Source: a virus
Direction: 5' to 3' (one strand)
Length of the DNA stretch: 64,000 bases
IMG/VR virus record: IMGVR_UViG_3300034374_004935
Coordinates: 1-64,000 of that record
Shown here: piece by piece, positions 1-64,000 of the stretch
How positions within the stretch are numbered: the stretch's first letter is position 1
Layout: every line of letters starts with the position of its first letter
The notes under the pieces: model-generated
Database searches by the model: none
Told to the model about the DNA's origin: nothing
Seen by the model: only the letters and a program-made list of their open reading frames with translations
Translations under genes and position numbers: made by a program

Positions 1-592
1 TATCCCAACCAGAAATATTTATGTATCTTAAATTACTCATACTCAGAAAACAAGCTGTTGCTTGTCCAGTAACTGTAGAAACATCCCAATTTGTTAAGTC
101 TAAAGATGTTATTGAATAACAGTTTCTAAACATCCAGTAAAGTATACCATAAGTAGCATTAGTCATTTGACTTAAATTAGGAGCATCAGTAGCAGAGTAT
201 GTCATATTTTGACAGTTATTAAACATTTCTCTTACGCCATATATTATAACATTGCTTCCCCATTGTTTAAACTCAGTCCATTTAGATGCGTCAGTATTAG
301 ATTTTATATAAATTTCTCCTGTTAATTTAATTTCATGTACACCTGGAGTTACATAAGTATGTATTTTAGCATTAGTTGTTACATTTTCTATAGGAGTGCC
401 ATCTCCCCAATCTATATCATAGTTATAAGTAATACCTCCTCCAGTATTACCTCCTAATTGAAATGTTTCATTAGCTGTAGTGGTGGTAATAGTAAATATC
501 ATTTCTGAACCTGTATTTCCAGAAGGCAATACAATATTAGTAGCTTTTGAAGCTATTCCTAAAGTCTTATTAAAATTGATATTTGTAGGCAT
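1..592 (-). CDS. PKD-like + BspA/DUF285-type LRR adhesin-like virion protein (3' end outside window; absent from ORF track)
   Basis: Manual translation from ATG at 592 is open to the window edge: MPTNINFNKTLG...YDIDWGDG...HTYVTPG...KQWGS...MFNNCQNM..ATDAPNLS...MFRNCYSITSLDLTNWDVSTV. DWGDG is PKD-like; the MFxNC...LxxWDVSxV repeats are BspA/DUF285-like. Confidence 0.75.
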   Translation of the reverse strand, partial: MPTNINFNKTLGIASKATNIVLPSGNTGSEMIFTITTTTANETFQLGGNTGGGITYNYDIDWGDGTPIENVTTNAKIHTYVTPGVHEIKLTGEIYIKSNTDASKWTEFKQWGSNVIIYGVREMFNNCQNMTYSATDAPNLSQMTNATYGILYWMFRNCYSITSLDLTNWDVSTVTGQATACFLSMSNLRYINISGWD

Positions 593-597
593 AACAT

Positions 598-858
598 TTA
601 TTCTACAGGTATTGGTTCACTCCATTCTGCCGTTGCCATCAATGTCAATACTCCAGCGTGATCTAAAGATTGAGTTGGAACTATTGTGCCATCGGAAATA
701 AATGTTGGCTCGTGTCCTGATTCGTATTTCAAAACGAATAATGTTCCATCTAAGCTCTTGCGAATTGTTTGTTCACTTGTTTCCGCAACTTGACTAAAAT
801 CTACACTAGGTAAGTCTGAGATATTTACAATTATATATACGTCTGGTAAGTGTGTCAT
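598..858 (-). CDS. hypothetical protein, possible fibre-associated small protein
   Basis: 86-aa ORF tightly packed between two adhesin-like genes; function inferred from position only. Confidence 0.6.
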   Translation of the reverse strand: MTHLPDVYIIVNISDLPSVDFSQVAETSEQTIRKSLDGTLFVLKYESGHEPTFISDGTIVPTQSLDHAGVLTLMATAEWSEPIPVE

Positions 859-874
859 ATCTTTTTTTATTTAA

Positions 875-3076
875 TTATTTATTCGGTACATCATCAACTA
901 TTGATGCATTTGTCGTGTTTGTCATTGTTCCGTTATTGTTTCCTGAACCTCTATCAATTAGTGTTGGATATGAATCAAAGTCACCCATTCGCCACCACGA
1001 TATTGGATTCAATGATTCAAGTGATTGAGGAACACCATTGTTGAAAATGCTTGTAACATCACTTGCAGAAAGCTCCGAATTAAATATTGCTACTTCATCA
1101 ATGTTGCCATTAAAATATCTACCAAGACCATTGAATCTTCCTATGTCTAATTTACCATTACCATACGCTAAAGATGTAGGTAGCGTTGCACCCGTAAAAC
1201 TTTCAGAAATTCCATTTACATAAATATTCGCATTTCCTGAACTAAATGTAACCACTATGTGATTCCAAACATTCTCTATAAATGGATAATTTATAGTAGT
1301 AATTACTCTTGGCGTTCCACCTAACTCTCTAATAGCAAAATTTAATTTTGTAGTACTACCAAGTACATTTGCAGTTTGTATTGCAAAGTTTCCATTATTA
1401 TTGTAAATCCAATCAGTTATAAAACATTTTTGAGTTGTTGCAGTTGTTTGTTTTGCCCATAATGATACCGAAAAATCAGTTAAATTTTGAAGATAAGGTG
1501 CATTTCCACAATCAATGTAGTCATCAACACCATCAAACAATATTGACTTTGTATTGAATAAAGGAACATCATTTGTCCTTGATGCCAATGCCATATTTTG
1601 TGACGTTCCATTGTTACCTCCTGAACCATTATCAGGTAATGTCCAATTTGTTCCGTTCCATGTTGCATCCTCTCCCATGCGATAATATGTAGTAGGCGCA
1701 ATTAATCCATTTTCATTCAGATTGTTTGGAACTCCTTGATTAAAAATTGTTTGTACTGAAGTTGAATCTCTTAAATCTTGCCCACTCCAAATTGCAACCT
1801 CGTCTAAATATCCGTTATACCTATTGAATCCTCCATTTGCATCAATTCCAATATGTAAAACATCAGTTGCCGTATAAAAACTTGACAAAATACCCATGGC
1901 ACTTGTTGTCGTTTCATCTACACCATTTATAAAAATAGCTCCTTCCGTTCCTATTGTTCTTGATAAATCTACGCAAACAAGAATATGATTCCAATCACCA
2001 TAAGTAATTGCATTAATATTACCACTAACATATTGTGATGTTCGTGATTCTACATTAAAGGATATATCAATACCTTCATACAATACCAATGCAAATTGAC
2101 TATTGTTTGCAGTTGTATCTCTTGGATTACTAATAATGTACTCTAATAATGGTGAACCACTAATTGGTTTAATCCAAACACTTAAAGTTAATTTTGTTCC
2201 ACCATTTAATTGTGAATAAATTGAATTGGTTTCAAAAATATCATCAACCCCATCAAAACTGAATGACTTGTTTGAATATAAACTTGGAACATCATCCTCT
2301 CTGTTTGCTTCCAACATATTTTGACTTCGCATTTCAAATGATCCATTAACATCTGTCAATGTCCAAGCAAAACCATTCCATGAGGCTGTCTCACTTCTCC
2401 ACCAATTTGTTGGTTGTGGTGTTGTTGGTAGGTTATTCAAATCGTTTGCAAGTCCCTGATTAAATATCTCTAAAACTTGTGATGCAGTTAAAACAGTTCC
2501 CTGTCCCCAACAAGCCACCTCATTCAGGTTTCCGTTCATAGGTAACGAGCCATCAATATTTGCTAAAAATGAAAGGTTCGTTCCCCTTCCCATGTTTGCA
2601 GTATTAAAGTTGCTTATTCCTTGTTGAACACCGTCCAAATATATTTTCAATCTTGTATATCTATTTGATAATGTATTATCCAAAGTGACGCAAACGTGAT
2701 ACCATTTGTTGATTTGTTTAACTGAGCCACTTCCACTCCTTGTCCAATTTGCTGATGAACCCTCAACGAATGCCTCTAATTGTAAACTTGCTCCACCTGC
2801 AAAGTAAACGTGAAAACCTCGTGTTGATGTATCTGTGTTTAACCTAATCAATGTTTGATTTGGTACAATGGTATCTAATTTAAACCAAAATGACCATGAA
2901 AATTGTGTTCCGTTGTCAATGCTTTTAAAGTTACTTGTAGATAGTAATTGGTCATCAATACCATCACCAAACCATGATGTAGTATCAAGAAAAGGTTGCT
3001 CCGTAGAAGTAGGCAATACAATGCTAGTTCCGTTTATGAAACCTAGCTTTTTATCAAAATTTATACTAGTAGGCAC
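875..3076 (-). CDS. LamG/concanavalin A-like lectin repeat protein (three domains), putative fibre
   Basis: Three repeats, each starting with an (F/G)DG(I/V)DD motif and containing W(Y/N)H(V/I), Y/FxxG and FxGxxDEVA(I/C)(W/F), typical of LamG_3 domains. Confidence 0.85.
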   Translation of the reverse strand: MPTSINFDKKLGFINGTSIVLPTSTEQPFLDTTSWFGDGIDDQLLSTSNFKSIDNGTQFSWSFWFKLDTIVPNQTLIRLNTDTSTRGFHVYFAGGASLQLEAFVEGSSANWTRSGSGSVKQINKWYHVCVTLDNTLSNRYTRLKIYLDGVQQGISNFNTANMGRGTNLSFLANIDGSLPMNGNLNEVACWGQGTVLTASQVLEIFNQGLANDLNNLPTTPQPTNWWRSETASWNGFAWTLTDVNGSFEMRSQNMLEANREDDVPSLYSNKSFSFDGVDDIFETNSIYSQLNGGTKLTLSVWIKPISGSPLLEYIISNPRDTTANNSQFALVLYEGIDISFNVESRTSQYVSGNINAITYGDWNHILVCVDLSRTIGTEGAIFINGVDETTTSAMGILSSFYTATDVLHIGIDANGGFNRYNGYLDEVAIWSGQDLRDSTSVQTIFNQGVPNNLNENGLIAPTTYYRMGEDATWNGTNWTLPDNGSGGNNGTSQNMALASRTNDVPLFNTKSILFDGVDDYIDCGNAPYLQNLTDFSVSLWAKQTTATTQKCFITDWIYNNNGNFAIQTANVLGSTTKLNFAIRELGGTPRVITTINYPFIENVWNHIVVTFSSGNANIYVNGISESFTGATLPTSLAYGNGKLDIGRFNGLGRYFNGNIDEVAIFNSELSASDVTSIFNNGVPQSLESLNPISWWRMGDFDSYPTLIDRGSGNNNGTMTNTTNASIVDDVPNK

Positions 3077-3079
3077 AAA

Positions 3080-3346
3080 TTATTTTCTTAAACTAATAAT
3101 TAAAAGTTCTGATCCTGTAGCATCATATTCTATTCTACCAAGAGTACCATTAGATTCTGATGCAGAAAAAGAAATTGTTTCTCCTATTTTTAATGCTACT
3201 CCGTCGACTGTAGCATCATTTGCTGCGTCAACATTTGCAATAGAAACAGAATAAGCTCCAGATGCAATGTAACCTGGAGCATTTCTAGGTCTTTCTATAG
3301 TAGGTTTAAAAGTAACTGCCTCTGTTTGTACTTGTATTCTTCCCAT
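3080..3346 (-). CDS. hypothetical structural-module protein
   Basis: 88-aa ORF in the contiguous minus-strand operon. Confidence 0.6.
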   Translation of the reverse strand: MGRIQVQTEAVTFKPTIERPRNAPGYIASGAYSVSIANVDAANDATVDGVALKIGETISFSASESNGTLGRIEYDATGSELLIISLRK

Positions 3347-3351
3347 TTTTA

Positions 3352-4212
3352 TTATATTTTATATGTAATTGTGAAAGTAATATTTTTTTCTGTAACTATT
3401 TGCCAAGTATTTTCAACTAAATCAAAACCATCTATTCCTAAAATTATTGTGCCATTAAAAACAAGTCTAAATTGCCCAATTTTTCCTTCTATTGGTTCAA
3501 AAATATAAGATCCGTCTCCTGATTTACCTGTTAAAATAACTCTTCCATCTTTTTCAACTCCTTGAGTAAGTATAGTATCAACTTTTGTAGATCCATCATT
3601 TTTAGTTAATGTATAAGTTCCTTTAGTAAAAATATGAGACTCTACAGGCTTAGGTGGTTCTTCTTTTTTCTTTTCTTTTGTTTCAATTATTCTAAATACT
3701 TCTGATTCTACATTTTTAAATACTTCTATTTCTAACCAAATAGATACAATTTTTTCTCTAAAATTTAAAGGAACTCCTTCAGAATTAAAAACTACAAATA
3801 TTAATTGATTATCTGCAATTTTCCATCTTACGTGATATTCTGTAGCTGTTCCTTCAAAGAAATGATCAAAAGTAATTCTAGTAATATTCATGTCTGAAAA
3901 AACTTTGTTTCTTTGATTTTTTAAAACAAAGTTTATTTGTTCGTCTATTCCTGGTACTACACTAAGTTCAAATTGATAATCAGAAGGATTTAAGGTATTT
4001 TGTGCAGTAATCTTATTTACTTTAATACCATCTGTTCTAATTAAAAGAACACATTTATCTGACGGAGCATCTTCAGCTTTATTAAGAAGTCCTATTGATT
4101 TTCCATTTGTATCTAGATAAGCAACTGTTTCTTTTTCTAAATCGTAAAATAATTCTGCATTTGTTGCAGTAGCTTTATTAGCTTGTCTAGCAAATCTTTT
4201 TAAAATATTCAT
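3352..4212 (-). CDS. hypothetical structural-module protein
   Basis: 286-aa ORF with 5-6 bp gaps to both neighbours. Confidence 0.65.
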   Translation of the reverse strand: MNILKRFARQANKATATNAELFYDLEKETVAYLDTNGKSIGLLNKAEDAPSDKCVLLIRTDGIKVNKITAQNTLNPSDYQFELSVVPGIDEQINFVLKNQRNKVFSDMNITRITFDHFFEGTATEYHVRWKIADNQLIFVVFNSEGVPLNFREKIVSIWLEIEVFKNVESEVFRIIETKEKKKEEPPKPVESHIFTKGTYTLTKNDGSTKVDTILTQGVEKDGRVILTGKSGDGSYIFEPIEGKIGQFRLVFNGTIILGIDGFDLVENTWQIVTEKNITFTITYKI

Positions 4213-4218
4213 TAGTAA

Positions 4219-4824
4219 TTAGTTTAATAATTTTTTAATTTGTTTGTATGTTAAAATATTGTAATTAGTAGTTTCTTCTTCAATGTCTCTAGTATCGTAA
4301 CAATTTAAAATTTCTAAAACTCTTTTTTCGTTTTTGAGACATTCTAACACTTCTGGTTGAACGTATCCAAAAGATACTTGATTAACAAATTTTAAAACAT
4401 CTTTAGCAAAAGTACATTGTTTATCCCAAACTAATTTATCAAAACATTCTTTATTTTTTTCATTTGCAGTTTGTGCTAAACTTGTAAGAGTAATATCTCC
4501 TCGTCCTCCTCCTGTACCATTGTCAGGTTGTAAAAGAGTTCCGTTACTATCTATAATAATAAATCCGATCAAAGTTCTTCCTGATCCAGGAGATAAATGT
4601 AAATCAAAAGGAGGTGCGCCTCCACTTCCATATAAAAAGGATAATATAGATCCTACACCTGTACCTCCTTCTGTAGGAGGAGCGGCTAAATAAGTAATTT
4701 CTGTTACTTCTTGACCTACAACTAATTCTGATAATGCTGCAAAATCATTTATTCTAAATAGATATACATTCCAAGGAGAATTATAACTAGTAGATGGGGC
4801 GCTATATAATAATGATGTTGTCAT
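4219..4824 (-). CDS. putative tail hub/fibre attachment protein
   Basis: Helical Cys-bearing C-terminus (KECF..KQC..ECL..LNCYD) and position among tail genes, as in crAss-like phages. Confidence 0.45.
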   Translation of the reverse strand: MTTSLLYSAPSTSYNSPWNVYLFRINDFAALSELVVGQEVTEITYLAAPPTEGGTGVGSILSFLYGSGGAPPFDLHLSPGSGRTLIGFIIIDSNGTLLQPDNGTGGGRGDITLTSLAQTANEKNKECFDKLVWDKQCTFAKDVLKFVNQVSFGYVQPEVLECLKNEKRVLEILNCYDTRDIEEETTNYNILTYKQIKKLLN

Positions 4825-4825
4825 A

Positions 4826-6706
4826 TTATTCTCGTATTACTATTTGCCAATCTGTTATTGTTATGTTTGCCGTTCCTGTATTGTTTTGAACATACCAAGT
4901 TAATTGGTTTGTTTCTTCAGCTAAACAAGCAAATGTCATAGTTACAGTTCCAGAAGTATTAGTTGCTCCTGTACTTAAATGACTATTTGCAAATTGGACT
5001 CCATTTTTATATATAAAAAAACTATATTCATCACTACCACCACCACTTTTAGTAAAAGTAATAGTAGCATGTATAGACACAAACACTTGTTTTCCTCCTA
5101 GATAGGTTGCAACTCCACTAGAACTACCGCTCCAACGTACTCTATCTTGTTGTGCATTGTTATTACCACAATTTACTTGTACTGGTGTTCCACTAGAAGC
5201 TATTGTAGTAGCAGTTGTGTTGTTAATCATAGTCATTAAAATACCAGCCGTAGAATTTAACAATCCTTGATTAGCTGCAACATCATAATAATATGTAGCA
5301 GGTTGAGTATAATCAGGTAAAAGTGCGATTGGAATTTCAGGTAAAAATAATTTTCCAGTAGTTAATCCGACATTTATAAAAGTATTTGAGCTTATAGTTC
5401 CAAAGACAGTTCTTGAAGAAGTATTAATATTAATTCCATTTTGTGTTTGTTCAGGATGAACAATACATGAATTAATATTAACTACTGCAAATCCAACATT
5501 ATCTGGTCCATTTGCAAGTAATTCAATCATTGACGCAGTTGAATAAGTTGTAGCCGTAGCTTCGTCATACCAGTTATATAATTCGCAACTTGACATTTCT
5601 AAATGCCTAACGTCTTTAAATTGAAAGCCTACACTTCCTGTAGTATACCAACAAATTGAGTTGTTTAAATCGACTAATTCAAAGCCTGTAATTGTCATGA
5701 GATCATAACAACCTCTAAACTCACAACCAAAAATCTGTAATACTTTTGTTCTGCCATAATTATTAGCACTAACACCAGCAGTATAATTAATAGCATCAAG
5801 TATTTTACCTGTAGTAGTAGTATTAAAACCTACATTTTGAATACTAAAATCTACATCTGTAATATCGAATAAAGTGCCTGTGCCTGTGTATTGAATTAAA
5901 TCTTTAGTTCTGTCAAGACCTACAATCTTTGAGCCGTCATTATTAACTGTAATAGTGCTACTTACTCTGATCAATCCACGAATAACATAAGTAGTGTTTG
6001 CCGCTAAAGTGCTTGGTAGATGCGCAGCATCTGTTACTTCGACAATATTAGTGCCATTAGCAATACGAATCATTTGCCCACTAGTAAAAGTTAAGCTATC
6101 TGTTAACGTAGCCGTTCTTGTAGTGCCTATTGTACTATCTCCAGTATATATTGTTGTTAATCCACCTCCATCTGCTCCATTTATTATATAAGAAATAGCG
6201 TATTCTTTAGTATTAGCTAAATTACCTGTTGCAACAACTACTGAAGATACAGTGAGCTCAACGTGACTTGCTTGAATACTTCCTGCGCTTATCTTATATA
6301 TTCCTATTACACTACTATCATCTAAACTTGCTATTTGAAGAATTACTTCTCTTCCTGCTAAAATAGCAATGCGAATATTTGTTGCCCAAGTTTGGTAAGC
6401 ATTTGGTGTGCCTACAATAGATTGATAGTTTATACTAATATTTCCTACAGTAGATAAAGTTAAACTATCTGTAATAAAAGTTTCTACATTAGGAGTATTA
6501 GGTGATACGATACCACTATCAAATCTCCACCTACCTCCATTAGCCCCATCTTCTCCTCTAGGTCCTGAAAAATCTTCTGTAGTATAAGAACTACCATCTG
6601 TTAAAAATATTGTAAAAGTTCCGTCTCCATTATTTACAATAGTTTGAATTCCGACACCATCTGTGCCTGATAATAATGTTACTTCGTTACAATCTTTACA
6701 ACTCAT
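4826..6706 (-). CDS. tail fibre/spike protein
   Basis: N-terminal CKDC...NGDGTFTI anchor, short Gly-X-Y segment (GPRGEDGANG), Thr/Ser/Asn-rich beta-helix-like middle and beta-sandwich-like C-terminus. Confidence 0.7.
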   Translation of the reverse strand: MSCKDCNEVTLLSGTDGVGIQTIVNNGDGTFTIFLTDGSSYTTEDFSGPRGEDGANGGRWRFDSGIVSPNTPNVETFITDSLTLSTVGNISINYQSIVGTPNAYQTWATNIRIAILAGREVILQIASLDDSSVIGIYKISAGSIQASHVELTVSSVVVATGNLANTKEYAISYIINGADGGGLTTIYTGDSTIGTTRTATLTDSLTFTSGQMIRIANGTNIVEVTDAAHLPSTLAANTTYVIRGLIRVSSTITVNNDGSKIVGLDRTKDLIQYTGTGTLFDITDVDFSIQNVGFNTTTTGKILDAINYTAGVSANNYGRTKVLQIFGCEFRGCYDLMTITGFELVDLNNSICWYTTGSVGFQFKDVRHLEMSSCELYNWYDEATATTYSTASMIELLANGPDNVGFAVVNINSCIVHPEQTQNGININTSSRTVFGTISSNTFINVGLTTGKLFLPEIPIALLPDYTQPATYYYDVAANQGLLNSTAGILMTMINNTTATTIASSGTPVQVNCGNNNAQQDRVRWSGSSSGVATYLGGKQVFVSIHATITFTKSGGGSDEYSFFIYKNGVQFANSHLSTGATNTSGTVTMTFACLAEETNQLTWYVQNNTGTANITITDWQIVIRE

Positions 6707-6712
6707 TTTATT

Positions 6713-7462
6713 TTATTTTTTAACAGATAAAGTGGCATTTACTTGGATAAACTCATTATCTGCAATAACGGTTCCGTCGTTAGTATAACTATATGATATA
6801 TATAATAAATCTCCTTTATTAAAAGTTATAGTACTTATAGGATAATCTACACATGCAGTATATAAACCAGAAGTTCCTGCTAAAGTTAATTGATATTCTA
6901 CAGGAATAGTTAATGCAGTTAAATCAGTATCTGATCCAGCATTACCTATATCTGAACAAGCTAATTTATACATTAAAAAATTAATAAATATTGTACTAGC
7001 ACTATGATTAGTAGCAAACGTTGCTCTTAAAGATAAAGTGTTTCCAGAAATTACATCTACAGGACTTGGTACTCCACAAGCTACTACTGTTTCAGTAGGA
7101 GTAAGTCTTGTTGCTCCTGAATAATCTATTAATACTGGAGTAGTTTTAATTTGTCCTTGTAAAGGTGTGGCTACTATTTTAGTAGTTCCAGAACCTGCAG
7201 CAGTGTAAGTATCTGTACGACCTATCATTTGATTACCTATTGCTGCTCCATTTTCTGAGTAAAAATCAGGACCTAATGTAAAAAAATTATGATGTAATAA
7301 AGGAACATCTCCTTGATCAGTCATAGTAATAGTTTGACTAGTGCCATTATCTAAAAATATAGTAAATGTACCATCGCCATTATCTACAATAGCAGAAATA
7401 CCTGTTCCATCATTACCTGCTAATAATGTGACATCTTTACAATCTTTACATCCGCATCCCAT
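6713..7462 (-). CDS. fibre-like protein, N-terminal paralogue of 4826..6706
   Basis: MGCGCKDCKDVTLLAGNDGTGISAIVDNGDGTFTIFL closely matches MSCKDCNEVTLLSGTDGVGIQTIVNNGDGTFTIFL. Confidence 0.65.
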   Translation of the reverse strand: MGCGCKDCKDVTLLAGNDGTGISAIVDNGDGTFTIFLDNGTSQTITMTDQGDVPLLHHNFFTLGPDFYSENGAAIGNQMIGRTDTYTAAGSGTTKIVATPLQGQIKTTPVLIDYSGATRLTPTETVVACGVPSPVDVISGNTLSLRATFATNHSASTIFINFLMYKLACSDIGNAGSDTDLTALTIPVEYQLTLAGTSGLYTACVDYPISTITFNKGDLLYISYSYTNDGTVIADNEFIQVNATLSVKK

Positions 7463-7472
7463 AATTTAAGTT

Positions 7473-8294
7473 TTAACAGTTACCAGTATTACACTCGTCA
7501 AGTGTATTGCAATATGTTGTTGCCGCAGCAAGTATTGCTTCTGCAGTGTCGAAATCTCCGCAACTAAATGCTGATTGTATGCCGTATATATAAATTTCCA
7601 TTTGATCTACATATGTTTTTAATTTCTCTACGGTCTCTTCATCACATGCATCGATTAACTTAACAATTAAGTTATCTTTACAATTACATAGATTGCATAA
7701 AAATAAAACGTATTGTTTATCGTTTTCATAAGTATTAGATGCATCTTGTACTTTGTAAACTATTCTATATACTCCATCGTTACCTGACCAAGCAACTTCT
7801 GATAAAGCTGTAAAAGCTCCTGGAGTAGGAGCACCTGCTACGCCTGCGTAGACATCTGTAGTGCCATCTTTTAATATAAAATTTTGTGTAAGAACATTAC
7901 CGTTAATAGTAGTAGAAGATACTGTTTGAGCGATATTTACTGTATAAGTACCTCCGTTATTAGATCCTGTTCCTGTAAGTAATGCTGTGATTTTTGTTCC
8001 AGCTGCTACACCAACACCTGTAAGAGTTTGTCCTACTTTAAATGTTCCTGATATATGTGTAACGTCTGTGAACGTTGTTCCTGATATAGTGCCCGTACCC
8101 GAAGCTTGCACATCAGGAGTTTCGTCACTATTAAAAAATTGAACATCAGCATAAACAATTGCTGATGTATCAATATTTGGCGTTCCCCAACCTCCGTTAT
8201 TTGTAGATAATACATAAGGACCTGTTTCCTCTTGTATTGTAATCTTATCGCATTTATTATTTAAAGATGCGGAAATTTTAGGTTTGAGTGCCAT
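7473..8294 (-). CDS. putative tail hub protein
   Basis: ETGxY...NxGGWGTPN N-terminus and Cys-rich helical C-terminus (CNLCNC...C...C...CNTLDEC); lies directly after the auxiliary-capsid-like gene, as in crAss-like gene order. Confidence 0.55.
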
Positions 8295-8317
8295 TTAGTT
8301 TTTTTTAGTTATTAATT

Positions 8318-8366
8318 AAAAAATATAGTAGCCCGCCATAGACAGCAATTTTATGGCGGGACTACT
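8318..8366 (-). terminator. intrinsic terminator after 8384..9619
   Basis: Stem agtag-cccgccata (8327-8340) / tatggcggg-a-ctact (8352-8366), followed on the minus strand by ATATTTTTT. Confidence 0.75.
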
Positions 8367-8383
8367 GTGGGTGGAGAATTTAC

Positions 8384-9619
8384 TTATTCTTCGAAATCAG
8401 AATCTGCAAATCCAAATACATCAACTACAAGTTCTTCACCTGTTGATTGAGTTGCTGGGAAAGCCCCGCTTGTACCTAAATCTACATAAACTAATACTGA
8501 TCCTTTACCTCCTTGAAGAGAAACTAATCCTCGAATATCTTCTGTCCAAGAGATTTCCATACATCCGTATTTGTTTCCTTCAATAACTGCTTGATCTCTC
8601 ATTCGTGGTGGAACACCTAACATGCTGTTTTCACCTTCAAATCCGTAGCTCATGTACTCATCCATAGCAACTTGTTGCCATACACCAGAACCTGTACGAG
8701 CTCCTGTTGTAGTAATCAAAGTTGACTCATCAGAGAAAGTTACAGTGAATCGGTTAACGTAGTAATCACGGAAAGCGTTTACATCAAAGTCAGCTTGTAC
8801 ACCTGTAAGTCTAACACCAAAGTTAGCAGCTGCTGTAAGTTTACCGTGGTTAGTAGCATAAGTAGTACCTGTTGCTAAAGCTGTTACAGTTGTTCCTTCA
8901 AAAGGAGTTGACAACGTTACAGTTGTAGTTGTAGGTACAGCTGCTACTTGATAAGTTGCTCCTGCAATAAATACTAAATCACCTACTGCTAAAGAGTGAG
9001 CTGCAGAGTAAGTTAAAGCTGTTGATCCATTAGTTGCTGCTAATGTAGCAGTACCAATAGCCGCGGTAGTACCGTCAGAAATTACATCAAACTTTAAATA
9101 ACCATTAGCGGGCTCTTTTGCAAAATTTGCTTGTCCGTTTTTAACTAAAGCAAAAGCAACTTCTTCTTGAGTAGCAGAAGCATCACTCTTAATAGGACCT
9201 GCAAAAAGGCTCATTGGTTGAGATCGGTTAGCTGCATCATTATCATTCTTACGAATTTTGATAAAGTAATCTGTTGAATTAGCTGCAGGAAGAGAACCAG
9301 TAGTTCCGTTAAATCCTACAATTGATACTTGTTGTACAGCTACTCGGTGAATACTAGTAGAAAGTGTAGCACTTGCTTTAGTAATCATAGGAGAAATCAT
9401 TAATTGTTTTCCTGTACCTTTTCCTTGTACGATTCGGTAACGATCAGCTGCTGCTAAAGCGGCTGCATCCATTCTGCGCATTCCTGCATCTACTGCAACA
9501 ATAGCGCCTTCTTCCAAGTTAGAATCAGATACAACTGTACCAACTGCTGGAAGGTTTCCTGCTTGTTTTGTGCTATCGTCTAATACGACACTAAACACAT
9601 TGTCTGCGGTTCTAAGCAT
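8384..9619 (-). CDS. putative auxiliary capsid/structural protein (crAss-like conserved structural block)
   Basis: 411 aa, Ala/Thr-rich, third gene downstream of the major capsid gene, followed by a terminator; assignment by synteny. Confidence 0.6.
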   Translation of the reverse strand: MLRTADNVFSVVLDDSTKQAGNLPAVGTVVSDSNLEEGAIVAVDAGMRRMDAAALAAADRYRIVQGKGTGKQLMISPMITKASATLSTSIHRVAVQQVSIVGFNGTTGSLPAANSTDYFIKIRKNDNDAANRSQPMSLFAGPIKSDASATQEEVAFALVKNGQANFAKEPANGYLKFDVISDGTTAAIGTATLAATNGSTALTYSAAHSLAVGDLVFIAGATYQVAAVPTTTTVTLSTPFEGTTVTALATGTTYATNHGKLTAAANFGVRLTGVQADFDVNAFRDYYVNRFTVTFSDESTLITTTGARTGSGVWQQVAMDEYMSYGFEGENSMLGVPPRMRDQAVIEGNKYGCMEISWTEDIRGLVSLQGGKGSVLVYVDLGTSGAFPATQSTGEELVVDVFGFADSDFEE

Positions 9620-9651
9620 TTGTTTTTGTTTTTAAAAATTAATATTCATTA

Positions 9652-10416
9652 TTATTCTAAGTCTCTAAAGTTCTCAATTGTTTGAACTTTTTGTTCTTTT
9701 ACTCTTTGTAACATTAAATCTGTTGCTATGCCGACTATTACTACATGAGTACTTTCGTCAAGCTCACAGTTTCTTTGATCATCAGGAACTGCTCTATCTA
9801 CTCTTATATTTTCTGGATTCTTAACGTATCTTATATGATAATTTGTTACGTTAAAAGTACCATCAGTAAATAGTTCGTGGCGTTTAGCTGTTTCAGTATC
9901 TCCAGGATTTAATGCTGAAGTTTCTCTACTAAACTCTGAACGCCAAACTCTACAATCTCCATTAGGTCTATAAAATGGTTTCTTGTATTTACTCCAATTA
10001 AATCTTTGCATTTCATTGTGAGCAACTACCATAACCCATCCTATAATACTATTGTTAGTGTCACATTCTGTTTTATCAATTGTACACTCTTCATAAATAG
10101 TATACATGTGATCACTTGGTAGGTCGTAGAATTTACCTGTTACATTATTATTTACTAGCACACCCGCTTGGTCTGCCGAAGCCGAAAGGTTGTTAGCATC
10201 TTTAACTAATGCTGACAACCCTTGGTTTCTAATTTCTGTCTCCTCAAAGCCTTTTTGTTTTCTGTTGTTTACTTCATCAAAAAACTTTTTAACGTATAAC
10301 TGCTGTGCCTCTGTTAGCACGGAAGATAAATCAAAATCTTCGTAACCAGGAGAGCCAAAGCTATCAGCTCTGTCTAGCTTCTCCTCTAACATATCGGCCA
10401 TTTCGTTTGCAGTCAT
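9652..10416 (-). CDS. putative tail ring/head-tail connector protein
   Basis: PGYEDxDxSxxLTEAQ N-terminus and YxxRYVKxP...CELxxxTHxxIVxxA C-terminus, typical of crAss-like ring proteins. Confidence 0.65.
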   Translation of the reverse strand: MTANEMADMLEEKLDRADSFGSPGYEDFDLSSVLTEAQQLYVKKFFDEVNNRKQKGFEETEIRNQGLSALVKDANNLSASADQAGVLVNNNVTGKFYDLPSDHMYTIYEECTIDKTECDTNNSIIGWVMVVAHNEMQRFNWSKYKKPFYRPNGDCRVWRSEFSRETSALNPGDTETAKRHELFTDGTFNVTNYHIRYVKNPENIRVDRAVPDDQRNCELDESTHVVIVGIATDLMLQRVKEQKVQTIENFRDLE

Positions 10417-11357
10417 TAATTACGTTGTTTTAAATCTATTTTAGCTTTAATTCTCATTTTTACTTCTTGATTATCAGGGTTATTTAAATACATAATTGTA
10501 TCTGTTAAATCACCTAACTCTGATCCGTTATCAAGAGTATATCGTTTGTTTCCTTTTCTAATTATAGCTCCTGCTTCAGTAGCCTCTTGTACAAAGATAC
10601 GATCATTATACTGAGGATGAGTGACTATTTCTAAGAAATAATTAGGATCTTTTTCAAGAACATTTAATACTTCATTTTTAAGCCAATCTGTTGTAGCAGT
10701 TGCTGGAATAGTTCGTCCTAAAGATTTTATGAATCCGACGATTGCTTGTTTGCTATTAGTAATCTCTGCGAACTTAACATATGCATCTGCTTTTACATTT
10801 GCTTCTGCTAATTTTTGTACAGTTACTTTATCTTCGTCTACAATCATAAACTCGTATGTTGCTTTTAAAATTCTTTCATCATAAGACGGTGAAACCAACA
10901 TCTTATTAGAAAGAAGAATTAAATACTTCAACATATCTAAAGGACGATTAAGATTTAGAGTAGTTCCTTCTTTAGTTAGAATTACTCTACCTCTTCTATC
11001 TGATCTCCAGAAGTTTTTATCTGTTGGTAAAGTAGGATTTAAATCTACTCCCAACTCTGTTTCAAAGAACTCTTTTTGTGTCATCCCGTTTGGATAACTT
11101 TCCATATACTTTTGAATGCTCACTCTTTTTTGATCATCCAATATTACTTTAACTCCGCCACCTTTAATTTGGCTATTTAATGGTACTTGATAACTTCTTT
11201 TTACTTTGTTATACAAGAAAGGATCTTTCTTTTTATCCTGACCTTTTACAAGTAAGTTATTCCATTTTCCCGATGACTCTACAGGTTTAATAGAAATTAC
11301 TCTATCTTGTAGAAAGCTACCATATGTTATTTTTTCTTTTGCTGCTGTCTTTGCCAT
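10416..11357 (-). CDS. conserved crAss-like protein downstream of major capsid gene
   Basis: 313 aa with FW...LNLxxPxDxLKYxIL motif; synteny with the capsid module. Confidence 0.6.
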   Translation of the reverse strand: MAKTAAKEKITYGSFLQDRVISIKPVESSGKWNNLLVKGQDKKKDPFLYNKVKRSYQVPLNSQIKGGGVKVILDDQKRVSIQKYMESYPNGMTQKEFFETELGVDLNPTLPTDKNFWRSDRRGRVILTKEGTTLNLNRPLDMLKYLILLSNKMLVSPSYDERILKATYEFMIVDEDKVTVQKLAEANVKADAYVKFAEITNSKQAIVGFIKSLGRTIPATATTDWLKNEVLNVLEKDPNYFLEIVTHPQYNDRIFVQEATEAGAIIRKGNKRYTLDNGSELGDLTDTIMYLNNPDNQEVKMRIKAKIDLKQRN

Positions 11358-11393
11358 TTTATTATTATTTGCTGTCTTTTAAATTCTCTTTTT

Positions 11394-11435
11394 AAAAAGA
11401 GCTCCCTAGGCTATCAACTCTAAGGAGCCTTTTTT
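11394..11435. terminator. bidirectional terminator after major capsid gene
   Basis: aaaaagagctccctag...ctaaggagcctttttt hairpin with A/T tracts on both sides. Confidence 0.7.
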
Positions 11436-11467
11436 GTATTCAATTAACCTTATTTATGAACAAGATT

Positions 11468-12979
11468 CTATCTCTCAACTAGTAGTCTTAGATCTACAAC
11501 TTTTGTAGGATCTTCGATCATCATACCTCCCCATTTCTGGAAGTGTACTTCGTATCCGTCTACTCGTGAAGCTACCATTTTAGGACTGTTTTTTCCTCCT
11601 GGAGAGAATGGATCTCTCATACCTGGGATATACGCCCAATTGTAATCTGGAACTCCTTTTGGCTTAACTCGGTAGATACCTGCGTTATCGCCATAATCAA
11701 GTGCTAAAATTCTGTGAGATTCTACGATACCTTTTCCATCTGGATGTCTTTGTGGGAAGTATACATCATCATCGAAGAAATCAAGGATTTCAACCATAAT
11801 AGTAACTCCGTTGTACCACTCATATACATTCCATTGTGGCTCTTGTAAACTCTTAGTGTTTTTACCACCGATTGTTCCTGAAGAAGTATTTCCTAACAAG
11901 AATTTATCAGAAATTACAGTAAACTTACCAGAACCTGATTTTTCGTTAATCTGCTTAGAGATTTCGATAGCTCCGAATTCTCCTGTAAGCAAGTGAATTG
12001 TTCTTTTACCTCTTTCGATTTTACCAACACCCATATCAAGAAGTAATTCAAGATGCCAATCAAGGTCGTAAGTGTTATAATAGTGTACGTTAGAAGGAGC
12101 GATTTGCTCAAAGAAACCTGAACCTGACTCAACTGCATATTTAGTTTTGTCATCTTTGTTCAAGTATTTGTGATCAGATGTCCAGTTTTTCTTACCGTAC
12201 ATCAACATACGAGCAAACATTTCTTCACACTGGTGGTGAGCAACCATATCTTGATAGTTAATCCAGATAGATTCTGTTTGACCTTTGTAGTTAAATCCAA
12301 ACTCAAGAGGTTCGTTTTTACCTTTGTTAATAGTGTTACCAGCTACTTCATATTCCATTCTTAAAGTAGATGGACGGTTTTCCATTCTCCAAGGAGATGT
12401 GAAGTAAGGTTTAGAACCTTGGTAAGAAAGTGTAGATGGAGCAAGTGAGTAGAATTTAGACCAACGTGTACCAATTGCTAATTCCTCAGAAGGAATAGAT
12501 TTAGTAGGATTGTCAGTAACTAATTCAACTTCAAACTTAAATCGAGATCCTGCATCCATAGCTTTTTTAACTAATAGATGATAATCATCAACTTCACCAC
12601 GAAGAACGTTAGTTTCTTCAAATAAAGCTTCGTCGAAGATTAAATAGAATCGCTCTCCGTTTGCTCCTACGTTAGCAGGAAAGTTTCCTCCTGAGATAGA
12701 TGCTCCTGAAATAGTTTCAGCATCAACCAAAGGAAGGTTTTTGTCGTGTTGTCCTTGCAACATCCAGTTGTAGAATCCGTTCTCTTGTTCCACTTCTTTA
12801 ACAGGGAACCGATCACAGAACTCACGCAATTTACCTTGTAAATTAGTTTTGTAAATCTCACGAATTACATTACTAATCAATTGAGGCTTTTGTTGGTACA
12901 AAGCATGGAAATGGTTGTCAGTGACAAGACCATTGTAATCTTTAGCTTCATACTTTTGTAATGGAAGTAATTGTGCCAT
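11468..12979 (-). CDS. major capsid protein (crAss-like)
   Basis: 503 aa, second gene after the portal; GLVTDNH N-terminus, GSGFFEQI, TGEFG and G+RDPF motifs of crAss-like capsid proteins; followed by a terminator. Confidence 0.85.
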   Translation of the reverse strand: MAQLLPLQKYEAKDYNGLVTDNHFHALYQQKPQLISNVIREIYKTNLQGKLREFCDRFPVKEVEQENGFYNWMLQGQHDKNLPLVDAETISGASISGGNFPANVGANGERFYLIFDEALFEETNVLRGEVDDYHLLVKKAMDAGSRFKFEVELVTDNPTKSIPSEELAIGTRWSKFYSLAPSTLSYQGSKPYFTSPWRMENRPSTLRMEYEVAGNTINKGKNEPLEFGFNYKGQTESIWINYQDMVAHHQCEEMFARMLMYGKKNWTSDHKYLNKDDKTKYAVESGSGFFEQIAPSNVHYYNTYDLDWHLELLLDMGVGKIERGKRTIHLLTGEFGAIEISKQINEKSGSGKFTVISDKFLLGNTSSGTIGGKNTKSLQEPQWNVYEWYNGVTIMVEILDFFDDDVYFPQRHPDGKGIVESHRILALDYGDNAGIYRVKPKGVPDYNWAYIPGMRDPFSPGGKNSPKMVASRVDGYEVHFQKWGGMMIEDPTKVVDLRLLVER

Positions 12980-13017
12980 TTTTGATTTGTATTATTTGTT
13001 AACGGTATAAATTTATT

Positions 13018-14175
13018 TTACTTTTTCATTGCTCTATCGAGCATATCTAATATATTACTTGTTTTCTGAGAAGTTTCTACGGAAGTATTTTTACCTACGT
13101 TTCTATCTTCTGATGCAATTATTTTATCTAATTCATTAATTGCTTTTGTTTTAGCTACTTGTTTTAGTTTAGAAATATCAGGTTTAAACTTACCTTCTTT
13201 ATCTAAATTAAACAGTCCTAAAGTATCATAGTAATTTATAAGCATTTCAAACTCTACTGGGTTTCTAGTTTGCTTATACATTAAACTATTATATTCTCTT
13301 CCTGTCTTATTATCTTTATAAACAGGGTTTAGAATATTCTGCTTAATTTTTTCCTTACTTATTTTATTAAGGTTGATACCATCTATAAAAGAACTTCTTT
13401 GATCTATATTATTAATTAAAGATTCAAAAGCTTTATTTTGTTCTTCTATTTGTTTCTTAGTTCTTGCTGCTTTATATTCTTTAGCTTCTGTAACTACTGC
13501 ATTAGCTTGGTTCTTTAACTCAGGTACTGCTTTAAGTGCTTTGTCTTGTAGCTTACCAACTTCTATTGCATCTTGCACTGCTTCAGCTGCTTCTTCATTA
13601 GAAAAATTCTTTGACTTTAAAAGATCGTAGTAAATCTCTTTTTGTAGATTTTCATCTTCTTTAATTGATTGCTCTGTTACAGAGTCAAAAAATTCTAACC
13701 TTTGTGCCATTATAATAGCTTGGTCAGTCTCATCAAATGCATCTTCAATTTCTAAGAATCTTTTTTTAGCAGCAGGCATGTTAGCTTTCCACTGTTCTTC
13801 AGCTGCTTTAAAATTAGTTTGAACCGTTTTAGTCATTAACTCTTTAATAGTATCTAATGACCCTTCTAATTCATCTAATTTATCAGCTTCTGCACTAGTG
13901 ATAATATTTGCATCAACTAATTCTTTAATCAATCCTTTATAAATTTCTTCACTCCTCTCGCTTGAGGCAGCGGTTTTAGACTCAGTTTGATTGTCAGTGT
14001 TTTCATAAGCACCTTCACCTTCTTCTGATTCTACAGGTTGAAACATTTCTGAGTTCTCCTCCTCAGTTTTTGTTTCTTCTTTTTCTTCGCTTTCTTCAGA
14101 CTCCACGACTGAATTAAGCTCTTCTGGTGACATTATTTGAAGTCCTTCAAATAGATCATCTTTTTCTTCACTCAT
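13018..14175 (-). CDS. putative scaffolding protein
   Basis: Very acidic N-terminus and coiled-coil character; located between portal and capsid genes. Confidence 0.6.
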   Translation of the reverse strand: MSEEKDDLFEGLQIMSPEELNSVVESEESEEKEETKTEEENSEMFQPVESEEGEGAYENTDNQTESKTAASSERSEEIYKGLIKELVDANIITSAEADKLDELEGSLDTIKELMTKTVQTNFKAAEEQWKANMPAAKKRFLEIEDAFDETDQAIIMAQRLEFFDSVTEQSIKEDENLQKEIYYDLLKSKNFSNEEAAEAVQDAIEVGKLQDKALKAVPELKNQANAVVTEAKEYKAARTKKQIEEQNKAFESLINNIDQRSSFIDGINLNKISKEKIKQNILNPVYKDNKTGREYNSLMYKQTRNPVEFEMLINYYDTLGLFNLDKEGKFKPDISKLKQVAKTKAINELDKIIASEDRNVGKNTSVETSQKTSNILDMLDRAMKK

Positions 14176-14265
14176 AATTGCTGTCTTTATTTGGTTACAA
14201 TATTAAAATTATTTTTATAATTAAACTCGATTATATTTATAGCTTTGTTCTATAGTGCTATAGCT

Positions 14266-16716
14266 TTATTTGTTTTTGATTGCTTTAGTTCTTTGCTTTT
14301 CTAGCTTCATTTTTTCTTTAGCAATTTCTTCTTTAGCTTGATTACTTCGAATAGTCTCGTCTAATTTAGCTTGATCTAGTTGTGTTTTTTGATCATTCCT
14401 TTTCTCTTCAACTTCTGTTCGTCGTAAATCTAATTCGTCAGCAATACCGTTACCGTCAGAATCTAATAAACCTGATTCTGTACGATAATTATTATTAGCT
14501 TCTCTCATAGCTGCTATTTGTATATCTGCTTGAATCTTTTCTCTCTTAACAGCTATATCATCATCATGCTTCTTAATTTCGAATTCTCTTTCAGCTTCTG
14601 CTTGTTGTGCTTGAGCTTGTTGCATTTCTTGTTGTTGTTGCATTTGTTGCTCTTGCATTTTATTATTTTCTTCTCTAATTCTTTCTGCAGAATTTTGAAG
14701 TTTTTTAGCAATATCTTGTACAGAGTCAGATTGCGATATAGCTACTAAATCCGAAATAGTTGCTTGACCATTTTGAATAGCTGCTTGAGATAACGCTCTA
14801 ATGTCGTTATACAATTGCGTATCATTGCTAGAATTAGAAAGATGTAAATCATACTCTGTAGAGGCAAACTCATCGAAATGAGTAATAAATTGCTGACTAA
14901 GGTCATCAAGTAAGAATTGCCCTTTTTGAGGATTAGTTTTATATGCATATTTACAACATTCTAAAAATTTAGTTAATGCTCTTTTTCTAAAGTTTTGGTC
15001 TATAGCAAACCATTTTTCTGTAATGTGAGATGTCTGTGCAACTTCTCTTTCAACATTGCCTACTGCTTCTCTATTTTGTATTTGTCCTTCCCGTGCTCCA
15101 GAAACACCAGCTAGCTTGCCTAGTGTATTTTCTATGTCGACTAGTAAATTAGTATACATGCCTATTGCATTAGGATCTCCTATATTAACTTGTTGCGCAG
15201 TAAGCTGATTAAATTGTCCTGCAGACTTACCTTGGGCAGGGCCTTTAAGGATTTCATTAGTAGGATCTAACCAAGCAAACTTATTTACAGTTACGTATCT
15301 CATCCACTCTTTTGGATCCCATCCTGAGGGTACAAGTGCAGAGTTAATAGCAGTAAAGGACCCCTTATACGTGGCAATTTCGAGCTCTCTTTTGTAGTAA
15401 GCTATGTCATAAGAATAAGCGAGAGGTTTCATAACGTCCATAAGAGATTGGACTTTATAATCGTTTGTGGAATTAACAGAGCCAATATATGGTGGGGTCC
15501 CTTTAGATTTATTTACTAATGATTTGCTAGCAAATGGTACAGGACGCATTACTGTGTAAATGTGGTCAGCTATCTTAGTTCCTTCTAACCATTCGTTTAC
15601 CCATATCCATTTTACTTTTTCTCCAAGTTCTTTATTGGGTCTGTAGTCTTCAGGAACCCAATCTTTTTGCTCCACACCTTCTTCATCAAAATAAGTTAGC
15701 TCTCCAATCTTACGTCTAGAACGCCAACATACTTTCATAACCCTTACATTGCCGTATGTATCAAATGCACCTGCAAAAGTTCTAACACCTGCTTCATTAG
15801 GATGAAATATATCTAATGCTCCAGCTTCTCCATAGAAATCAAATATTGATATATCTCTATTTAAGCCAACACCTCCACCACCATCCATAGCAGTGTCTAC
15901 TTTTCCTTTTTCTAGGAAGTCTATATCTTTTGGTTTAAGAGTATCCCAATAATCATCGATTACTTGGCCTACAGATTTGTATCCGTATTCTACAATAATA
16001 TCTGCATCTTCAATATACATAGAGCTGCCGCCAAGAGTATATAAGTTCATTGGATTTACTCGTCGCATTACAGGTTCTCCTCCTAATACACCGCAATATA
16101 CTATTTCTTCACCTGCTGTAAGTAAGTCTTCAAATGTTCTTAAGAATTCAAAATCAAAGTTTTGTTCTTTGTATTCTTTTTTTAAGATTTTATTAGCTAC
16201 GATTTCACTTATATCTTGGAACTCGTAATTTTTATATCTTTCAAGATTTTGTAATCTTTTTTGTATTTCTTCTTCGGAAATAGATTCCATCTGGATGATT
16301 CCCATCATCTCTTGTTTAATCTGTTCCATTAAAATTTGCTCTTTTCTAGAAATACCTTCTTGATCGCCTGAAGAAATATAAGCTTTAAACTCTTTCTTAC
16401 GCTTTGCGTATTCTCCTAATAATAAATTAATTTTTGTGTTTTCAATACCGATGTGTTGAAAAGTCGCAGGCAGTGAATCGAGATCTAAATTATCAGGATT
16501 AATAAATTTTTCAAAATCTCTAGGAGAGATTACATTAGAACGTAGATTATAATTAATACGTTTATTTCTAAAACTGTTTCTAAGATTGACATCAGATGTT
16601 AAAAGATGTTCTGCGAAGTCTATATTCTTTTTATACCACTTATCTGTCTTTTGTGTATCAGATAATTTTTGTCGTGGAAAATTTATATAACCTTGATTAT
16701 CTAGAGCGTCGGCCAT
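14266..16716 (-). CDS. portal protein
   Basis: 816 aa directly after TerL; FPRQKL..K...W start, KINLLLGE, LAGVSxAREGQI motifs and Gln-rich coiled-coil C-terminus typical of crAss-like portals. Confidence 0.88.
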   Translation of the reverse strand: MADALDNQGYINFPRQKLSDTQKTDKWYKKNIDFAEHLLTSDVNLRNSFRNKRINYNLRSNVISPRDFEKFINPDNLDLDSLPATFQHIGIENTKINLLLGEYAKRKKEFKAYISSGDQEGISRKEQILMEQIKQEMMGIIQMESISEEEIQKRLQNLERYKNYEFQDISEIVANKILKKEYKEQNFDFEFLRTFEDLLTAGEEIVYCGVLGGEPVMRRVNPMNLYTLGGSSMYIEDADIIVEYGYKSVGQVIDDYWDTLKPKDIDFLEKGKVDTAMDGGGGVGLNRDISIFDFYGEAGALDIFHPNEAGVRTFAGAFDTYGNVRVMKVCWRSRRKIGELTYFDEEGVEQKDWVPEDYRPNKELGEKVKWIWVNEWLEGTKIADHIYTVMRPVPFASKSLVNKSKGTPPYIGSVNSTNDYKVQSLMDVMKPLAYSYDIAYYKRELEIATYKGSFTAINSALVPSGWDPKEWMRYVTVNKFAWLDPTNEILKGPAQGKSAGQFNQLTAQQVNIGDPNAIGMYTNLLVDIENTLGKLAGVSGAREGQIQNREAVGNVEREVAQTSHITEKWFAIDQNFRKRALTKFLECCKYAYKTNPQKGQFLLDDLSQQFITHFDEFASTEYDLHLSNSSNDTQLYNDIRALSQAAIQNGQATISDLVAISQSDSVQDIAKKLQNSAERIREENNKMQEQQMQQQQEMQQAQAQQAEAEREFEIKKHDDDIAVKREKIQADIQIAAMREANNNYRTESGLLDSDGNGIADELDLRRTEVEEKRNDQKTQLDQAKLDETIRSNQAKEEIAKEKMKLEKQRTKAIKNK

Positions 16717-16740
16717 AATAATAATTATTTTCTATTTTTA

Positions 16741-16748
16741 CAAATCTA
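16741..16748 (-). promoter_or_regulatory. Bacteroidota-type -7 box (TAGATTTG) upstream of portal
   Basis: Matches the TAnnTTTG consensus 25 bp upstream of the ATG and overlaps the TerL stop codon. Confidence 0.45.
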
Positions 16749-18917
16749 TGAATAAAAATTTGAATCTATAGTTCCAGTAGGTTTCTTTTTTAAAACGCCC
16801 ATCTGAGAAAAATAATCATTATCTAGAAATGTTTTAACTTCTTCTACACGTTTTTCTGTCTGTTTATACATAGTAGAATCTAACCACATAAGCATTATTA
16901 ACGCAGATACTCTATCAAAGTTGCCTTGTGGGTTCCACATAACTAGCTCTGTTAAAAGTGCAGGAGAATATATAGTTTCGTAAATTTTAGTTTCTGAATT
17001 AATCGACGTAGTTTCTTGTAACCAAGACTTAACCATATTACGTCCTTCTGAGTTAACAGTTGCTGATGCGTTAATTCCTTTAGATGTGTTACCAGTTTGT
17101 TTATATGTATCAGAAGACCGCAATTGATAAGGCGTGTCTGCAAGTAAATATGTGCACTTATGGCGATCAAAGTAATTAAATAAACCGATAAGGTTTTTCT
17201 CATACATACCTATAGCGTTATAATATAACAGAAGTTTTCTACAGATTTCATAAAAATCTTTTGCTTCAGAAGTTCTACCTGTATATTCTGCTACAAGTTG
17301 TCTTGTTAATCTATTCATTATAAATATAGACGGAAGAGAGTCAGTAGTAGACTTATCTTTATCTACAACGTCTATTCCTGCTATGTATACATTTCTAGGA
17401 ACTACGCCCTCATCATTTTTTTGAGGCTTTACCCATATTTCTACGCATCCTCGCTTATCGTCATTACGTTGCAATGGGAATTTTCTTATTGGTTTTAGAT
17501 CCTGAATGGTACTAAACTCTACTTCGTTTCTATCGTTAAATGATAATATACCTTTAAAACTTGCATCTTGGAACTTAGCATATTTACCTCCTTCAACTTC
17601 TGCTAGCTGCTCTTTTAATTGTAGTGTTGGGAAAAATGCTCCTTCTAAAATTAAGAAAGCTTCCGACGGCAACATCGGTCCGTTAATTATTTCAGTTTGG
17701 TATACTGTTGGATCAGGAGACTTTTTAGCTACGTCTCTTTTACTTTCTATAAATACTCTAGACAGCTCTTCATTAGTAATAAGGTTAGGGCCTTTTTTAA
17801 ATTCATTGAGTGTTAGAGAGTATGGTACAAAGTATCCTATAGTTCCTCTATTTTCAAATATGTCCTCAAACTCTACGCAATTGTAATCATGAGGATTTCT
17901 AAATATAGTTTCTGCGTATAGTGCAGCTTTTCCAGATACTAATCCTCCTGTCCCTAGGGCCCATATTACAAGATTCTTTTTTGCTTTAGATGCTTGTGTT
18001 GCTTCAATTGCTCCCCAAGATTCTTTTATATTATACATGAAACCAACCTCATCTAGTGCTACTAAGTTAGGCCGTGTTCCGTTAGCTGCTAGCGGGTTAT
18101 CTTTAAATGTACGATGTCGCATCACAGAGCCTGTTCTTGTAGTTGCTTCTCTGTTAGCCATAAAAGAACCTGTGTGAGATATTGATAGTGGCGACGGATA
18201 ATATTCGTCTCCTAGTTGAAAATCTCCCGCTAATAAATCTAATGCAGTTGTAACTTTTTTCATAAGAGGTATCGAATACTTAGTATCAATAGCCCCAATA
18301 ATTGTATCAGATGCTAAAAAGTTTTTAGTTTTCTTTCTAGCTAAATAATCGTTATAATCTGTAGCCCCATCAAATAAAAAATTATGGTTGGCTATCCCCG
18401 ATGTCGAATAACTCTTACCAGATCCCCGTGCCTGGATACTTATAAAGTGTTTTGCAGAATTTTTATACAGAGGCTTTCCTAGATTCTTACCGTGGTTCTT
18501 TCTAAGATATTCTCGTGCAGGTACGTATTCTAGTTTCTTTAATTCTTCTTTAGTTATACGTTGTAGCTTAAGAGCTAATTCTTTTTCAGGACCGTATTTA
18601 CGATCACATGTATATTTCTTGTCATTAGTAAAGCCTGAGAATCCTCGGCATTCTTCGTAGATTAAAAATAGTTCCCAATCTATATCACGTAAGAACGGTA
18701 AGCCAAATGCTTGCGATACAGATGAATCATCTTCAAATTGTATGTTATGGAAATTTATGTAATAGTATAGCGGCCCAGGCATCCATTTGCCTTGTTGCCA
18801 ATATCCTTCTATACATTTACGTTTTTCTTCTTTCCAAAATGAAAGTCTCTCATAATGTTCTAGTATAGGATGGAATTGTGGTATCTCATCTAATCTAAAG
18901 TTCTTATTGTTTATCAT
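16746..18917 (-). CDS. terL: terminase large subunit
   Basis: Walker A ARGSGKS, Walker B VALDEVG, coupling motif GTGG, RNase H-like AGIDVVD and NFDRVSAL. Confidence 0.92.
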   Translation of the reverse strand: MINNKNFRLDEIPQFHPILEHYERLSFWKEEKRKCIEGYWQQGKWMPGPLYYYINFHNIQFEDDSSVSQAFGLPFLRDIDWELFLIYEECRGFSGFTNDKKYTCDRKYGPEKELALKLQRITKEELKKLEYVPAREYLRKNHGKNLGKPLYKNSAKHFISIQARGSGKSYSTSGIANHNFLFDGATDYNDYLARKKTKNFLASDTIIGAIDTKYSIPLMKKVTTALDLLAGDFQLGDEYYPSPLSISHTGSFMANREATTRTGSVMRHRTFKDNPLAANGTRPNLVALDEVGFMYNIKESWGAIEATQASKAKKNLVIWALGTGGLVSGKAALYAETIFRNPHDYNCVEFEDIFENRGTIGYFVPYSLTLNEFKKGPNLITNEELSRVFIESKRDVAKKSPDPTVYQTEIINGPMLPSEAFLILEGAFFPTLQLKEQLAEVEGGKYAKFQDASFKGILSFNDRNEVEFSTIQDLKPIRKFPLQRNDDKRGCVEIWVKPQKNDEGVVPRNVYIAGIDVVDKDKSTTDSLPSIFIMNRLTRQLVAEYTGRTSEAKDFYEICRKLLLYYNAIGMYEKNLIGLFNYFDRHKCTYLLADTPYQLRSSDTYKQTGNTSKGINASATVNSEGRNMVKSWLQETTSINSETKIYETIYSPALLTELVMWNPQGNFDRVSALIMLMWLDSTMYKQTEKRVEEVKTFLDNDYFSQMGVLKKKPTGTIDSNFYS

Positions 18918-19158
18918 TTAATGCTGGCCATTTATCTATTGGACAAGAAGATTCTAATGAGCGTGTTTTAAATTTTAAAGAACATCCACAGATTGAACAA
19001 CAAGAAGAAATAAGAGCTGCACAGTTTGTAGACTTATGTTCACAGTCTGAGCAGATAGTATTTCTAGCCTCAGCTACTTCTTCTATAAATTCATTTTTTA
19101 ATATCAGGTTTTTAATTCCTGATAATATTTTTTGTTTATTTTCCCAAATGTTATCCAT
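18904..19158 (-). CDS. Cys-rich Zn-finger protein
   Basis: RxxICxDC...C...CSICGCxLxxKTR...CPxxKW. Confidence 0.7.
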   Translation of the reverse strand: MDNIWENKQKILSGIKNLILKNEFIEEVAEARNTICSDCEHKSTNCAALISSCCSICGCSLKFKTRSLESSCPIDKWPALNDKQ

Positions 19159-19160
19159 AA

Positions 19161-19697
19161 CTATATTTCTCCTGATTCAGTTAAAGATACTATATTCTTT
19201 CCTTTCTTGGTTATTTTTTCTTCTTCGTAATCTTTTTTAATCTTTTTATAATCATCAAATAACTTAGCTGTATTAGCCAACATAGTATCTATTTCTTTTA
19301 AAATTTTTGTGTCGACTTCTGCTATATGTTGTACATCTAAAGCTTGTTTGTATAGTTTCTTTAGTGACTTATCTCTCATCGTCATTATTTCGTTCCAATT
19401 AACTAATGCTCGCTCTGCATCTGAAAGGACCATAGATTTGTATAAGTCTACTACGTCAGTCACATCTTCCCATTTAAATTTGGGATCTTTAAGAAAATCT
19501 TTTTTAATTATATCTAACTTATCAGGTATATTAAAAAACTTTGATTCAGGATTGTGTGCAAAGTCAATAGCCCACATTAATCGTGAGCTATTAGATTTAG
19601 ACTTAGATTTATCTTTTGTATATATTTCATTAAACTCTTTAATGATTTTTAACTCAGGATACATGTCCCAGAAATTATTTTCGTATAGTGCTTTCAT
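19161..19697 (-). CDS. hypothetical protein (terminase small subunit candidate)
   Basis: 178-aa helical protein just upstream of TerL; function is a positional inference. Confidence 0.45.
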   Translation of the reverse strand: MKALYENNFWDMYPELKIIKEFNEIYTKDKSKSKSNSSRLMWAIDFAHNPESKFFNIPDKLDIIKKDFLKDPKFKWEDVTDVVDLYKSMVLSDAERALVNWNEIMTMRDKSLKKLYKQALDVQHIAEVDTKILKEIDTMLANTAKLFDDYKKIKKDYEEEKITKKGKNIVSLTESGEI

Positions 19698-19872
19698 AAT
19701 TTAATTTCTTAAGCTTTTCCCACATCTCGTTATAAGGAACTTCAGAATGATATTCTCTACTTCCTAAAATTATAATAGAACTTCCATTATGATGTTTAGC
19801 TAATGCATCTATTTTATAGAAAGTCACTAACATTAATTTATTGTCTACAACTACTTCAAGTGTTAGATTCAT
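19675..19872 (-). CDS. hypothetical protein
   Basis: 65-aa ORF overlapping both neighbours. Confidence 0.55.
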   Translation of the reverse strand: MNLTLEVVVDNKLMLVTFYKIDALAKHHNGSSIIILGSREYHSEVPYNEMWEKLKKLNYESTIRK

Positions 19873-20140
19873 TTTGTTTCTTTTTTATGCAATAGTTTGC
19901 ATGATTTATTTTTCTTTTATTAGGAACAAACTTTCCAAAGTTATCTATGTGTATTATAGGAAACTTGTTCTCATCAAATAATCCTTCTGTCTTATGATCG
20001 CTACTAATTACCTCTGATATTTTAGAACCTAATAAGTTCCATATTTCTTCTGCCTGGGAAACTTTTATACCGTGAGCAGCTGCTATCTTTTTTAAAATCT
20101 CTTTTTGTTTATTCATCAGGGATCTCGATAGTAAAATCAA
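19856..20140 (-). CDS. HU/IHF-like DNA-binding protein (likely start MNKQ at 20116)
   Basis: EILKKIAxxHGI...A..I...IHIDNFGKF pattern of HU/IHF; crAss-like phages encode IHF-like genes near TerL. Confidence 0.7.
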   Translation of the reverse strand: MILLSRSLMNKQKEILKKIAAAHGIKVSQAEEIWNLLGSKISEVISSDHKTEGLFDENKFPIIHIDNFGKFVPNKRKINHANYCIKKKQNESNT

Positions 20141-20675
20141 ATTCTTGTTCTTCCACTACAGGTGCTTTAGAAGCATCATGTTTATATTCTTTAGGAGGCT
20201 TTACCTCTTCTTTCTTTTCTTTTTCTTTAATAACAGGCTTTTCTTCTTTAGGAGGATTAGCAGTCATAACTAAATTCACTTCAATTCGATAGCCATCAGT
20301 ATCAGGTTTATATCTCAGCTCAGGATGTAATATGTTTTTATCGTCTATTAACGGCTTATTAAACATAGTCTTCTTTCTAAGCTTAGATATGATTACATTA
20401 AATTGTTTTTCAGCAATGCCCAAATCTTCTCTGATCTCTTTACGTACATCAGTAGACAAAATAAACTTAGCTCGTTTCTCTTCAGGCAGTGCTTCGTATT
20501 CGTTATTTAAACTTATCAGTTCAGCTAATACATCTCGCTCCTGGGGAGTAAGTCCAAGCATAAAATTCATAAACGCCAATATCTGACGATATATAATTTT
20601 ATTATTTGTCGGTAATGATAGGACCTTTCGTTGCTTCATGAATAATTGTTTTCTGCATTTCTTTATCAGTAGCAA
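20109..20675 (-). CDS. winged-helix-like DNA-binding protein (likely start MKQRK at 20640)
   Basis: LTPQERDVLAEL...RKEIREDLGIAEKQFNVIISKLRKK HTH-like pattern. Confidence 0.55.
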   Translation of the reverse strand: MLLIKKCRKQLFMKQRKVLSLPTNNKIIYRQILAFMNFMLGLTPQERDVLAELISLNNEYEALPEEKRAKFILSTDVRKEIREDLGIAEKQFNVIISKLRKKTMFNKPLIDDKNILHPELRYKPDTDGYRIEVNLVMTANPPKEEKPVIKEKEKKEEVKPPKEYKHDASKAPVVEEQEFDFTIEIPDE

Positions 20676-21003
20676 GCATCTTAGCTACTTCATACCAAGT
20701 AATAAGCGCTCCCTGTGTAAGAGTAGCAAGTACTTCTATAATTGCATGGTACTCCATAGTCTTTGCATCTATGTTATTTGGTCTAGGTAATCTAAACTGT
20801 TGTACAGTTCTTTCACCGTGACCGAGTTCAGCAACTATGATGTCTACATGCCATGCTTTAAATATATGTTTTTCTTCTTTTATTTCTTCAGGATATGACT
20901 TATACTTAAACGTAAGTCCTGAAGCTGTAGATTTTTCTGATGCTACTACAAAAGCTGTAGCTAATAATTCTTTAGCTACTTTTAATTTCTCTGCTGTCTT
21001 CAT
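20602..21003 (-). CDS. hypothetical protein
   Basis: 133-aa ORF in the contiguous operon. Confidence 0.6.
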   Translation of the reverse strand: MKTAEKLKVAKELLATAFVVASEKSTASGLTFKYKSYPEEIKEEKHIFKAWHVDIIVAELGHGERTVQQFRLPRPNNIDAKTMEYHAIIEVLATLTQGALITWYEVAKMLATDKEMQKTIIHEATKGPIITDK

Positions 21004-21169
21004 TGTTTATTAAATAACATTTCATTATTACTTTGTCAGGGCCTAAGAATAATTTAGAATAAAAGAATTTATTCTGCTGTCTACAATAATCCTTAAATCT
21101 ATCTTCTAAGACCCGTGACTTTTCTAATATTTCTCCCAGATCCTCTGACCTTAATTCTCCAATTTCCAT
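20972..21169 (-). CDS. hypothetical protein
   Basis: 65-aa ORF translationally coupled to the upstream gene. Confidence 0.5.
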   Translation of the reverse strand: MEIGELRSEDLGEILEKSRVLEDRFKDYCRQQNKFFYSKLFLGPDKVIMKCYLINNEDSREIKSS

Positions 21170-21435
21170 CAGTAATCCTCTTTTAATTCATCTGATAATG
21201 TGTATTTGCCTCTTGATATCTTAACTAGCAGTTTTCTTTCAGTCAATGAGCTTAACATCTTTTCAAGAGCAGCTCTAGAGATATTCAACTCGTCACAGAT
21301 CTCTTGTTTGTTTACACCGTCACTGTACCAAACCTCATTAGGCATTTGTCGTATTATATAGAATAATGCATGGAAACTTCTGTCTTTAGACTTTAGAAGA
21401 ATACTGTCATTAGTATCTAGGCTAACACATATCAT
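21169..21435 (-). CDS. winged-HTH protein
   Basis: KQEICDELNISRAALEKMLSSLTERKLLVKISRGKYTL is a classic wHTH pattern. Confidence 0.75.
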   Translation of the reverse strand: MICVSLDTNDSILLKSKDRSFHALFYIIRQMPNEVWYSDGVNKQEICDELNISRAALEKMLSSLTERKLLVKISRGKYTLSDELKEDY

Positions 21436-21439
21436 AACG

Positions 21440-21447
21440 CAAATATA
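21440..21447 (-). promoter_or_regulatory. Bacteroidota-type -7 box (TATATTTG), 4 nt before ATG
   Basis: TAnnTTTG consensus with TTG about 20 bp upstream. Confidence 0.6.
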
Positions 21448-21492
21448 ATAATTTTATAATAACTTGTACAATATTATTAATTATTATAATAT

Positions 21493-22008
21493 TTATATAA
21501 AAGGATGAAATACATTAAATACTTCTTTATCGATGGTTTTTCTTTTTCTAGCTATGTATGGGTTTAACATGTAGATTACTCTAACCTCATCTCTAATTTT
21601 TCCTTTAAGCTGATAGATTACTCCTACTTTCATAAGCTTACTAAGTAACTTTAGAAACATAGCCTTAGAACTATAGTTTAAAAACTTCTGTAGTGACTTA
21701 TTGCTATGAGGCTGTGAGCCATTCCACACTATATTTAGAGGCGTTTTAAGATCTGTAGCCATCATAAGCATAGAATTAATCTCTGTACGTGATAACTCAT
21801 TAGATAAATACTTAACTGTTTTAGCATCTAGTACAATATAATCGTCAGAAGTAATGACTACCATCTCTCCTTCTTCTGTTATATTAACTGACATCTTATC
21901 TTTACCAAGTTCTGATGATAATAATTCACCAGTCTCTGCGTTTACATACTTACCCACATCAAACTGTTGTTTCTTAGTACTGCGCTTCTTAATTATTCTG
22001 TTTCCCAT
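21493..22008 (-). CDS. RepL-like winged-helix protein
   Basis: YVNAETGE N-terminus and LxKLMKxGVI...YMLNPYI C-terminus resemble RepL-family proteins, which are known in crAss-like phages. Confidence 0.6.
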   Translation of the reverse strand: MGNRIIKKRSTKKQQFDVGKYVNAETGELLSSELGKDKMSVNITEEGEMVVITSDDYIVLDAKTVKYLSNELSRTEINSMLMMATDLKTPLNIVWNGSQPHSNKSLQKFLNYSSKAMFLKLLSKLMKVGVIYQLKGKIRDEVRVIYMLNPYIARKRKTIDKEVFNVFHPFI

Positions 22009-22012
22009 AATA

Positions 22013-22020
22013 CAAAGATA
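22013..22020 (-). promoter_or_regulatory. Bacteroidota-type -7 box (TATCTTTG), 4 nt before ATG
   Basis: TAnnTTTG consensus. Confidence 0.6.
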
Positions 22021-22041
22021 TTATAAATATATTACAATAAC

Positions 22042-22100
22042 TAGTACAAAAGTACTATTTTTAGTACCTATAGGGCGTTTTAGGTACTATTTTTAGTACC
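22042..22100. repeat. 17-bp direct repeat GTACTATTTTTAGTACC x2, internally palindromic (operator/iteron-like)
   Basis: Copies at 22052-22068 and 22084-22100, plus an extra TAGTAC half-site at 22042-22047. Confidence 0.8.
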
Positions 22101-22318
22101 ACCCTAAATCCTCTGTGTGTCAGTAGTAGTCTAGTCTATAGCCTGATATTTTATTTTTTACACTTATTCTTATTTGGTAGTCTTTTTCTAATTGGTGAAT
22201 ATACCCCCCGTATTTTTATATGAGCTATAAAATTTTGTAAGAGTGGTAACTAGCACAGTCAACGACCTGGGTTGAAAGTGAGCGGGGGCAAACCATTCCC
22301 TACGTTCAATTTTCAATT

Positions 22319-22585
22319 ATGGCAAAAGCTAAAAAAGCAAAGATTAAATTCCAACGTTTTGTTGAATCCTCTAAGGGCACGCGAATGTTGATGTTCTCTA
22401 AAGTCACGGGAGATGAAGTCGTGGCTTCTCAATGTCTAACGGGATTCGAGTTCGTCTTGGACGGTGTTACTCAAGCGAAAGCTGAGCAGTACGGCAAGTC
22501 CAAGGAGGATTGGAGCGACGAGTTGGACATCATCCCACAGGAGTACGATGGTCGTGTCGTGGGCAAGGTGGTGCGTATCAAATGA
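22319..22585 (+). CDS. hypothetical protein, first gene of the plus-strand early region
   Basis: 88 aa, GC-rich, followed by a terminator. Confidence 0.7.
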   Translation: MAKAKKAKIKFQRFVESSKGTRMLMFSKVTGDEVVASQCLTGFEFVLDGVTQAKAEQYGKSKEDWSDELDIIPQEYDGRVVGKVVRIK

Positions 22586-22597
22586 TGCGTACCACAC

Positions 22598-22630
22598 GAG
22601 TGTTAGTTATCTGACACTCTTTTCTCTTTC
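22598..22630 (+). terminator. intrinsic terminator
   Basis: gagtgttag-ttat-ctgacactc followed by tttttctcttt. Confidence 0.7.
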
Positions 22631-22752
22631 TGTCTTCATCATAATAGTAAGGATCTTCACGCAGGTGATAGCGCTGTGAACATCTAGAATGGATCTATTA
22701 TGATGAAGAAATAATCTTTTAGTTTAATAATAACATAATTACTTATAACATT

Positions 22753-22821
22753 ATGTATCAGTTAGTCATTATTGATGGAGTTCTAACGGAGTTAGACAAC
22801 ATCGCCAACCCTAATGCTTAA
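22753..22821 (+). CDS. possible 22-aa micro-ORF
   Basis: MYQLVIIDGVLTELDNIANPNA*, with an AT-rich leader and a downstream hairpin (gagccatagcgat/attgttatggctc). Confidence 0.35.
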   Translation: MYQLVIIDGVLTELDNIANPNA

Positions 22822-22883
22822 AGCATTGATGAGCCATAGCGATTTATATTGTTATGGCTCAATTTTATAATTACCTGTAGTAT

Positions 22884-23015
22884 CATAAGAATAGGGTCTA
22901 AAATCAGGAGACAATGCTATCTTATGTTTCGCTTTTGGCAATGAGCGACAAGTTAGGCATACTAAATATAGCTTCGGCTTTAGTATGTAGTATCCTATTG
23001 GTGGAGCTGACTAAC
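22884..23015 (+). ncRNA. putative structured ncRNA
   Basis: Consecutive stems cataagaatag/ctatcttatg and tcgctt/gagcga, then gttag/ctaac enclosing gcatactaa/ttagtatgt capped by a C(UUCG)G tetraloop. Confidence 0.45.
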
Positions 23016-23058
23016 CTAATCATTGCCTTTTTTATTTTATAACTTAATACATATTATT

Positions 23059-23289
23059 ATGACTGTTTTCAATACAATAAAAAAAGCTGAACACTACGTT
23101 GATTATAAAAACAAAAGTAAAGGTGTTCGTAATCATAATTGGTTCAGCGGATATATGTGGCAATATCTTGAGTATAAAATTGATTATGATAATAAACGTG
23201 TCATTAAAATGGGCGGATCTGATGGTTGTGGTTGTGGATGTGATATGTATACTTTTCATTATCGTGAAGTAGTTGGTAGAATTAAATAA
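23059..23289 (+). CDS. hypothetical protein (likely start MTVFNT)
   Basis: ORF track 23023..23289; contains GCGCGC motif. Confidence 0.55.
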   Translation: MTVFNTIKKAEHYVDYKNKSKGVRNHNWFSGYMWQYLEYKIDYDNKRVIKMGGSDGCGCGCDMYTFHYREVVGRIK

Positions 23290-23299
23290 ATTAATAATT

Positions 23300-23416
23300 A
23301 TGAAAAAGATTGTAGTAACACAACAAGAAATTCAAGAGGCTTGCAAAAAGCAAGTCTATCGTGATAAGTCTAAGTACTATCGCAAGAAGAAGCATAAAAA
23401 TGGCAGTACCACATAG
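23300..23416 (+). CDS. 38-aa basic peptide with ArfA-like C-terminal motif (absent from ORF track)
   Basis: MKKIVVTQQEIQEACKKQVYRDKSKYYRKKKHKNGSTT*; the stop codon lies inside the downstream tRNA-like element. Confidence 0.6.
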   Translation: MKKIVVTQQEIQEACKKQVYRDKSKYYRKKKHKNGSTT

Positions 23417-23473
23417 GAATGATAGCTCTTATGATGGGTCTGGAATGTATAGGTTCGAATCCTATTACTGCCA
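23402..23473 (+). tRNA. atypical tRNA-like element (reduced D arm, weak anticodon stem, nominal anticodon ATG)
   Basis: Acceptor GGCAGTA/TACTGCC and T arm ATAGG-TTCGAAT-CCTAT are perfect; D arm only CAT-AGGA-ATG; no encoded CCA. Confidence 0.6.
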
Positions 23474-23479
23474 CTAAAT

Positions 23480-23642
23480 CATTTACTGCTGAATGGTAAA
23501 TGTATAGTACACAAGAATGTTAAGAATTGAATTTCTTGTATCAATAGATCTGTAAATTAAGAAGCACACTCTATACTTATTTAATTAAGAATGATATCGA
23601 CTCCAGATGAGCATGAATTCCTGGATAGTTCTTGTGTACTAT
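23480..23642 (+). ncRNA. putative structured ncRNA closed by a 14-bp inverted repeat
   Basis: atagtacacaagaa (23504-23517) / ttcttgtgtactat (23629-23642) with internal hairpins, preceded by catttac/gtaaatg. Confidence 0.45.
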
Positions 23643-23675
23643 TAAACTGTAATTATAAATTAAAAATCATATATT

Positions 23676-24107
23676 ATGAACATTTTAAATCGAAAGTTTA
23701 CATTAAGCATAACAACTTTTCCTATTATAGGATTAGCAATTGGAAGAACTTCTTATAAAAAAGTAGATTCTACAAGAAAAGCAATTAAAACTACAACGTT
23801 TTTACTACACATTATATGTTTTAGTATAGAACTTAGTTCTAAAAAACTTATTGCTAGACAAGAAAACGAATTTATTCCTAAAAAGAAAACAAAGAAAAAG
23901 ACATTTATAGCTAAATTGATAGCTATGATTACTTTATTTTGCGGTCTTATGGCAGGAACAGCTTTGTATGAAGCTGCTAGACCTAGTACCGATATTTATG
24001 GAGCAAATGCTTTGATAATGGTATCAGTATTATTTACAACATTGTTTATAGTATTAGGAATATCTTATCTTTCTATGGATCCAAATGAAAAGTATAAATA
24101 TGTTTAG
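23676..24107 (+). CDS. membrane protein
   Basis: 143 aa with two clear C-terminal hydrophobic helices. Confidence 0.65.
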   Translation: MNILNRKFTLSITTFPIIGLAIGRTSYKKVDSTRKAIKTTTFLLHIICFSIELSSKKLIARQENEFIPKKKTKKKTFIAKLIAMITLFCGLMAGTALYEAARPSTDIYGANALIMVSVLFTTLFIVLGISYLSMDPNEKYKYV

Positions 24108-24213
24108 AAAAGAACATAGGTTAGAGTATATAGTGGGAAGCATTTATTTGCTCCTTGTTATACTCTTAGCGAATGACCTGTATGTATTAAATAAAATACT
24201 AAATCTATTTTAA
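24100..24213 (+). CDS. small membrane peptide (absent from ORF track)
   Basis: MFRKEHRLEYIVGSIYLLLVILLANDLYVLNKILNLF*, overlapping the previous stop. Confidence 0.45.
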   Translation: MFRKEHRLEYIVGSIYLLLVILLANDLYVLNKILNLF

Positions 24214-24348
24214 ATCTAACTTCCGAGTTAGGCTCTGTAAAGTCAGGGGTATTAAGCAGACAAACAAGGTATGGTGTCATCATCGCATGAATAAAACCTA
24301 CTAAGACATCTAGCGCACCTTGTTATTTTATTTATTTAAATCAAAATT

Positions 24349-24609
24349 ATGTTATTAAAATTAATCTTTACCCATTTATTGGGTCTAGGTATAGTCACGC
24401 CTATGAATGAGAAAAATGATGACCGCGATTTGTATTATCTTTATGTAATAAAAGATAAAACAGCTGAAGTATTTGTCTATGAACATTGCTACGAAGAAGA
24501 AATATTATATTATATTCAAACTAATGGAAACTTCCAGTATAATGAATGTTTTAGATTAGTAGATAATGAAGTTGTAGATGACTGTAGAATAGTAGCTAAT
24601 ACTGAATGA
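24349..24609 (+). CDS. hypothetical protein
   Basis: 86-aa ORF with an A-rich leader. Confidence 0.6.
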   Translation: MLLKLIFTHLLGLGIVTPMNEKNDDRDLYYLYVIKDKTAEVFVYEHCYEEEILYYIQTNGNFQYNECFRLVDNEVVDDCRIVANTE

Positions 24610-25235
24610 TTATGAAAAATATATTGCTTATAGTAATGATGGGAATAGGATTGATATCTTATTCCCAATCTTCCATTGATTGGGGAGAATACGAAAAATC
24701 AAAAATCAGTAAAGTATGTGCAAATGCTAAATGGCAGACTACACAAAATGTAACTTATGATGGAAGCTATAGAATTATAGATTATCCTTGGGGAGATGTT
24801 CCTGAGAATATTGGTGTATGTACTGATGTAATTATTAGAGCTTTTAGAGCTGTTGGTATAGATTTACAAGAACACGTACATAAATCTGTAGTTAAAAATC
24901 ATAAATATTATTATCCTAAACCTAAACCAGGATATGGATTGAAACCTGATGCTAATATTGATCACAGACGTGTAAAAATATTACATAAATATTTTAAATT
25001 ACATTTTCCTGAAGCTGAATTAGGACTATATGACACTTGGATGCCAGGTGATGTAATAATTTGGCAGGATTGGCATATTGGTATACTAATTGACGAAAAG
25101 GTTGAAGATACTGATAGATATTATTGTGTTCACAATATGGGATTAGGACCTGTTAAAGAAGATTTATATTACGATGTAATTGTTCCTAGTGAATATAATA
25201 TAAAAGTGTTTAGAGTTTTAAAATTTTATTTATGA
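24606..25235 (+). CDS. DUF1287/YijF-family secreted protein (NlpC/P60-like)
   Basis: Signal peptide; YDGSY..IDYPxGDVP..GVCTDVIIRAFR..GIDLQ, DxNIDHRRV, PGDVIIW..HIGI and HNMG motifs. Confidence 0.85.
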   Translation: MIMKNILLIVMMGIGLISYSQSSIDWGEYEKSKISKVCANAKWQTTQNVTYDGSYRIIDYPWGDVPENIGVCTDVIIRAFRAVGIDLQEHVHKSVVKNHKYYYPKPKPGYGLKPDANIDHRRVKILHKYFKLHFPEAELGLYDTWMPGDVIIWQDWHIGILIDEKVEDTDRYYCVHNMGLGPVKEDLYYDVIVPSEYNIKVFRVLKFYL

Positions 25236-25360
25236 TTGAAGAGAGAAGTTATTTGTATACGTACTATAGAAATGGAGAAGAATTTGTAACTACTAATAGA
25301 GATGTAGCTTACATTAGAACGGATGAGCCTGATAATATTACTGCTCGTCTTATTGTTTAA
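25232..25360 (+). CDS. small hypothetical protein (absent from ORF track)
   Basis: MIEERSYLYTYYRNGEEFVTTNRDVAYIRTDEPDNITARLIV*, with ATGA overlap to the previous gene. Confidence 0.5.
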   Translation: MIEERSYLYTYYRNGEEFVTTNRDVAYIRTDEPDNITARLIV

Positions 25361-25376
25361 TTTAAATTTTCGAAAA

Positions 25377-25544
25377 ATGAAAAATTTAGTTATGAAAAAT
25401 CCAGCAGTTGTTGTTATTAGCTGGTTTGCAATTATATTTATAGTTGCAAGTTTATTGACATCGTGTGGTACAGGATATGTAACATGTGATGCATACGGTG
25501 ACTCTGGGGAGAGTGTCACAGTATTGGAAGATGATAACGTTTAA
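25377..25544 (+). CDS. small lipoprotein
   Basis: Basic-hydrophobic signal followed by LLTS-C lipobox, then GYVTCDAY. Confidence 0.65.
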   Translation: MKNLVMKNPAVVVISWFAIIFIVASLLTSCGTGYVTCDAYGDSGESVTVLEDDNV

Positions 25545-25572
25545 TTTATTATCTTAGTACTTATAGTACAGA

Positions 25573-25604
25573 AAGACCTAGGAGTAAAATCCTAGGTCTT
25601 ATTT
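25573..25604 (+). terminator. perfect 11-bp hairpin, terminator-like
   Basis: aagacctagga-gtaaaa-tcctaggtctt-attt. Confidence 0.6.
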
Positions 25605-25618
25605 AAAAACTTGATACT

Positions 25619-25867
25619 ATGTTGATATATCAATATAAAATAACAGCAGTATTAGACGACTCCCACGTAATAATAGTAAATCTATTTACAGAATCGGATA
25701 TGGAAAATAATATCCTAGAAAAAGAAAACTATATGATGAATCTATTAGACGAAGGTCTAATACCTGAAGAAATCGAATTTGAAAAAGTTGGAACCTTTGA
25801 TAGTTCCAGTAAATATTTCCAGTTAGCATGCCAAGGAATAATGCGTGCTGTTGAATACCCTAACTAA
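25619..25867 (+). CDS. hypothetical acidic protein
   Basis: 82-aa ORF. Confidence 0.55.
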   Translation: MLIYQYKITAVLDDSHVIIVNLFTESDMENNILEKENYMMNLLDEGLIPEEIEFEKVGTFDSSSKYFQLACQGIMRAVEYPN

Positions 25868-25895
25868 ATTTTTAAGTTTAAAGTTGAGGTAGGTA

Positions 25896-25986
25896 AGCCA
25901 AGTAGTTTAACGGTAAAACATATACACAAAAAATGGTAAATAAAGTTTTGTTGTATAAATTTTAGGTTCGAGTCCTAATTTGGCTT
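25896..25986 (+). tRNA. tRNA-like element with expanded anticodon arm
   Basis: Acceptor AGCCAAG/TTTGGCT, T8A9, D arm GTTT-AACGGTA-AAAC, T arm TTAGG-TTCGAGT-CCTAA; anticodon stem TATAC/GTATA encloses 27 nt instead of 7. Confidence 0.7.
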
Positions 25987-26183
25987 CGATATACTTGAAA
26001 GACCATACATTGAATTGAGTCTTTAGTATAACATTTTAATAAGCTATTGCTATTAGCATCGTCAAAAAAATAATAGTAGGCAATTGTATAAGTATGTGTG
26101 AACTTATACTCTTATGGACTTTATAAGTCTGATCTAAAACACACAAAAATCTATATTTATTAATTATTAAAAACTATCCAAAA

Positions 26184-26699
26184 ATGGACAAGATTGTTTT
26201 AGAAAGCGCCAGAGGCGTAAGAAATGGAAAAGTACAATTAACTTTTTCTCAAATTGTTAACACAGGAGTTGCTCCTAAAAATGTACTAGGTTTACTTAAT
26301 GCATCAGATGACAGATTTAACCAACAAAAACCAAGATATGCTTGGGTTACTGGTCAAAAGTCTGATATCGAAAAGCAGTTTGGTATTAGCCTAGAAGGAT
26401 TAAGTGAGGGTGATACATTGGAAATAGGTCAAGTTGATCCTCGTTTAGCAGCTCACCCTGATGTAGCTCTTAATATTCAAATTACAGAGTCTACTGAAGG
26501 TTCAGAATATGATGTGGCTAACTTTGAAACTCGTGCAAAACGAGCTGGAAAAGATGGTGACTTCATTATGTTTGACGGAATGTATATTTATGTAACGTCA
26601 AGTGTAGTTGCTGGTGAACCACAACACAAAGTTTATTCGGAAACTACTCGTAAAGCACCAAGTGCGGGTGCTGCAATTGCAGATGCACTTAACGGGTAA
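26184..26699 (+). CDS. hypothetical protein, probably highly expressed
   Basis: 171 aa with an A-rich leader and a strong downstream terminator. Confidence 0.7.
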   Translation: MDKIVLESARGVRNGKVQLTFSQIVNTGVAPKNVLGLLNASDDRFNQQKPRYAWVTGQKSDIEKQFGISLEGLSEGDTLEIGQVDPRLAAHPDVALNIQITESTEGSEYDVANFETRAKRAGKDGDFIMFDGMYIYVTSSVVAGEPQHKVYSETTRKAPSAGAAIADALNG

Positions 26700-26723
26700 T
26701 AGCCTATAAACTATTTATTGGAC

Positions 26724-26760
26724 AAAGACAGAGTTCTCAGGAGCTCTGTCTTTTTTTGTT
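26724..26760 (+). terminator. intrinsic terminator
   Basis: aaagacagagttc-tcag-gagctctgtcttt followed by a T run. Confidence 0.8.
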
Positions 26761-26782
26761 TTAAGTAAAAAATTTAACCTTA

Positions 26783-26980
26783 ATGTTTATGAATAAGAAT
26801 AATAAAACCTCTCAAAAAATTGCTAATGATATTATCACAGATTTAGCAGATATAGCAGAAATAATAGATGAAATCCAAGCTGAAATGGATAAAAATAAAG
26901 CTGATTTATATGATAAAATAAATCAAGTTGATGAAGAACCAGATTATGAATGGCTAAGTGATGTAGCAAGAGGTAGATAA
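26783..26980 (+). CDS. hypothetical acidic protein
   Basis: 65-aa ORF. Confidence 0.55.
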   Translation: MFMNKNNKTSQKIANDIITDLADIAEIIDEIQAEMDKNKADLYDKINQVDEEPDYEWLSDVARGR

Positions 26981-26981
26981 T

Positions 26982-27197
26982 ATGGCAAGATATGAATATA
27001 AGTGTTCAGAATGTGAAGAAATAGAAGTGTTCGATGAACATCCTAAAGCTCTTACAGAATGTATAGAGTGTAATGGAGAATTAAGATTACTATCTGTAGA
27101 TAGTAGTTATCAATGGGAGTGCTCCGAATGTGGAGCTCCCGTTGATAAGATGAACGAAGTATGTAGTAATAACTGTTTTAAAGCAATGATGAGATGA
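26982..27197 (+). CDS. double Zn-ribbon protein (FmdB-like N-terminus)
   Basis: MARYEYKCSEC...CIEC then CSECG...CSNNC. Confidence 0.7.
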   Translation: MARYEYKCSECEEIEVFDEHPKALTECIECNGELRLLSVDSSYQWECSECGAPVDKMNEVCSNNCFKAMMR

Positions 27198-27445
27198 AAA
27201 TAACAGATTTAAAAGTAGAAAAAATAGTAATACAAGCTCACATAAATACTTTAGTGAGCTATTACGAAAAAAGATTACCTGAAATAGAACAGGAATATGA
27301 AAAAGCAACAAAAGAAGGAGCATCAATAGCTGCTTCTATAGGTAGTTTAGCAGGTTCTTATAAAGCTTGTAGTGAAGCTATGTTAATAGAATTAAAAGAA
27401 ATTAAACAAAGATTAGAAAAACTAAATAAAGATGAAGTCGGATAA
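27194..27445 (+). CDS. hypothetical protein
   Basis: 83 aa, ATGA-coupled to the previous gene. Confidence 0.55.
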   Translation: MKITDLKVEKIVIQAHINTLVSYYEKRLPEIEQEYEKATKEGASIAASIGSLAGSYKACSEAMLIELKEIKQRLEKLNKDEVG

Positions 27446-27881
27446 TTATAAATTAGAAGATATTATTAAAGAATTTCAAAAAATAAATACTTCTTCACGT
27501 TTACGTGAATTAGTAGATAAAAGATCTTACTTAATAGCATTAATGTATTTTAAATTCGGATTAAAAGAAGAAAAAATAGCTAGTAAAGTAAATATTAGTC
27601 GTGCTAAAGTACAATATAATAAGCATTTACCTGCAAAATATAAAGGTCAGCCTGATTATATGTATAATATAGAAAGTCTTGCATTAAAATATCCTTTTGA
27701 ATTTCCTCCTTATAAAGTAAAAAAGAAGAAAAGAAATGGAGATTTTGTTAAAGTAAGATTTACTAATGATCAAAGAAATAAATTAGTAGAAATTCGTAAA
27801 GAATTAGAACATACTGATGTAGCTATAACAATCAGATATTTAATAAGAAAAGCATTAAAAGATAAGATATGGGAAAAATGA
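27432..27881 (+). CDS. putative DNA-binding protein (HTH plus RHH-like C-terminus)
   Basis: LKEEKIASKVNISRAKVQY HTH-like segment; VKVRFT...L......IRYLIRKAL RHH-like segment. Confidence 0.5.
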   Translation: MKSDNYKLEDIIKEFQKINTSSRLRELVDKRSYLIALMYFKFGLKEEKIASKVNISRAKVQYNKHLPAKYKGQPDYMYNIESLALKYPFEFPPYKVKKKKRNGDFVKVRFTNDQRNKLVEIRKELEHTDVAITIRYLIRKALKDKIWEK

Positions 27882-28111
27882 AAGATTTGCATATAGATAT
27901 ATGTAACGCAAATAATGGGGAAATACCTAAAAATTTAACTTTAGATGATGCTGTATTAATGCGTAAATGGAATATATATAACTGGGAAGATTTTCAAGAA
28001 AAATGTAAAGAATATTCTTGTATGGGAGATTTTGTTATAGAACAATATTTTGAAAAGTTTGATGTATATGAAGATTTGAGATCTTCAAAAGATGAGTTAG
28101 ATAAATTTTAA
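27869..28111 (+). CDS. hypothetical protein
   Basis: 80-aa ORF. Confidence 0.55.
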   Translation: MGKMKDLHIDICNANNGEIPKNLTLDDAVLMRKWNIYNWEDFQEKCKEYSCMGDFVIEQYFEKFDVYEDLRSSKDELDKF

Positions 28112-28245
28112 ACCAAAACGAAGATGAGTAAAGAAGAATTAATAGAGTGGATTTATAATCTACCACTACAAACTTTAACTGATGAGTTAAAAGATGATAT
28201 TGTAGAAAAGATTGATGATTTAAACCAAAACAAAGATGAGTGAAG
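28107..28245 (+). repeat. 27-bp direct repeat TTTAAACCAAAAC(G/A)AAGATGAGT(A/G)AAG flanking a mini-gene
   Basis: Copies at 28107-28133 and 28219-28245, 25/27 identical. Confidence 0.8.
28124..28243 (+). CDS. 39-aa hypothetical protein (absent from ORF track)
   Basis: MSKEELIEWIYNLPLQTLTDELKDDIVEKIDDLNQNKDE*. Confidence 0.6.
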   Translation: MSKEELIEWIYNLPLQTLTDELKDDIVEKIDDLNQNKDE

Positions 28246-28427
28246 CGTATGAAAACTCCTATAAGTTATTGATGGGAGAAACAACGTATGATGAATTAGG
28301 TAGAGATGGGCCGTTCTTGTTACCAAAGAACCATGAAGATCCTTTAGTTACACTGGAGTATTTTATAGATATAGAAGACTATGAAAAGTGTAGTAATATC
28401 AGAAATAAAATAAAAGAGAATGAATAA
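28236..28427 (+). CDS. hypothetical protein with UVR-like C-terminus
   Basis: LEYFIDIEDYEKCSNIRNKI resembles the UvrB/C (EdYEkAA.iRD) motif. Confidence 0.55.
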   Translation: MSEAYENSYKLLMGETTYDELGRDGPFLLPKNHEDPLVTLEYFIDIEDYEKCSNIRNKIKENE

Positions 28428-28668
28428 ATTATTATTAGTAGCACTCTTATTAGTAGGGTGTGGAGAGAAAGGAAGATTAGAGCAGCATGAAAAAGATTGG
28501 TCAAATGCAAAACCTCTCAAGGTAGAAAGGTACATAGATGAATCAAATTACCATGAAGCAAAAGTAAGTACGTTTATAATAGATGACCATAAGATTATTG
28601 TATATCATAGTAGTTATGGTGGTAGATTAGTAGCAATACCCTTAAATAAAACAGAAATAAAAGAATAA
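28420..28668 (+). CDS. lipoprotein
   Basis: MNKLLLVALLLVG-C lipobox. Confidence 0.7.
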   Translation: MNKLLLVALLLVGCGEKGRLEQHEKDWSNAKPLKVERYIDESNYHEAKVSTFIIDDHKIIVYHSSYGGRLVAIPLNKTEIKE

Positions 28669-28671
28669 ATT

Positions 28672-28803
28672 ATGAAAAGAAGAATTAAACATGAACTCCA
28701 CTGGAATTGGAGAAGAATTAAACTTTATGGAATATTTGCATGGGTTTTTTATGGATTAATGATTTTACGTTTAGTAGAAATAATTTTTAAGTTAGGCTTA
28801 TGA
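28672..28803 (+). CDS. small membrane protein (absent from ORF track)
   Basis: MKRRIKHELHWNWRRIKLYGIFAWVFYGLMILRLVEIIFKLGL*. Confidence 0.5.
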   Translation: MKRRIKHELHWNWRRIKLYGIFAWVFYGLMILRLVEIIFKLGL

Positions 28804-29003
28804 GTGAAGATTTAAATAAACACAGACAGGTAAAAAGTGTAGATAGTAATCAACATGATTATGATCGTATAAAAGAAACTATAATGGAAAATAAGTTTAC
28901 TCTCTGTCATTTAGGAGAATCAGTAATGGAATTACATGAAAAATATCCTAATGATACAGAGTTTGGTAAACAAGTTAGACAATTAATACTTTTAAAAAAA
29001 TGA
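28800..29003 (+). CDS. hypothetical protein
   Basis: 67 aa with YPNDxEFGKxVR motif. Confidence 0.6.
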   Translation: MSEDLNKHRQVKSVDSNQHDYDRIKETIMENKFTLCHLGESVMELHEKYPNDTEFGKQVRQLILLKK

Positions 29004-29245
29004 GTAGACACGTAATAGAAAAAAGCGATCAAGTTATAGCATATGGCTTTGATCATGCAGAAGGGTATTTCTTTCAATTAATGGATATAGACCCGAAAAC
29101 AAATGAAGTAGAAGAATATGTTATTGATGAATCCAGTTTATTAACCAAAATGAGCAATGGAAAGATGCTTGAGCTTATGACTAAGTATAACTTGCCCAAA
29201 TCTCATATACAAGCTGTAGCAATGGATTTACCAATTGAACAATAA
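29000..29245 (+). CDS. hypothetical protein
   Basis: 81 aa with YGFDH..GYFFQ motif. Confidence 0.6.
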   Translation: MSRHVIEKSDQVIAYGFDHAEGYFFQLMDIDPKTNEVEEYVIDESSLLTKMSNGKMLELMTKYNLPKSHIQAVAMDLPIEQ

Positions 29246-29256
29246 ACCTTAAAATT

Positions 29257-29439
29257 ATGATAACATTATTAATAATATCGTGGCTATATATAGGAATATA
29301 TGGCTATATTTACTGGATAAGTAAGCGTAATAGATACTACCATAAAAGATGGAGAACAAGAGAAGTAAATGCTATCCCAATGATGGCAATATTCGGGCCT
29401 CTATGCTTTGCAGTAGGCTATATTTTATATAATGAATAG
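29257..29439 (+). CDS. small two-helix membrane protein
   Basis: Two hydrophobic stretches flanking a basic loop. Confidence 0.55.
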   Translation: MITLLIISWLYIGIYGYIYWISKRNRYYHKRWRTREVNAIPMMAIFGPLCFAVGYILYNE

Positions 29440-29476
29440 ACAATTTATTGTCTGATTTAAGTTAACCTTATAATTT

Positions 29477-31486
29477 ATGATATATTTAGTAAGCAATCAG
29501 CAGAGTATGTTTAACTCTGCTGGTTATTCTATGTCTTCTATAGAGGAGTCACTAGAATATTTAGAAACATTAGACATAATCGGTTTTGACACCGAGACTA
29601 TGGGTATGGATCCTTATACCTGTGAGCTGTTATCTATGCAGCTAGGCGATAATGACAAACAATATGTAATCGATTGTACTACTATTGACCCTAAAGAATA
29701 TAAGGATATTCTTGAGAAGAAAGAACTAATAATGCATAATGCTAAGTTTGACTTAAGATTTTTGTATTATCATGGAATAGTTCCGAAGAAAGTATATGAT
29801 AGTTTTCTTGTAGAAAGAATATTATTTACTGGTATAGATACAGTAAGAAAATCTCTTGATGCAGTGACTTATAAATACTGTAAAATAGAGCTTGATAAAA
29901 CTGTACGAGGTTATATACACAAAGAAGGACTGAGCTCTAGAGTAATAAAATATGCAGCTGACGACGTAAAATATCTCCACGAGATAAGACGAAAGCAAAT
30001 AGTAGCCCTAGAAGAGAAAGGGCTAAAAAGAACAGCAAGTTTAGACAATGAGTTTGTGAAAGTACTAGCTTATATAGAATTCTGTGGCTTTTATATGAAT
30101 CCTGAAGATTGGCAAAACAAGTGTAATCAAGATTATAGCGATCTTATGGAAATAACAAGAAAGCTTAATCTATTTATACTAGAGAATCCTGAGACATATA
30201 GTGGCTTTATAGACTCACAGCTTGATTTATTTCAAGACGGTGTTAAGTGTAATATAAACTGGTCTTCGTCTCAACAAGTTATACCTTTTATGCAATCTCT
30301 TGGTGTAGATACTAAGATTAAAGATAAAAAGTCAGGCTTGATGAAAGATTCTGTAGATAAGAAAGTTCTTGTTAAGCAAAAAGATAAACATCCTATTATT
30401 AGTACTTATTTAGAATACACTGAAAAACATAAAGTTGTAAGTACATATGGTGAAAATTGGTTTAATTATATAAATCCTATAACAGGAAGAATACATTCTA
30501 ATTTTACACAAATAATGAATACGGGTCGTTTATCTTCTGGTCAAAAAGCTAATAAAAAATACAATCTTCCTCAAATGCCTAATATGCAAAATATACCTTC
30601 TGATACAAGAACAAGAAGTTGTTTTCAATCAGAGAAAGGTAATACATTAATAGTTAGTGACTATAGTGGTCAAGAGCAAATAGTATTAGCTAATAAATCT
30701 AAAGATACGGACTTATTAAATTTCTATGCTCAAGGCTTAGGTGATATGCATTCATTTGTAGCATCTAAGATATTTCCTGAGCTAGCTGATTTAGCTCTTA
30801 ATGATATTAAAAGTGATCATAAAGAGAAAAGACAGATAGCAAAAGGTGCAGGCTTTGCAATTAACTATGGTGGTACAGGTATAACTATATCTCAAAATCT
30901 TAACATCTCTATGACTAGAGGCGAAGAAGTATATAAAGCATATTTTAAAGCTTTTCCTGGTCTTGCTAATTATTTTAAGCAAGAAAAGACTAAAGCATTA
31001 AAATCAGGTTATATACAATTTAATGAGGTAAGTGGTCGTAAGTGCTATATACCATTCTTTGAAGACTTTCAAAGATTAACTGCTGAGATAGAAGAAGATC
31101 CAGAGTTCTGGTCGGATTATAGAGACCATAAAGCAAGAAACACTGAGAAATTTAAAGAATATTATAAACCAAAAGTACGTCAATATTTTATTAAGAAAGG
31201 TGATATAGAAAGAATGTCACTTAATTATCCTATTCAAGGTTCATCTGCAGATATCACTAAACTAGCAGGTATATATTTCTTTAGGTATCTAGAAGAAAAT
31301 GATTTAGTATTTAAAGTTAAAATGCCTAATGTAGTTCATGACGAGTGGGTTGTAGAATGCAGTGAGGATATCAAGAATGAGATAAGTAAAGTACTTCAAG
31401 TATGTATGGAAAAAGCAGGTGATGTTTTCTGTAAAACAGTAAAACTAAAAGCTGAACCTGAAATAACAAAATATTGGCAACATTAA
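29477..31486 (+). CDS. polA: DNA polymerase family A with 3'-5' exonuclease
   Basis: Exo motifs FDTET, HNAKFD and YAADD; TGRLSS; motif A DYSGQE; motif B RQIAKGAGFAINYG; NYPIQG; motif C VHDE. Confidence 0.95.
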   Translation: MIYLVSNQQSMFNSAGYSMSSIEESLEYLETLDIIGFDTETMGMDPYTCELLSMQLGDNDKQYVIDCTTIDPKEYKDILEKKELIMHNAKFDLRFLYYHGIVPKKVYDSFLVERILFTGIDTVRKSLDAVTYKYCKIELDKTVRGYIHKEGLSSRVIKYAADDVKYLHEIRRKQIVALEEKGLKRTASLDNEFVKVLAYIEFCGFYMNPEDWQNKCNQDYSDLMEITRKLNLFILENPETYSGFIDSQLDLFQDGVKCNINWSSSQQVIPFMQSLGVDTKIKDKKSGLMKDSVDKKVLVKQKDKHPIISTYLEYTEKHKVVSTYGENWFNYINPITGRIHSNFTQIMNTGRLSSGQKANKKYNLPQMPNMQNIPSDTRTRSCFQSEKGNTLIVSDYSGQEQIVLANKSKDTDLLNFYAQGLGDMHSFVASKIFPELADLALNDIKSDHKEKRQIAKGAGFAINYGGTGITISQNLNISMTRGEEVYKAYFKAFPGLANYFKQEKTKALKSGYIQFNEVSGRKCYIPFFEDFQRLTAEIEEDPEFWSDYRDHKARNTEKFKEYYKPKVRQYFIKKGDIERMSLNYPIQGSSADITKLAGIYFFRYLEENDLVFKVKMPNVVHDEWVVECSEDIKNEISKVLQVCMEKAGDVFCKTVKLKAEPEITKYWQH

Positions 31487-31642
31487 TAATACCCAATGTC
31501 ACTAATGTACATAGTTCTGGATTAGGTTGGCGAAAGCTAGAAAATGTTGGTGAAAATATCCGTAAAAATAATCGATCCTAGTACCTCAAATATCTGAAAT
31601 ATAGTTGGCGGGGCATAAAGTTAAGACATTGGGATATTATTA
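31484..31642 (+). ncRNA. putative structured intergenic RNA
   Basis: taataatacccaatgtc (31484-31500) pairs with gacattggg-a-tattatta (31625-31642); internal tggc-GAAA-gcta GNRA hairpin. Confidence 0.5.
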
Positions 31643-31660
31643 AAAATTAAAAACAATTAA

Positions 31661-32911
31661 ATGACAAGAACAGAAAGACAAATAGAAGTACTAAAAAAAT
31701 GGCGAGCGAATAACTTTAGAGGTATATTCCAAGCTGCTACAGGCTTCGGTAAAACCTATACTGCTATTATGGCTATTAAAGGTATGGTAGATAGAGCAGG
31801 TATAGAATCCTGTCTAGTTGTTGTGCCTACTATTACATTAAAAGCACAATGGGAAGCAGAACTAGCTAAAAATAAAGTAAAGTTTGCCGATGTGTTAGTA
31901 ATTAATACTGCTATAAAGCAACCTCGTAACTATGACATGTTAGTTTTAGACGAATGTCATAGATATGCTGCTGATAGTTTCAAAAGAATATTTGAAGTAG
32001 CAGATTGTGAGTATGTATTAGGTCTAACAGCAACTTTAGAACGTGAAGACGGACTTCATGATATTATTCTAGATTATCTAGAAGTAATTGATGAAGTTAC
32101 TGTAGATGATTGCTTAGAAGCAGGATGGATAGCACCGTATACTGTGTACAATGTAGCTGTGCCTTTGCCTAAAGATGAGCAAGAATCATATGATAAAGCT
32201 AATAATACTTTTAAGCATTTTGCTGCAGTTTTAGGATTTGGTGGAGATGCATTTAGAAAAGCACAACAGCATCTTAAAAGCGGTACTAGTGAACAGAAAG
32301 GTAAAGCGGCTCAATATTATGCATCTATGAGAAAGCGTAAGACTATATGTTTAAATAATAGCAATAAAGCGCAAGCTACTCATGATATTATCCAAGCTGT
32401 AGGTAAACGTAACGGCCTTATATTTAGTGGCACTGTGGAATTTGCAGAATTGTTGCAAGAAAAGCTTGGTGATATATGTATGAGCTTTCACAGCAAAATA
32501 ACCAAGAAACAACAGAAAGACATAGTAGCAAGGTTCAAAGACAAACGCACCAAGGTGCGATATATCAGCAGTGTACAAGCACTAAACGAGGGTTTCAACG
32601 TTCCTGATTGTTCGCTAGCAATTATAGCTGGTTCTAATTCTACTAAACGTACTTTTATACAGCAATTAGGTAGAGTTGTCCGTATGCAACCTGATAAAGA
32701 AGCAATCATTGTAAACCTTTATTCTCCTGGGACTCAAGAAGAAGTTTGGATGAAAAAAAGGTTAGGTGATATAGATAAAAATAAGGTAATTATTTGTAAC
32801 TTAGAAGACTTTTTAAATCAGTTAAATTATGGAAATATCGATGAATCTGGAGTTGCTCCAGCGGTCATCCCTGACTCCGAATCAGCTAGTTCTACTACAA
32901 CTTCTGTATAA
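31661..32911 (+). CDS. superfamily 2 (DExH, XPB/ResIII-like) helicase
   Basis: ATGFGKT, DECH, LTAT, NEGFNVP and QQLGRVVR motifs. Confidence 0.92.
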   Translation: MTRTERQIEVLKKWRANNFRGIFQAATGFGKTYTAIMAIKGMVDRAGIESCLVVVPTITLKAQWEAELAKNKVKFADVLVINTAIKQPRNYDMLVLDECHRYAADSFKRIFEVADCEYVLGLTATLEREDGLHDIILDYLEVIDEVTVDDCLEAGWIAPYTVYNVAVPLPKDEQESYDKANNTFKHFAAVLGFGGDAFRKAQQHLKSGTSEQKGKAAQYYASMRKRKTICLNNSNKAQATHDIIQAVGKRNGLIFSGTVEFAELLQEKLGDICMSFHSKITKKQQKDIVARFKDKRTKVRYISSVQALNEGFNVPDCSLAIIAGSNSTKRTFIQQLGRVVRMQPDKEAIIVNLYSPGTQEEVWMKKRLGDIDKNKVIICNLEDFLNQLNYGNIDESGVAPAVIPDSESASSTTTSV

Positions 32912-33389
32912 TAAAGACTATACTAATATTGAGAAAATTTTCGGTAAAGATCAAGCAATTGATATAAGAGAATCCTTAAAAGATACCCCATATATATTAT
33001 CCCAAGGGGGTTTATTTATGGATACGATTATTTCTACAGACAAGATTGAAAAATTGTTTGGAATACGTGGAGATCAAATTAACTTTTGGGAATTTTATCA
33101 ATGTTATCCTGTAAGAGTAGGAACCAGAGTGTTACGTGCCTCTGGTTCCATTGCTCAAGTTGCTAAGAAACATGAAAAGAAATATCTTGCTAGAGTCAAA
33201 AGAATTGCTCAACATGAATTAGCAATTAAAGCAACTGAAGCTTTTATAGCTCAACAAAAAAGAGCTAATAAACTTCAATACTTGCCTAACATGGAAACTG
33301 TTCTTAACAATTCTATGTGGGAACAATGGGAAGTCTTTATACAACCTGAAGGAGTGGAAGAACAAGATTGGAATTCGGATCAAATTTAA
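32829..33389 (+). CDS. putative replication initiator/helicase-loader-associated protein
   Basis: FWEFYQCYP motif, typical of phage replisome-organiser C-terminal domains; directly upstream of DnaB. Confidence 0.5.
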   Translation: MEISMNLELLQRSSLTPNQLVLLQLLYNKDYTNIEKIFGKDQAIDIRESLKDTPYILSQGGLFMDTIISTDKIEKLFGIRGDQINFWEFYQCYPVRVGTRVLRASGSIAQVAKKHEKKYLARVKRIAQHELAIKATEAFIAQQKRANKLQYLPNMETVLNNSMWEQWEVFIQPEGVEEQDWNSDQI

Positions 33390-33396
33390 ATATTAT

Positions 33397-34470
33397 ATGA
33401 CAGCAAAAATTAAGTATTGGGATAAACTAAAAGAATCAATAGAACGTGGTAAGAGAGGATTAAATACAGGTATACCTTTTCAAGGGTTTACAACCTTAAG
33501 TAATCATATAAAAAATATACAGCCAGGTAGATACGATTTAGTTTTCGCAGGTACAAGTGTCGGTAAAACGTCATTTGTAAATTCAACTTATGTTTATGGC
33601 GCTATAGATTTTTTGCAATCAAACCCTGGGTACATCCATGACATAGAGATTATATATTATTCTCTAGAGATACCTCCGCCTCATCAGATAGCAAAACATA
33701 TTGCTAATCTTATGTGGCGTGAACACGGAGTATTGACTAATTTAAATGAAATACTAAGTTTAGGTGGAGAAACACTACGTCCTGAAGTAGCAGAGCTAAT
33801 ACCACAATACGAAGATAGAATGAGACAAATACAAGATAAGTATTTGCACTATCGTAGTACACTTAGTCCAGAGTTTTTGTATAAAGATCTTATGGATTAT
33901 GCAGAAAAACGTGGTAAAGTTATTAGAGATAACAATAAGCTTATTGTAGGCTATGAACCTAATAATCCTGGTTTAATTACTCTTGTAGTAATAGATCATA
34001 TAGGTTTAATAAACTACAATAATTATAGCTCTCTAAAAGAAGCTATCGACAAAGCATCTAGAACTCTAGTGTTCTTTAGAAATATGTTCAACTTTAGTCC
34101 TGTGGTTATATCACAGATTAATCGTTCATCAGAAGCTATGGACCGTAGAGAAAGAGATAATTGGATGCCTATGTTAAGTGACATCAAAAACACTGGTAAT
34201 GTCTCAGAGGATGCTAATACTGTAATAGGTTTAGCAAGTCCGTTTTATTATGGTGTAGATAAGTGTCTCGGATTTGACATAACAAAATACAAAAATCGTT
34301 ATAGACTAGCTAAGATTTGTAAGAACCGTGACGGTGATGTAAATCTACTAGCAAGCTTCCTATTTGTAGGCGAGATAGGTGCTTATTATCAATTACCAAA
34401 AGCTAATGAAGTTTATGGTAAGCCTGAAGAACTTAAGAAAGTTCACGATTATTATTCTAAATTAAATTAA
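33397..34470 (+). CDS. dnaB: DnaB-like replicative helicase
   Basis: AGTSVGKT, YSLE, VVIDHIG, SQINR, P.LSDIKNTG..EDA and KNRDG motifs. Confidence 0.9.
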   Translation: MTAKIKYWDKLKESIERGKRGLNTGIPFQGFTTLSNHIKNIQPGRYDLVFAGTSVGKTSFVNSTYVYGAIDFLQSNPGYIHDIEIIYYSLEIPPPHQIAKHIANLMWREHGVLTNLNEILSLGGETLRPEVAELIPQYEDRMRQIQDKYLHYRSTLSPEFLYKDLMDYAEKRGKVIRDNNKLIVGYEPNNPGLITLVVIDHIGLINYNNYSSLKEAIDKASRTLVFFRNMFNFSPVVISQINRSSEAMDRRERDNWMPMLSDIKNTGNVSEDANTVIGLASPFYYGVDKCLGFDITKYKNRYRLAKICKNRDGDVNLLASFLFVGEIGAYYQLPKANEVYGKPEELKKVHDYYSKLN

Positions 34471-34476
34471 TCAATT

Positions 34477-34932
34477 ATGCCAATTGTAAAAAAAGAAAAA
34501 GGAAGCATTAGTAAAGCTTTCGAAGAAGGTAAAATACTTCTATTAGTTAACAATATTAATTGTTCAAAAGAACCAGCTGAAGAAGAAAGGCCTGAGTTAT
34601 CTAAAAAGTTGTATGAAAAGTTTGAAATTATAGAAGAAGTGCATAAAGCATTTCCTCTACCAGCTTTATATAAACTAGGAGATTATTCTGTTGCTAATAT
34701 AGCACAGTCGGCTAGTGTATTAAACTTTTATACATCTTTAAAAAATAATGAATTTGAGTATTCTGCTTTAAAGTCTTGTCTTAAAAAATTATCTATGGAA
34801 GGCTTAAGCAATGGTCACTATATAGAGCTTGCTTTTTGTAAGAAAAATATAGGAGATGCTGAATGGAAAACAGTAGAGCAAATTCTACATTTTCAAGAGC
34901 AGTTATTAGTAACTGTGTATGATAAAATTTAA
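34477..34932 (+). CDS. degenerate macrodomain-like protein (Poa1p/TARG1/DarG-like)
   Basis: Order KG.I....LLVNxxNC...LG...VLNFYT...YSALKSCL...W..VEQIL...VTVY matches this macro class, but the Gly-rich loops are missing. Confidence 0.55.
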   Translation: MPIVKKEKGSISKAFEEGKILLLVNNINCSKEPAEEERPELSKKLYEKFEIIEEVHKAFPLPALYKLGDYSVANIAQSASVLNFYTSLKNNEFEYSALKSCLKKLSMEGLSNGHYIELAFCKKNIGDAEWKTVEQILHFQEQLLVTVYDKI

Positions 34933-35000
34933 TCTAATATTAACCCTTTAAAAACAGAAAAACGTATGAAATAAATTAAGCAATTTTAACTCTCTATCCC

Positions 35001-35031
35001 TTGTAAATACAGGGAAAAATGACTATATTTA
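35001..35031 (+). promoter_or_regulatory. possible host-type promoter (TTG...TATATTTA)
   Basis: One mismatch to TAnnTTTG, with TTG about 20 bp upstream, in a 130-bp intergenic gap. Confidence 0.35.
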
Positions 35032-35064
35032 CATAGTAGTAATTAATCAAAAAACAATAACTTT

Positions 35065-35739
35065 ATGGCACAATTAGTGTTCCTGGTTGGTAAATCAGGT
35101 ATGGGTAAATCTACCTCATTACGTAAGCTAAATCCCGAAGAAACTGTAATAATTAACACCGATCAAAAGGCGTTACCTTTTAAACAGTTTAGCAAAAATT
35201 ATAATGAGGAAAAGCGTAATTATCGCAAAACGTCTGACATTAGTATAGTATTAGCTACTTTGAAAAAAGTAAACGAACTAAAAAATGTTAAGACGGTAGT
35301 TATCGACACTTGGTCTCGTATTATGACTGATACAGTTATGAGTCAAAAATTTAGATCCGAGAAAGGTTTCGATAAATGGTCAAAAATGGCTGCTAACCAA
35401 TATGACCTAATCAATTTTATTAATGACTCTATGCGTGATGATATCATAGTATATCTTATGGCGCATCCTGAAACACATTATGATGAATCAGGTTTTGCAT
35501 CTGAACGTATTGGAGTTCAAGGTAAAATGTTAGAAAGATTTGTTCCTGAGTCTTTTAGCACTATAGTTCTGTACACAGAGATTATTAAATCTCCTGGCAA
35601 GCCTAACAGGCATATATTTAGAACTGTATCATCAGGTTCCGACACTTGTAAAACACCTCTCGAAATGTTTGAAAACGATGAGATCGACAACGATCTCACT
35701 GTCGTTAACAATGCAATAAGAGAGTATTATTCAATTTAA
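35065..35739 (+). CDS. AAA_24/Sak4-like ATPase
   Basis: GKSGMGKST, KALPF, VVIDT, F.KW and KTPxxMF motifs. Confidence 0.85.
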   Translation: MAQLVFLVGKSGMGKSTSLRKLNPEETVIINTDQKALPFKQFSKNYNEEKRNYRKTSDISIVLATLKKVNELKNVKTVVIDTWSRIMTDTVMSQKFRSEKGFDKWSKMAANQYDLINFINDSMRDDIIVYLMAHPETHYDESGFASERIGVQGKMLERFVPESFSTIVLYTEIIKSPGKPNRHIFRTVSSGSDTCKTPLEMFENDEIDNDLTVVNNAIREYYSI

Positions 35740-35762
35740 TTTTTAATTTATAAACAACAGAA

Positions 35763-36287
35763 ATGGAAAATTTCGTATGGGATGCTGTGCCCTCACAAAG
35801 ACAGCGAAAAGTAGAAAAGTATGATTATCCTGTAATGACTATGGCAGCATTGTCAAAGCCTGGTGCAGGTAGAAAGTTTAGCTTTAATAAAGCTGCACAA
35901 GAATTACTAAATATTCAAGGAGAAGATAGAATTTCTTTTGGCTTTAATGCTGATAGAACTATTGTAGCTGTTCGTAAAGCAGACGGAGATGCAGGTTTTA
36001 AATTAACTAAAACTTGTACTCTTAGTGATAAGAAAACTTTTGAATTTATTTCTAAAATATTAAAATTATCTAATAATGTAGAAAATGAATTTAAAATTGT
36101 TTCTGATATTCCTGGCCTTAATACTTTAGTATTAATAAAAGAAGAAGCTTCTATAGAAAATTATCAAGAAAACAATTCTTCTACTGAAGAAATTTTAGAT
36201 GATTCTACAGGTAATGTAAATTATCCAACTGTAGAAGAAGGATTAGAATTAACTCCTTCTGAAGATGTAAGTAATAATCAATGGTAA
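35763..36287 (+). CDS. hypothetical protein with acidic tail
   Basis: 174 aa in the replication operon. Confidence 0.6.
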   Translation: MENFVWDAVPSQRQRKVEKYDYPVMTMAALSKPGAGRKFSFNKAAQELLNIQGEDRISFGFNADRTIVAVRKADGDAGFKLTKTCTLSDKKTFEFISKILKLSNNVENEFKIVSDIPGLNTLVLIKEEASIENYQENNSSTEEILDDSTGNVNYPTVEEGLELTPSEDVSNNQW

Positions 36288-36306
36288 TAATTTTTAAAAA
36301 CAATTT

Positions 36307-36909
36307 ATGTACGATTTAAATGACAGCGGTTTTGATGCCGCAACTGGAGGAAATGCCGTAATATTTAACGGTGGTGTAGCAGGTTTAGTAAACGATGTTA
36401 AAATGTCTGTTTACAAAAAGAAACCAGATGATAAGGAAAACGCTCCTGATTATAAAATCACTTTTACAGATGATAATGGTGGCGAGTGTTCTACTTCATA
36501 TTGGTATGTTACTAAAGACACACAGTATAGTACTGTGGATGAACAAGTAAAAAAGCAAGGTAAATCTATGAAGCACATTATACACGCTGTATATGGTGCT
36601 GACCATCAGATTGGCTTTAAGGCTAATAACCCTAAAGAATTGCTTGACCAAGCTATGAAGTATATTAAAGACGGACTAGCTAATGCTGGTAAGTTTAGAG
36701 TTTTCGCTACTTATGGTACTGTAAATGCTCCTAAACAATATATTCAGCCTCGTAGCTGGGTTCCATTTGTAGAATCTATGAGTGTTGATGTAAATCAAAC
36801 ACGTTTAAAACTAGCCGTCAGCATCGACGCTATGGATAGAATAGTGAAAGATGAAGTAGAAGTTGCAACTGCTAAAGCAGATGAGCTTCTAGAAGGCGAC
36901 GACTGGTAG
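36307..36909 (+). CDS. putative single-stranded DNA-binding protein
   Basis: Acidic-aromatic C-terminus (DELLEGDDW); located between the Sak4-like ATPase and the primase; followed by a terminator. Confidence 0.55.
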   Translation: MYDLNDSGFDAATGGNAVIFNGGVAGLVNDVKMSVYKKKPDDKENAPDYKITFTDDNGGECSTSYWYVTKDTQYSTVDEQVKKQGKSMKHIIHAVYGADHQIGFKANNPKELLDQAMKYIKDGLANAGKFRVFATYGTVNAPKQYIQPRSWVPFVESMSVDVNQTRLKLAVSIDAMDRIVKDEVEVATAKADELLEGDDW

Positions 36910-36929
36910 ACTATCTAAACTATAAAAAC

Positions 36930-36958
36930 AGAGAGGGTGTAAAAGCCCTCTCTTTTTT
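36930..36958 (+). terminator. intrinsic terminator
   Basis: agagagggt-gtaaaa-gccctctct followed by a T run. Confidence 0.75.
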
Positions 36959-36961
36959 ATT

Positions 36962-37963
36962 ATGGAAAACATAGATTTAAATTCAATAATATTTAATGAT
37001 CTTATTACAAGAGATGATATCTTAAAACATGTTACGCAAGAACAGATATATAGTTTTTATATGGGAGAAAAAATAGATAGACTTGGTGTTTATCATTCAC
37101 CTCTTCGTGAAGACAATATTCCTTCTTTTGCGTTATTTTTTCATCAAGCAAATAGAGATATACTAATGTTTAAAGATTTTGCTACAAGTGATTGTGGTGA
37201 TTTTATCATGTTAGTTAGAAAATTATTTAGTTTAAATTATTATGAAGCGCTAGAAAAAGTAGCATATGATATGGGGTTATCTAACTTTAATGTCAATGCT
37301 GTAAAACAGAATGTAGAATATACAAGGATAACACGTAAAGAATCTGTAGAATTAGGAATAAAGAAAAGACCTTGGTTAACAATAGATAAAAAATATTGGC
37401 AATCATTTGGTATTAAAAAAGCTACGTTAGAAAAGTTTAATGTGTTTCCTATTAGCCATGTATTTTATAATGACAATGCTGTTAAAACTGCTAATCATGC
37501 TTATGCATATGTCGAGCACAAAGACGGTAAAGTTACTTATAAGATATATCAACCATTTGAGAATAAACTTAAAAAATGGATTAACAATGCTAATTATTCT
37601 GTACACCAAGGTTATAGGCAATTGCCTAAATCAGGTGAGCTGTTAGTAATTACTAAGTCTTTAAAAGATGTCATGAGCCTCCATGATGTAGTAGGTGTTC
37701 CTGCTATAGGCTTACAATCAGAATCTGTTATGATGAAAGATTCTGTAATGGACGAATATAAATCTAGATTTAAAAAAGTTGTATGTCTCTTTGACAACGA
37801 CGACGCAGGTATGAAACTCGCTAAAGAGTTTTCTAAAAGATATGATGTGCCTAGTTTCATTGTATTGCCTTTAGGTGGATCTAAAGATTTCAGTGACTTA
37901 GTAAAAAATACTACTAAAGAATTTAGTGTAGAACATTTTAATAAAAAATTAGAAAAATTATGA
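36962..37963 (+). CDS. dnaG: DnaG-like primase (crAss type)
   Basis: SPLREDxxPSF...FKDF..GD N-terminal domain; TOPRIM ITKSLKDVM and FDNDxAG; KDFSD. Confidence 0.88.
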   Translation: MENIDLNSIIFNDLITRDDILKHVTQEQIYSFYMGEKIDRLGVYHSPLREDNIPSFALFFHQANRDILMFKDFATSDCGDFIMLVRKLFSLNYYEALEKVAYDMGLSNFNVNAVKQNVEYTRITRKESVELGIKKRPWLTIDKKYWQSFGIKKATLEKFNVFPISHVFYNDNAVKTANHAYAYVEHKDGKVTYKIYQPFENKLKKWINNANYSVHQGYRQLPKSGELLVITKSLKDVMSLHDVVGVPAIGLQSESVMMKDSVMDEYKSRFKKVVCLFDNDDAGMKLAKEFSKRYDVPSFIVLPLGGSKDFSDLVKNTTKEFSVEHFNKKLEKL

Positions 37964-39204
37964 CAAAACATGAATCTCTAAGTAAAATTAGCAAGAAGCT
38001 AATGTTAGAAGAACCGTTCTACGGTTTCTATCTATTATCATTAAATAAAATATGGGATGTGCGAGTAGGCACAGCTGGTGTTTGTAAGAATGGAATCAAC
38101 TATCAATTGATGATAAGCGAACCTTTTTGGGATACTCTAAGTGAGGACCATAAAACAGGTTTACTTAAACATGAATTATTACATATTGCTTTTGGCCATC
38201 TATTGACTTTTACTAAGTTCTCTGATAAAAAACTTGCTAACATAGCAATGGATATGGAAATCAATCAATATATAGATGAAAATCGATTGCCTGAAGGAGG
38301 TATAAATATCAATGATTATGGTGATCTTAATCTAAGAAGAAAAGCTGGTACTCAATATTATTATGAAGAGTTAGAAAAAGCTCAAAAGAAGAAAAAAGAA
38401 CAAGGTAGTAGTGGAGATAGTAATATGGATAAACTTTTAGATGGTCTAGATCAAAGTCAAGAAGTTGTATTAATTGGACCAGCAGATAGTGATGACGGAG
38501 AAGGAGGATTAGGTTCAAAAAAAGAAGTTAAAATTCCTAAACATGATTGGGAAGAATTTGAAAACTTGCCTGAAGCAGAAAAACAATTGATAGATATGCA
38601 ACTCCAACGTGTGTTGGAACAATGTAAAAAACAAACTGAAAAGAAACAAGGACATGTTCCTGGTGAGATGAAAGGTTTGATTAAGATTCAGGAAATAATT
38701 CCTCCTAAATTTAATTGGAAGAATTATCTCCGACGATTTACTGGCATTAGCACTAAAATATTTACTAAGAAAATTCGTAGAAAAGAAAACGTTAAGTTTC
38801 CTGATATGCCTGGTATGAAAGTTAAAATGAAACAAAAACTTTTATTAGCCATAGACACATCTGGATCTGTACGTGATCATGAAGTAAAAGAGTTTATGAA
38901 TGAAATGCACCATATATATAAAACTGGTGTAGATATAACTCTTGTACAATGTGATACTTATATACGAGATGTTAGTGAATATACTGGTACCTATGAACTA
39001 AAGATACACGGACGCGGTGGTACTGACTTTACACCTGTAATAAAATATTTTAATGAGAATACTAGTTATACTAGTCTTATATATTTTACAGATGGTGAGG
39101 CACATACACACGTAAATCCTAGAGCTAGAGTTTTATGGGTTCACTCGGAAGAATCAGAAATTAATGAAGACCTACCTGGTCTTAAGATAAAATTAGAATT
39201 ATAA
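37960..39204 (+). CDS. DUF2201-type metallopeptidase + vWA domain protein
   Basis: HELLH...NIAMDMEIN; MIDAS DTSGS, GRGGTDF and FTDGE. Confidence 0.88.
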   Translation: MTKHESLSKISKKLMLEEPFYGFYLLSLNKIWDVRVGTAGVCKNGINYQLMISEPFWDTLSEDHKTGLLKHELLHIAFGHLLTFTKFSDKKLANIAMDMEINQYIDENRLPEGGININDYGDLNLRRKAGTQYYYEELEKAQKKKKEQGSSGDSNMDKLLDGLDQSQEVVLIGPADSDDGEGGLGSKKEVKIPKHDWEEFENLPEAEKQLIDMQLQRVLEQCKKQTEKKQGHVPGEMKGLIKIQEIIPPKFNWKNYLRRFTGISTKIFTKKIRRKENVKFPDMPGMKVKMKQKLLLAIDTSGSVRDHEVKEFMNEMHHIYKTGVDITLVQCDTYIRDVSEYTGTYELKIHGRGGTDFTPVIKYFNENTSYTSLIYFTDGEAHTHVNPRARVLWVHSEESEINEDLPGLKIKLEL

Positions 39205-39216
39205 AATTAAATACTA

Positions 39217-40386
39217 ATGAATCAATTACAATTAAACGTAGATGAATTAAAAGGATTCATCAAACATATGGTAAGCAATAACCAACATATACAGGAAGAC
39301 GGTAAAGTTCCTGTTGCTGTAAATATTGAAGGTGAAGCTGGCCTTGGTAAAACTTCTGCTATTATGCAGTTAGGCAGTGAGCTTGACATGCAAGTAGTAA
39401 AGCTAAACTTAGCACAGCTAGAAGAGTTAGGCGATTTAGTAGGTTTTCCTGTTAAAGAATTCCAAGTTAAAAATAACGAGGGTAAGTCTTTATGGATTAC
39501 TGAGCAAGAAATTGATACTGCTAACAAGAAAGGCTATAAAGTTGTAGATAAAAGAATGTCTCATGCTGCACCTGAATGGATTCAGGGTCGTGGTGAAGGC
39601 GGTTTCTTAGTTCTAGATGACTATACTCGTGCTGATCATAGATTTATGCAAGCTTGTATGGAATTGATAGATAAACAAGAATATGTTAGCTGGCGACTTC
39701 CTAGAAACTGGCATGTTATCTTAACTACTAATCCTGACAATGGTGATTATAATGTTACTAGTCTAGATAATGCGCAGAAAACTCGTTTCATATCTGTTGA
39801 GACTAAGTTTGATGCTAATGTATGGGCACGGTGGGCAGAGAATATGAGAATAGATGGTCGTTGTATTAATTTCTTATTAATGCATCCTGAAATAATAACT
39901 CAAGAAATTAATCCTAGGTCTATTACTACATTCTTTAATTCTATTAGTTCTATTAAAGACTTTAGTAAAGAATTACCCCTTATACAAATGGTAGGCGAAG
40001 GTTCTATTGGTCCAGAAGCAGCAAGTTTATTTGTTATGTTTATTAATAATCAGCTAGATAAGATTCTTACTCCTCAAGAATTAATTCAAAAAGATGAGAA
40101 AGAGTTATTAGAAGCTCTTGATGATTGTGTCGGAGTTAATGATACATATCGTGCTGACATAGCAAGTGTCTTGGCTACTAGATTAATTAATTATTGTTTG
40201 CGTACTGCTTCTGAAGGACATGTTCCTGAATCAATGATTAATAGATTAATTAAGCTTACGACTAAATTCAACACTTTTACTGAAGATTTAAAATATTATA
40301 TAGTAAAAGAATTATTAGGCGGTCATAAAGCTAAGTTTTCTAAGATGATGCTAGATCAAAATGTTTTACAAATGAGTACTAAATAA
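39217..40386 (+). CDS. MoxR-like AAA+ ATPase
   Basis: GEAGLGKT, GDLVGFP, LVLDDYTRA, TTNP, LDxAxxTRF and NPRS motifs. Confidence 0.88.
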   Translation: MNQLQLNVDELKGFIKHMVSNNQHIQEDGKVPVAVNIEGEAGLGKTSAIMQLGSELDMQVVKLNLAQLEELGDLVGFPVKEFQVKNNEGKSLWITEQEIDTANKKGYKVVDKRMSHAAPEWIQGRGEGGFLVLDDYTRADHRFMQACMELIDKQEYVSWRLPRNWHVILTTNPDNGDYNVTSLDNAQKTRFISVETKFDANVWARWAENMRIDGRCINFLLMHPEIITQEINPRSITTFFNSISSIKDFSKELPLIQMVGEGSIGPEAASLFVMFINNQLDKILTPQELIQKDEKELLEALDDCVGVNDTYRADIASVLATRLINYCLRTASEGHVPESMINRLIKLTTKFNTFTEDLKYYIVKELLGGHKAKFSKMMLDQNVLQMSTK

Positions 40387-40392
40387 AAAAAA

Positions 40393-41574
40393 ATGACAAA
40401 AAAAATATTAGATTTATCAGATTGTTTTGATTCAAATATGGATCATAGATCAGGAGAAGTAGATTATCTCTACTATAGTAGCAGACATAGCTATGTGTAT
40501 ATTTATGACAAAGAAGTATTAAGTAATGTTACAGATTCTATATCAAAAAATAGTTATACTCCAAATATTGGAGATGTTCTTTATATTGGTGCAGGTGCTA
40601 ATGTTCCTAGAGTAAAATTAAAAAATCTTTTACTAGATAATGCTTCTAAAACTACTAATAAGTTTAAAGATGCTACTCATATATTTGTAGATCCAAGTCT
40701 CGGTAAATTAAGAGATTATGAGTGGAAATATCATGTTACTAAAGAACAAGTTGTGACTTTTGTAACTCAAGCTGAAGTTCATAATTATATAGACATAAAA
40801 GAACGAGATGAATTATTAAAACTTTTAGAGCCATATAAAGATGAAGACAATATAATCGTTAATTCTTATATATCTAGAATGATTAGTAATAGACCTAGTG
40901 GATTATATGGAGGTGTTCCTGTATCTAAAAATGTACATACATATCGAAGTTATAGTTATTATTTTATTAAAGAAGATTACGTAGAGTTATATGAATATAT
41001 TTTAAATAATCTCGATAAAGTATATAATTATACAGAATTGCTCCCTCATATTAACGGTGAAGAAACTATTACTATGGATGAAAATGTATATAAGCAAGTT
41101 CATAATATGTTTAATAGTGATGATACTGATAATCATGTACTAGCTATGGAGATTATGGCTAATTGTAATTATAAAGAATCTATGATGTATCTTTTGTTGT
41201 TACTAAATGATTGGACCCATCAAATAGATAAAAATCCTACTAAAAGACATGTTAATTTTAAATCTTTCTTAGGTTATTTTAATATGACTCCTAGTAATTT
41301 CTATTTAGACCACAATTCAATAATTAGTATGCTACTTGATAGAAAAGTTTTAACTGTAGATATGTTGGATTATATTCTTAATAAATATAAAGACCAATTT
41401 GTATATCATAATGATCATTTTAAAGTTCAGAATATTACTCTAAGTCCTGAGATAGCTGAAGCATTAAATATAGATTATGTGAGAGAAATTACTCCTAGAT
41501 ATACAGTTAAAGAAGTAGAAATAAAAGATGAAGTAGAAACCGAAATACCTGACGAATTTCGTTGGATTGAATAA
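40393..41574 (+). CDS. hypothetical protein with BRCT-like segment
   Basis: GDVLYIGAGANVPRVKLKNLL..NASKTT....ATHIFV resembles the BRCT beta1-alpha1-beta2-beta3 pattern. Confidence 0.5.
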   Translation: MTKKILDLSDCFDSNMDHRSGEVDYLYYSSRHSYVYIYDKEVLSNVTDSISKNSYTPNIGDVLYIGAGANVPRVKLKNLLLDNASKTTNKFKDATHIFVDPSLGKLRDYEWKYHVTKEQVVTFVTQAEVHNYIDIKERDELLKLLEPYKDEDNIIVNSYISRMISNRPSGLYGGVPVSKNVHTYRSYSYYFIKEDYVELYEYILNNLDKVYNYTELLPHINGEETITMDENVYKQVHNMFNSDDTDNHVLAMEIMANCNYKESMMYLLLLLNDWTHQIDKNPTKRHVNFKSFLGYFNMTPSNFYLDHNSIISMLLDRKVLTVDMLDYILNKYKDQFVYHNDHFKVQNITLSPEIAEALNIDYVREITPRYTVKEVEIKDEVETEIPDEFRWIE

Positions 41575-41586
41575 AAACAAAACGCT

Positions 41587-42084
41587 ATGGTAAGTGAGAT
41601 TAAATTAGAATTTCCTGAATTCATAACTCATATACCTGTTAGTAAGAAAAACTGGGTCAAGATTGGTTATAATAAGATTCATGCATCTGTGCACTATACA
41701 ACTAGGGCAGCTCTTGTAGCTGCCATGCACGGATATATTGAAAAACATATACCAGACAATCTAAGTATTGACACCCCCGTAGAAACAAAACTAACAGTAT
41801 ATGCGCCTATAAATTATGGAGTTATGAAAATGATAAAAGATAAAGAAACAGGAAAAAGAAAGACGAGTTGGAAACCAGCAGCCGATGATTACAAACCTAA
41901 TTGGGATATAGGCAACCTAGCTCTCATATGGATTAAATGTCTAGATGATGTGTTAATAAAGAAAGGTATATTACCTGATGACACTGTAGAATTCTTAAGA
42001 CGTACTCAATATGAGTTTGTGCCTGTTAGAAATTTGAAGAACAGAAAATTAGTTTATAAAATTAAATCAATTAAAAGAAGATGA
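41587..42084 (+). CDS. RusA-like Holliday junction resolvase
   Basis: DIGNL...KCLDDVL..GILPDD corresponds to RusA DxDN..K..D.L..G...DD. Confidence 0.7.
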   Translation: MVSEIKLEFPEFITHIPVSKKNWVKIGYNKIHASVHYTTRAALVAAMHGYIEKHIPDNLSIDTPVETKLTVYAPINYGVMKMIKDKETGKRKTSWKPAADDYKPNWDIGNLALIWIKCLDDVLIKKGILPDDTVEFLRRTQYEFVPVRNLKNRKLVYKIKSIKRR

Positions 42085-43100
42085 TCGATTACCAAACAAT
42101 AAGTGCTCTTAATCAAAGCACTCTAAAAAAGATTTTGATTAGTCCACAAGAATATATTAAAGCTAAAGAAAGACAGCTAGCAAAAGATGAATCTACTGAG
42201 CAGCATTTTGTCTTTGGTTCTTTAGTAGACTCATTGCTTACAGAGACTAAACAAGATTTTGATAACAAGTATGCTGTGATTCCTGATACAACAGGAGTTA
42301 CTGACACAATTAGTAGAATAGTGCAAGGTGTGTATCAAGATAGAGTAGCTACTGGGCTAGAAATTTTAGATCTAGAAGAATACTATGATGATATATTACA
42401 ACATTGTCAATATGAGAATTATCAAAGTAATTGGAAAGAAGAGACTAGAGTTAATAAAATCATAGCTCAAGGTTCTAAATATTTTGAAATTCTTAAAGAG
42501 ACAGATGGTAAAACTATTGTTACTGAGACTGACTATGCTAAAGCAGTTAATTGTGTTATGGCACTTCGATCAGACAAATTTACTGGACCTTATTGTCAAA
42601 AGAAATCTAGCGACGATCATATTGAAATCATAGATAAACATGTTGTACAATTTAAGTATAGCGGTCTAGAATTCAAAGGTGAAATAGATAGAATTATTGT
42701 TGATCATAAAAATCAAACAATAACTCCAATTGACTTTAAGACTACAGGTAAATCTGTTCTTAATTTTGAAAATAGTTTCTGGCATTTTAGGTATGATTTT
42801 CAAGCAGCTGTTTATGACTTAGGTTTGCATTTAGACAAATCTGAAAGATTGCAAAAATATTACCAAAACGGTTATTCTATAAATAGATTTCTATATATTG
42901 TTGTAGAAACACATTTAAATAATAATCCTATGGTATTTGAAATTACTAAAACTGTACTCGAAGTTGGCATCAAAGGCAACAAAGAGTATGAAGGTTTTAA
43001 TAAAGCAATCGAAAGGTATAAATATGCTACAGAAAATGATGCTTGGGATTACCCAATGGAATATTATAAACAAGGTAAAAATGTAATAAGCGTAGAGTAA
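42081..43100 (+). CDS. PD-(D/E)XK exonuclease (RecE/DUF3799-like)
   Basis: FGSLVD, KGEIDRI..D..IDFKT and YDFQAAVY motifs. Confidence 0.85.
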   Translation: MIDYQTISALNQSTLKKILISPQEYIKAKERQLAKDESTEQHFVFGSLVDSLLTETKQDFDNKYAVIPDTTGVTDTISRIVQGVYQDRVATGLEILDLEEYYDDILQHCQYENYQSNWKEETRVNKIIAQGSKYFEILKETDGKTIVTETDYAKAVNCVMALRSDKFTGPYCQKKSSDDHIEIIDKHVVQFKYSGLEFKGEIDRIIVDHKNQTITPIDFKTTGKSVLNFENSFWHFRYDFQAAVYDLGLHLDKSERLQKYYQNGYSINRFLYIVVETHLNNNPMVFEITKTVLEVGIKGNKEYEGFNKAIERYKYATENDAWDYPMEYYKQGKNVISVE

Positions 43101-43102
43101 TT

Positions 43103-43711
43103 ATGAAGTATACAAAAACTGCAACTTTTTTGTTCCCTCTTCTAAACGTACCAAAGTCTTTGTTTGATTGTCATATTACAGATAGCTGGGGTCGACTTAA
43201 ACATAAGTCTCGATTCTTAAATGCTTTTCTAGCTAATACTACAATTAGTAAATACAAAGAAGAAAATTATATACACGTATTAGTAAGAGGTTATAGAGAT
43301 ACAGATTTTGAAAAATTTCATAGTACTATTCAAGCTTTTCCAAACTTTATAGACGAGTATGATATTAAAGAATGCACTGTGTTTATCTTTAGTATACCTA
43401 CTGATTATCAACGTGATTTTGATTTATTAATTAACGGTAAGTATTCAGAGATAACAGCCAATAGTAAGAAGCTAATTCTAGCTAATCACTATTTTTCTGG
43501 TAAGTCTTATACATTACCGTTAATATTAAACAAAGCAATTGTTTTAAAAGAAAGTTGGGAAGAGCGCTTAAGTAACCCTACTTCTCCTGCATATTTATAT
43601 GATCAAGAAGTATGGCCTATTATTAACTGCGCTAAAGAAATCTTAACAAATGAAGTAATTTCTAATTATACACAAAAAAACAAACTAACCCCGACGGGAG
43701 ACTTCTTTTAG
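43103..43711 (+). CDS. hypothetical protein
   Basis: 202 aa with TATFLFPLL and GKYSEI motifs. Confidence 0.65.
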   Translation: MKYTKTATFLFPLLNVPKSLFDCHITDSWGRLKHKSRFLNAFLANTTISKYKEENYIHVLVRGYRDTDFEKFHSTIQAFPNFIDEYDIKECTVFIFSIPTDYQRDFDLLINGKYSEITANSKKLILANHYFSGKSYTLPLILNKAIVLKESWEERLSNPTSPAYLYDQEVWPIINCAKEILTNEVISNYTQKNKLTPTGDFF

Positions 43712-43753
43712 TCTCCCATAGTGGTTATGCAGTTTAGATTATATTAATCTGAT

Positions 43754-43785
43754 GGGGCTCTAGAAATAGGGCCCTTTTTATTTTT
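43754..43785 (+). terminator. intrinsic terminator just upstream of the SPL-like gene
   Basis: ggggctcta-gaaa-tagggccct followed by ttttattttt. Confidence 0.7.
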
Positions 43786-43791
43786 AATCCT

Positions 43792-44655
43792 ATGACAAAA
43801 CTTATAAAGAAAATTAATAGAAAATCTATGTTGATTAGACCTTCTGGTAGATCAACAGATTTTATTTCACCTAGCTTCGGCTATGGCTGCTTGTATGATT
43901 GCAGCTATTGCTACATGAAGCGTCATAAACCAAAAGGTTTAGACATTGCAGAAAATATAGAAGATATATTAACTGTTGTAAATAATCATGCATATTTTAC
44001 ACCTGTCGATAAACCTAATCAAACACATCCTGTGTTGACTACTTATGACATCAGCTGTAACGAAGACTTCGCTCTGCATGCTAAGTTCTATGATTGGCAA
44101 AAGATATTTGAATTCTTTAAGAACCATCCTTTGGCTATGGGTTCATTCGCTACTAAATATGTTAATCCTGACTTTATTAGTTATGATCCTAATAAGAAGA
44201 TTAGAATTAGATATAGTCTTATGCCTCAACATATGAGCGATAAACATGAGCCTAATACATCTAAGATACTTGACAGGATTAAAGCTGTTGACGCATTTAT
44301 AGATGCAGGTTATGAGGTACATCTTAATTTTAGTCCCGTGATTGTATACAAAGGTTGGCGTAAAGATTATAAAGAATTGTTTGAGATGGTAAATGAGTAT
44401 ATCGATTACAAGGACGAAGTACTCGCAGAAGTTATCTTTCTTACTCATAATAAAAAGAAACATTTGGCTAATCTTAAGAATCACGCTGAAGCAGAAAAAG
44501 ATTTATGGATTCCCGAAATTCAGCAAAATAAAATATCGCAATATGGTGGCGAAAATCTAAGATATGAGTTATCTTTAAAGAAGAAATTCATAGAACAATT
44601 TACTGCTATCCACGACAGTATAATTCCTTGGAATAAAATTAGGTACATCTTTTAA
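43792..44655 (+). CDS. splB: spore photoproduct lyase-like radical SAM protein
   Basis: GCLYDCSYCYM (CxxxCxxC), DISCNED, FATK, RIRYSLMP, EPxT..I.DRI.A....AGYEVHLNFSPVI and YGG..LRY motifs. Confidence 0.85.
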   Translation: MTKLIKKINRKSMLIRPSGRSTDFISPSFGYGCLYDCSYCYMKRHKPKGLDIAENIEDILTVVNNHAYFTPVDKPNQTHPVLTTYDISCNEDFALHAKFYDWQKIFEFFKNHPLAMGSFATKYVNPDFISYDPNKKIRIRYSLMPQHMSDKHEPNTSKILDRIKAVDAFIDAGYEVHLNFSPVIVYKGWRKDYKELFEMVNEYIDYKDEVLAEVIFLTHNKKKHLANLKNHAEAEKDLWIPEIQQNKISQYGGENLRYELSLKKKFIEQFTAIHDSIIPWNKIRYIF

Positions 44656-44668
44656 AATTAAAAAACTC

Positions 44669-44959
44669 ATGACAGAAAACAGGAACGTTGAAGACACAAA
44701 CATTGATCTCGTAATTAAAGGAGAAAACCATGAAAAAGATTTTAATCTAGAACAGTTTTATAACAGCAAAAATAAACAGATTGCTGCTAAAGACGTTAAT
44801 GCTGAAATTCAAAGATTAAAAAGTACTCTTACTGGTAATCTTTTAGATGATGCAGAAATCCAACAACAAATCTATGCATTAAAATTAATTGTTAATCCTC
44901 AGATAGCATTTAAACCTGAGTTAGATGAAGATGATGATTGCTTATATTGTGGATCATAA
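44669..44959 (+). CDS. hypothetical protein ending in CLYCGS
   Basis: 96 aa with a DDDCLYCGS terminus. Confidence 0.6.
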   Translation: MTENRNVEDTNIDLVIKGENHEKDFNLEQFYNSKNKQIAAKDVNAEIQRLKSTLTGNLLDDAEIQQQIYALKLIVNPQIAFKPELDEDDDCLYCGS

Positions 44960-44988
44960 AAGAAGGGGACTAATATGTCCCCTTTTTT
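44959..44988. terminator. bidirectional terminator at the convergence of the two arms
   Basis: aaagaaggggac-taatat-gtcccctttttt. Confidence 0.8.
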
Positions 44989-45832
44989 ATTTGTGTTTGT
45001 AGTGAATCTTTCCTCGGTAGATCACGAAGCCTTTCTGAGATTCTTTGACTTCTTGTCCCGATAAGTTGTAGTAATTAAAAGATTCTGGTTTGCGATAAAC
45101 ATACACAGGATACCAAGATTGTGTAGTGCCGTCTATATCGGTTTCTTTAAGTTGATAGTAAGTAGTATTATATAAGATACTATTATCTATATATTCATAT
45201 TCTTGCAAGCTTGTAGAAAAACCTGCAGCTGGTATATGAGCTATCTTATTCCAATTTGAAGTATCCATTGCTCTATATAACGAAAAATAATCAGAATTGT
45301 TTTCAGATGCTGTGGACCAAGTTAACTTTGTTCCGTCGTCTAATAACTCTGCTTTAAAATCTAAAAGTTCTACAGGCAATGGAGTTACGTTTAATATGTC
45401 AAAGAAATCTACATGTGCGTATTTATTCTTAAGACCTCCGTTACCGTACGTAAGTAAATCAAATGTTATACGAGTAACAGTATTAGGAATGGTAAGCTGA
45501 TAAAGGCCGTTAAGATTAGTAATGTCATAGAAAGACCAAGCACCATCGAAAAGGTAGAGTCTAAACTCATCCCCGTTACGGATAGAACACTCCTGATACC
45601 AGAGTATATCCACTTGTCCATACGAAGTAAGATCGTATATAGGCGATTCAAAAATGTACCAAGTATCTGTGACATAAGTCCCACTAATATTATAACACAA
45701 AGAGCCACTATGCGAACCAGTATTACCGCCAGGGCTAGTCCACTCACCAGGCTGATCAAAGCTATCAAACGGTTCTGATATTTGGCCATAAGCTGTAAAT
45801 GTAGATAATAATATAATTAATAACAACCTCAT
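44987..45832 (-). CDS. secreted protein with Bacteroidota TPLPVEL Ig-like domain and T9SS-CTD-like tail
   Basis: Signal peptide; TPLPVELLDFKA...LTWSTASENNSDYF...Y.Y.D...YYQLKETDIDG; tail YYNLSGQEV....GFVIYRGK. Confidence 0.75.
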   Translation of the reverse strand: MRLLLIILLSTFTAYGQISEPFDSFDQPGEWTSPGGNTGSHSGSLCYNISGTYVTDTWYIFESPIYDLTSYGQVDILWYQECSIRNGDEFRLYLFDGAWSFYDITNLNGLYQLTIPNTVTRITFDLLTYGNGGLKNKYAHVDFFDILNVTPLPVELLDFKAELLDDGTKLTWSTASENNSDYFSLYRAMDTSNWNKIAHIPAAGFSTSLQEYEYIDNSILYNTTYYQLKETDIDGTTQSWYPVYVYRKPESFNYYNLSGQEVKESQKGFVIYRGKIHYKHK

Positions 45833-46719
45833 AATGGAAATTTACATGAATCTACTTGTCTGTCGTGTCTATCTATATTCTCTGCTCTAATTCTTTTATA
45901 ATCTATAGTAAGAATTCTACCTCCTGTAGGTTTAACTGGAGCTCCTCTTTCTACATGCCACCCCTTGCTACCTGCTCCATATTCCTCTTTGTACGTGCCT
46001 GTGAGCATCATGTGAAGTTGTTTTTGACAATGTCTATATACACTAGATCCTTGGACACAAACATCTCTTACATCATTCCTAGCTGCATTCTCATGTATAT
46101 GACCCATAGTAAATACATCAAAGTCTTCATACATTTCTAAAGCTCTAGTAAGGTTAAGTGCTCCTTTAGTTACAACACCTCCTCCACCTGATCCGTGGAA
46201 ATACTTTATCTTAATAGCTCTTGTAGAGTCTCTACCATTTTCTTTTTTTCTAAGAGCTTGATTTATAATAAACCATCCACCATATCCTCCTGTCATTACA
46301 TTGGTGTTATTCTTAAGATTAAGCATCTTAACAAATCTAGCTAATATGTCTGTTTCTTGCCATTTGATAATGGCAGTTTCATGATTTCCATAGCCTATTA
46401 CTGTAAGAAGATGTGCATAAGGACTCCACCATTCTACAGCTGTCTCTACTATTGAATCTAAGTATTTAGCATTATTGTGTTCAGGGCGTATATCAGATTT
46501 GTTTCTTCTGTTATCTCCTCTACCTTGCATTAAACAAAAGAAATCCCCATTAACCATAATAGGGATTGAGTTGTCTAAGCAAAAGTCTAAATCATTTTTT
46601 AAAAGTTTCCAATCACATTTAGGATTATCCCAATGGATGTCTGATAACATAGCAATTTTTGCCCTAGTACCATCGAGTTTTAACTCATGGATATTATCAG
46701 CATGTTTAATAAGTTTCAT
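45829..46719 (-). CDS. calcineurin-like metallophosphoesterase
   Basis: SDIHWD, NGDFF, GNHE, FHG and GHIH motifs. Confidence 0.88.
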   Translation of the reverse strand: MKLIKHADNIHELKLDGTRAKIAMLSDIHWDNPKCDWKLLKNDLDFCLDNSIPIMVNGDFFCLMQGRGDNRRNKSDIRPEHNNAKYLDSIVETAVEWWSPYAHLLTVIGYGNHETAIIKWQETDILARFVKMLNLKNNTNVMTGGYGGWFIINQALRKKENGRDSTRAIKIKYFHGSGGGGVVTKGALNLTRALEMYEDFDVFTMGHIHENAARNDVRDVCVQGSSVYRHCQKQLHMMLTGTYKEEYGAGSKGWHVERGAPVKPTGGRILTIDYKRIRAENIDRHDRQVDSCKFPL

Positions 46720-46779
46720 TGTGTTTTGTATTTATCGCGTCCCTAATATACGAAACTTTGTTTTAAGTAAAAAATTTGC

Positions 46780-49700
46780 CTAGTTCCACCCATTATACAT
46801 GTCTTGTTCATTTTCTAGCTCTTCTATACCTTGTAATAGAATCTCCTCTCTTTCTCCTTCTGTATAAGCATCCCAATTTCTAACAGGAGACGGTCCTAAA
46901 GTTTGCTTTAACCATTTTATAAGAGAGTATTGCTTTTCAGGGTCATTAGAAAGAACGTTAGCAAAGAATCCATCACCTACTAATTGCTTGTAGAATTTGT
47001 TTTTCTCTCCAGGATATTGAAATTCATATATATTTTTCCATCCAAAAGGTATTTTCTTTTGAGCCCATTTAGATCTTCTAGATTGCCCTTCGTAAGGTCC
47101 ACTTTCAATTGCTGTACCATCAAATAAATCTGTAAGGTCTGTCCAACCTTTAAGCATTTTTGTACCTACCACAGGCTCATCTATAAGGTCTGTAAGAGTT
47201 GCAGGACTCCAAGGAGCTGACTGTTCCATTAATACCCTGTTCATGATTAATGAAGTAAATTGTATAACAAATTGATCTTCATCATCTTCGTCTGCAAACT
47301 TCTGTGCTAATCCTGCTAAGAACGAGACTAGTATTGCAGCAAACATATCTATTACAGATTTTTTAACTCCTCTTCTTTGTGCTTTAGTCATTCCGTCATA
47401 CACAGAATGTGCTGCCATAAGATCTCCTCCTTTCATAGCTTTAAAAACACTAGGAAGATATTGTCCAAAAAATGCTCTATAGTGTCCTATTTCTTCTTCA
47501 CCTGTTATCCAACTTGTTTTTTGAGTCTGCATCTTAGCATCGATTAAGTTAACGAACCAACCACGGTGCATTAAAAGGAAGTCTCCTGCAGAAGTTCTTG
47601 CTAGCTTACCTTTATCAGTAGCTCCTAGTAAACCGTCTATATTATTACTAACATATTCTATCTTACCCTTTACTGCATTTAATAGTCCATCATTAATGTA
47701 CTGTTTCATGCCTTTTTTTATCCTCAATTGATTGTTAACAACTTCATAAGCATTGTATAGACTTTTTTCTCTAAGAGCTTCCCATTCTTTTTGTACAGAT
47801 TTCTCATGGGCTTTGTCGGCTTTTCTAGATTTTCCGTATTCTATTCCTTTTTTAGTAGCTGTTTTTCTTAAGAATTGTTCTTTAGTAATAAAATTGCCAT
47901 CGTATAATCTGTAGTTATCATATACTCCTAAAGAGATTCTAGATTTTAATCCGTAATCTCCTGTAGCATATGTAACATACATTAAATCTCCGCTAGCTAA
48001 TTTTTTTGTTAACCTAGATTTATCTGTCTCATATAACATAGAATCTAAACTAACAACTCCCATATCCTGGTTAAGAAGATGCATCTTGCTACTTTGTTTA
48101 TTAGACCCTATTTCTCCTATAACAGTTCCTATTTCTTTTAAGAATTCTATTCTTGACCAATTTTTACTTTCAGCAGTAATATATAAACCAGTAGAACCTT
48201 CTATAATAGAATCGATAGATCCTTTAATGTAACCTGCTAAAGATGTAGGCACATTAAATGCAAGGTTATTGTTTCTAATATATGAAGCTATACCTGATGT
48301 TAGTTTTGTAATACTTACAGTTTTATTTGTGCCTGGTATAGTATACTCAGCAGTCTGCCTTTGTTGACCATAAACTAAACTGTCAATCATTTCTTTAACA
48401 GTAGCGTATTCCATACTTGCTTCAGATGCTACCTTTTCTTTTATGTTTCCTCTTCTAACACTATAGTATTCTTTATCTTTTAAAGAAAATAGTATGTTGT
48501 TTACATCAGGAGAAATTTTTGTCATCTGATAAAAATTCTCTGCCATCTCTGCAAACATTACAAAAGCTCTTCCGAAATCAGTAGTTAATTTAGAAGGGTC
48601 ATCTAATTCTCTTGTAAAGTAAATTGGAACTGTTTCTTTATCAAGTTCTCTTAACTCACCGAATTGAGTATCATCTTGTTCAATCATTACTCCTTCTCTA
48701 GCAACTTCTTTTATTCTAGTAAGAATATTTCCGTCTGCTCTAAATAATCTATCTAAAGTACTCTTCATCATAGAAGGACGCATGTAAAGCAACTGATCCG
48801 TTTGAAATCCTGCAGGTAATTTTGCAAGAGCTTCTCTTTTTACTCTCATCAAAGTTTCATAATGAAGTCTGAATTTCTCATCTTTCATTAATTTTGCAAA
48901 ATTCTTATTCTTATAACTATCGTTAGGAACTTGTTTATACTCTTGTCTGATATAATATCCTTGTTTTTTTTTCTCAGCTATATCACTTTCATTTACCCAA
49001 ATAGGATCTCTATTTGAATTTCTAAGTTTCATTAATACTTGAGTAGTTAAATTGCCTTCTTCATTTATTATATCTTTTTTAGCATCTACTTTAATACTAA
49101 CAGCATTTTTAATATACCAACCTTCCCACATCTTAGCATATGCGGCAGCTTGTTCTGCTGTAAAGAAATTTTTATTTATTAAACTAGGATCTCCTTCTCC
49201 AGTTTCTGGGTCTACGTAACCTAATTTCTCAGCTACTTTTTTTCTAAACTTTTCTCTTTCTTTATAAAATTTAGAATAGTTATAATCTGCTACCATATAA
49301 TGGGTAGGCTTATTGCCGTCCATCTCTATGAGATCTTCTTGTTTATATTTACTTAAGAATAAAGTCTGGGAAGCTAATACATCTCTAGCAGTACTTACGG
49401 CAAATCTTTTAACATTATTATAAGCATCATAAATAAATTTATGTACTGATCTAATAACAGCTGACTTAGCATTTTTAAAGTTACCTGTATAATATTTAAA
49501 CCAATCAAAGAATTTTGTTTGCATAGCTTCAAAAGCACTCTCTTCATCAAAATCTTTATCTATAACTTCACCATCAGGTGTTCTATTTATTTCTCTAAAC
49601 TTTTCTTTATTTTTTTCTAATCTTAAAGGTTTTAATCTGGTTCTAGATTTAGTTATTAAATCTCTTAAACTAGCTACTGCTTCCTCTATATCTGCTCCTT

Positions 49701-51249
49701 CTTCTCTAGTAACAGTAGATACTCTTACATCTTCTATCAAAGTATTGATAAGAGAATTATAACTATCTAAGAATAGCTCATAATTATATAATGTTCGTCC
49801 ACCTAAAGTAACGTCTCCTCTTTCTGCAGAATCTAATACTTTAAATATTTCATATACTTCTTCTTTAGAAGAGTAAATCCATTTAGTAATACCAGTATTA
49901 TACCTAGCATTTTCAAGGTCTCTTTGTAGACCTTCTATCTCAGCTGTAACTGCAGCAATTGCTTTTTTACTTTTCTGACTTCTAGTATCTCTTTGAGCTT
50001 CTTTAAGTCTTTGTTTCTTCTTTAAAAGCTGCTGCTCTACTTTTTTAAGAAACTTTTCTTTTTCAGTCAGTTTCCTTTCATCGCTTCTTTTTTCTTTTTG
50101 ATATTTAATATCATCTTTTGTAAAAGGTCTTTTGCCTTCGTGTTTCTTCAGCTGTTTATAGGACTCAAACTTTTCATATTTTCCTACTTGCTCTTGATTT
50201 AATATATCTCTAGCCAAAGGAATAACAACATTTTCTATATCATTTCTACCTGCACTATCTATTCCTAGAGCCCAATCTAACCAGGCAGTAAAATCTTGCC
50301 ATACTTTCTTAAGACTTTGCCAGAATCCTGATACATCTTCTTCAATAAATTGATCAGTCTGTTTAAACTGATTAACTATTTCAGCTGCTAATATCTTACC
50401 TAAAGCTTCTTTTCTAAAGTCTTCTTCATTCTCATAGATATCTTTATACTCTTCTTTTACTTGTGCGTAAGTCTCAGTCTCTGTGACTTGTTCTAAAGCT
50501 TGTTTTATAGTAGTAGGACCTAAAATATAATTAGCCTCCCCTTGGCTCATCAACTGCATCTCAATAGCAAAGTGAGCGACTTCTTCTGCAAGAGTATCTA
50601 TCTTAGCTCCATCAGCAATAGCGATAAGAGAATTCATAAAGTCAGCAACTCCTAAAGCATTTTCTTCAAATCTATTAGGGAATTTTTCCATCACAGATTT
50701 TAAAGACTCTATAGCTACTCCATGTTTTCTTGCCCAAGCTCCTAATATTCTATCTAATTTAGCATTTGCTTTTTCAGTATTCTTAACACTCATTTGTCTA
50801 AACATACCGTTAGCATATGGTGAGTAGTAAGTATCTTCTTTCTGGGCTACATTAGCATTTTTATAACCTGCTATATAATAAGTGCCATCAAACTTTTCTT
50901 TAAGTCTCCAAGGCTGATCCCCTATTCTATCAGAAATTTGTCTAAGCTTAGTATTAATTCTTCTGACATCATTTTCTGATAAATCTTTTTGATATACTTC
51001 ATTAAAGAATATATCACGAGCTTCTTTTATAACAGCTCTAGCTCTAGAAGGACCTCCTTGATATAATACTTGTTTTTCTTGAGTATTTTGTATAGAAGTT
51101 AGACCTATTTGTTCTATAGTAGGAAAATCTTCTGTATTATTTTGTTCCATCCATATACCAACTTTAGCAGCTACTATAAGAGGATTTACTTCTGTATCTA
51201 GTAACAGCTGTTTAAATTCAGGATGAGATTTATTTATACATTTACTCAT
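46780..51249 (-). CDS. large virion cargo (ejection) protein
   Basis: 1489 aa directly after the RNAP gene; degenerate zincin-like AEEVAHF...EALGKILA; helical C-terminal region. Confidence 0.75.
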   Translation of the reverse strand: MSKCINKSHPEFKQLLLDTEVNPLIVAAKVGIWMEQNNTEDFPTIEQIGLTSIQNTQEKQVLYQGGPSRARAVIKEARDIFFNEVYQKDLSENDVRRINTKLRQISDRIGDQPWRLKEKFDGTYYIAGYKNANVAQKEDTYYSPYANGMFRQMSVKNTEKANAKLDRILGAWARKHGVAIESLKSVMEKFPNRFEENALGVADFMNSLIAIADGAKIDTLAEEVAHFAIEMQLMSQGEANYILGPTTIKQALEQVTETETYAQVKEEYKDIYENEEDFRKEALGKILAAEIVNQFKQTDQFIEEDVSGFWQSLKKVWQDFTAWLDWALGIDSAGRNDIENVVIPLARDILNQEQVGKYEKFESYKQLKKHEGKRPFTKDDIKYQKEKRSDERKLTEKEKFLKKVEQQLLKKKQRLKEAQRDTRSQKSKKAIAAVTAEIEGLQRDLENARYNTGITKWIYSSKEEVYEIFKVLDSAERGDVTLGGRTLYNYELFLDSYNSLINTLIEDVRVSTVTREEGADIEEAVASLRDLITKSRTRLKPLRLEKNKEKFREINRTPDGEVIDKDFDEESAFEAMQTKFFDWFKYYTGNFKNAKSAVIRSVHKFIYDAYNNVKRFAVSTARDVLASQTLFLSKYKQEDLIEMDGNKPTHYMVADYNYSKFYKEREKFRKKVAEKLGYVDPETGEGDPSLINKNFFTAEQAAAYAKMWEGWYIKNAVSIKVDAKKDIINEEGNLTTQVLMKLRNSNRDPIWVNESDIAEKKKQGYYIRQEYKQVPNDSYKNKNFAKLMKDEKFRLHYETLMRVKREALAKLPAGFQTDQLLYMRPSMMKSTLDRLFRADGNILTRIKEVAREGVMIEQDDTQFGELRELDKETVPIYFTRELDDPSKLTTDFGRAFVMFAEMAENFYQMTKISPDVNNILFSLKDKEYYSVRRGNIKEKVASEASMEYATVKEMIDSLVYGQQRQTAEYTIPGTNKTVSITKLTSGIASYIRNNNLAFNVPTSLAGYIKGSIDSIIEGSTGLYITAESKNWSRIEFLKEIGTVIGEIGSNKQSSKMHLLNQDMGVVSLDSMLYETDKSRLTKKLASGDLMYVTYATGDYGLKSRISLGVYDNYRLYDGNFITKEQFLRKTATKKGIEYGKSRKADKAHEKSVQKEWEALREKSLYNAYEVVNNQLRIKKGMKQYINDGLLNAVKGKIEYVSNNIDGLLGATDKGKLARTSAGDFLLMHRGWFVNLIDAKMQTQKTSWITGEEEIGHYRAFFGQYLPSVFKAMKGGDLMAAHSVYDGMTKAQRRGVKKSVIDMFAAILVSFLAGLAQKFADEDDEDQFVIQFTSLIMNRVLMEQSAPWSPATLTDLIDEPVVGTKMLKGWTDLTDLFDGTAIESGPYEGQSRRSKWAQKKIPFGWKNIYEFQYPGEKNKFYKQLVGDGFFANVLSNDPEKQYSLIKWLKQTLGPSPVRNWDAYTEGEREEILLQGIEELENEQDMYNGWN

Positions 51250-54200
51250 TAGTTACATTTTATAACATTATATTTTTCTTCAGGAGAAAGAGTGTCCCAT
51301 TCTTGTTGAGTCATTATATCTCTAGTAGATGTACCGTTAGCAGTTTTTATTCCATAAAGATAATTAGTTATACTTGGACCATTTTGATATATCTCTTCTA
51401 CTATATAATTTTGGTTATCTCTTAACCATTTATCTCCTTCACTTATCTGTTCTCTTTCACGCTGTATCGTTTCTCTGTAATCCTTAGTTACATTTTCTAC
51501 TATTGCGTTTATAAGTTCCATAGATTCTTCGTAAATTTCTTCTCCTCTACCTTTTTTAGGTACTTCATAAAATATCGAAGTTAACCAATCTATAAATTTT
51601 TGCCAAATACTTTTTGATTCTTGTGGAGCTCTTAAGCTTTTAACATGATTTGCAAAGTCAGGATTAGTAAAAATTTCTGCTACAAATTCAAATTCATCTG
51701 TAAAACCGTAAAGATCTTGCTTCGGAGATTCACTCTTTTTATCTAAATTTTTTGCTTCCTTAAATAAATTTGTTAGCTCAGTATTCTTTTGTCTTAACTC
51801 TTTGTCTATAATATCTTGAGTAACTCTTTTACCATCTTTTACAGTAGTTTGTTTTCCTTTAACAACTAAATCAATAGTAAAAGCATGGGTTACTTCATGG
51901 AGGAAAGCATATAAATAAAATGCTCCACTATCTACTTGTCGTATTGTTTCTTCATTTAAATATATTGTGTCATTATAGTAGAACATGTAAGTACCTCTAC
52001 CTCTTGTTTGCTCTGCCCACTCTTCATTATTTAAAAATTTAACTTCAAAATTAACTCTTCCTAGTTTAGTAACTAGCTGTGATATATTAGAGTCTTTTTC
52101 TAGATAAGGCCAAAAAGCTCTGAGTACATCTTGACTGCCTTTAATTTTTTCTGGATCAAAAAAGCTTCTATCAAAATTCACAGCTAATTGTTCCCAAGAA
52201 ACACTATCATGATAATTGTCTACAAGCGTCTCTGAGATACCTGAAACCTTTAGCTTAAACATTTCGTAAAGTTCTTTAACCACTGGGTCATTTTCAGGAG
52301 TCTTATCTACAAACTTTTGCTCCATATTCTTAGCATTGAATATTTGGAATTTCCCATTCTTAATCTCTGCTATAAACTCAGCATCTTTATACTGAAGTCT
52401 ATACATTTCTGTATCGGTAGAAAGATCTACTGGAGCTGTTTTCTTTGTTAAATCTACTTTAGGTTTAATTGTACTCGGTACTTCTCCCTCTGCTGATTTA
52501 ATATTTTGTGTGATTTCATTATCGACTGCTTGGTCTGCTAATCTTTGAGCTTCTGTTTTGCCGTCTTTTATAGTGTCTGGTGCAGGAGATACAGAGTTTT
52601 CTATTGCTCCTAATGCATTAAATTCTAAAGCGACATTACTAATCCCTAAATTAGGTACTCTATTATATTTATAAACAACAATTTCTTGGTTATTACTATT
52701 GTATTCTATAATTGTATCTGTTAATTTATAGATAGAAGTTGCATAATGATTATTTATTTTAGTATCATATGCTTTTATATACGGTACAGGTTCGTCGAAT
52801 CTGTCTCTAAGATTAGTTGTAGCATAATTACCTATGACAACTAAATTGCCTTTTAAGTCTTTTATTATATTAGCATCTGCTTCGTAGAAAGTTGATGTAA
52901 TTCTTCCTGTAGGAGTCAGGTAATTCCCAGCATCTTCTTCTGATAATGTTCTATCTATTTTAGCAGTAGGAATAAAATTATGACGATTAGAATAGTTACG
53001 AATAAATTGTTCTATAAATCTTCCATTATACTCAGAATCATAATTCTCTACCATTAATCTTTTCTGAAGAAGTTCGTTCATAGTAAGCTGTCCTCCTCCA
53101 TCTTGTATCATTAAGTCTGGTTGAGTAGACTGATACTCATTAGTAAAGAACATGACGGGAATAACATTAGCAAATGTATAAGGACCGAAATTAAATCCGT
53201 TAGCAAAGAACGAATACTTTATTAATTTTTTTGCTATCTCTCTAATTTCAGGATCAGGGTCTAATAACATTCTTTCCCAAGAATCTGATAATGCTTCTAT
53301 ATCTTCAGCAAACTTTCCTGTTTGATAGAATTGAATTCTGCTAATAGGAGAAGTTAAATCTGGACGTACTATATGAAGTTGGTCCATTAATGGTTTAAAT
53401 GGAGAATTCTCAGGTAAGTTTCTTTTAAACGTTAAAAATTCTCCAGGGAATTTCTTTAATATATCGTCTATCTGATCGTGGTGGAAAAACTTAAATTCAC
53501 TAGCAATGTAATTTAAATAGTTACTATTAATTAATTGCGCTTCTTCTTCTCTTAAAACTCCTGTACCTTTAAACTCAGTAAACTTTTCTTTAATTAATCC
53601 TAAAGGAGAGAACTTAGTTTCTGTAGGATTATTTTCATTTATATTACCAATAGTTGGAAACACCTTTTCGTAAATACCAATAGGCTTATATAAACCGTAT
53701 GTTGTAAATGCGGGGCTTTGTTTTTGTTTAGGATTTTTATATAAGAAAATTTCTTCTAAACCTGATATTTTATTAGCTCCTCTTTGATTGTCTACTAATA
53801 TTCTTGTTTGATTGTTTAAGAATACATAGTCAGCTGCACCAGTAGATCCGTAAGCAGTAACAGAATCTGTTTTAGAAGCTCGTATTCCTCTAGATAATTC
53901 TTCTGCTATAGTATCTAATTCTTCAAATAAAGCAAGTGCTGCTTTTTGGATAAAAGCATTTTTAACACCTTTCTTACCACTTAGAGTTTTTTCTAACATC
54001 TCAGTAGTTAAGTCTTTTATATTTACTGGTTTCACAGTAGTTCCACTAGGAATCTGTTCTTGAAGATTAGCTATAATCTCTTTCTTTATTTGAGAAACAA
54101 GATTTTGTTTACTCATAGACCCTTGTTCATTTTGAACTCTATTTGTTAGTTCTAATATTGCAGGCTGATTTAGTAAAGCAAACATAAAGGCTTCGTCGAC

Positions 54201-57200
54201 ACCAAGTCTATCTGCAAGTGCTACTACATTAGCAGTAAACATGTTGAAGTTTAAGAATGCTGAAATAGGTTCTTTCGCATTATCCACAACAGCTGCTAAT
54301 TTAGTCGCAAGTATTCTTGAAATTCTTTTACCAGTTCTACTTCTAATTTGATTTAATGCTTGATAAGTTTGTTTATTAAATTCTAATTGGTCTACTAATT
54401 TAAGATTTGTATACTGAGCTTTAGCATGGTGAGTATTATGATTCGCCATAATACCAATAAGATCGTTACCGTCCATGTTACGTCGGAATAACTCTAATTG
54501 AGTAGAAGGATAAGCAATGTTAAAGTCGGCATCATCATCTAGTTTATCTGCAGCTGCTAATAATTCTTTTCCTTTTAAATTAGCTTCTTTAGTTTTGCCT
54601 GCTTTTAATAATCTAATTCTAGCACCTGCATATTTTAAAGAATCAAAGTTACCTGGATTAATAATTGCAGCAGCAGTATTTCTATTTTCTAGAATAGACT
54701 TCATAATATTTATTTTCATATTATCTCTAGCTGCTCTAGTATTGTAACTTGATATATTTATGCCAAGATTTTTAGCATCAAGAAGTGCACTAGCTATTAC
54801 ATCAATAATTACATTTTTACCTTCTTCTGCTTCTTGAAGCGCTATACTTTTTTCAACAAGCTCTTCGTCCCATTCTTGTCCATTTAAAATATTATAAAAA
54901 GAATCGATTGTTTCTTGAAGTTCTTTTTTTAGAGCTTTAGCATCTTCAGTATTTAATTGTTTAGACTTTTTTAATTCTCTTTCACTTTCTCTAATTTCTC
55001 TTTTAATATCTGAAAGGCTACGATTTTTATCTTTTGTGGCTAGAGCTACTTCTTGTATTGAAGTTTCTACTCTTTTTAAAAACTCTTCTCTTTCTTTTTC
55101 ATTTTTTATAGTATCCTCTGCAAATTTTTTAATTAATATTTTATTTCTATAAATATTTTCAGCAAGATCATTTGCTTGTTCTTGGTTATCTATAGTACTG
55201 TAGTATTGAGTTATTTTGGGAATATTATCTATAACTCTAAAATGTTTAGATAAGAAATACAATTTATCAATATCGAAGTCAAGACCTGCAATAGTAGTTA
55301 CTTCAGGAGGCATTATAATAGTATTAGCCATAGACGGAGGAGTAAATCCTATAATTCTAATATTAAACATAGAGTATTTATCTTCCGTCGGAATCCTGTT
55401 AGCTATAATTTCTAATAGCTCAGAAGCATACATGTTTATGTATTCAAAGTCAACTTCTCCGTCTTTAGTAGGAAAAAATTTCTTTGATGTATGAGGCATT
55501 AATACTTCCCAAATAATTTTACCATCTTCAATTTTTAATTTAGGATGGTATCTTTCTCCTACAAGATCTGCATCTTCTTCTCTTTGAAGAGTACTTACAC
55601 CGTAAGAAGGCGTGTTAATTACCCCTCCCCCTTTAATTTTTTGTTTAACTACATTGTTTTTAAAGATAGAATGCAAAAGAGTTTCTGTTTGATATAAAAT
55701 TCTAGGATGGAATAAAGGCAAAGCTGTAGTAATTGTTTTTTTTGATCCTAATGATGCATCATTAACAGTGACTTCTACTGGAGAAATAGCTTGAAGATAT
55801 TGGTCTCCCATATTTCTTTCAACAGCATGTTCTCTTAATAAAGGAATCAGCTTTACATAATTAAGAGTACCGTCAGGATTTACCATATCTTTTTCTAATG
55901 ACTCGAAAGATTCTTTTAAGTCGTCGAAAATAATATCTTGATATAATGAAACTACTTCATATCCTTTTAATGAAGTTCTAGTATCGCCTATAAATAAATC
56001 ATAATCCTGGTCCATTGCTATATCACCAGTAATAAGAGTTCTTAGCTGTGATCCAAAATTACTTCTTTCATCAATATGGTGAGCAGGAGTTTCTTGCTGT
56101 TTTCTGTAATCAGATATATCTAAATTAAATACTTTAACACTATCATATCCTACAGAAGGTATGTAGCTTCCGTCAGCTTGCTTTTCATAGTGAGTAAACC
56201 TACTATCTTTTCCATTTGTTATTCCTCCTACTTTAACAGCTGATTCAAAAAGAGCTACTTCATATGCGCCTCTTTCCATATCTTCATATATTGCAGCAAG
56301 TTTAGGATAAACTAGATTACCTTGCTTATCTTTTTTAAGAGCAAAAGATTTAGTAAGTACTGTTTCAGAGTTCTTAATCTGCATAGGAACTCTTACACCA
56401 TCAACATACATTTGTGTAAATGTAAATGGTTTTAATGGAGATGCAGGAGGATCTATAATTCTTAAATCTTCTATAGTTTCTTTTCCTTTTTTAATTCTAT
56501 CATAGGCTTTATCATGGGCTTCTCCCCACTCTCCTAAACCTTTTAATATTTTTTTACGGAAATCTAAAGATACAAAAGTACCACCATCTGATTCATTATT
56601 TTGATCTCCTACTTTTTTAGCATTAGCCTTTTCTTTCCACATTATTTTCAATGCTTCTTTTTCTACAGGAGTCATATTAGACTTATCAATAATATCATTG
56701 ATATGTTTTAGATTTTCTTTAGAGGTAGGAACCATCGAGTCTTCTAAAATAATAGCGCTATAACTTCCTGTTAAAGTAGTGTATGTACCAGGACTAAAGA
56801 TTTGCTTAAAACGTTTTTGATAATCTGTAGTACCTTTATAAAAACTAGGATCTCCTGCAAATAAAACATTTGTTTGAGCATTATAATAAAAAGTATTCAT
56901 AAGGTAATCTATAAATACTTCGTTTTGTGCTTGAGTAGTTTCTAGACTTTTGTCTAAAATATTAGGATTAAATGTCATTAATCCTTCTGCTGTTTTTCCT
57001 TCAACAATTCCTGATTCTTTATATTTAAGATATTGTTGTCTAAAGAAAGTATCTTTTTCTAAATTAAACTCAAAGAATTTTTGAATTTCTTTTTTAATAC
57101 CTTGTTTAGTTTTAAGATTTTTAGCAGGAACTTTATTTAAAAAAGTAAGTAATTGAAAGTTCTTTCCTCTTTTTACATAGTTCTTATTTAATAATAATGG

Positions 57201-60200
57201 ATGAGGAACAGCATCTTTATTTTCTTTCTTTTCTTTTTTATACTGTTCTTCCAAGCCTTTGATAAACTTCATTCTTTCCATTTCTGCGATAGCAGTATCT
57301 GTAAGTTTATCTATAATTTCATCTTTACTAAGTCTCTTTACTTTTAAATAATGGGCAGTAGGAGAGTTTGAAGGTATACCTAATTTAATACCCACATTAC
57401 CTTGTTGGTATTCTCTTTTACCTCTTCTATAATATAAACCAAAAGAAGTTGCTTCTAATTCTATATCAGACATCTTACCATAAGTAACAGCTTTGTTTTG
57501 TCCTTTTCTAGTAAGTCCGTCTAATATAATAGATTTAAGATTATTTCTTAAACCGTCGTCATTTTTTAAATCTTGTAAGAAAGGCAAGTTACTTACTAAT
57601 AAATCATTTCCTGCTACATTATCTATAAGCTTCTGAAGACTATCTTCATCTTTAACTTCTTCTAACATTTTATTAATCTGTCCTGAAAGAATAATGTTAT
57701 ACTTAGTTTTACCTCCTATACCTCTAAAACTAGAAACTAATTCGGTGTCTAGTGCAGGCTCTATAGCTTCTGCTAATTGTTGTACTAAACTTTTTCCTGA
57801 AGCTTTACTTTTTCCGTACTGAATATCTGTTTCAGGAGTTAGTTTAGTAAATGGATTAACTCTTGCTTTTGCGTCTCTTTTATATTTAGGAGTCTTAACT
57901 GTTCTTTTCTTTCCGTCTTCGCCAACAACAGTTCGACTTTCCATCGCTGTTCTATCTGTTCCAACTAGTTTTTTACCTACCTCTTGGAGAACACGTAATA
58001 GATTTCCAATCTTTCCTCTTTTATATAAGAATTTTGCTCCTCCACTATTATAGATTTTATCTAATTGTTCAGGAGTTAAGAAAAGATTTACAGTAGCTAA
58101 GTGATCAGAAAGTAGTTTAAAGAATTTTCCGTTTTCAAAAAAGTCTACACTTTTTTCAGCTACTTTTTCATCAGCACTAACATCATTTTGTCTATATAAA
58201 AAATCTAATTTTAGTAAACCATCTAAGAAAGCTTTGGCTTTAGCTGCGTCTATATTATCTGTCCAAAGAGCATCTTGTTTACCTACTTTATATAATGAGT
58301 TAGTACTAGATAAGAAGTTAGCTATAAGATCTTCTGAAATAATATCTTTGATAGTTTTAGAGTTAGAACTAAATACTCTAAATTCTCCATTTACTTCATA
58401 GACACTTTCAAACTCTGCAAAGTTTTTACTAGCAAAATTGGCAAAGAACAATGTTCTTAGTCTTGGATTCTGAGCAAATAAATCTATAACATCTTGTTTC
58501 CAAGGTTTATTTAGAGTAGCTAGTTTTGCGTCAAAGTTTTCTAAAGTATAACTATTAGCTACTTTAGATACTAAAGCAGCAAATACTACATTAGAATCTT
58601 CTACATCTTGAATACCAAAAGGAGAAATTGCTTTTGAACCATCAGAATTATATTTAGGAATATTAGCAAAGAAACTAATAAGCTGTTGCTTCATTCCCTG
58701 CTTAGGATTTCTTTCAATACTATTTATCTGTGCTACTCTATCTGGAGTATCTTCTCCTTCTTCAATAGCATTTATATAATCTTGTTCTGTAACTTGACCG
58801 TTAGTGCCTTCTTGAGGAGATCTACTCTCTGCTTCAAATCCTCCATAACTAATTTCAATACCTTCATTACTTTTTAAGAATCTATTAAACTGTTCTAATA
58901 AATCAGAAGACTTCATAAATTCTATTCTACCTTTTGGATTCTTCCTAACAATCTTTTGATTATTAGTTATGATTTTATAGAACTTACTAAAGTGATGAAT
59001 TAAGTTTTTAAACTTAGCAACTTTTTTAGTATCTCCAGCTGCCTCTGCTTGTGCAAGAAGTTGTTTTGCGACTGCTATATCTCGAACAACATCAGTAATA
59101 GCATTACTAAATATAATATGAGGACCTGAGTTCTTAGACTTCTTACCTACTAAATTTATTATTTCAGGTACAGATAATTTATTTTCTGGGTCTAATTGTT
59201 GGCGGAATCCTTCAATGGCTTTTTTAATCTTACTGTTAAAATATCTTAACGCCCATTTTTTCTCAACTGGATTTATATACTTTCTGTTAGGAGCAGTAGT
59301 TCTTACAGATTGTCCGATAGATTGTCTAATAGATCTTTTTAATACAGTGTTTTTAAATTTTATAGAATCCGCATACACTCCTAAGTTTATATTCTCAAAT
59401 AAGTTATCTATGTTTAGAACTTTATTCTTTTTAAAGAAAACTCGTAACATTCTAGAAAGACCTTTAAAAAAAGCATTAGTCTCTTTAAAATTTTCTTTAC
59501 CTGCTAATATATCTTTAGTTTTTTGTTGCCCCGTTCTTTTATCTTCAGGGACAGGTTGCTTGCTTACAGGCTTAAGCTTATCAACTTCTTGGCTTTGTTC
59601 ATAAGCCATAAACTTATCTGCTAAGAATTCTTCTAACTCAATAAAAGTAGGTCTAACATATTGAACTTCTTTAGTACCGTCTTCTAGAGTAACTTCTTTT
59701 CTTGTTAAAGGAATCTCTTCTTGATACTTATAAAAGATCTCATTTAAGATTTTAACTCTTTGTTCTATAGGCAGAACTAAATTAAAAATAACATGAAATG
59801 CTTCGTGAGCTTCTGTTCCTGCTGGAGCTAACTCTGATATTAATACTGCAGCAGTAGTAAATAATCCATATAACTCATCTCCGTTTTTTAATGCTTGTTG
59901 CAGCATCTCAAAAGATTCTTTAGGAAGGTAGTGGCGTAAAGAATCAAAATCTTTAATGACTCTAACAGTGCCTTTCTTTCCTGACTGTCTTTTAAAAGAC
60001 TCTCCTAATATTCTTTTAAGAGTTTCTAATCCTTGTTCTCTAGCTTTCTTAGCATCTTCTTTAGCAAGTTCAGGGTCCATCTTAGGGCCCATTTTTGTTT
60101 TAAGATTACTATCTCCAAAAGGATCTCCTATTATATCATCGCTAGAAGATACATCAGTATCTATATCGTCACCAGTCTCTGATTCTGAATCAAGAAGAGT

Positions 60201-61592
60201 ACTTTCATTACTTCTAGTTTCTTCCATTGCTGCTACACCTGCAGAGATGCCTTGTTCTTCTGCAGCTTTTATTATATCATCAAGATCTTGTGCAGATAAT
60301 TCTTGGTCAGAGTCTATAATCTCTTCTCTTGTCGGAGCTCTTTCACCTGGCTCTTCTTTTTTTACTGGTTCTCCTTTTTGTTGTTTCTTTCCTTCTTCTG
60401 TAGCTTGTGCTGAAAGAAGTGCTAACTCTTCATCAAACTCAAATTCAAAATCATCGGGAGGTATTTGATCATCAAAGTATTCTGCTTCGTCTTTCTTAGT
60501 ACTAGTTTGATTAGGATTAGGCTCATAAGCTTCGTTAGATGTAGGACCAAATTCCTCATTGAAATTTTTCTCATCACTTTTATCAAAGTCTAATACTTGC
60601 TGCTCATAAGCTTTTTTCTCAGACTCACTTAATTGATAAGTTTCTAAAAAGAAAGAACTTGAATGAAAGAAGTTACCGTCTTCATGAAATAAGTCAGTAG
60701 TAATAGCTCCGCTTTCTGCAACTTGTTGATTATAGTTTCCTTCGTTGATTCTAGCAAAATCTATTTTTCTAATTCTTTTTCCTAAAAAATCAATAGCTGC
60801 ATCTATTTGATCTCCTGGAATTTTTATTTCTTGAGGGACAATTACTTCTCCTTCTACTTCTGTCCACTTAAATTCGAAATAAGAATCTTTTTTAGTATTG
60901 CCTCTTTTGTATTCAATATTAAATCTATAAGTAATATCTTCAAGAACTTCTCTAATTTTTTTGATATCATCAATATTAGTAGCTTCTTGTAATTCTTTTA
61001 GTTTAGTTTTTACAGTGTCAAAATCATTTGTATCTGCTATCTTATGGGTAAATAACTTAACAGGATATAAACCATATGCAGAAGGAACTAACATGTAAAC
61101 ATATCCAGGTTCTAAACTTTCACTGAGATTTACTTTAGAGTTTTCTAGTTTTTCTCTTAATGCTTTTGCTTTTTCTGACCCCGCTCTCCCTGTATGAATA
61201 GTACTCATGACTGTATCTCCTTGTCCATCTTGTCCAATGTTAACACGATCAATAGTTTTAATAACTAATAGTAGTTCATTATTTTTATCGCCTCTAGCAT
61301 CAGCTGCTTTTTTTAATAAAACAGCAGGATTATTTTTTAAAGGCTCTCCATTGTTTTGTGGATCTGTACCAACATTAAGATTTCTTTGAATCTTTCTTTT
61401 AATTCTAACTCTTACAGGAGCTTGCTGTACAGTTTCTTTAGGTTTGTTGATTATTTTAGTTTCATCTAACTGAAACTCTTTTAGAGAAATCGCTTCACCT
61501 CTTAATAGCTGATCTAATAAACCATTATTAAGAATAGATTTAAACTCTTCCTCACTTCGCCAATTACCGTCGTACCAATACTTACAAGCCAT
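51249..61592 (-). CDS. virion-packaged double-psi-barrel RNA polymerase polyprotein (phi14:2 gp66-like)
   Basis: Catalytic RIPT...AGLDFDIDK (~55263-55290); GDPSFYK...KR, SDGG, KNS, ESAVKVG, GSQLR and VDNAKEP motifs; two HExxH zincin-like motifs. Confidence 0.92.
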   Translation of the reverse strand: MACKYWYDGNWRSEEEFKSILNNGLLDQLLRGEAISLKEFQLDETKIINKPKETVQQAPVRVRIKRKIQRNLNVGTDPQNNGEPLKNNPAVLLKKAADARGDKNNELLLVIKTIDRVNIGQDGQGDTVMSTIHTGRAGSEKAKALREKLENSKVNLSESLEPGYVYMLVPSAYGLYPVKLFTHKIADTNDFDTVKTKLKELQEATNIDDIKKIREVLEDITYRFNIEYKRGNTKKDSYFEFKWTEVEGEVIVPQEIKIPGDQIDAAIDFLGKRIRKIDFARINEGNYNQQVAESGAITTDLFHEDGNFFHSSSFFLETYQLSESEKKAYEQQVLDFDKSDEKNFNEEFGPTSNEAYEPNPNQTSTKKDEAEYFDDQIPPDDFEFEFDEELALLSAQATEEGKKQQKGEPVKKEEPGERAPTREEIIDSDQELSAQDLDDIIKAAEEQGISAGVAAMEETRSNESTLLDSESETGDDIDTDVSSSDDIIGDPFGDSNLKTKMGPKMDPELAKEDAKKAREQGLETLKRILGESFKRQSGKKGTVRVIKDFDSLRHYLPKESFEMLQQALKNGDELYGLFTTAAVLISELAPAGTEAHEAFHVIFNLVLPIEQRVKILNEIFYKYQEEIPLTRKEVTLEDGTKEVQYVRPTFIELEEFLADKFMAYEQSQEVDKLKPVSKQPVPEDKRTGQQKTKDILAGKENFKETNAFFKGLSRMLRVFFKKNKVLNIDNLFENINLGVYADSIKFKNTVLKRSIRQSIGQSVRTTAPNRKYINPVEKKWALRYFNSKIKKAIEGFRQQLDPENKLSVPEIINLVGKKSKNSGPHIIFSNAITDVVRDIAVAKQLLAQAEAAGDTKKVAKFKNLIHHFSKFYKIITNNQKIVRKNPKGRIEFMKSSDLLEQFNRFLKSNEGIEISYGGFEAESRSPQEGTNGQVTEQDYINAIEEGEDTPDRVAQINSIERNPKQGMKQQLISFFANIPKYNSDGSKAISPFGIQDVEDSNVVFAALVSKVANSYTLENFDAKLATLNKPWKQDVIDLFAQNPRLRTLFFANFASKNFAEFESVYEVNGEFRVFSSNSKTIKDIISEDLIANFLSSTNSLYKVGKQDALWTDNIDAAKAKAFLDGLLKLDFLYRQNDVSADEKVAEKSVDFFENGKFFKLLSDHLATVNLFLTPEQLDKIYNSGGAKFLYKRGKIGNLLRVLQEVGKKLVGTDRTAMESRTVVGEDGKKRTVKTPKYKRDAKARVNPFTKLTPETDIQYGKSKASGKSLVQQLAEAIEPALDTELVSSFRGIGGKTKYNIILSGQINKMLEEVKDEDSLQKLIDNVAGNDLLVSNLPFLQDLKNDDGLRNNLKSIILDGLTRKGQNKAVTYGKMSDIELEATSFGLYYRRGKREYQQGNVGIKLGIPSNSPTAHYLKVKRLSKDEIIDKLTDTAIAEMERMKFIKGLEEQYKKEKKENKDAVPHPLLLNKNYVKRGKNFQLLTFLNKVPAKNLKTKQGIKKEIQKFFEFNLEKDTFFRQQYLKYKESGIVEGKTAEGLMTFNPNILDKSLETTQAQNEVFIDYLMNTFYYNAQTNVLFAGDPSFYKGTTDYQKRFKQIFSPGTYTTLTGSYSAIILEDSMVPTSKENLKHINDIIDKSNMTPVEKEALKIMWKEKANAKKVGDQNNESDGGTFVSLDFRKKILKGLGEWGEAHDKAYDRIKKGKETIEDLRIIDPPASPLKPFTFTQMYVDGVRVPMQIKNSETVLTKSFALKKDKQGNLVYPKLAAIYEDMERGAYEVALFESAVKVGGITNGKDSRFTHYEKQADGSYIPSVGYDSVKVFNLDISDYRKQQETPAHHIDERSNFGSQLRTLITGDIAMDQDYDLFIGDTRTSLKGYEVVSLYQDIIFDDLKESFESLEKDMVNPDGTLNYVKLIPLLREHAVERNMGDQYLQAISPVEVTVNDASLGSKKTITTALPLFHPRILYQTETLLHSIFKNNVVKQKIKGGGVINTPSYGVSTLQREEDADLVGERYHPKLKIEDGKIIWEVLMPHTSKKFFPTKDGEVDFEYINMYASELLEIIANRIPTEDKYSMFNIRIIGFTPPSMANTIIMPPEVTTIAGLDFDIDKLYFLSKHFRVIDNIPKITQYYSTIDNQEQANDLAENIYRNKILIKKFAEDTIKNEKEREEFLKRVETSIQEVALATKDKNRSLSDIKREIRESERELKKSKQLNTEDAKALKKELQETIDSFYNILNGQEWDEELVEKSIALQEAEEGKNVIIDVIASALLDAKNLGINISSYNTRAARDNMKINIMKSILENRNTAAAIINPGNFDSLKYAGARIRLLKAGKTKEANLKGKELLAAADKLDDDADFNIAYPSTQLELFRRNMDGNDLIGIMANHNTHHAKAQYTNLKLVDQLEFNKQTYQALNQIRSRTGKRISRILATKLAAVVDNAKEPISAFLNFNMFTANVVALADRLGVDEAFMFALLNQPAILELTNRVQNEQGSMSKQNLVSQIKKEIIANLQEQIPSGTTVKPVNIKDLTTEMLEKTLSGKKGVKNAFIQKAALALFEELDTIAEELSRGIRASKTDSVTAYGSTGAADYVFLNNQTRILVDNQRGANKISGLEEIFLYKNPKQKQSPAFTTYGLYKPIGIYEKVFPTIGNINENNPTETKFSPLGLIKEKFTEFKGTGVLREEEAQLINSNYLNYIASEFKFFHHDQIDDILKKFPGEFLTFKRNLPENSPFKPLMDQLHIVRPDLTSPISRIQFYQTGKFAEDIEALSDSWERMLLDPDPEIREIAKKLIKYSFFANGFNFGPYTFANVIPVMFFTNEYQSTQPDLMIQDGGGQLTMNELLQKRLMVENYDSEYNGRFIEQFIRNYSNRHNFIPTAKIDRTLSEEDAGNYLTPTGRITSTFYEADANIIKDLKGNLVVIGNYATTNLRDRFDEPVPYIKAYDTKINNHYATSIYKLTDTIIEYNSNNQEIVVYKYNRVPNLGISNVALEFNALGAIENSVSPAPDTIKDGKTEAQRLADQAVDNEITQNIKSAEGEVPSTIKPKVDLTKKTAPVDLSTDTEMYRLQYKDAEFIAEIKNGKFQIFNAKNMEQKFVDKTPENDPVVKELYEMFKLKVSGISETLVDNYHDSVSWEQLAVNFDRSFFDPEKIKGSQDVLRAFWPYLEKDSNISQLVTKLGRVNFEVKFLNNEEWAEQTRGRGTYMFYYNDTIYLNEETIRQVDSGAFYLYAFLHEVTHAFTIDLVVKGKQTTVKDGKRVTQDIIDKELRQKNTELTNLFKEAKNLDKKSESPKQDLYGFTDEFEFVAEIFTNPDFANHVKSLRAPQESKSIWQKFIDWLTSIFYEVPKKGRGEEIYEESMELINAIVENVTKDYRETIQREREQISEGDKWLRDNQNYIVEEIYQNGPSITNYLYGIKTANGTSTRDIMTQQEWDTLSPEEKYNVIKCN

Positions 61593-61606
61593 GAATTAAA
61601 ATTTAT

Positions 61607-61614
61607 CAAAGTTA
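61607..61614 (-). promoter_or_regulatory. Bacteroidota-type -7 box (TAACTTTG) upstream of the RNAP gene
   Basis: TAnnTTTG consensus 14 nt before the ATG. Confidence 0.5.
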
Positions 61615-61624
61615 CGGATTTTTA

Positions 61625-64000
61625 CTAACATTGTTTTTCTCCTATATAGTTATTGCCGTCTAAGATATCAACGTACCCTTCACCGAATCTATTACTAAGC
61701 TGTTCAATTATATCATCGAAATTTTCTTCTATTACTTTTTCTCTAGCAGTCTGTTCTACTTCTGTTTCTGGCGAAGTAGTTTTTATTAGTTTACTATCTT
61801 CTAATGTACCTGTTTTTGAAATTCTTACTATTCCTCCTTCATCAGGAAATAAAATTTCTACTTGATCAAATCTAACACCGTTTGGATCTACAATAATATT
61901 AACTATTGTTCCTTTTCCAAATTTTGGATGTATAATATTATCACCTTTTTTAAGTGTATCAAGTAATCCTAAATCAGATGCTATATCTACTGTAGTAGTT
62001 TGTTCTTGTTTGAAATATAATCCTTGTTTTATAGCCTCATCTACAACAGCTCGTCCTAAAGGAGAAGAATAATTTCCTACTACTTTACCTGTTTCTAGAT
62101 TAATTACTTCACCTTCCCCAAAAACTAAATCTACATTAGTAGAATATTTAACTCCTTTATACTCAACAATAATAGGAGGCAGATCTTTCTGTTCTACGTA
62201 CTTTGATGTAGTAGTTTCTTTAGTTTCTGTTTTAAAAGCAACAGTAGCTTGATATCCTTCATAAGATTCTATAGAGTCTTTAGTTGTTGATGATATAAAT
62301 CCTCCGTCAGTTTCTTTTGTAGAATTATATAAAGCCTCTCTTAAACCTTTTACACTAGGGTTTCTAGAAGTTGTTTGAAGTCTTCCTATAAAAGTATCTC
62401 CATGATATACATTAATACCGATGTTATCAGCATCATATACACTTTTATCTCCGTAAGAATTTCCGTTCTCATCTAACTCAGTAGCAAATTTAAATTCAGC
62501 TGTCTCTTCGTATTTTTCTAAATCTTCATTATTTAACCAATCAGGGCTATTAACTTTCTTCATGTCGTACCCATCTATTTCTGTTTGAGTAGTTGGTCTA
62601 CCTTGACTATCTTCCCAAGGATAAGGTTTACCTGTTTGTGGATTTATTGGCGTTTTTATTAATTTGCCGTCTTCGTCAAATCTTAATTGCTTTTCGTTAA
62701 TAGTAGGAATGTTACCACTAGTAGATTGTTCGACAGCTTCTTCGAACATGTCATCAATAGTAAAAGCTTCTTTCTTCTCGTCTTTAAACTCTGATGTACT
62801 TTGTACAGGTTCAGGAGTTACGTTTTCTTTCTTTGAATTAGCAAAGTTAGTATTACGTTTAGAAATCTCTGAAACTATATCTTCATAGTTATTTAGAATA
62901 GTATTGAATGCATTTAAAAAACTAGTTTTAAAATCCTCGTTATCTTTAAAGTTATCTATATTATCTAATGAGTAATCTAATCCATTAGGAAGCTCGTCTC
63001 GGCTTTCCATAACTTCAAAAATATGTTCTACTAGATTAGCATTCTTTCCATCTTTTAATGCCTCAACTACTTCTTCATATGGAGCAGTTTCTGGGTCAGA
63101 TAATTTTGATTTTACAGTATTTAATTGGCTTATAACATTTTCAGAATGAGCAGGAACATCTTTTCCAAAAAGTTCTCTATAAGAATCAAGATTTGTTTTT
63201 ACACTAGAACCATCTTGTTTTTTATTGACAGCTTCTTCTGCTCGTTTTTTTATGCCATCTATAAGCTCTTCAGCAAATTGTTTTTCAAAATCTTCTTTTA
63301 ATTTAAACCAGGTATTGGCTCCTTTATTTGTAAAGAGAGTAGAATAGATTTCAGAAACTTTAGCTTGCTTAGTTTTAATTTGAAATATATCTTTAACAAT
63401 ACCTTCTATTTCAGATTTATTAAAGTTATATGATTCAAAATTATCTTCTTTTATTTGACCTAAGATCTCTTTAATAAAACTATCTAGTTTTTTCTTGCCT
63501 TCTTCTTGTGCAAAATAAATTACGTCTCCTTTTTCTACAGCTGCTAGTACTTCTCTATAATTTTCATCTTTATATAAAACATCTAGATTACTATTAGGAG
63601 CTAATTCATTTAGTTTTTCTCTTAGTTCTTTTTCTCTTTCTTTTAGATTGTCTCTACTAGATAATAAATAAACAGCTTGTTTTTTAAGAGCGTTTTGTTT
63701 ATTTCTTATAAAGTTTGCTTTTGCTCGCATATAATCCTGCTGATCCATTTCGAGCTCAGGATTCTTACTTGGGTCAAGTTCTTCTAATTGATCTAATCCT
63801 TTATAATTTTTAAGAAAGAATTTATCTATCCAGGTTTTTCTATCACTAGCTATAGAATCAAATGTATCTTGATTCTTAACAATTGTGTCAACTCTTTTAC
63901 GAAGAGTTTCTAAATTCTTCTTTTTAGTTTCTTCTGTAAATTGAAGAGCTTCATCTTTGTGAGCAAACTGTTCGTTAAACTCTTCTAGAGACATATTCTC
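61625..64000 (-). CDS. large virion cargo protein, C-terminal part (5' end probably outside window)
   Basis: Frame stays open to the window edge (GAG AAT ATG...); acidic and helical; Tudor-like HPKFGKG segment; ends in Cys. Confidence 0.75.
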   Translation of the reverse strand, partial: ENMSLEEFNEQFAHKDEALQFTEETKKKNLETLRKRVDTIVKNQDTFDSIASDRKTWIDKFFLKNYKGLDQLEELDPSKNPELEMDQQDYMRAKANFIRNKQNALKKQAVYLLSSRDNLKEREKELREKLNELAPNSNLDVLYKDENYREVLAAVEKGDVIYFAQEEGKKKLDSFIKEILGQIKEDNFESYNFNKSEIEGIVKDIFQIKTKQAKVSEIYSTLFTNKGANTWFKLKEDFEKQFAEELIDGIKKRAEEAVNKKQDGSSVKTNLDSYRELFGKDVPAHSENVISQLNTVKSKLSDPETAPYEEVVEALKDGKNANLVEHIFEVMESRDELPNGLDYSLDNIDNFKDNEDFKTSFLNAFNTILNNYEDIVSEISKRNTNFANSKKENVTPEPVQSTSEFKDEKKEAFTIDDMFEEAVEQSTSGNIPTINEKQLRFDEDGKLIKTPINPQTGKPYPWEDSQGRPTTQTEIDGYDMKKVNSPDWLNNEDLEKYEETAEFKFATELDENGNSYGDKSVYDADNIGINVYHGDTFIGRLQTTSRNPSVKGLREALYNSTKETDGGFISSTTKDSIESYEGYQATVAFKTETKETTTSKYVEQKDLPPIIVEYKGVKYSTNVDLVFGEGEVINLETGKVVGNYSSPLGRAVVDEAIKQGLYFKQEQTTTVDIASDLGLLDTLKKGDNIIHPKFGKGTIVNIIVDPNGVRFDQVEILFPDEGGIVRISKTGTLEDSKLIKTTSPETEVEQTAREKVIEENFDDIIEQLSNRFGEGYVDILDGNNYIGEKQC

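Follow-up and report, generated by a model that had tools for sequence, protein, structure and literature searches.

A phage peptide gene with an ArfA-like motif that ends inside a conserved anticodon-less tRNA-like RNA

Why should a phage gene take its last codons and its stop from a tRNA-like element, and what would become of its message if that element were processed as a tRNA is? The question is raised by a 38-codon open reading frame (ORF) in the first 64,000 nucleotides, here called the window, of the IMG/VR virus record IMGVR_UViG_3300034374_004935. The original prediction, made from the letters of the window, described an ArfA-like peptide whose stop codon RNase P might remove, leaving a stop-less message and placing the peptide under the control of trans-translation. 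The observation as a whole was confirmed by our analysis, and this first reading as a whole was partly supported. The features of the locus are collected in Table 1.

Table 1 Features of the peptide gene, the tRNA-like RNA and the upstream frame, in window coordinates
Feature	Position	Strand	Basis or remark
Upstream 76-codon ORF	23059..23289	+	ORF list; same strand as peptide gene
Peptide gene, 38 codons, basic peptide, DUF7230 family	23300..23416	+	ORF list, Pfam DUF7230
ArfA-like basic motif, codons 21-34 (RDKSKYYRKKKHKN)	23360..23401	+	BLASTP, family profile against ArfA
TAG stop of peptide gene	23414..23416	+	RNA positions 13-15, 5' strand of long hairpin
72-nt anticodon-less tRNA-like RNA gene	23402..23473	+	Discriminator A at 23473
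Acceptor stem, 5' strand	23402..23408	+	Pairs with 23466-23472, 7/7 pairs
Long hairpin: 3 bp, bulged A (23434), 7 bp	23409..23437	+	Covariation; replaces D and anticodon arms
8-nt loop AUGAUAGC	23419..23426	+	Identical in 20/21 distinct variants
11-nt joining strand, invariant UGGA at 23441-23444	23438..23448	+	Alignment of 21 variants
T arm, 5-bp stem, loop UUCGAAU	23449..23465	+	Rfam tRNA model, fold, alignment

The locus and its peptide gene

The source of the window looks like a marine crAss-like phage. The full record is 83.6 kb long, is rated 64% complete and has a G+C content of 30–35%; it carries giant ORFs of 3447 and 1489 codons and a DNA polymerase ~40% identical to the polymerases of gut crAss-like phages, and complete relatives with the same 72-nt RNA measure ~115 kb. 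In a collection of isolated phages we found no close relative of the region, and the 72-nt RNA was absent from all of them; a tblastn search of isolated phages with two peptides, in which the low-complexity filter may mask matches, also returned no relative. The peptide ORF and the RNA lie just beyond a strand switch near position 22000, among small plus-strand genes. The 76-codon ORF upstream of them has no match in Pfam or PHROG. Terminator-like hairpins were located at 22598–22619 and 22830–22861, the latter being the last before the RNA. Because no terminator-like hairpin separates the 76-codon ORF, the peptide gene and the RNA, these three are likely to be co-transcribed; the promoter scan covered promoters other than those of the Bacteroidota type. 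Parts of the stretch are contained, as assembled contigs, in one RNA run and in three runs of unknown kind. A contig from an RNA library covers both ends of the element in a different flanking context and, being assembled, is mute on processing.

The peptide gene opens with the ATG at 23300, and its frame ends in KKKHKNGSTT before the TAG. Its conserved core consists of codons 1–34 (23300–23401), while codons 35–38 and the stop come from the RNA gene. Against Pfam, the peptide matched DUF7230 (PF23876) over profile positions 12–35 of 42 with an E-value of 7.7e-6 and 26.4 bits, compared with a cut-off of 27, and the same family was recovered in a six-frame search at 25.5 bits (gathering score 27 bits). 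Six of the seven close homologues, among them the near-identical P0001, carry a precomputed DUF7230 label, and 106 of the 144 relatives that we collected match the family at E≤1. The subfamily of the window has KSKYY where most DUF7230 members have KKKYT. Two PHROGs match the peptide, and neither has an assigned function. The close homologues P0001–P0007 are conserved up to KKKHK, and the tails beyond this point (NGSTTWE, KSFTDKW, ERLS, GRSL, NKSY, HKSY and NEKEN) are unrelated.

A profile built from 18 relatives retrieved 175 clusters at E≤0.001 from 1.84 billion proteins. Among the 150 of these clusters that were listed, most proteins are 35–80 residues long, with ..V.RNKKKY.RK.KH. as a hallmark close to the C-terminus. 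When viral contigs were scanned, the confirmed loci of the three scans numbered at least 200, 81 and 82, and the contigs ranged from 4 kb to 291 kb. Bacterial genomes contained no homologue that was recognized by two peptide patterns, a result limited by the patterns used. DUF7230 is thus, in the searches made, a large family known from viral and metagenome data only, and in the literature we found no paper that mentions it. Nine distinct sequences of the ORF fused to the RNA allowed a comparison of their variant codons: 11 were synonymous and 6 non-synonymous, with 16.7 of 102 sites being synonymous, and therefore selection acts on the protein. The coordinates and the internal TAG given in the original prediction were exact, and the peptide ORF is a real gene under purifying selection.

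Structure and spread of the tRNA-like RNA

The element that begins at G23402, the first base of codon 35, was expected to have a perfect 7-bp acceptor stem and a T arm, and both were borne out. The 7-bp acceptor stem, together with the 5-bp T stem on which it stacks and a T loop of canonical form, makes up the part that RNase P reads. The D and anticodon arms had been taken to be degenerate, and here the alignment corrected the original prediction, since a covarying 10-bp bulged hairpin replaces both. We collected 23 distinct element sequences and aligned the 21 without insertions, excluding the insertion variants L032 and L051. RNA positions 8–17 pair with positions 26–36 to form the 10 bp of the hairpin, in which 99.5% of cells are paired and four of the ten pairs change on both sides among the 21 variants. 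Over the whole structure 99.8% of cells are paired and all four two-sided changes fall in the hairpin, the invariance of the acceptor and T arms being partly imposed by the search patterns. None of 500 shuffles had a covariation score as high as that of the long-hairpin structure. The two top pairs of the hairpin covary, and the loop is therefore truly 8 nt long. The invariant UGGA of the joining strand is a candidate partner of the T loop.

Two diverged RNAs extend this picture. The RNA of locus L305 scores 62.4 bits with the covariance model and has the same hairpin and loop, with a different acceptor stem and T loop; that of locus L027 scores 25.8 bits and shares the layout, its loop measuring 6 nt and one more small hairpin being present. 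Since the acceptor and T arms of these two RNAs differ yet remain paired, the arms are able to change while their pairing is kept.

ARAGORN reports positions 23402–23474 as tRNA-His(atg), and its mitochondrial mode returns the same His cloverleaf. The Rfam tRNA model (RF00005) gives 25 bits and an E-value of 0.061, below its 29-bit threshold. A tRNA-His(AUG) was rejected because the anticodon-stem pair 25–37 drawn by ARAGORN is broken in 14 of the 21 variants, the base preceding the element is U and not G, and the discriminator is A. We discarded a D-armless decoding tRNA that would read codons with the GAU of its 8-nt loop, since the mitochondrial mode of ARAGORN gives only the His cloverleaf again, the covarying top pairs of the hairpin set the loop at 8 nt, and the L027 RNA has a different, 6-nt loop. 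We also rejected pairing of the loop AUGAUAGC with a target in the window, where its complement occurs only at the loop itself, and an attachment-site copy of the 3' half of a host tRNA, as genomes of 185,579 species contain no exact copy of the 21-nt 3' end of the element. No other Rfam family came close to threshold on the element, and the tmRNA mode of ARAGORN made no call; the element has C3-G70, not G3-U70.

The element shares with a canonical tRNA (RF00005) the 7-bp acceptor stem, the T loop UUCGAAU, the discriminator A and the length of 72 nt. It differs in having no D arm, no anticodon stem-loop and no linker at positions 8–9, and in the 11-nt strand between its hairpin and its T arm. 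As in phage tRNA clusters, it lies among early small genes and adjoins another tRNA-like gene. The available text of a report on tmRNA describes its tRNA-like domain as an acceptor and T-arm half only that is processed like a tRNA (PMC3985003). The element likewise retains only this half; unlike tmRNA, it contains neither a reading frame nor pseudoknots, it carries C3-G70 in place of G3-U70, and its single-stranded joiner lies 3' of the long helix.

With a 25-nt pattern from its 3' end the element was recovered from five viral contigs, with a gapped pattern from 6 of the 18 viral stretches that matched, and with a 21-nt pattern from 35 metagenome stretches; among bacteria and archaea, genomes of 185,579 species gave no match to the 21-nt pattern. 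The 83.6-kb record holds a single copy. Altogether 32 distinct flanking contexts were recognized, which begin to differ precisely where the element starts and ends. RNase P prefers U at position −1, and the element is preceded by U in 29 of the 32 contexts and by A in three. Every one of the 32 has C at position 74, and 10 encode CCA.

These data bear on the simplest alternative, that nothing here is functional and the locus combines a decaying tRNA pseudogene with a chance ORF. The sub-threshold Rfam tRNA score and an anticodon AUG that is odd for tRNA-His would fit such decay. The compensatory changes in the hairpin, the near-invariant loop and the 32 sharp-edged contexts contradict it, as do the large family of the ORF and the purifying selection on it, and we find this explanation hardly credible. 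Nor is the element a leftover RNase P signal, as its intact acceptor and T arms had first been read: with its covariation and its 32 contexts it is, on good support, a conserved structured RNA in its own right, without an Rfam entry.

Resemblance of the peptide to ArfA

The original prediction rested on a short likeness to ArfA. This likeness proved broader than claimed, extending as a motif over ArfA residues 26–47; the curated ArfA models are silent on it. By BLASTP, residues 21–34 of the peptide align with residues 34–47 of Escherichia coli ArfA with 7 of 14 identical. The C-terminal motif of the family, ..V.RNKK.Y.RK.KH.N, corresponds in the family profile to ArfA 26–47 (R..V.KNKK...Y.RK.KH.N). 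When the 144-member family alignment was compared by hhalign, the match spanned ArfA residues 25–47/50 with one 3-residue gap, at a probability of 18% against the single ArfA sequence and 26% against a 21-member ArfA alignment. Asn34, encoded by the final codon before G23402, is aligned with ArfA Asn47 by hhalign.

E. coli ArfA obtains 17.3 bits with the family HMM, a value reached by none of 5000 shuffles of the whole ArfA sequence (best 12.9) and none of 5000 shuffles of ArfA residues 24–50 (best 13.3). Among 177,635 distinct PDB sequences, ArfA ranked first with the family profile (E 0.02) and ArfA chains made up four of the top five matches. In the reverse test with an ArfA HMM, 58 of the 144 members scored above the 99th percentile of their own shuffles; the window's own peptide reached only 2.0 bits with the narrow ArfA HMM.

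A profile search of the peptide against the ArfA family had been suggested as a check, and there the Pfam and NCBIfam ArfA models gave no match. Pfam ArfA (PF03889, cut-off 25.5 bits) did not match the peptide at E≤10 or any of the six frames of the 83.6-kb record, and it was absent among the 25 families listed, of 57, for the 144 relatives; among the 25 NCBIfam matches listed, of 26, there was no ArfA model. Membership of the peptide in the ArfA family is not supported by these sequence comparisons. The silence of the curated models, the 26% from hhalign and the 2.0 bits of the window's own peptide weigh against the ArfA-motif part of the explanation proposed below.

The N-terminal, RF2-activating part of ArfA has no counterpart in the peptide, the alignments beginning at ArfA residue 25 or 26, with ~14 residues before the aligned start in the peptide and 25 in ArfA. 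According to the available portion of a structural study, residues 21–30 of ArfA lie in the A site and residues 31–48 in the mRNA tunnel, and the N-terminal minidomain with Ala18, Leu19, Leu24 and Phe25 opens RF2 (PMC5378476). The same portion describes ArfA as active when truncated at Asn47 and inactive after truncation at Met40, the Asn47 truncation being the shortest active ArfA that it reports (PMC5378476). Given this residue map, as far as that text sets it out, an aligned segment of ArfA 25–47 means that the shared part is the tunnel and A-site segment.

An ArfA-like motif is thus present in the peptide at the level of sequence, and the peptide plausibly works like the ribosome-sensing half of ArfA, which is our prediction for it. 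ArfA (YhdL, PF03889), the RF2-dependent rescue factor of E. coli, is likewise a small basic peptide, and the phage peptide shares with it the ordered motif over ArfA 26–47, the A-site and mRNA-tunnel segment. The phage peptide is about half as long, is phage-borne and has no match to the RF2-opening minidomain at the N-terminus of ArfA. The ArfA message loses its stop by RNA processing, and the phage message potentially does so too; the cutter of the former is RNase III acting at a hairpin, whereas we propose RNase P acting at a tRNA-like RNA for the latter, and most relatives of the phage peptide keep ordinary stops. We know of ArfA-type rescue only as a bacterial housekeeping back-up and, to our knowledge, self-control of this type by a stop-less message is known only with RNase III or terminators.

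Junction of the two genes and its possible origins

Codon 35 (GGC) begins at G23402, the first base of the RNA. The junction AAAAAU/GGCAG is present in nine distinct fused ORF sequences among the 32 RNA contexts, and the remaining contexts have terminators or unrelated genes upstream of the RNA. In L001 and L004, RNA position 14 is G, which still pairs as G-U and turns TAG into TGG, and the frame continues to a TGA at RNA positions 19–21, in the loop. Other relatives have a peptide gene with a stop of its own, ~80 nt to 2 kb upstream or downstream of the RNA and on the same strand. At L062 the ORF retains only the first 15 nt of the RNA (NGSTT and the stop) and is followed by another gene, and a complete copy of the RNA lies 286 nt further on, past this intervening gene.

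The explanation that we propose, and to which we give roughly even prospects of being right, is that two real genes were joined by shuffling, one for a ribosome-binding peptide with an ArfA motif and the other for an RNase P-processed tRNA mimic, and that a stop-less message is a by-product. They are two separate conserved phage genes placed end to end, and they are neighbours throughout this phage group. The peptide, with its conserved core of ~34 residues, would bind the mRNA tunnel of the ribosome; its motif resembles the part of ArfA that occupies the A site and, on the 30S subunit, the vacant mRNA tunnel. The RNA retains the acceptor stem, T arm and discriminator, which form the top half of a tRNA, with the long hairpin in place of the codon-reading half. 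Host tRNA enzymes would excise it from an early transcript, RNase P presumably cutting between U23401 and G23402. In the lineage of the window no spacer is left between the genes, so that the first 15 nt of the RNA encode GSTT and the stop. A shared transcript and the overlap would then allow two outcomes: translation before processing would yield the 38-residue peptide, and processing would yield the mature RNA and a stop-less message ending at Asn34. That a cut at 23401/23402 leaves an in-frame message without a stop had been foreseen in the original prediction and follows from the coordinates; the sequence makes RNase P cutting plausible and control through trans-translation possible.

We take the overlap to be mainly an outcome of gene shuffling that is tolerated, the residues beyond KHK(N) being a dispensable tail. 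Signs of shuffling are the nine fused ORF sequences among 32 contexts, the variable gene order, the differing tails and L062. In addition, the overlap is lineage-specific. No ARAGORN tRNA overlaps or closely follows the peptide gene in any of 142 distinct wider-family genes, a count based on the 195 of 239 loci at which the family ORF could be placed, the other 44 being dropped. A looser scan for tRNA-like folds, which recovered both positive controls, found one overlap (L305) among 141 distinct wider-family genes, the other 140 having stops clear of such folds, 0–31 residues past the motif. The original prediction had named homologues whose stops are normally clear of processing signals as evidence against it; for tRNA-like folds this outcome holds in the wider family, L305 being the exception.

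At L305 the peptide gene is 67% identical to that of the window and extends 61 nt into a diverged copy of the same RNA in a different frame, the first base of the RNA being the third base of the Lys codon of KHK. That a junction has arisen a second time at this point suggests some advantage under selection. With the RNA start again no more than one codon from KHK, a selected design explains it better than an accident does, and this speaks against the shuffling account.

Such a design would make the overlap a selected control device: excision by RNase P would render the peptide message stop-less, the 34-residue product would be tagged through tmRNA and destroyed, and, as for ArfA and BrfA, trans-translation would have to be saturated for the peptide to accumulate. 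Precedents exist, in that arfA is made stop-less via RNase III or early termination, as described in the text available of one report (PMC3989581), and a stop-less message is likewise described for brfA in the corresponding text of another (PMC11633108). The ArfA-like motif itself, with its 17.3 bits and a top PDB match at E 0.02, the retention of the junction in nine distinct ORF sequences and the second junction of L305, in another frame at the same point, favour this alternative. So does the position of the cut: as Asn34 pairs with ArfA Asn47, RNase P would leave exactly the conserved core, cutting directly after the residue that aligns with the end of the shortest active ArfA in the accessible text of PMC5378476. 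The wider family weighs the other way, with no overlapping ARAGORN tRNA and one overlapping tRNA-like fold in 141 genes, and close relatives with the tails ERLS, NKSY, KS and NEKEN have ordinary stops. L062, moreover, retains NGSTT and the stop without the RNA directly behind, and the read-through tails are not hydrophobic degrons, unlike that of ArfA. We therefore rate selection of the overlap as a control device as doubtful.

The neighbourhoods of family genes bear on a further alternative, in which the peptide and the anticodon-less tRNA mimic would act jointly on the ribosome, loosely like SmpB and the tRNA-like domain of tmRNA, with the peptide sensing the empty mRNA tunnel and the RNA occupying the A site. 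All five element-bearing viral records have exactly one peptide gene, and 34 of 47 locus rows with the RNA also have a peptide gene within ~2 kb, despite changes of order. Diverged peptide genes lie beside diverged RNAs, as at L305, where the two overlap, and at L027, where an RNA of the same build lies 6 nt past the stop of the peptide gene. Moreover, other anticodon-less tRNA-like folds end 3–16 nt before the start codon of the peptide gene at L235–L237 and L240. All of this would suit joint action. Conversely, the RNA model matched nothing in four of five peptide-bearing records, one of them rated 97% complete. Family genes often lie in tRNA-rich surroundings, with tRNA calls no further than 1.5 kb away at 13 of 80 loci, a count in which the frame was misread in three of the 80, and at 11 of 142 in the wider sample. 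A tRNA-like fold lies within 150 nt in 11 of 158 wider-family contexts where a local density of 0.176 per kb would lead one to expect ~8, and hence there is no excess over the local tRNA-rich background in these 158 contexts, which exclude the KSKYY subfamily of the window as unmatched by the motif pattern. In tmRNA the G3-U70 pair allows charging with alanine; the RNA described here has C3-G70 and no message part. We consider joint action quite improbable.

The proposed explanation, two genes brought together by shuffling, leaves each of them of interest in its own right. The peptides form a large unstudied family, met in our searches in viral and metagenome data only, with the tunnel-binding motif of ArfA, which would be new and suggests that phages tamper with stalled or empty ribosomes. 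The 72-nt RNA illustrates that phage 'tRNA' calls can conceal non-decoding tRNA mimics. Removal of a stop codon by tRNA processing, if true, would be a new route to a stop-less message. In its most novel form, which we think rather unlikely as a whole, the finding would mean that phages carry ArfA-like peptides that bind the mRNA tunnel, that in some lineages the excision of a neighbouring tRNA or tRNA mimic acts as a switch for their synthesis, and that the phage thereby reads or exploits the trans-translation load of its host; the partner here would be a new class of anticodon-less tRNA-like RNA, perhaps itself acting on the ribosome.

Relatives of the peptide-RNA junction

Two diverged relatives of the anticodon-less tRNA-like RNA (at L305 and L027, loci on related contigs) retain its layout, in which the acceptor stem is followed by 3 bp, a bulged A and 6–7 bp, and they differ from the window RNA in the acceptor stem, in the T loop (UGCGAAU) and in having one additional small hairpin within the joiner. 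The peptide frame reads through 61 nt of the RNA at L305, and the RNA of L027 starts 6 nt past the peptide stop.

At L062, only the RNA's initial 15 nt remain in the peptide ORF (NGSTT, then the stop codon), and a gene of ~75 codons separates this ORF from a complete RNA copy. This arrangement looks like the outcome of an insertion or recombination at the 5′ end of the RNA. The same intervening gene is also found 5′ of the RNA at L054 and L058. In relatives whose peptide ends in the tail ERLS, the last codons contain the start of a terminator-like hairpin, with the TAG in its loop and a T-run after it; at L034 and L037 the RNA gene begins a few bases 3′ of that T-run.

Coordinates of features at the related loci and in the window
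Feature	Locus or protein	Position	Remarks
Diverged RNA relative	L305	1299-1380
Diverged RNA relative	L027	3205-3282
Peptide ORF, gene of ~75 codons, complete RNA copy	L062	1631-2100	in this order
ERLS-tail relative with terminator-like hairpin	L022	3090-3175
ERLS-tail relative with terminator-like hairpin	L034	between 3134 and 3052	minus strand
Anticodon-less tRNA-like fold upstream of DUF7230 gene	L235	1172-1252
Same	L236	1169-1240
Same	L237	1185-1240
Same	L240	1106-1188
Family variant with altered tail	L027	2986-3195
Same	L045	406-549
Same	P0015
Same	P0016
Short hairpin directly 3′ of RNA	window	about 23483-23505
Inverted repeat, after short hairpin	window	about 23506-23518 with 23629-23641	at least 13 bp
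tRNA-like gene no. 2	window	25896-25987	92 nt; Rfam tRNA, 47.3 bits; ARAGORN tRNA-Leu(caa)

Setting and variants of the DUF7230 family

The folds upstream of other DUF7230 genes are 56–83 nt long, with 3′ ends 3–16 nt short of the start codon, and ARAGORN made no calls for any of the four. Their T arms seem to have been translated by gene callers, yielding false N-terminal extensions such as ...RGS.PLSRS in the homologous proteins P0020, P0021 and P0023. On large phage contigs, DUF7230 genes are enclosed by ordinary tRNA gene clusters (L101-L103, on contigs of 274–291 kb, L126, L132, L106, L128 and L138); in one example, the gene comes after Cys, Leu and Leu tRNAs and ahead of Met, Gly and Glu tRNAs.

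In the altered-tail variants, ...KKYHRPS.EK stands in for the basic RK.KH tail and leads into a C-terminal extension. In L027 and P0015 this extension is Cys-rich and, with its two CxxC pairs, resembles a zinc ribbon. The family profile also matched two long proteins, P0022 (715 aa) and P0061 (2358 aa), the latter in six stretches.

Downstream sequence and a second tRNA-like gene

Beyond the RNA, the window's inverted repeat flanks ~110 nt containing inner hairpins, and the first part of 23480-23642 is common to L040 and L048. In the Rfam alignment of the second tRNA-like gene, a stretch of 27 nt takes the place of the 7-nt anticodon loop, and the gene's acceptor, D and T arms are canonical-looking. 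Because of this replacement among otherwise canonical-looking arms, the phage may carry two non-decoding tRNA mimics.

Follow-up and report, generated by a model that had tools for sequence, protein, structure and literature searches.

Terminal cysteines at the facing ends of three giant cargo proteins of a freshwater crAss-like phage suggest a head-to-tail disulfide chain

In the pre-ejectosome of cyanopodophage A4 (Anabaena phage A-4L), cryo-EM places a disulfide between Cys1715 of gp27 and Cys5 of gp26, with the C-terminal helix of gp27 sitting in a cleft of gp26 (PMC12002296, PNAS 2025, in part). Both are large, consecutively encoded ejection proteins and their cysteine signature is the one described below: the sole cysteine of the 1717-aa gp27 is found at position -3 and that of the 1114-aa gp26 at residue 5. 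The part of the A4 article considered here neither extends the pattern to relatives as a rule nor connects it with genes being fused or split. The Schitoviridae (N4 gp50-52; DEV gp71-73) likewise eject a giant virion RNA polymerase (RNAP) together with companion proteins, and suppression of cysteine in these proteins has been described (PMC11445570). N4 gp50 (3500 aa), gp51 (644 aa) and gp52 (150 aa) contain no cysteine at all, in agreement with the first-pass annotation, which had called the N4 virion RNAP cysteine-free, and with PMC11445570. They thus have no terminal cysteine, in contrast to the four of the phage studied here; covalent chaining is not suggested for that family, and its polymerase is of another kind than that of Crassvirales (PMC13434306, in part).

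According to PMC10172136 and PMC13434306 (both in part), it has yet to be settled in what way crassviruses package their very large cargo proteins, among them the polymerase with which infection begins, how these are put in order and how they reach the host. In crAss001 the cargo proteins were found in virions by mass spectrometry and are unresolved in the reconstructions; the virions contain structural disulfides, and the disulfide table of the article concerns those of the tail assembly (PMC10172136, in part). The word 'cysteine' does not occur in the portion of that article considered, nor do 'cysteine', 'disulfide' or 'cys' in that of the Drobysheva preprint, so that the residues discussed here go unmentioned in both. 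Our literature search found no description of a terminal-cysteine rule for Crassvirales.

The window is a stretch of 64,000 nucleotides of IMG/VR record IMGVR_UViG_3300034374_004935, lying on an 83,638-bp contig of a freshwater crAss-like phage. It carries three giant cargo proteins (1459, 3447 and 1489 aa), the middle one being the RNA polymerase. Their frames were translated on the minus strand with the following features:

61625..64000, minus strand: upstream cargo protein, C-terminal 791 codons; sole cysteine is the last residue (...IGEKQC)
61628..61630, minus strand: tail Cys1459 of the upstream protein (...IGEKQC, then stop), TGT by codon check
51249..61592, minus strand: virion RNA polymerase protein, 3447 aa; cysteines at 3 (MAC) and 3446 (VIKCN) only
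61584..61586, minus strand: Cys3 of the RNAP protein, TGT by codon check
59793..59807, minus strand: HEAFH zincin-type motif, residues 596-600 of the RNAP protein, invariant in alignment A1
55266..55280, minus strand: DFDID catalytic motif, RNAP residues 2105-2109, invariant in the 39/39 aligned homologues of A1
51255..51257, minus strand: Cys3446 of the RNAP, penultimate residue (...VIKCN, then stop), TGT, kept in at least 90% of A1
46780..51249, minus strand: 1489-aa downstream cargo protein, counterpart of crAss001 gp49; sole cysteine is Cys4 (MSKC)
51238..51240, minus strand: Cys4 of the 1489-aa protein, TGT by codon check

The upstream gene extends past the window to 66004, and its whole 1459-aa product still has one cysteine. 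The claim that cysteines occur only at adjoining termini of the three cargo proteins was thereby confirmed by translation for the full upstream gene as well. There are 4 cysteines in 6,395 residues and none is internal; every one sits no more than 4 residues from a terminus facing the neighbouring protein, while the C-terminal region of the 1489-aa protein has none, nor has the 1093-aa gene product preceding the upstream cargo gene. The remaining ORFs of the window contain, by subtraction, 154 cysteines in 13,799 aa (1.12%), a background at which about 71 would be expected in the cargo residues.

Identity of the polymerase is supported by several matches. A profile of 39 homologues (A1) matched chain A of PDB 6VR4, the DNA-dependent RNAP of phi14:2, with an E-value of 9e-51, the match spanning profile positions 915-2127 and chain residues 240-1498, and tblastn of the protein gave 22-24% identity to the 'putative RNA polymerase' of crAss001 and cr128. 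The DFDxD catalytic motif of the Crassvirales virion RNAP (phi14:2 gp66 type, two-barrel) is present as DFDID, and the protein is laid out as a zincin-like N-terminal third followed by a two-barrel RNAP. The 1489-aa protein matches phrog_37651, 'virion structural protein' (E 2.5e-25). The window also encodes a portal (phrog_6547, E 1e-109), a terminase (phrog_6681, 6e-93) and a major head protein (phrog_11589, 6e-64), three PHROGs which we take to be crAss-specific. By analogy with homologues detected in virions, the RNAP would be packed in the particle, and the three cargo proteins are probably injected.

The terminal cysteines recur among relatives. Among the 120 RNAP homologues listed of 602 matches, 115 have a cysteine within the last 10 residues and 84 within the first 10, and internal cysteines are absent from 85; the homologues together have 69 internal cysteines over 395,250 residues. 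In 68 related IMG/VR loci, 208 adjacent same-strand ORF pairs were compared: 74 carried both tail and head cysteines, 5 a tail alone, 11 a head alone and 118 neither. This co-occurrence is strong (Fisher 9e-38, with kinship among loci ignored, the locus counts being phylogenetically non-independent), and most of the discordant pairs can be accounted for individually. With 115 of 120 listed RNAPs carrying the C-terminal residue and 74 complete against 16 one-sided pairs, the anticipated conservation and pairing in homologues held. Internal cysteines make up 0.026% of the 340,960 residues of the relatives' cargo. Upstream-type relatives identified by BLAST (18 complete locus ORFs) have a C-terminal cysteine in 17 cases and an N-terminal one in a single case; complete p1489-type relatives show the reverse, with 50/53 N-terminal and 0/53 C-terminal, and none of 15 p1093-type proteins has any cysteine. 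The outer ends of the cargo chain are thus bare.

The same rule is found in two cultured crassviruses, whose proteins are homologous to ours with the parts in the same order. In crAss001, gp47 has one cysteine at -3, gp50 has Cys5 and one at -9 in addition to an internal Cys1334, and gp49 has one at residue 5. In phi14:2, the 1797-aa protein ends in cysteine, cysteines of the 2180-aa protein are at 3 and -2, and in the 1421-aa protein residue 3 is a cysteine; these cargo proteins are likewise present in virions by mass spectrometry, according to the record notes. Compared with this phage, both have their first split some 450-750 profile positions further on, and in crAss001 the HEAFH-motif region falls in gp47 and not in gp50. 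The crAss001 gp47 gene is also opposite in strand to gp50 and gp49, and by gene sequence the terminal-cysteine rule is independent of gene adjacency.

Such observations bear on the reading in which the residues have no function, being chance or a by-product of junction nucleotide signals such as coupled stops and starts. The stop codon of the RNAP gene does share one base with the start codon that follows (TAATG). However, 4 cysteines would land singly within 4 residues of each facing terminus with a probability of about 4e-12, so that the pattern of this genome is far beyond chance. The pairing also persists across intergenic distances of -11 up to roughly 500 nt, where other genes intervene between partners (L024, ferritin-like ORFs) and, in crAss001, where the partner genes are encoded on different strands, and both TGT and TGC codons are used. 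Contradicted on all of these points, absence of function has almost no credit with us.

Fused and split genes bear on which cysteines belong together. Four fusions of upstream protein and RNAP (P0080, P0081, P0086 and P0109) retain the C-terminal cysteine alone. In P0055, a fusion of RNAP and p1489 part, Cys3 alone is retained, the tail and the first 32 residues of the head being deleted in frame. In L053 the RNAP and p1489 parts are fused, with about 970 extra residues before the RNAP match, and the resulting 4811-aa protein has no cysteine. These bear out the expectation that the pairs vanish on gene fusion. Conversely, alternative split points bear new cysteine pairs, at A1-profile positions of about 335 (L029), about 450-750 (crAss001 type, L059, L064) and 1914 (L045), and added small links of 288 aa (L016) and 456 aa (L028) carry a cysteine at each end. 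Intron-like interruptions in L047 and L056 showed no cysteine pair at the breaks. In the genes compared, the rule is coupled to fission and fusion.

The count of four cysteines in this genome, taken by itself, would permit another pairing, with the RNAP closed on itself through Cys3-Cys3446 and the upstream tail joined to the 1489-aa head. We regard this as very improbable: the fusions drop precisely the two facing cysteines and keep the other facing pair, the chains of 3 or 4 links in L016, L045 and L059 are consistent with neighbour pairing only, and a circular RNAP would be unable to thread as a single strand. It could also be argued that each cysteine acts singly, as an anchor to the portal or inner capsid wall or as a modification site, and that pairs arise since each gene break makes two termini, both in need of such an anchor. 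The comparative data do record co-occurrence and not contact, and cargo proteins need holding in the capsid cargo zone (PMC10172136, in part). Yet single action predicts cysteines at the outer ends, where they occur at 0/53 last-protein C-termini and 1/18 first-protein N-termini, and the fused L053 protein dispenses with all of them; we consider it improbable.

The head cysteines belong to short N-terminal modules:

61500..61592, minus strand: 'Head II', RNAP residues 1-31 (MACKYWYDGNWRSEEEFKSILNNGLLDQLLR); Cys3, beta-hairpin, helix, then low-confidence linker
51100..51249, minus strand: 'Head I', residues 1-50 of the 1489-aa protein (MSKCINKSHPEFKQLL...FPT); Cys4, small helical domain, then flexible linker

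Head II forms a family of 19 N-termini, with Cys3 invariant in 39/39 (A1) and 16/16 sequences; its AF2 model has strands at 5-7 and 10-12, a helix at 14-31 and pLDDT below 50 at 49-78. In head I, C4, L15 and P43 are invariant in 32/32 sequences, and in the AF2 model residues 1-50 have pLDDT 85-93 and form helices at 10-19, 23-37 and 45-48, pLDDT falling below 50 at 55-65. This module also begins the crAss001 gp50-type RNAPs and the RNAP half of L045. At least four head families can be distinguished and, in alignments and predicted models, heads are small conserved modules each followed by a low-confidence linker.

We think it probable that the three cargo proteins are joined head to tail in the virion by two inter-chain disulfides, Cys1459-Cys3 and Cys3446-Cys4. 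That the link is a disulfide is suggested by the A4 case and, likewise by analogy, by the structural disulfides of crAss001 virions. The disulfide chain proposed in the first-pass annotation thus gains partial support, from conservation and pairing, from the loss on fusion and from the A4 cryo-EM precedent. In A4 the disulfide is seen in particles; here the clasp is proposed from gene sequences. A4 has one link and no RNA polymerase and belongs to Saffermanviridae, as opposed to two proposed links including the RNAP in this phage. Comparison of A4 gp27 and gp26 with the crAss cargo proteins gave a best blastp E of 0.099 and no phmmer match at E up to 1, hence a working likeness and not membership.

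The facing cysteines, perhaps with nearby His, Asp or chain termini, might alternatively share a metal (Zn or Fe), which would preserve the head-to-tail clasp. Pairing, fusion and fission data suit any two-cysteine clasp, a His frequently follows the cysteine of head I at a distance of five residues (CINxSHP), and a metal site could form before packaging in the reducing cytoplasm. Against it, two thiolates by themselves make a weak site, no additional ligand is conserved over four head families, the sole solved case of the signature, A4 gp27-gp26, is modelled as a disulfide (PMC12002296, in part), and crAss001 virions have disulfides elsewhere (PMC10172136, in part). We judge a metal clasp unlikely.

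Under the disulfide reading, the linked cargo would form one pseudo-polyprotein, its roughly 6,400 residues sharing the same N-to-C polarity. A short C-terminal tail would dock on the small N-terminal head of the next protein and so ready the link, the RNAP presenting head II (MACKYWYD...) and the 1489-aa protein head I (CINxSHPEF...); since the two heads differ, the joins are proposed to be order-specific. Modular polyketide and non-ribosomal peptide synthases offer an analogy only: short cognate C- and N-terminal docking domains order separate giant polypeptides there, non-covalently, without a cysteine clasp and unrelated in sequence and function. With cysteines at most a few residues from where each chain ends, the join would stay thin enough for the tail channel, and absence of others would avert cross-links that hinder unfolding and threading. 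As to the notion that crAss cargo is ejected unfolded, the wording of Bayfield et al. is 'partially unfolded' (PMC10172136, in part). Reduction in the host cytoplasm would then let the proteins come apart, and we infer effects on ejection order and release.

Capsid assembly occurs in the reducing cytoplasm and many crassviruses inhabit anoxic guts, so that a disulfide would need to form late. Disulfides in aerobically purified virions could in part be products of preparation.

More tentatively, and with belief falling a little short of even, we suggest that Crassvirales own a portable redox-reversible joining system of one-cysteine heads (at least four families) and matching tails. The cargo polyprotein could be split almost anywhere and re-joined post-translationally in set order as a thread of at least 0.7 MDa, injected whole and separating on reduction; heads would have moved between break points, making the code modular. 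A covalent reducible chain would account for matching copy numbers among the three proteins, for a fixed exit order, and for the same parts being encoded by a single gene in some lineages and by two, three or more in others. Order-specific reducible protein connectors are one possible use of the small tail and head modules.

A few loci depart from the common arrangement and count against the chain. In L050, 63 residues separate the cysteine from the terminus and an additional 333-aa ORF follows, in L033 it is at -16, and in L028 the number of terminal cysteines is odd. Internal cysteines number 17, 10 and 8 in L064, L067 and L057 respectively.

The giant genes of this phage form one block on the minus strand of a single 83,638-bp contig; the window (bases 1-64000 of it) also encodes a portal, a terminase and a major head protein of crAss type.

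Giant proteins of the cargo block in gene order, and their cysteines
1093-aa protein (gene before the 1459-aa gene), minus strand: no cysteine
1459-aa upstream protein, minus strand: one cysteine, the last residue
3447-aa protein (51249-61592), minus strand: Cys3 and Cys3446
1489-aa protein (46780-51249), minus strand: one cysteine, Cys4

The first-pass annotation, from whose view all but the final 791 codons of the 1459-aa gene were missing, was correct in everything it said of the cysteines. Since the other ORFs of the window contain 154 cysteines in 13,799 aa (1.12%), about 71 would be expected in the 6,395 cargo residues, where four were observed. Their placement, one each at most 4 residues from four facing termini, has a chance probability of ~4e-12. 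Profile comparison identifies the 3447-aa protein as the crass-type virion RNA polymerase (RNAP): the profile of 39 homologues matched PDB 6VR4, the phi14:2 RNAP (E 9e-51), and DFDID at residues 2105-2109 is invariant in the alignment, as is a zincin-type HEAFH motif in the N-terminal third. Pfam search gave no match for the RNAP or the 1489-aa protein, nor did PHROGs search for the 1459-aa upstream protein. At 51247-51251 (TAATG) the stop of the RNAP gene overlaps the start codon of the 1489-aa protein by one base, an arrangement suggestive of translational coupling between them.

We then considered how far the terminal cysteines are conserved. No relative came from a megablast comparison of the region with the phage collection or from a related-locus search with a single protein as query; relatives were obtained by profile-based searches. 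Among the 120 RNAP homologues listed, of 602 in the protein collection, 115 carry a cysteine in the last 10 residues and 84 in the first 10, 85 lack internal cysteines altogether, and internal cysteines amount to 0.0175% (69 in 395,250). Five of the 120 lack the C-terminal cysteine (P0055, P0084, P0038, P0119 and P0099); P0055 is a fusion, P0084 has a cysteine at -13 (counted from the C-terminus), and the alignments of P0038 and P0119 end early. All 39 aligned homologues share C3, and at least 90% of them have C3446. The closest homologue among the matches listed (P0001; 3463 aa, 72% identity) is labelled by NCBI as a 'Candidatus Lokiarchaeia archaeon' MAG; this is probably phage sequence that was placed in an archaeal bin.

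Pairing of facing cysteines was counted in 68 related IMG/VR loci, using ATG-started ORFs of at least 250 aa on the match strand. For each two adjacent ORFs, a cysteine was scored among the final 10 residues of the leading ORF and among the initial 10 of the following one. Both were present in 74 of the 208 adjacent pairs, the former alone in 5, the latter alone in 11 and neither in 118 (Fisher 9e-38; the loci are related, so that the counts are not independent); with duplicate junctions removed the figures were 70, 5, 11 and 111. The discordant pairs mostly dissolved on inspection: MACRYWYD is followed by an in-frame stop in L015, a non-ATG start precedes ...KKGCINK in L049, the cysteine lies at -16 in L033, an unrelated 279-aa gene separates the partners in L024, and in crAss001-type loci the partner gene is elsewhere in the genome. 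Remaining exceptions are L050, with a cysteine 63 residues from the end followed by a 333-aa ORF, and L028, with an odd number of terminal cysteines from a 250-aa ORF holding three. The outer ends of the cargo set are bare of cysteine. Proteins of the 1489-aa type (53 complete) carry it at the N-terminus in 50 cases and at the C-terminus in none, upstream-type proteins at the C-terminus in 17/18 and at the N-terminus in 1/18, while none of 15 proteins of the 1093-aa type has any. Partner genes are separated by -11 to ~500 nt, crAss001 gp47 lies on the strand opposite to gp50 and gp49, and both kinds of cysteine codon are used; the rule is not an artefact of gene junctions. The terminal-cysteine pattern is real and holds across the diverse Crassvirales relatives examined.

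The key check set by the first-pass annotation was whether fused genes lose the cysteine pair at the joint, and they do. Upstream-RNAP fusions (P0080, P0081, P0086, P0109, L010, L012 and L058) have a joint without cysteine and keep only the C-terminal one. P0055, which fuses the RNAP to a 1489-type protein, keeps Cys3 as its sole cysteine, and its joint corresponds to an in-frame deletion that removes the variable tail of the RNAP together with residues 1-32 of the head (here the small conserved N-terminal module bearing the cysteine). In L053, RNAP and 1489-type parts are fused, with ~970 extra residues before the RNAP match, in a protein of 4811 aa with 0 cysteines. According to the Drobysheva preprint, the three cargo proteins are fused in some phages. 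A search with regular expressions for the heads, weak in that they were drawn up by hand, gave no convincing head motif in the fused proteins. Conversely, splits at other positions carry new cysteine pairs.

Break positions on the profile of the alignment of 39 RNAP homologues (A1; 3037 positions)
position 1: clade of this phage
position ~335: L029
positions ~450-750: crAss001 type, L059 and L064
position 1914: L045
position 3037: nearly universal

Small extra links with a cysteine at both ends occur in L016 (288 aa, Cys 4 and -2) and L028 (456 aa, Cys 7 and -2). Flanking cysteines are absent from gaps of 919 nt in the RNAP genes of L047 (8566-9486) and L056 (11536-12456) and of 566 nt in the 1489-type gene of L012 (21015-21582); profile and BLAST coordinates run on across these gaps, which look like introns or inserted elements. 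Throughout the L042 locus, translation with table 11 breaks the cargo genes into many short ORFs (290-512 aa), perhaps through stop-codon reassignment or poor assembly.

The N-termini following breaks sort into a few families, heads I-IV. Head I (CINxSHPEF..LL...W..N...FPT, 41 members) is carried by the 1489-aa type, by crAss001 gp50-type RNAPs and by the second RNAP half of L045; head II (MACKYWYDG.WRTEEEFK.IL, 19 members) by the RNAP of this phage's clade, the L029 RNAP and one 1489-type protein in L028. A given head is thus found at more than one break point. Head III reads CPNK...W, and head IV (CAIIPQVRN) is preceded by the tail ICGAxTLYxL. In AF2 models, residues 1-50 of head I form a small, confidently predicted helical unit (pLDDT 85-93) and residues 1-31 of head II a hairpin plus helix, each followed by a low-confidence stretch; PDB fold searches with the two models gave no match at E 0.001 or better. 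Complex prediction for the RNAP tail (3330-3447) and the 1489-aa head (1-120), with custom alignments, scored 0.21, below the mark of 0.32, and counts neither for nor against their contact. Of the two junctions in this genome, the first has head II and the second head I; such different heads would prevent cross-pairing of the joins.

The comparisons across relatives point towards a clasp that joins the ends of neighbouring chains; the first-pass annotation had proposed that the facing cysteines form inter-chain disulfides, or a shared metal site, linking the cargo proteins head to tail. A precedent is the cyanophage A4 (Anabaena phage A-4L), where cryo-EM shows an inter-chain disulfide between Cys1715 of gp27 and Cys5 of gp26 (PMC12002296). 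In the A-4L record, Cys1715, third from the end, and its partner are the only cysteines of the two proteins; no sequence similarity was found between the A4 and crAss proteins. The A4 structure makes a disulfide the leading candidate for the clasp chemistry, and we consider it probable; a metal bridge in its place seems unlikely. It is plausible that such a clasp would influence stoichiometry and the order of ejection and would be released by reduction. Two other roles were rejected: a split intein or trans-splicing, the cysteines lying 1-9 residues from chain ends with no intein-sized flanks, and a lipobox for the N-terminal cysteine, there being no signal peptide.

Cultured relatives follow the same terminal-cysteine rule, crAss001 gp47, gp50 and gp49 being the counterparts of the cysteine-bearing cargo proteins of this phage. 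Their masses are 262.5, 276.9 and 154.5 kDa, together near 694 kDa.

Cysteines of cargo proteins in cultured relatives
crAss001 gp47, 2341 aa (strand opposite to gp50 and gp49): single cysteine at -3
crAss001 gp50, 2412 aa: Cys 5, 1334 and -9
crAss001 gp49, 1349 aa: single Cys 5
phi14:2 1797-aa protein: cysteine as last residue
phi14:2 2180-aa protein: Cys 3 and -2
phi14:2 1421-aa protein: Cys 3

For crAss001 virions, PMC10172136 describes structural disulfides, located in the tail and the portal vertex, and cargo proteins not resolved in the reconstruction. A term search of that paper gave no mention of these cysteines; its Extended Data Tables 2 and 3 and its reduced versus non-reduced mass-spectrometry data may bear on the claim. 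A term search of the Drobysheva preprint likewise gave no mention, and literature searches covering main texts found no description of terminal cysteines in Crassvirales cargo proteins. In Schitoviridae, ejected proteins are known to be depleted of cysteine, for which transit through the oxidising periplasm is the proposed reason (PMC11445570). The N4 virion RNAP (gp50) is indeed cysteine-free, as the first-pass annotation had said, and so are gp51 and gp52. A single link of this kind has been published for another phage family (A4); new here are the proposed multi-link chain around the virion polymerase, its modular heads and the tight coupling to gene fission and fusion.

A ferritin-like gene (157-166 aa) lies between cysteine-linked cargo genes in nine related loci.

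Ferritin-like genes
L004: 9502-9984
L005: 9507-9989
L006: 9516-9989
L009: 9517-9990
L013: 9516-9989
L019: 9507-9989
L029: 8769-9269
L016: 8603-9088
L024: 10447-10929

The two that were compared with Pfam PF00210 both matched it (E 3e-14 and 3e-18). The product lacks terminal cysteines, and tblastn found no copy in this phage's own contig; in the loci that have it, an iron or oxygen enzyme at this very place might bear on thiol oxidation. In proteins of the 1489-aa type (window 46783-51249, minus strand), residues 222-226, EEVAHF, may form a metal or catalytic site, E223 and H226 being invariant and E222 nearly so among 26 members. The stretch 50800-52800 occurs near-verbatim in runs from 11 studies labelled freshwater metagenome (2017-2018) and mollusc metagenome (2025); since 19/20 of these runs are marked as potential sources of the contig, the labels carry no habitat conclusion. 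In contrast to the cysteine-free cargo block, two small ORFs are cysteine-rich and look like zinc ribbons (18904-19158, minus strand, 84 aa, 8 Cys; 26982-27197, plus strand, 71 aa, 8 Cys in CxxC pairs). Finally, cysteines lie at 400, 408, 595 and 598 in a 1128-aa protein encoded outside the window (contig 69285-72671), two genes upstream of the chain, and at 390 and 398 in crAss001 gp45 (cargo protein 1), the one cargo protein partly resolved as folded; this close pair may be conserved.
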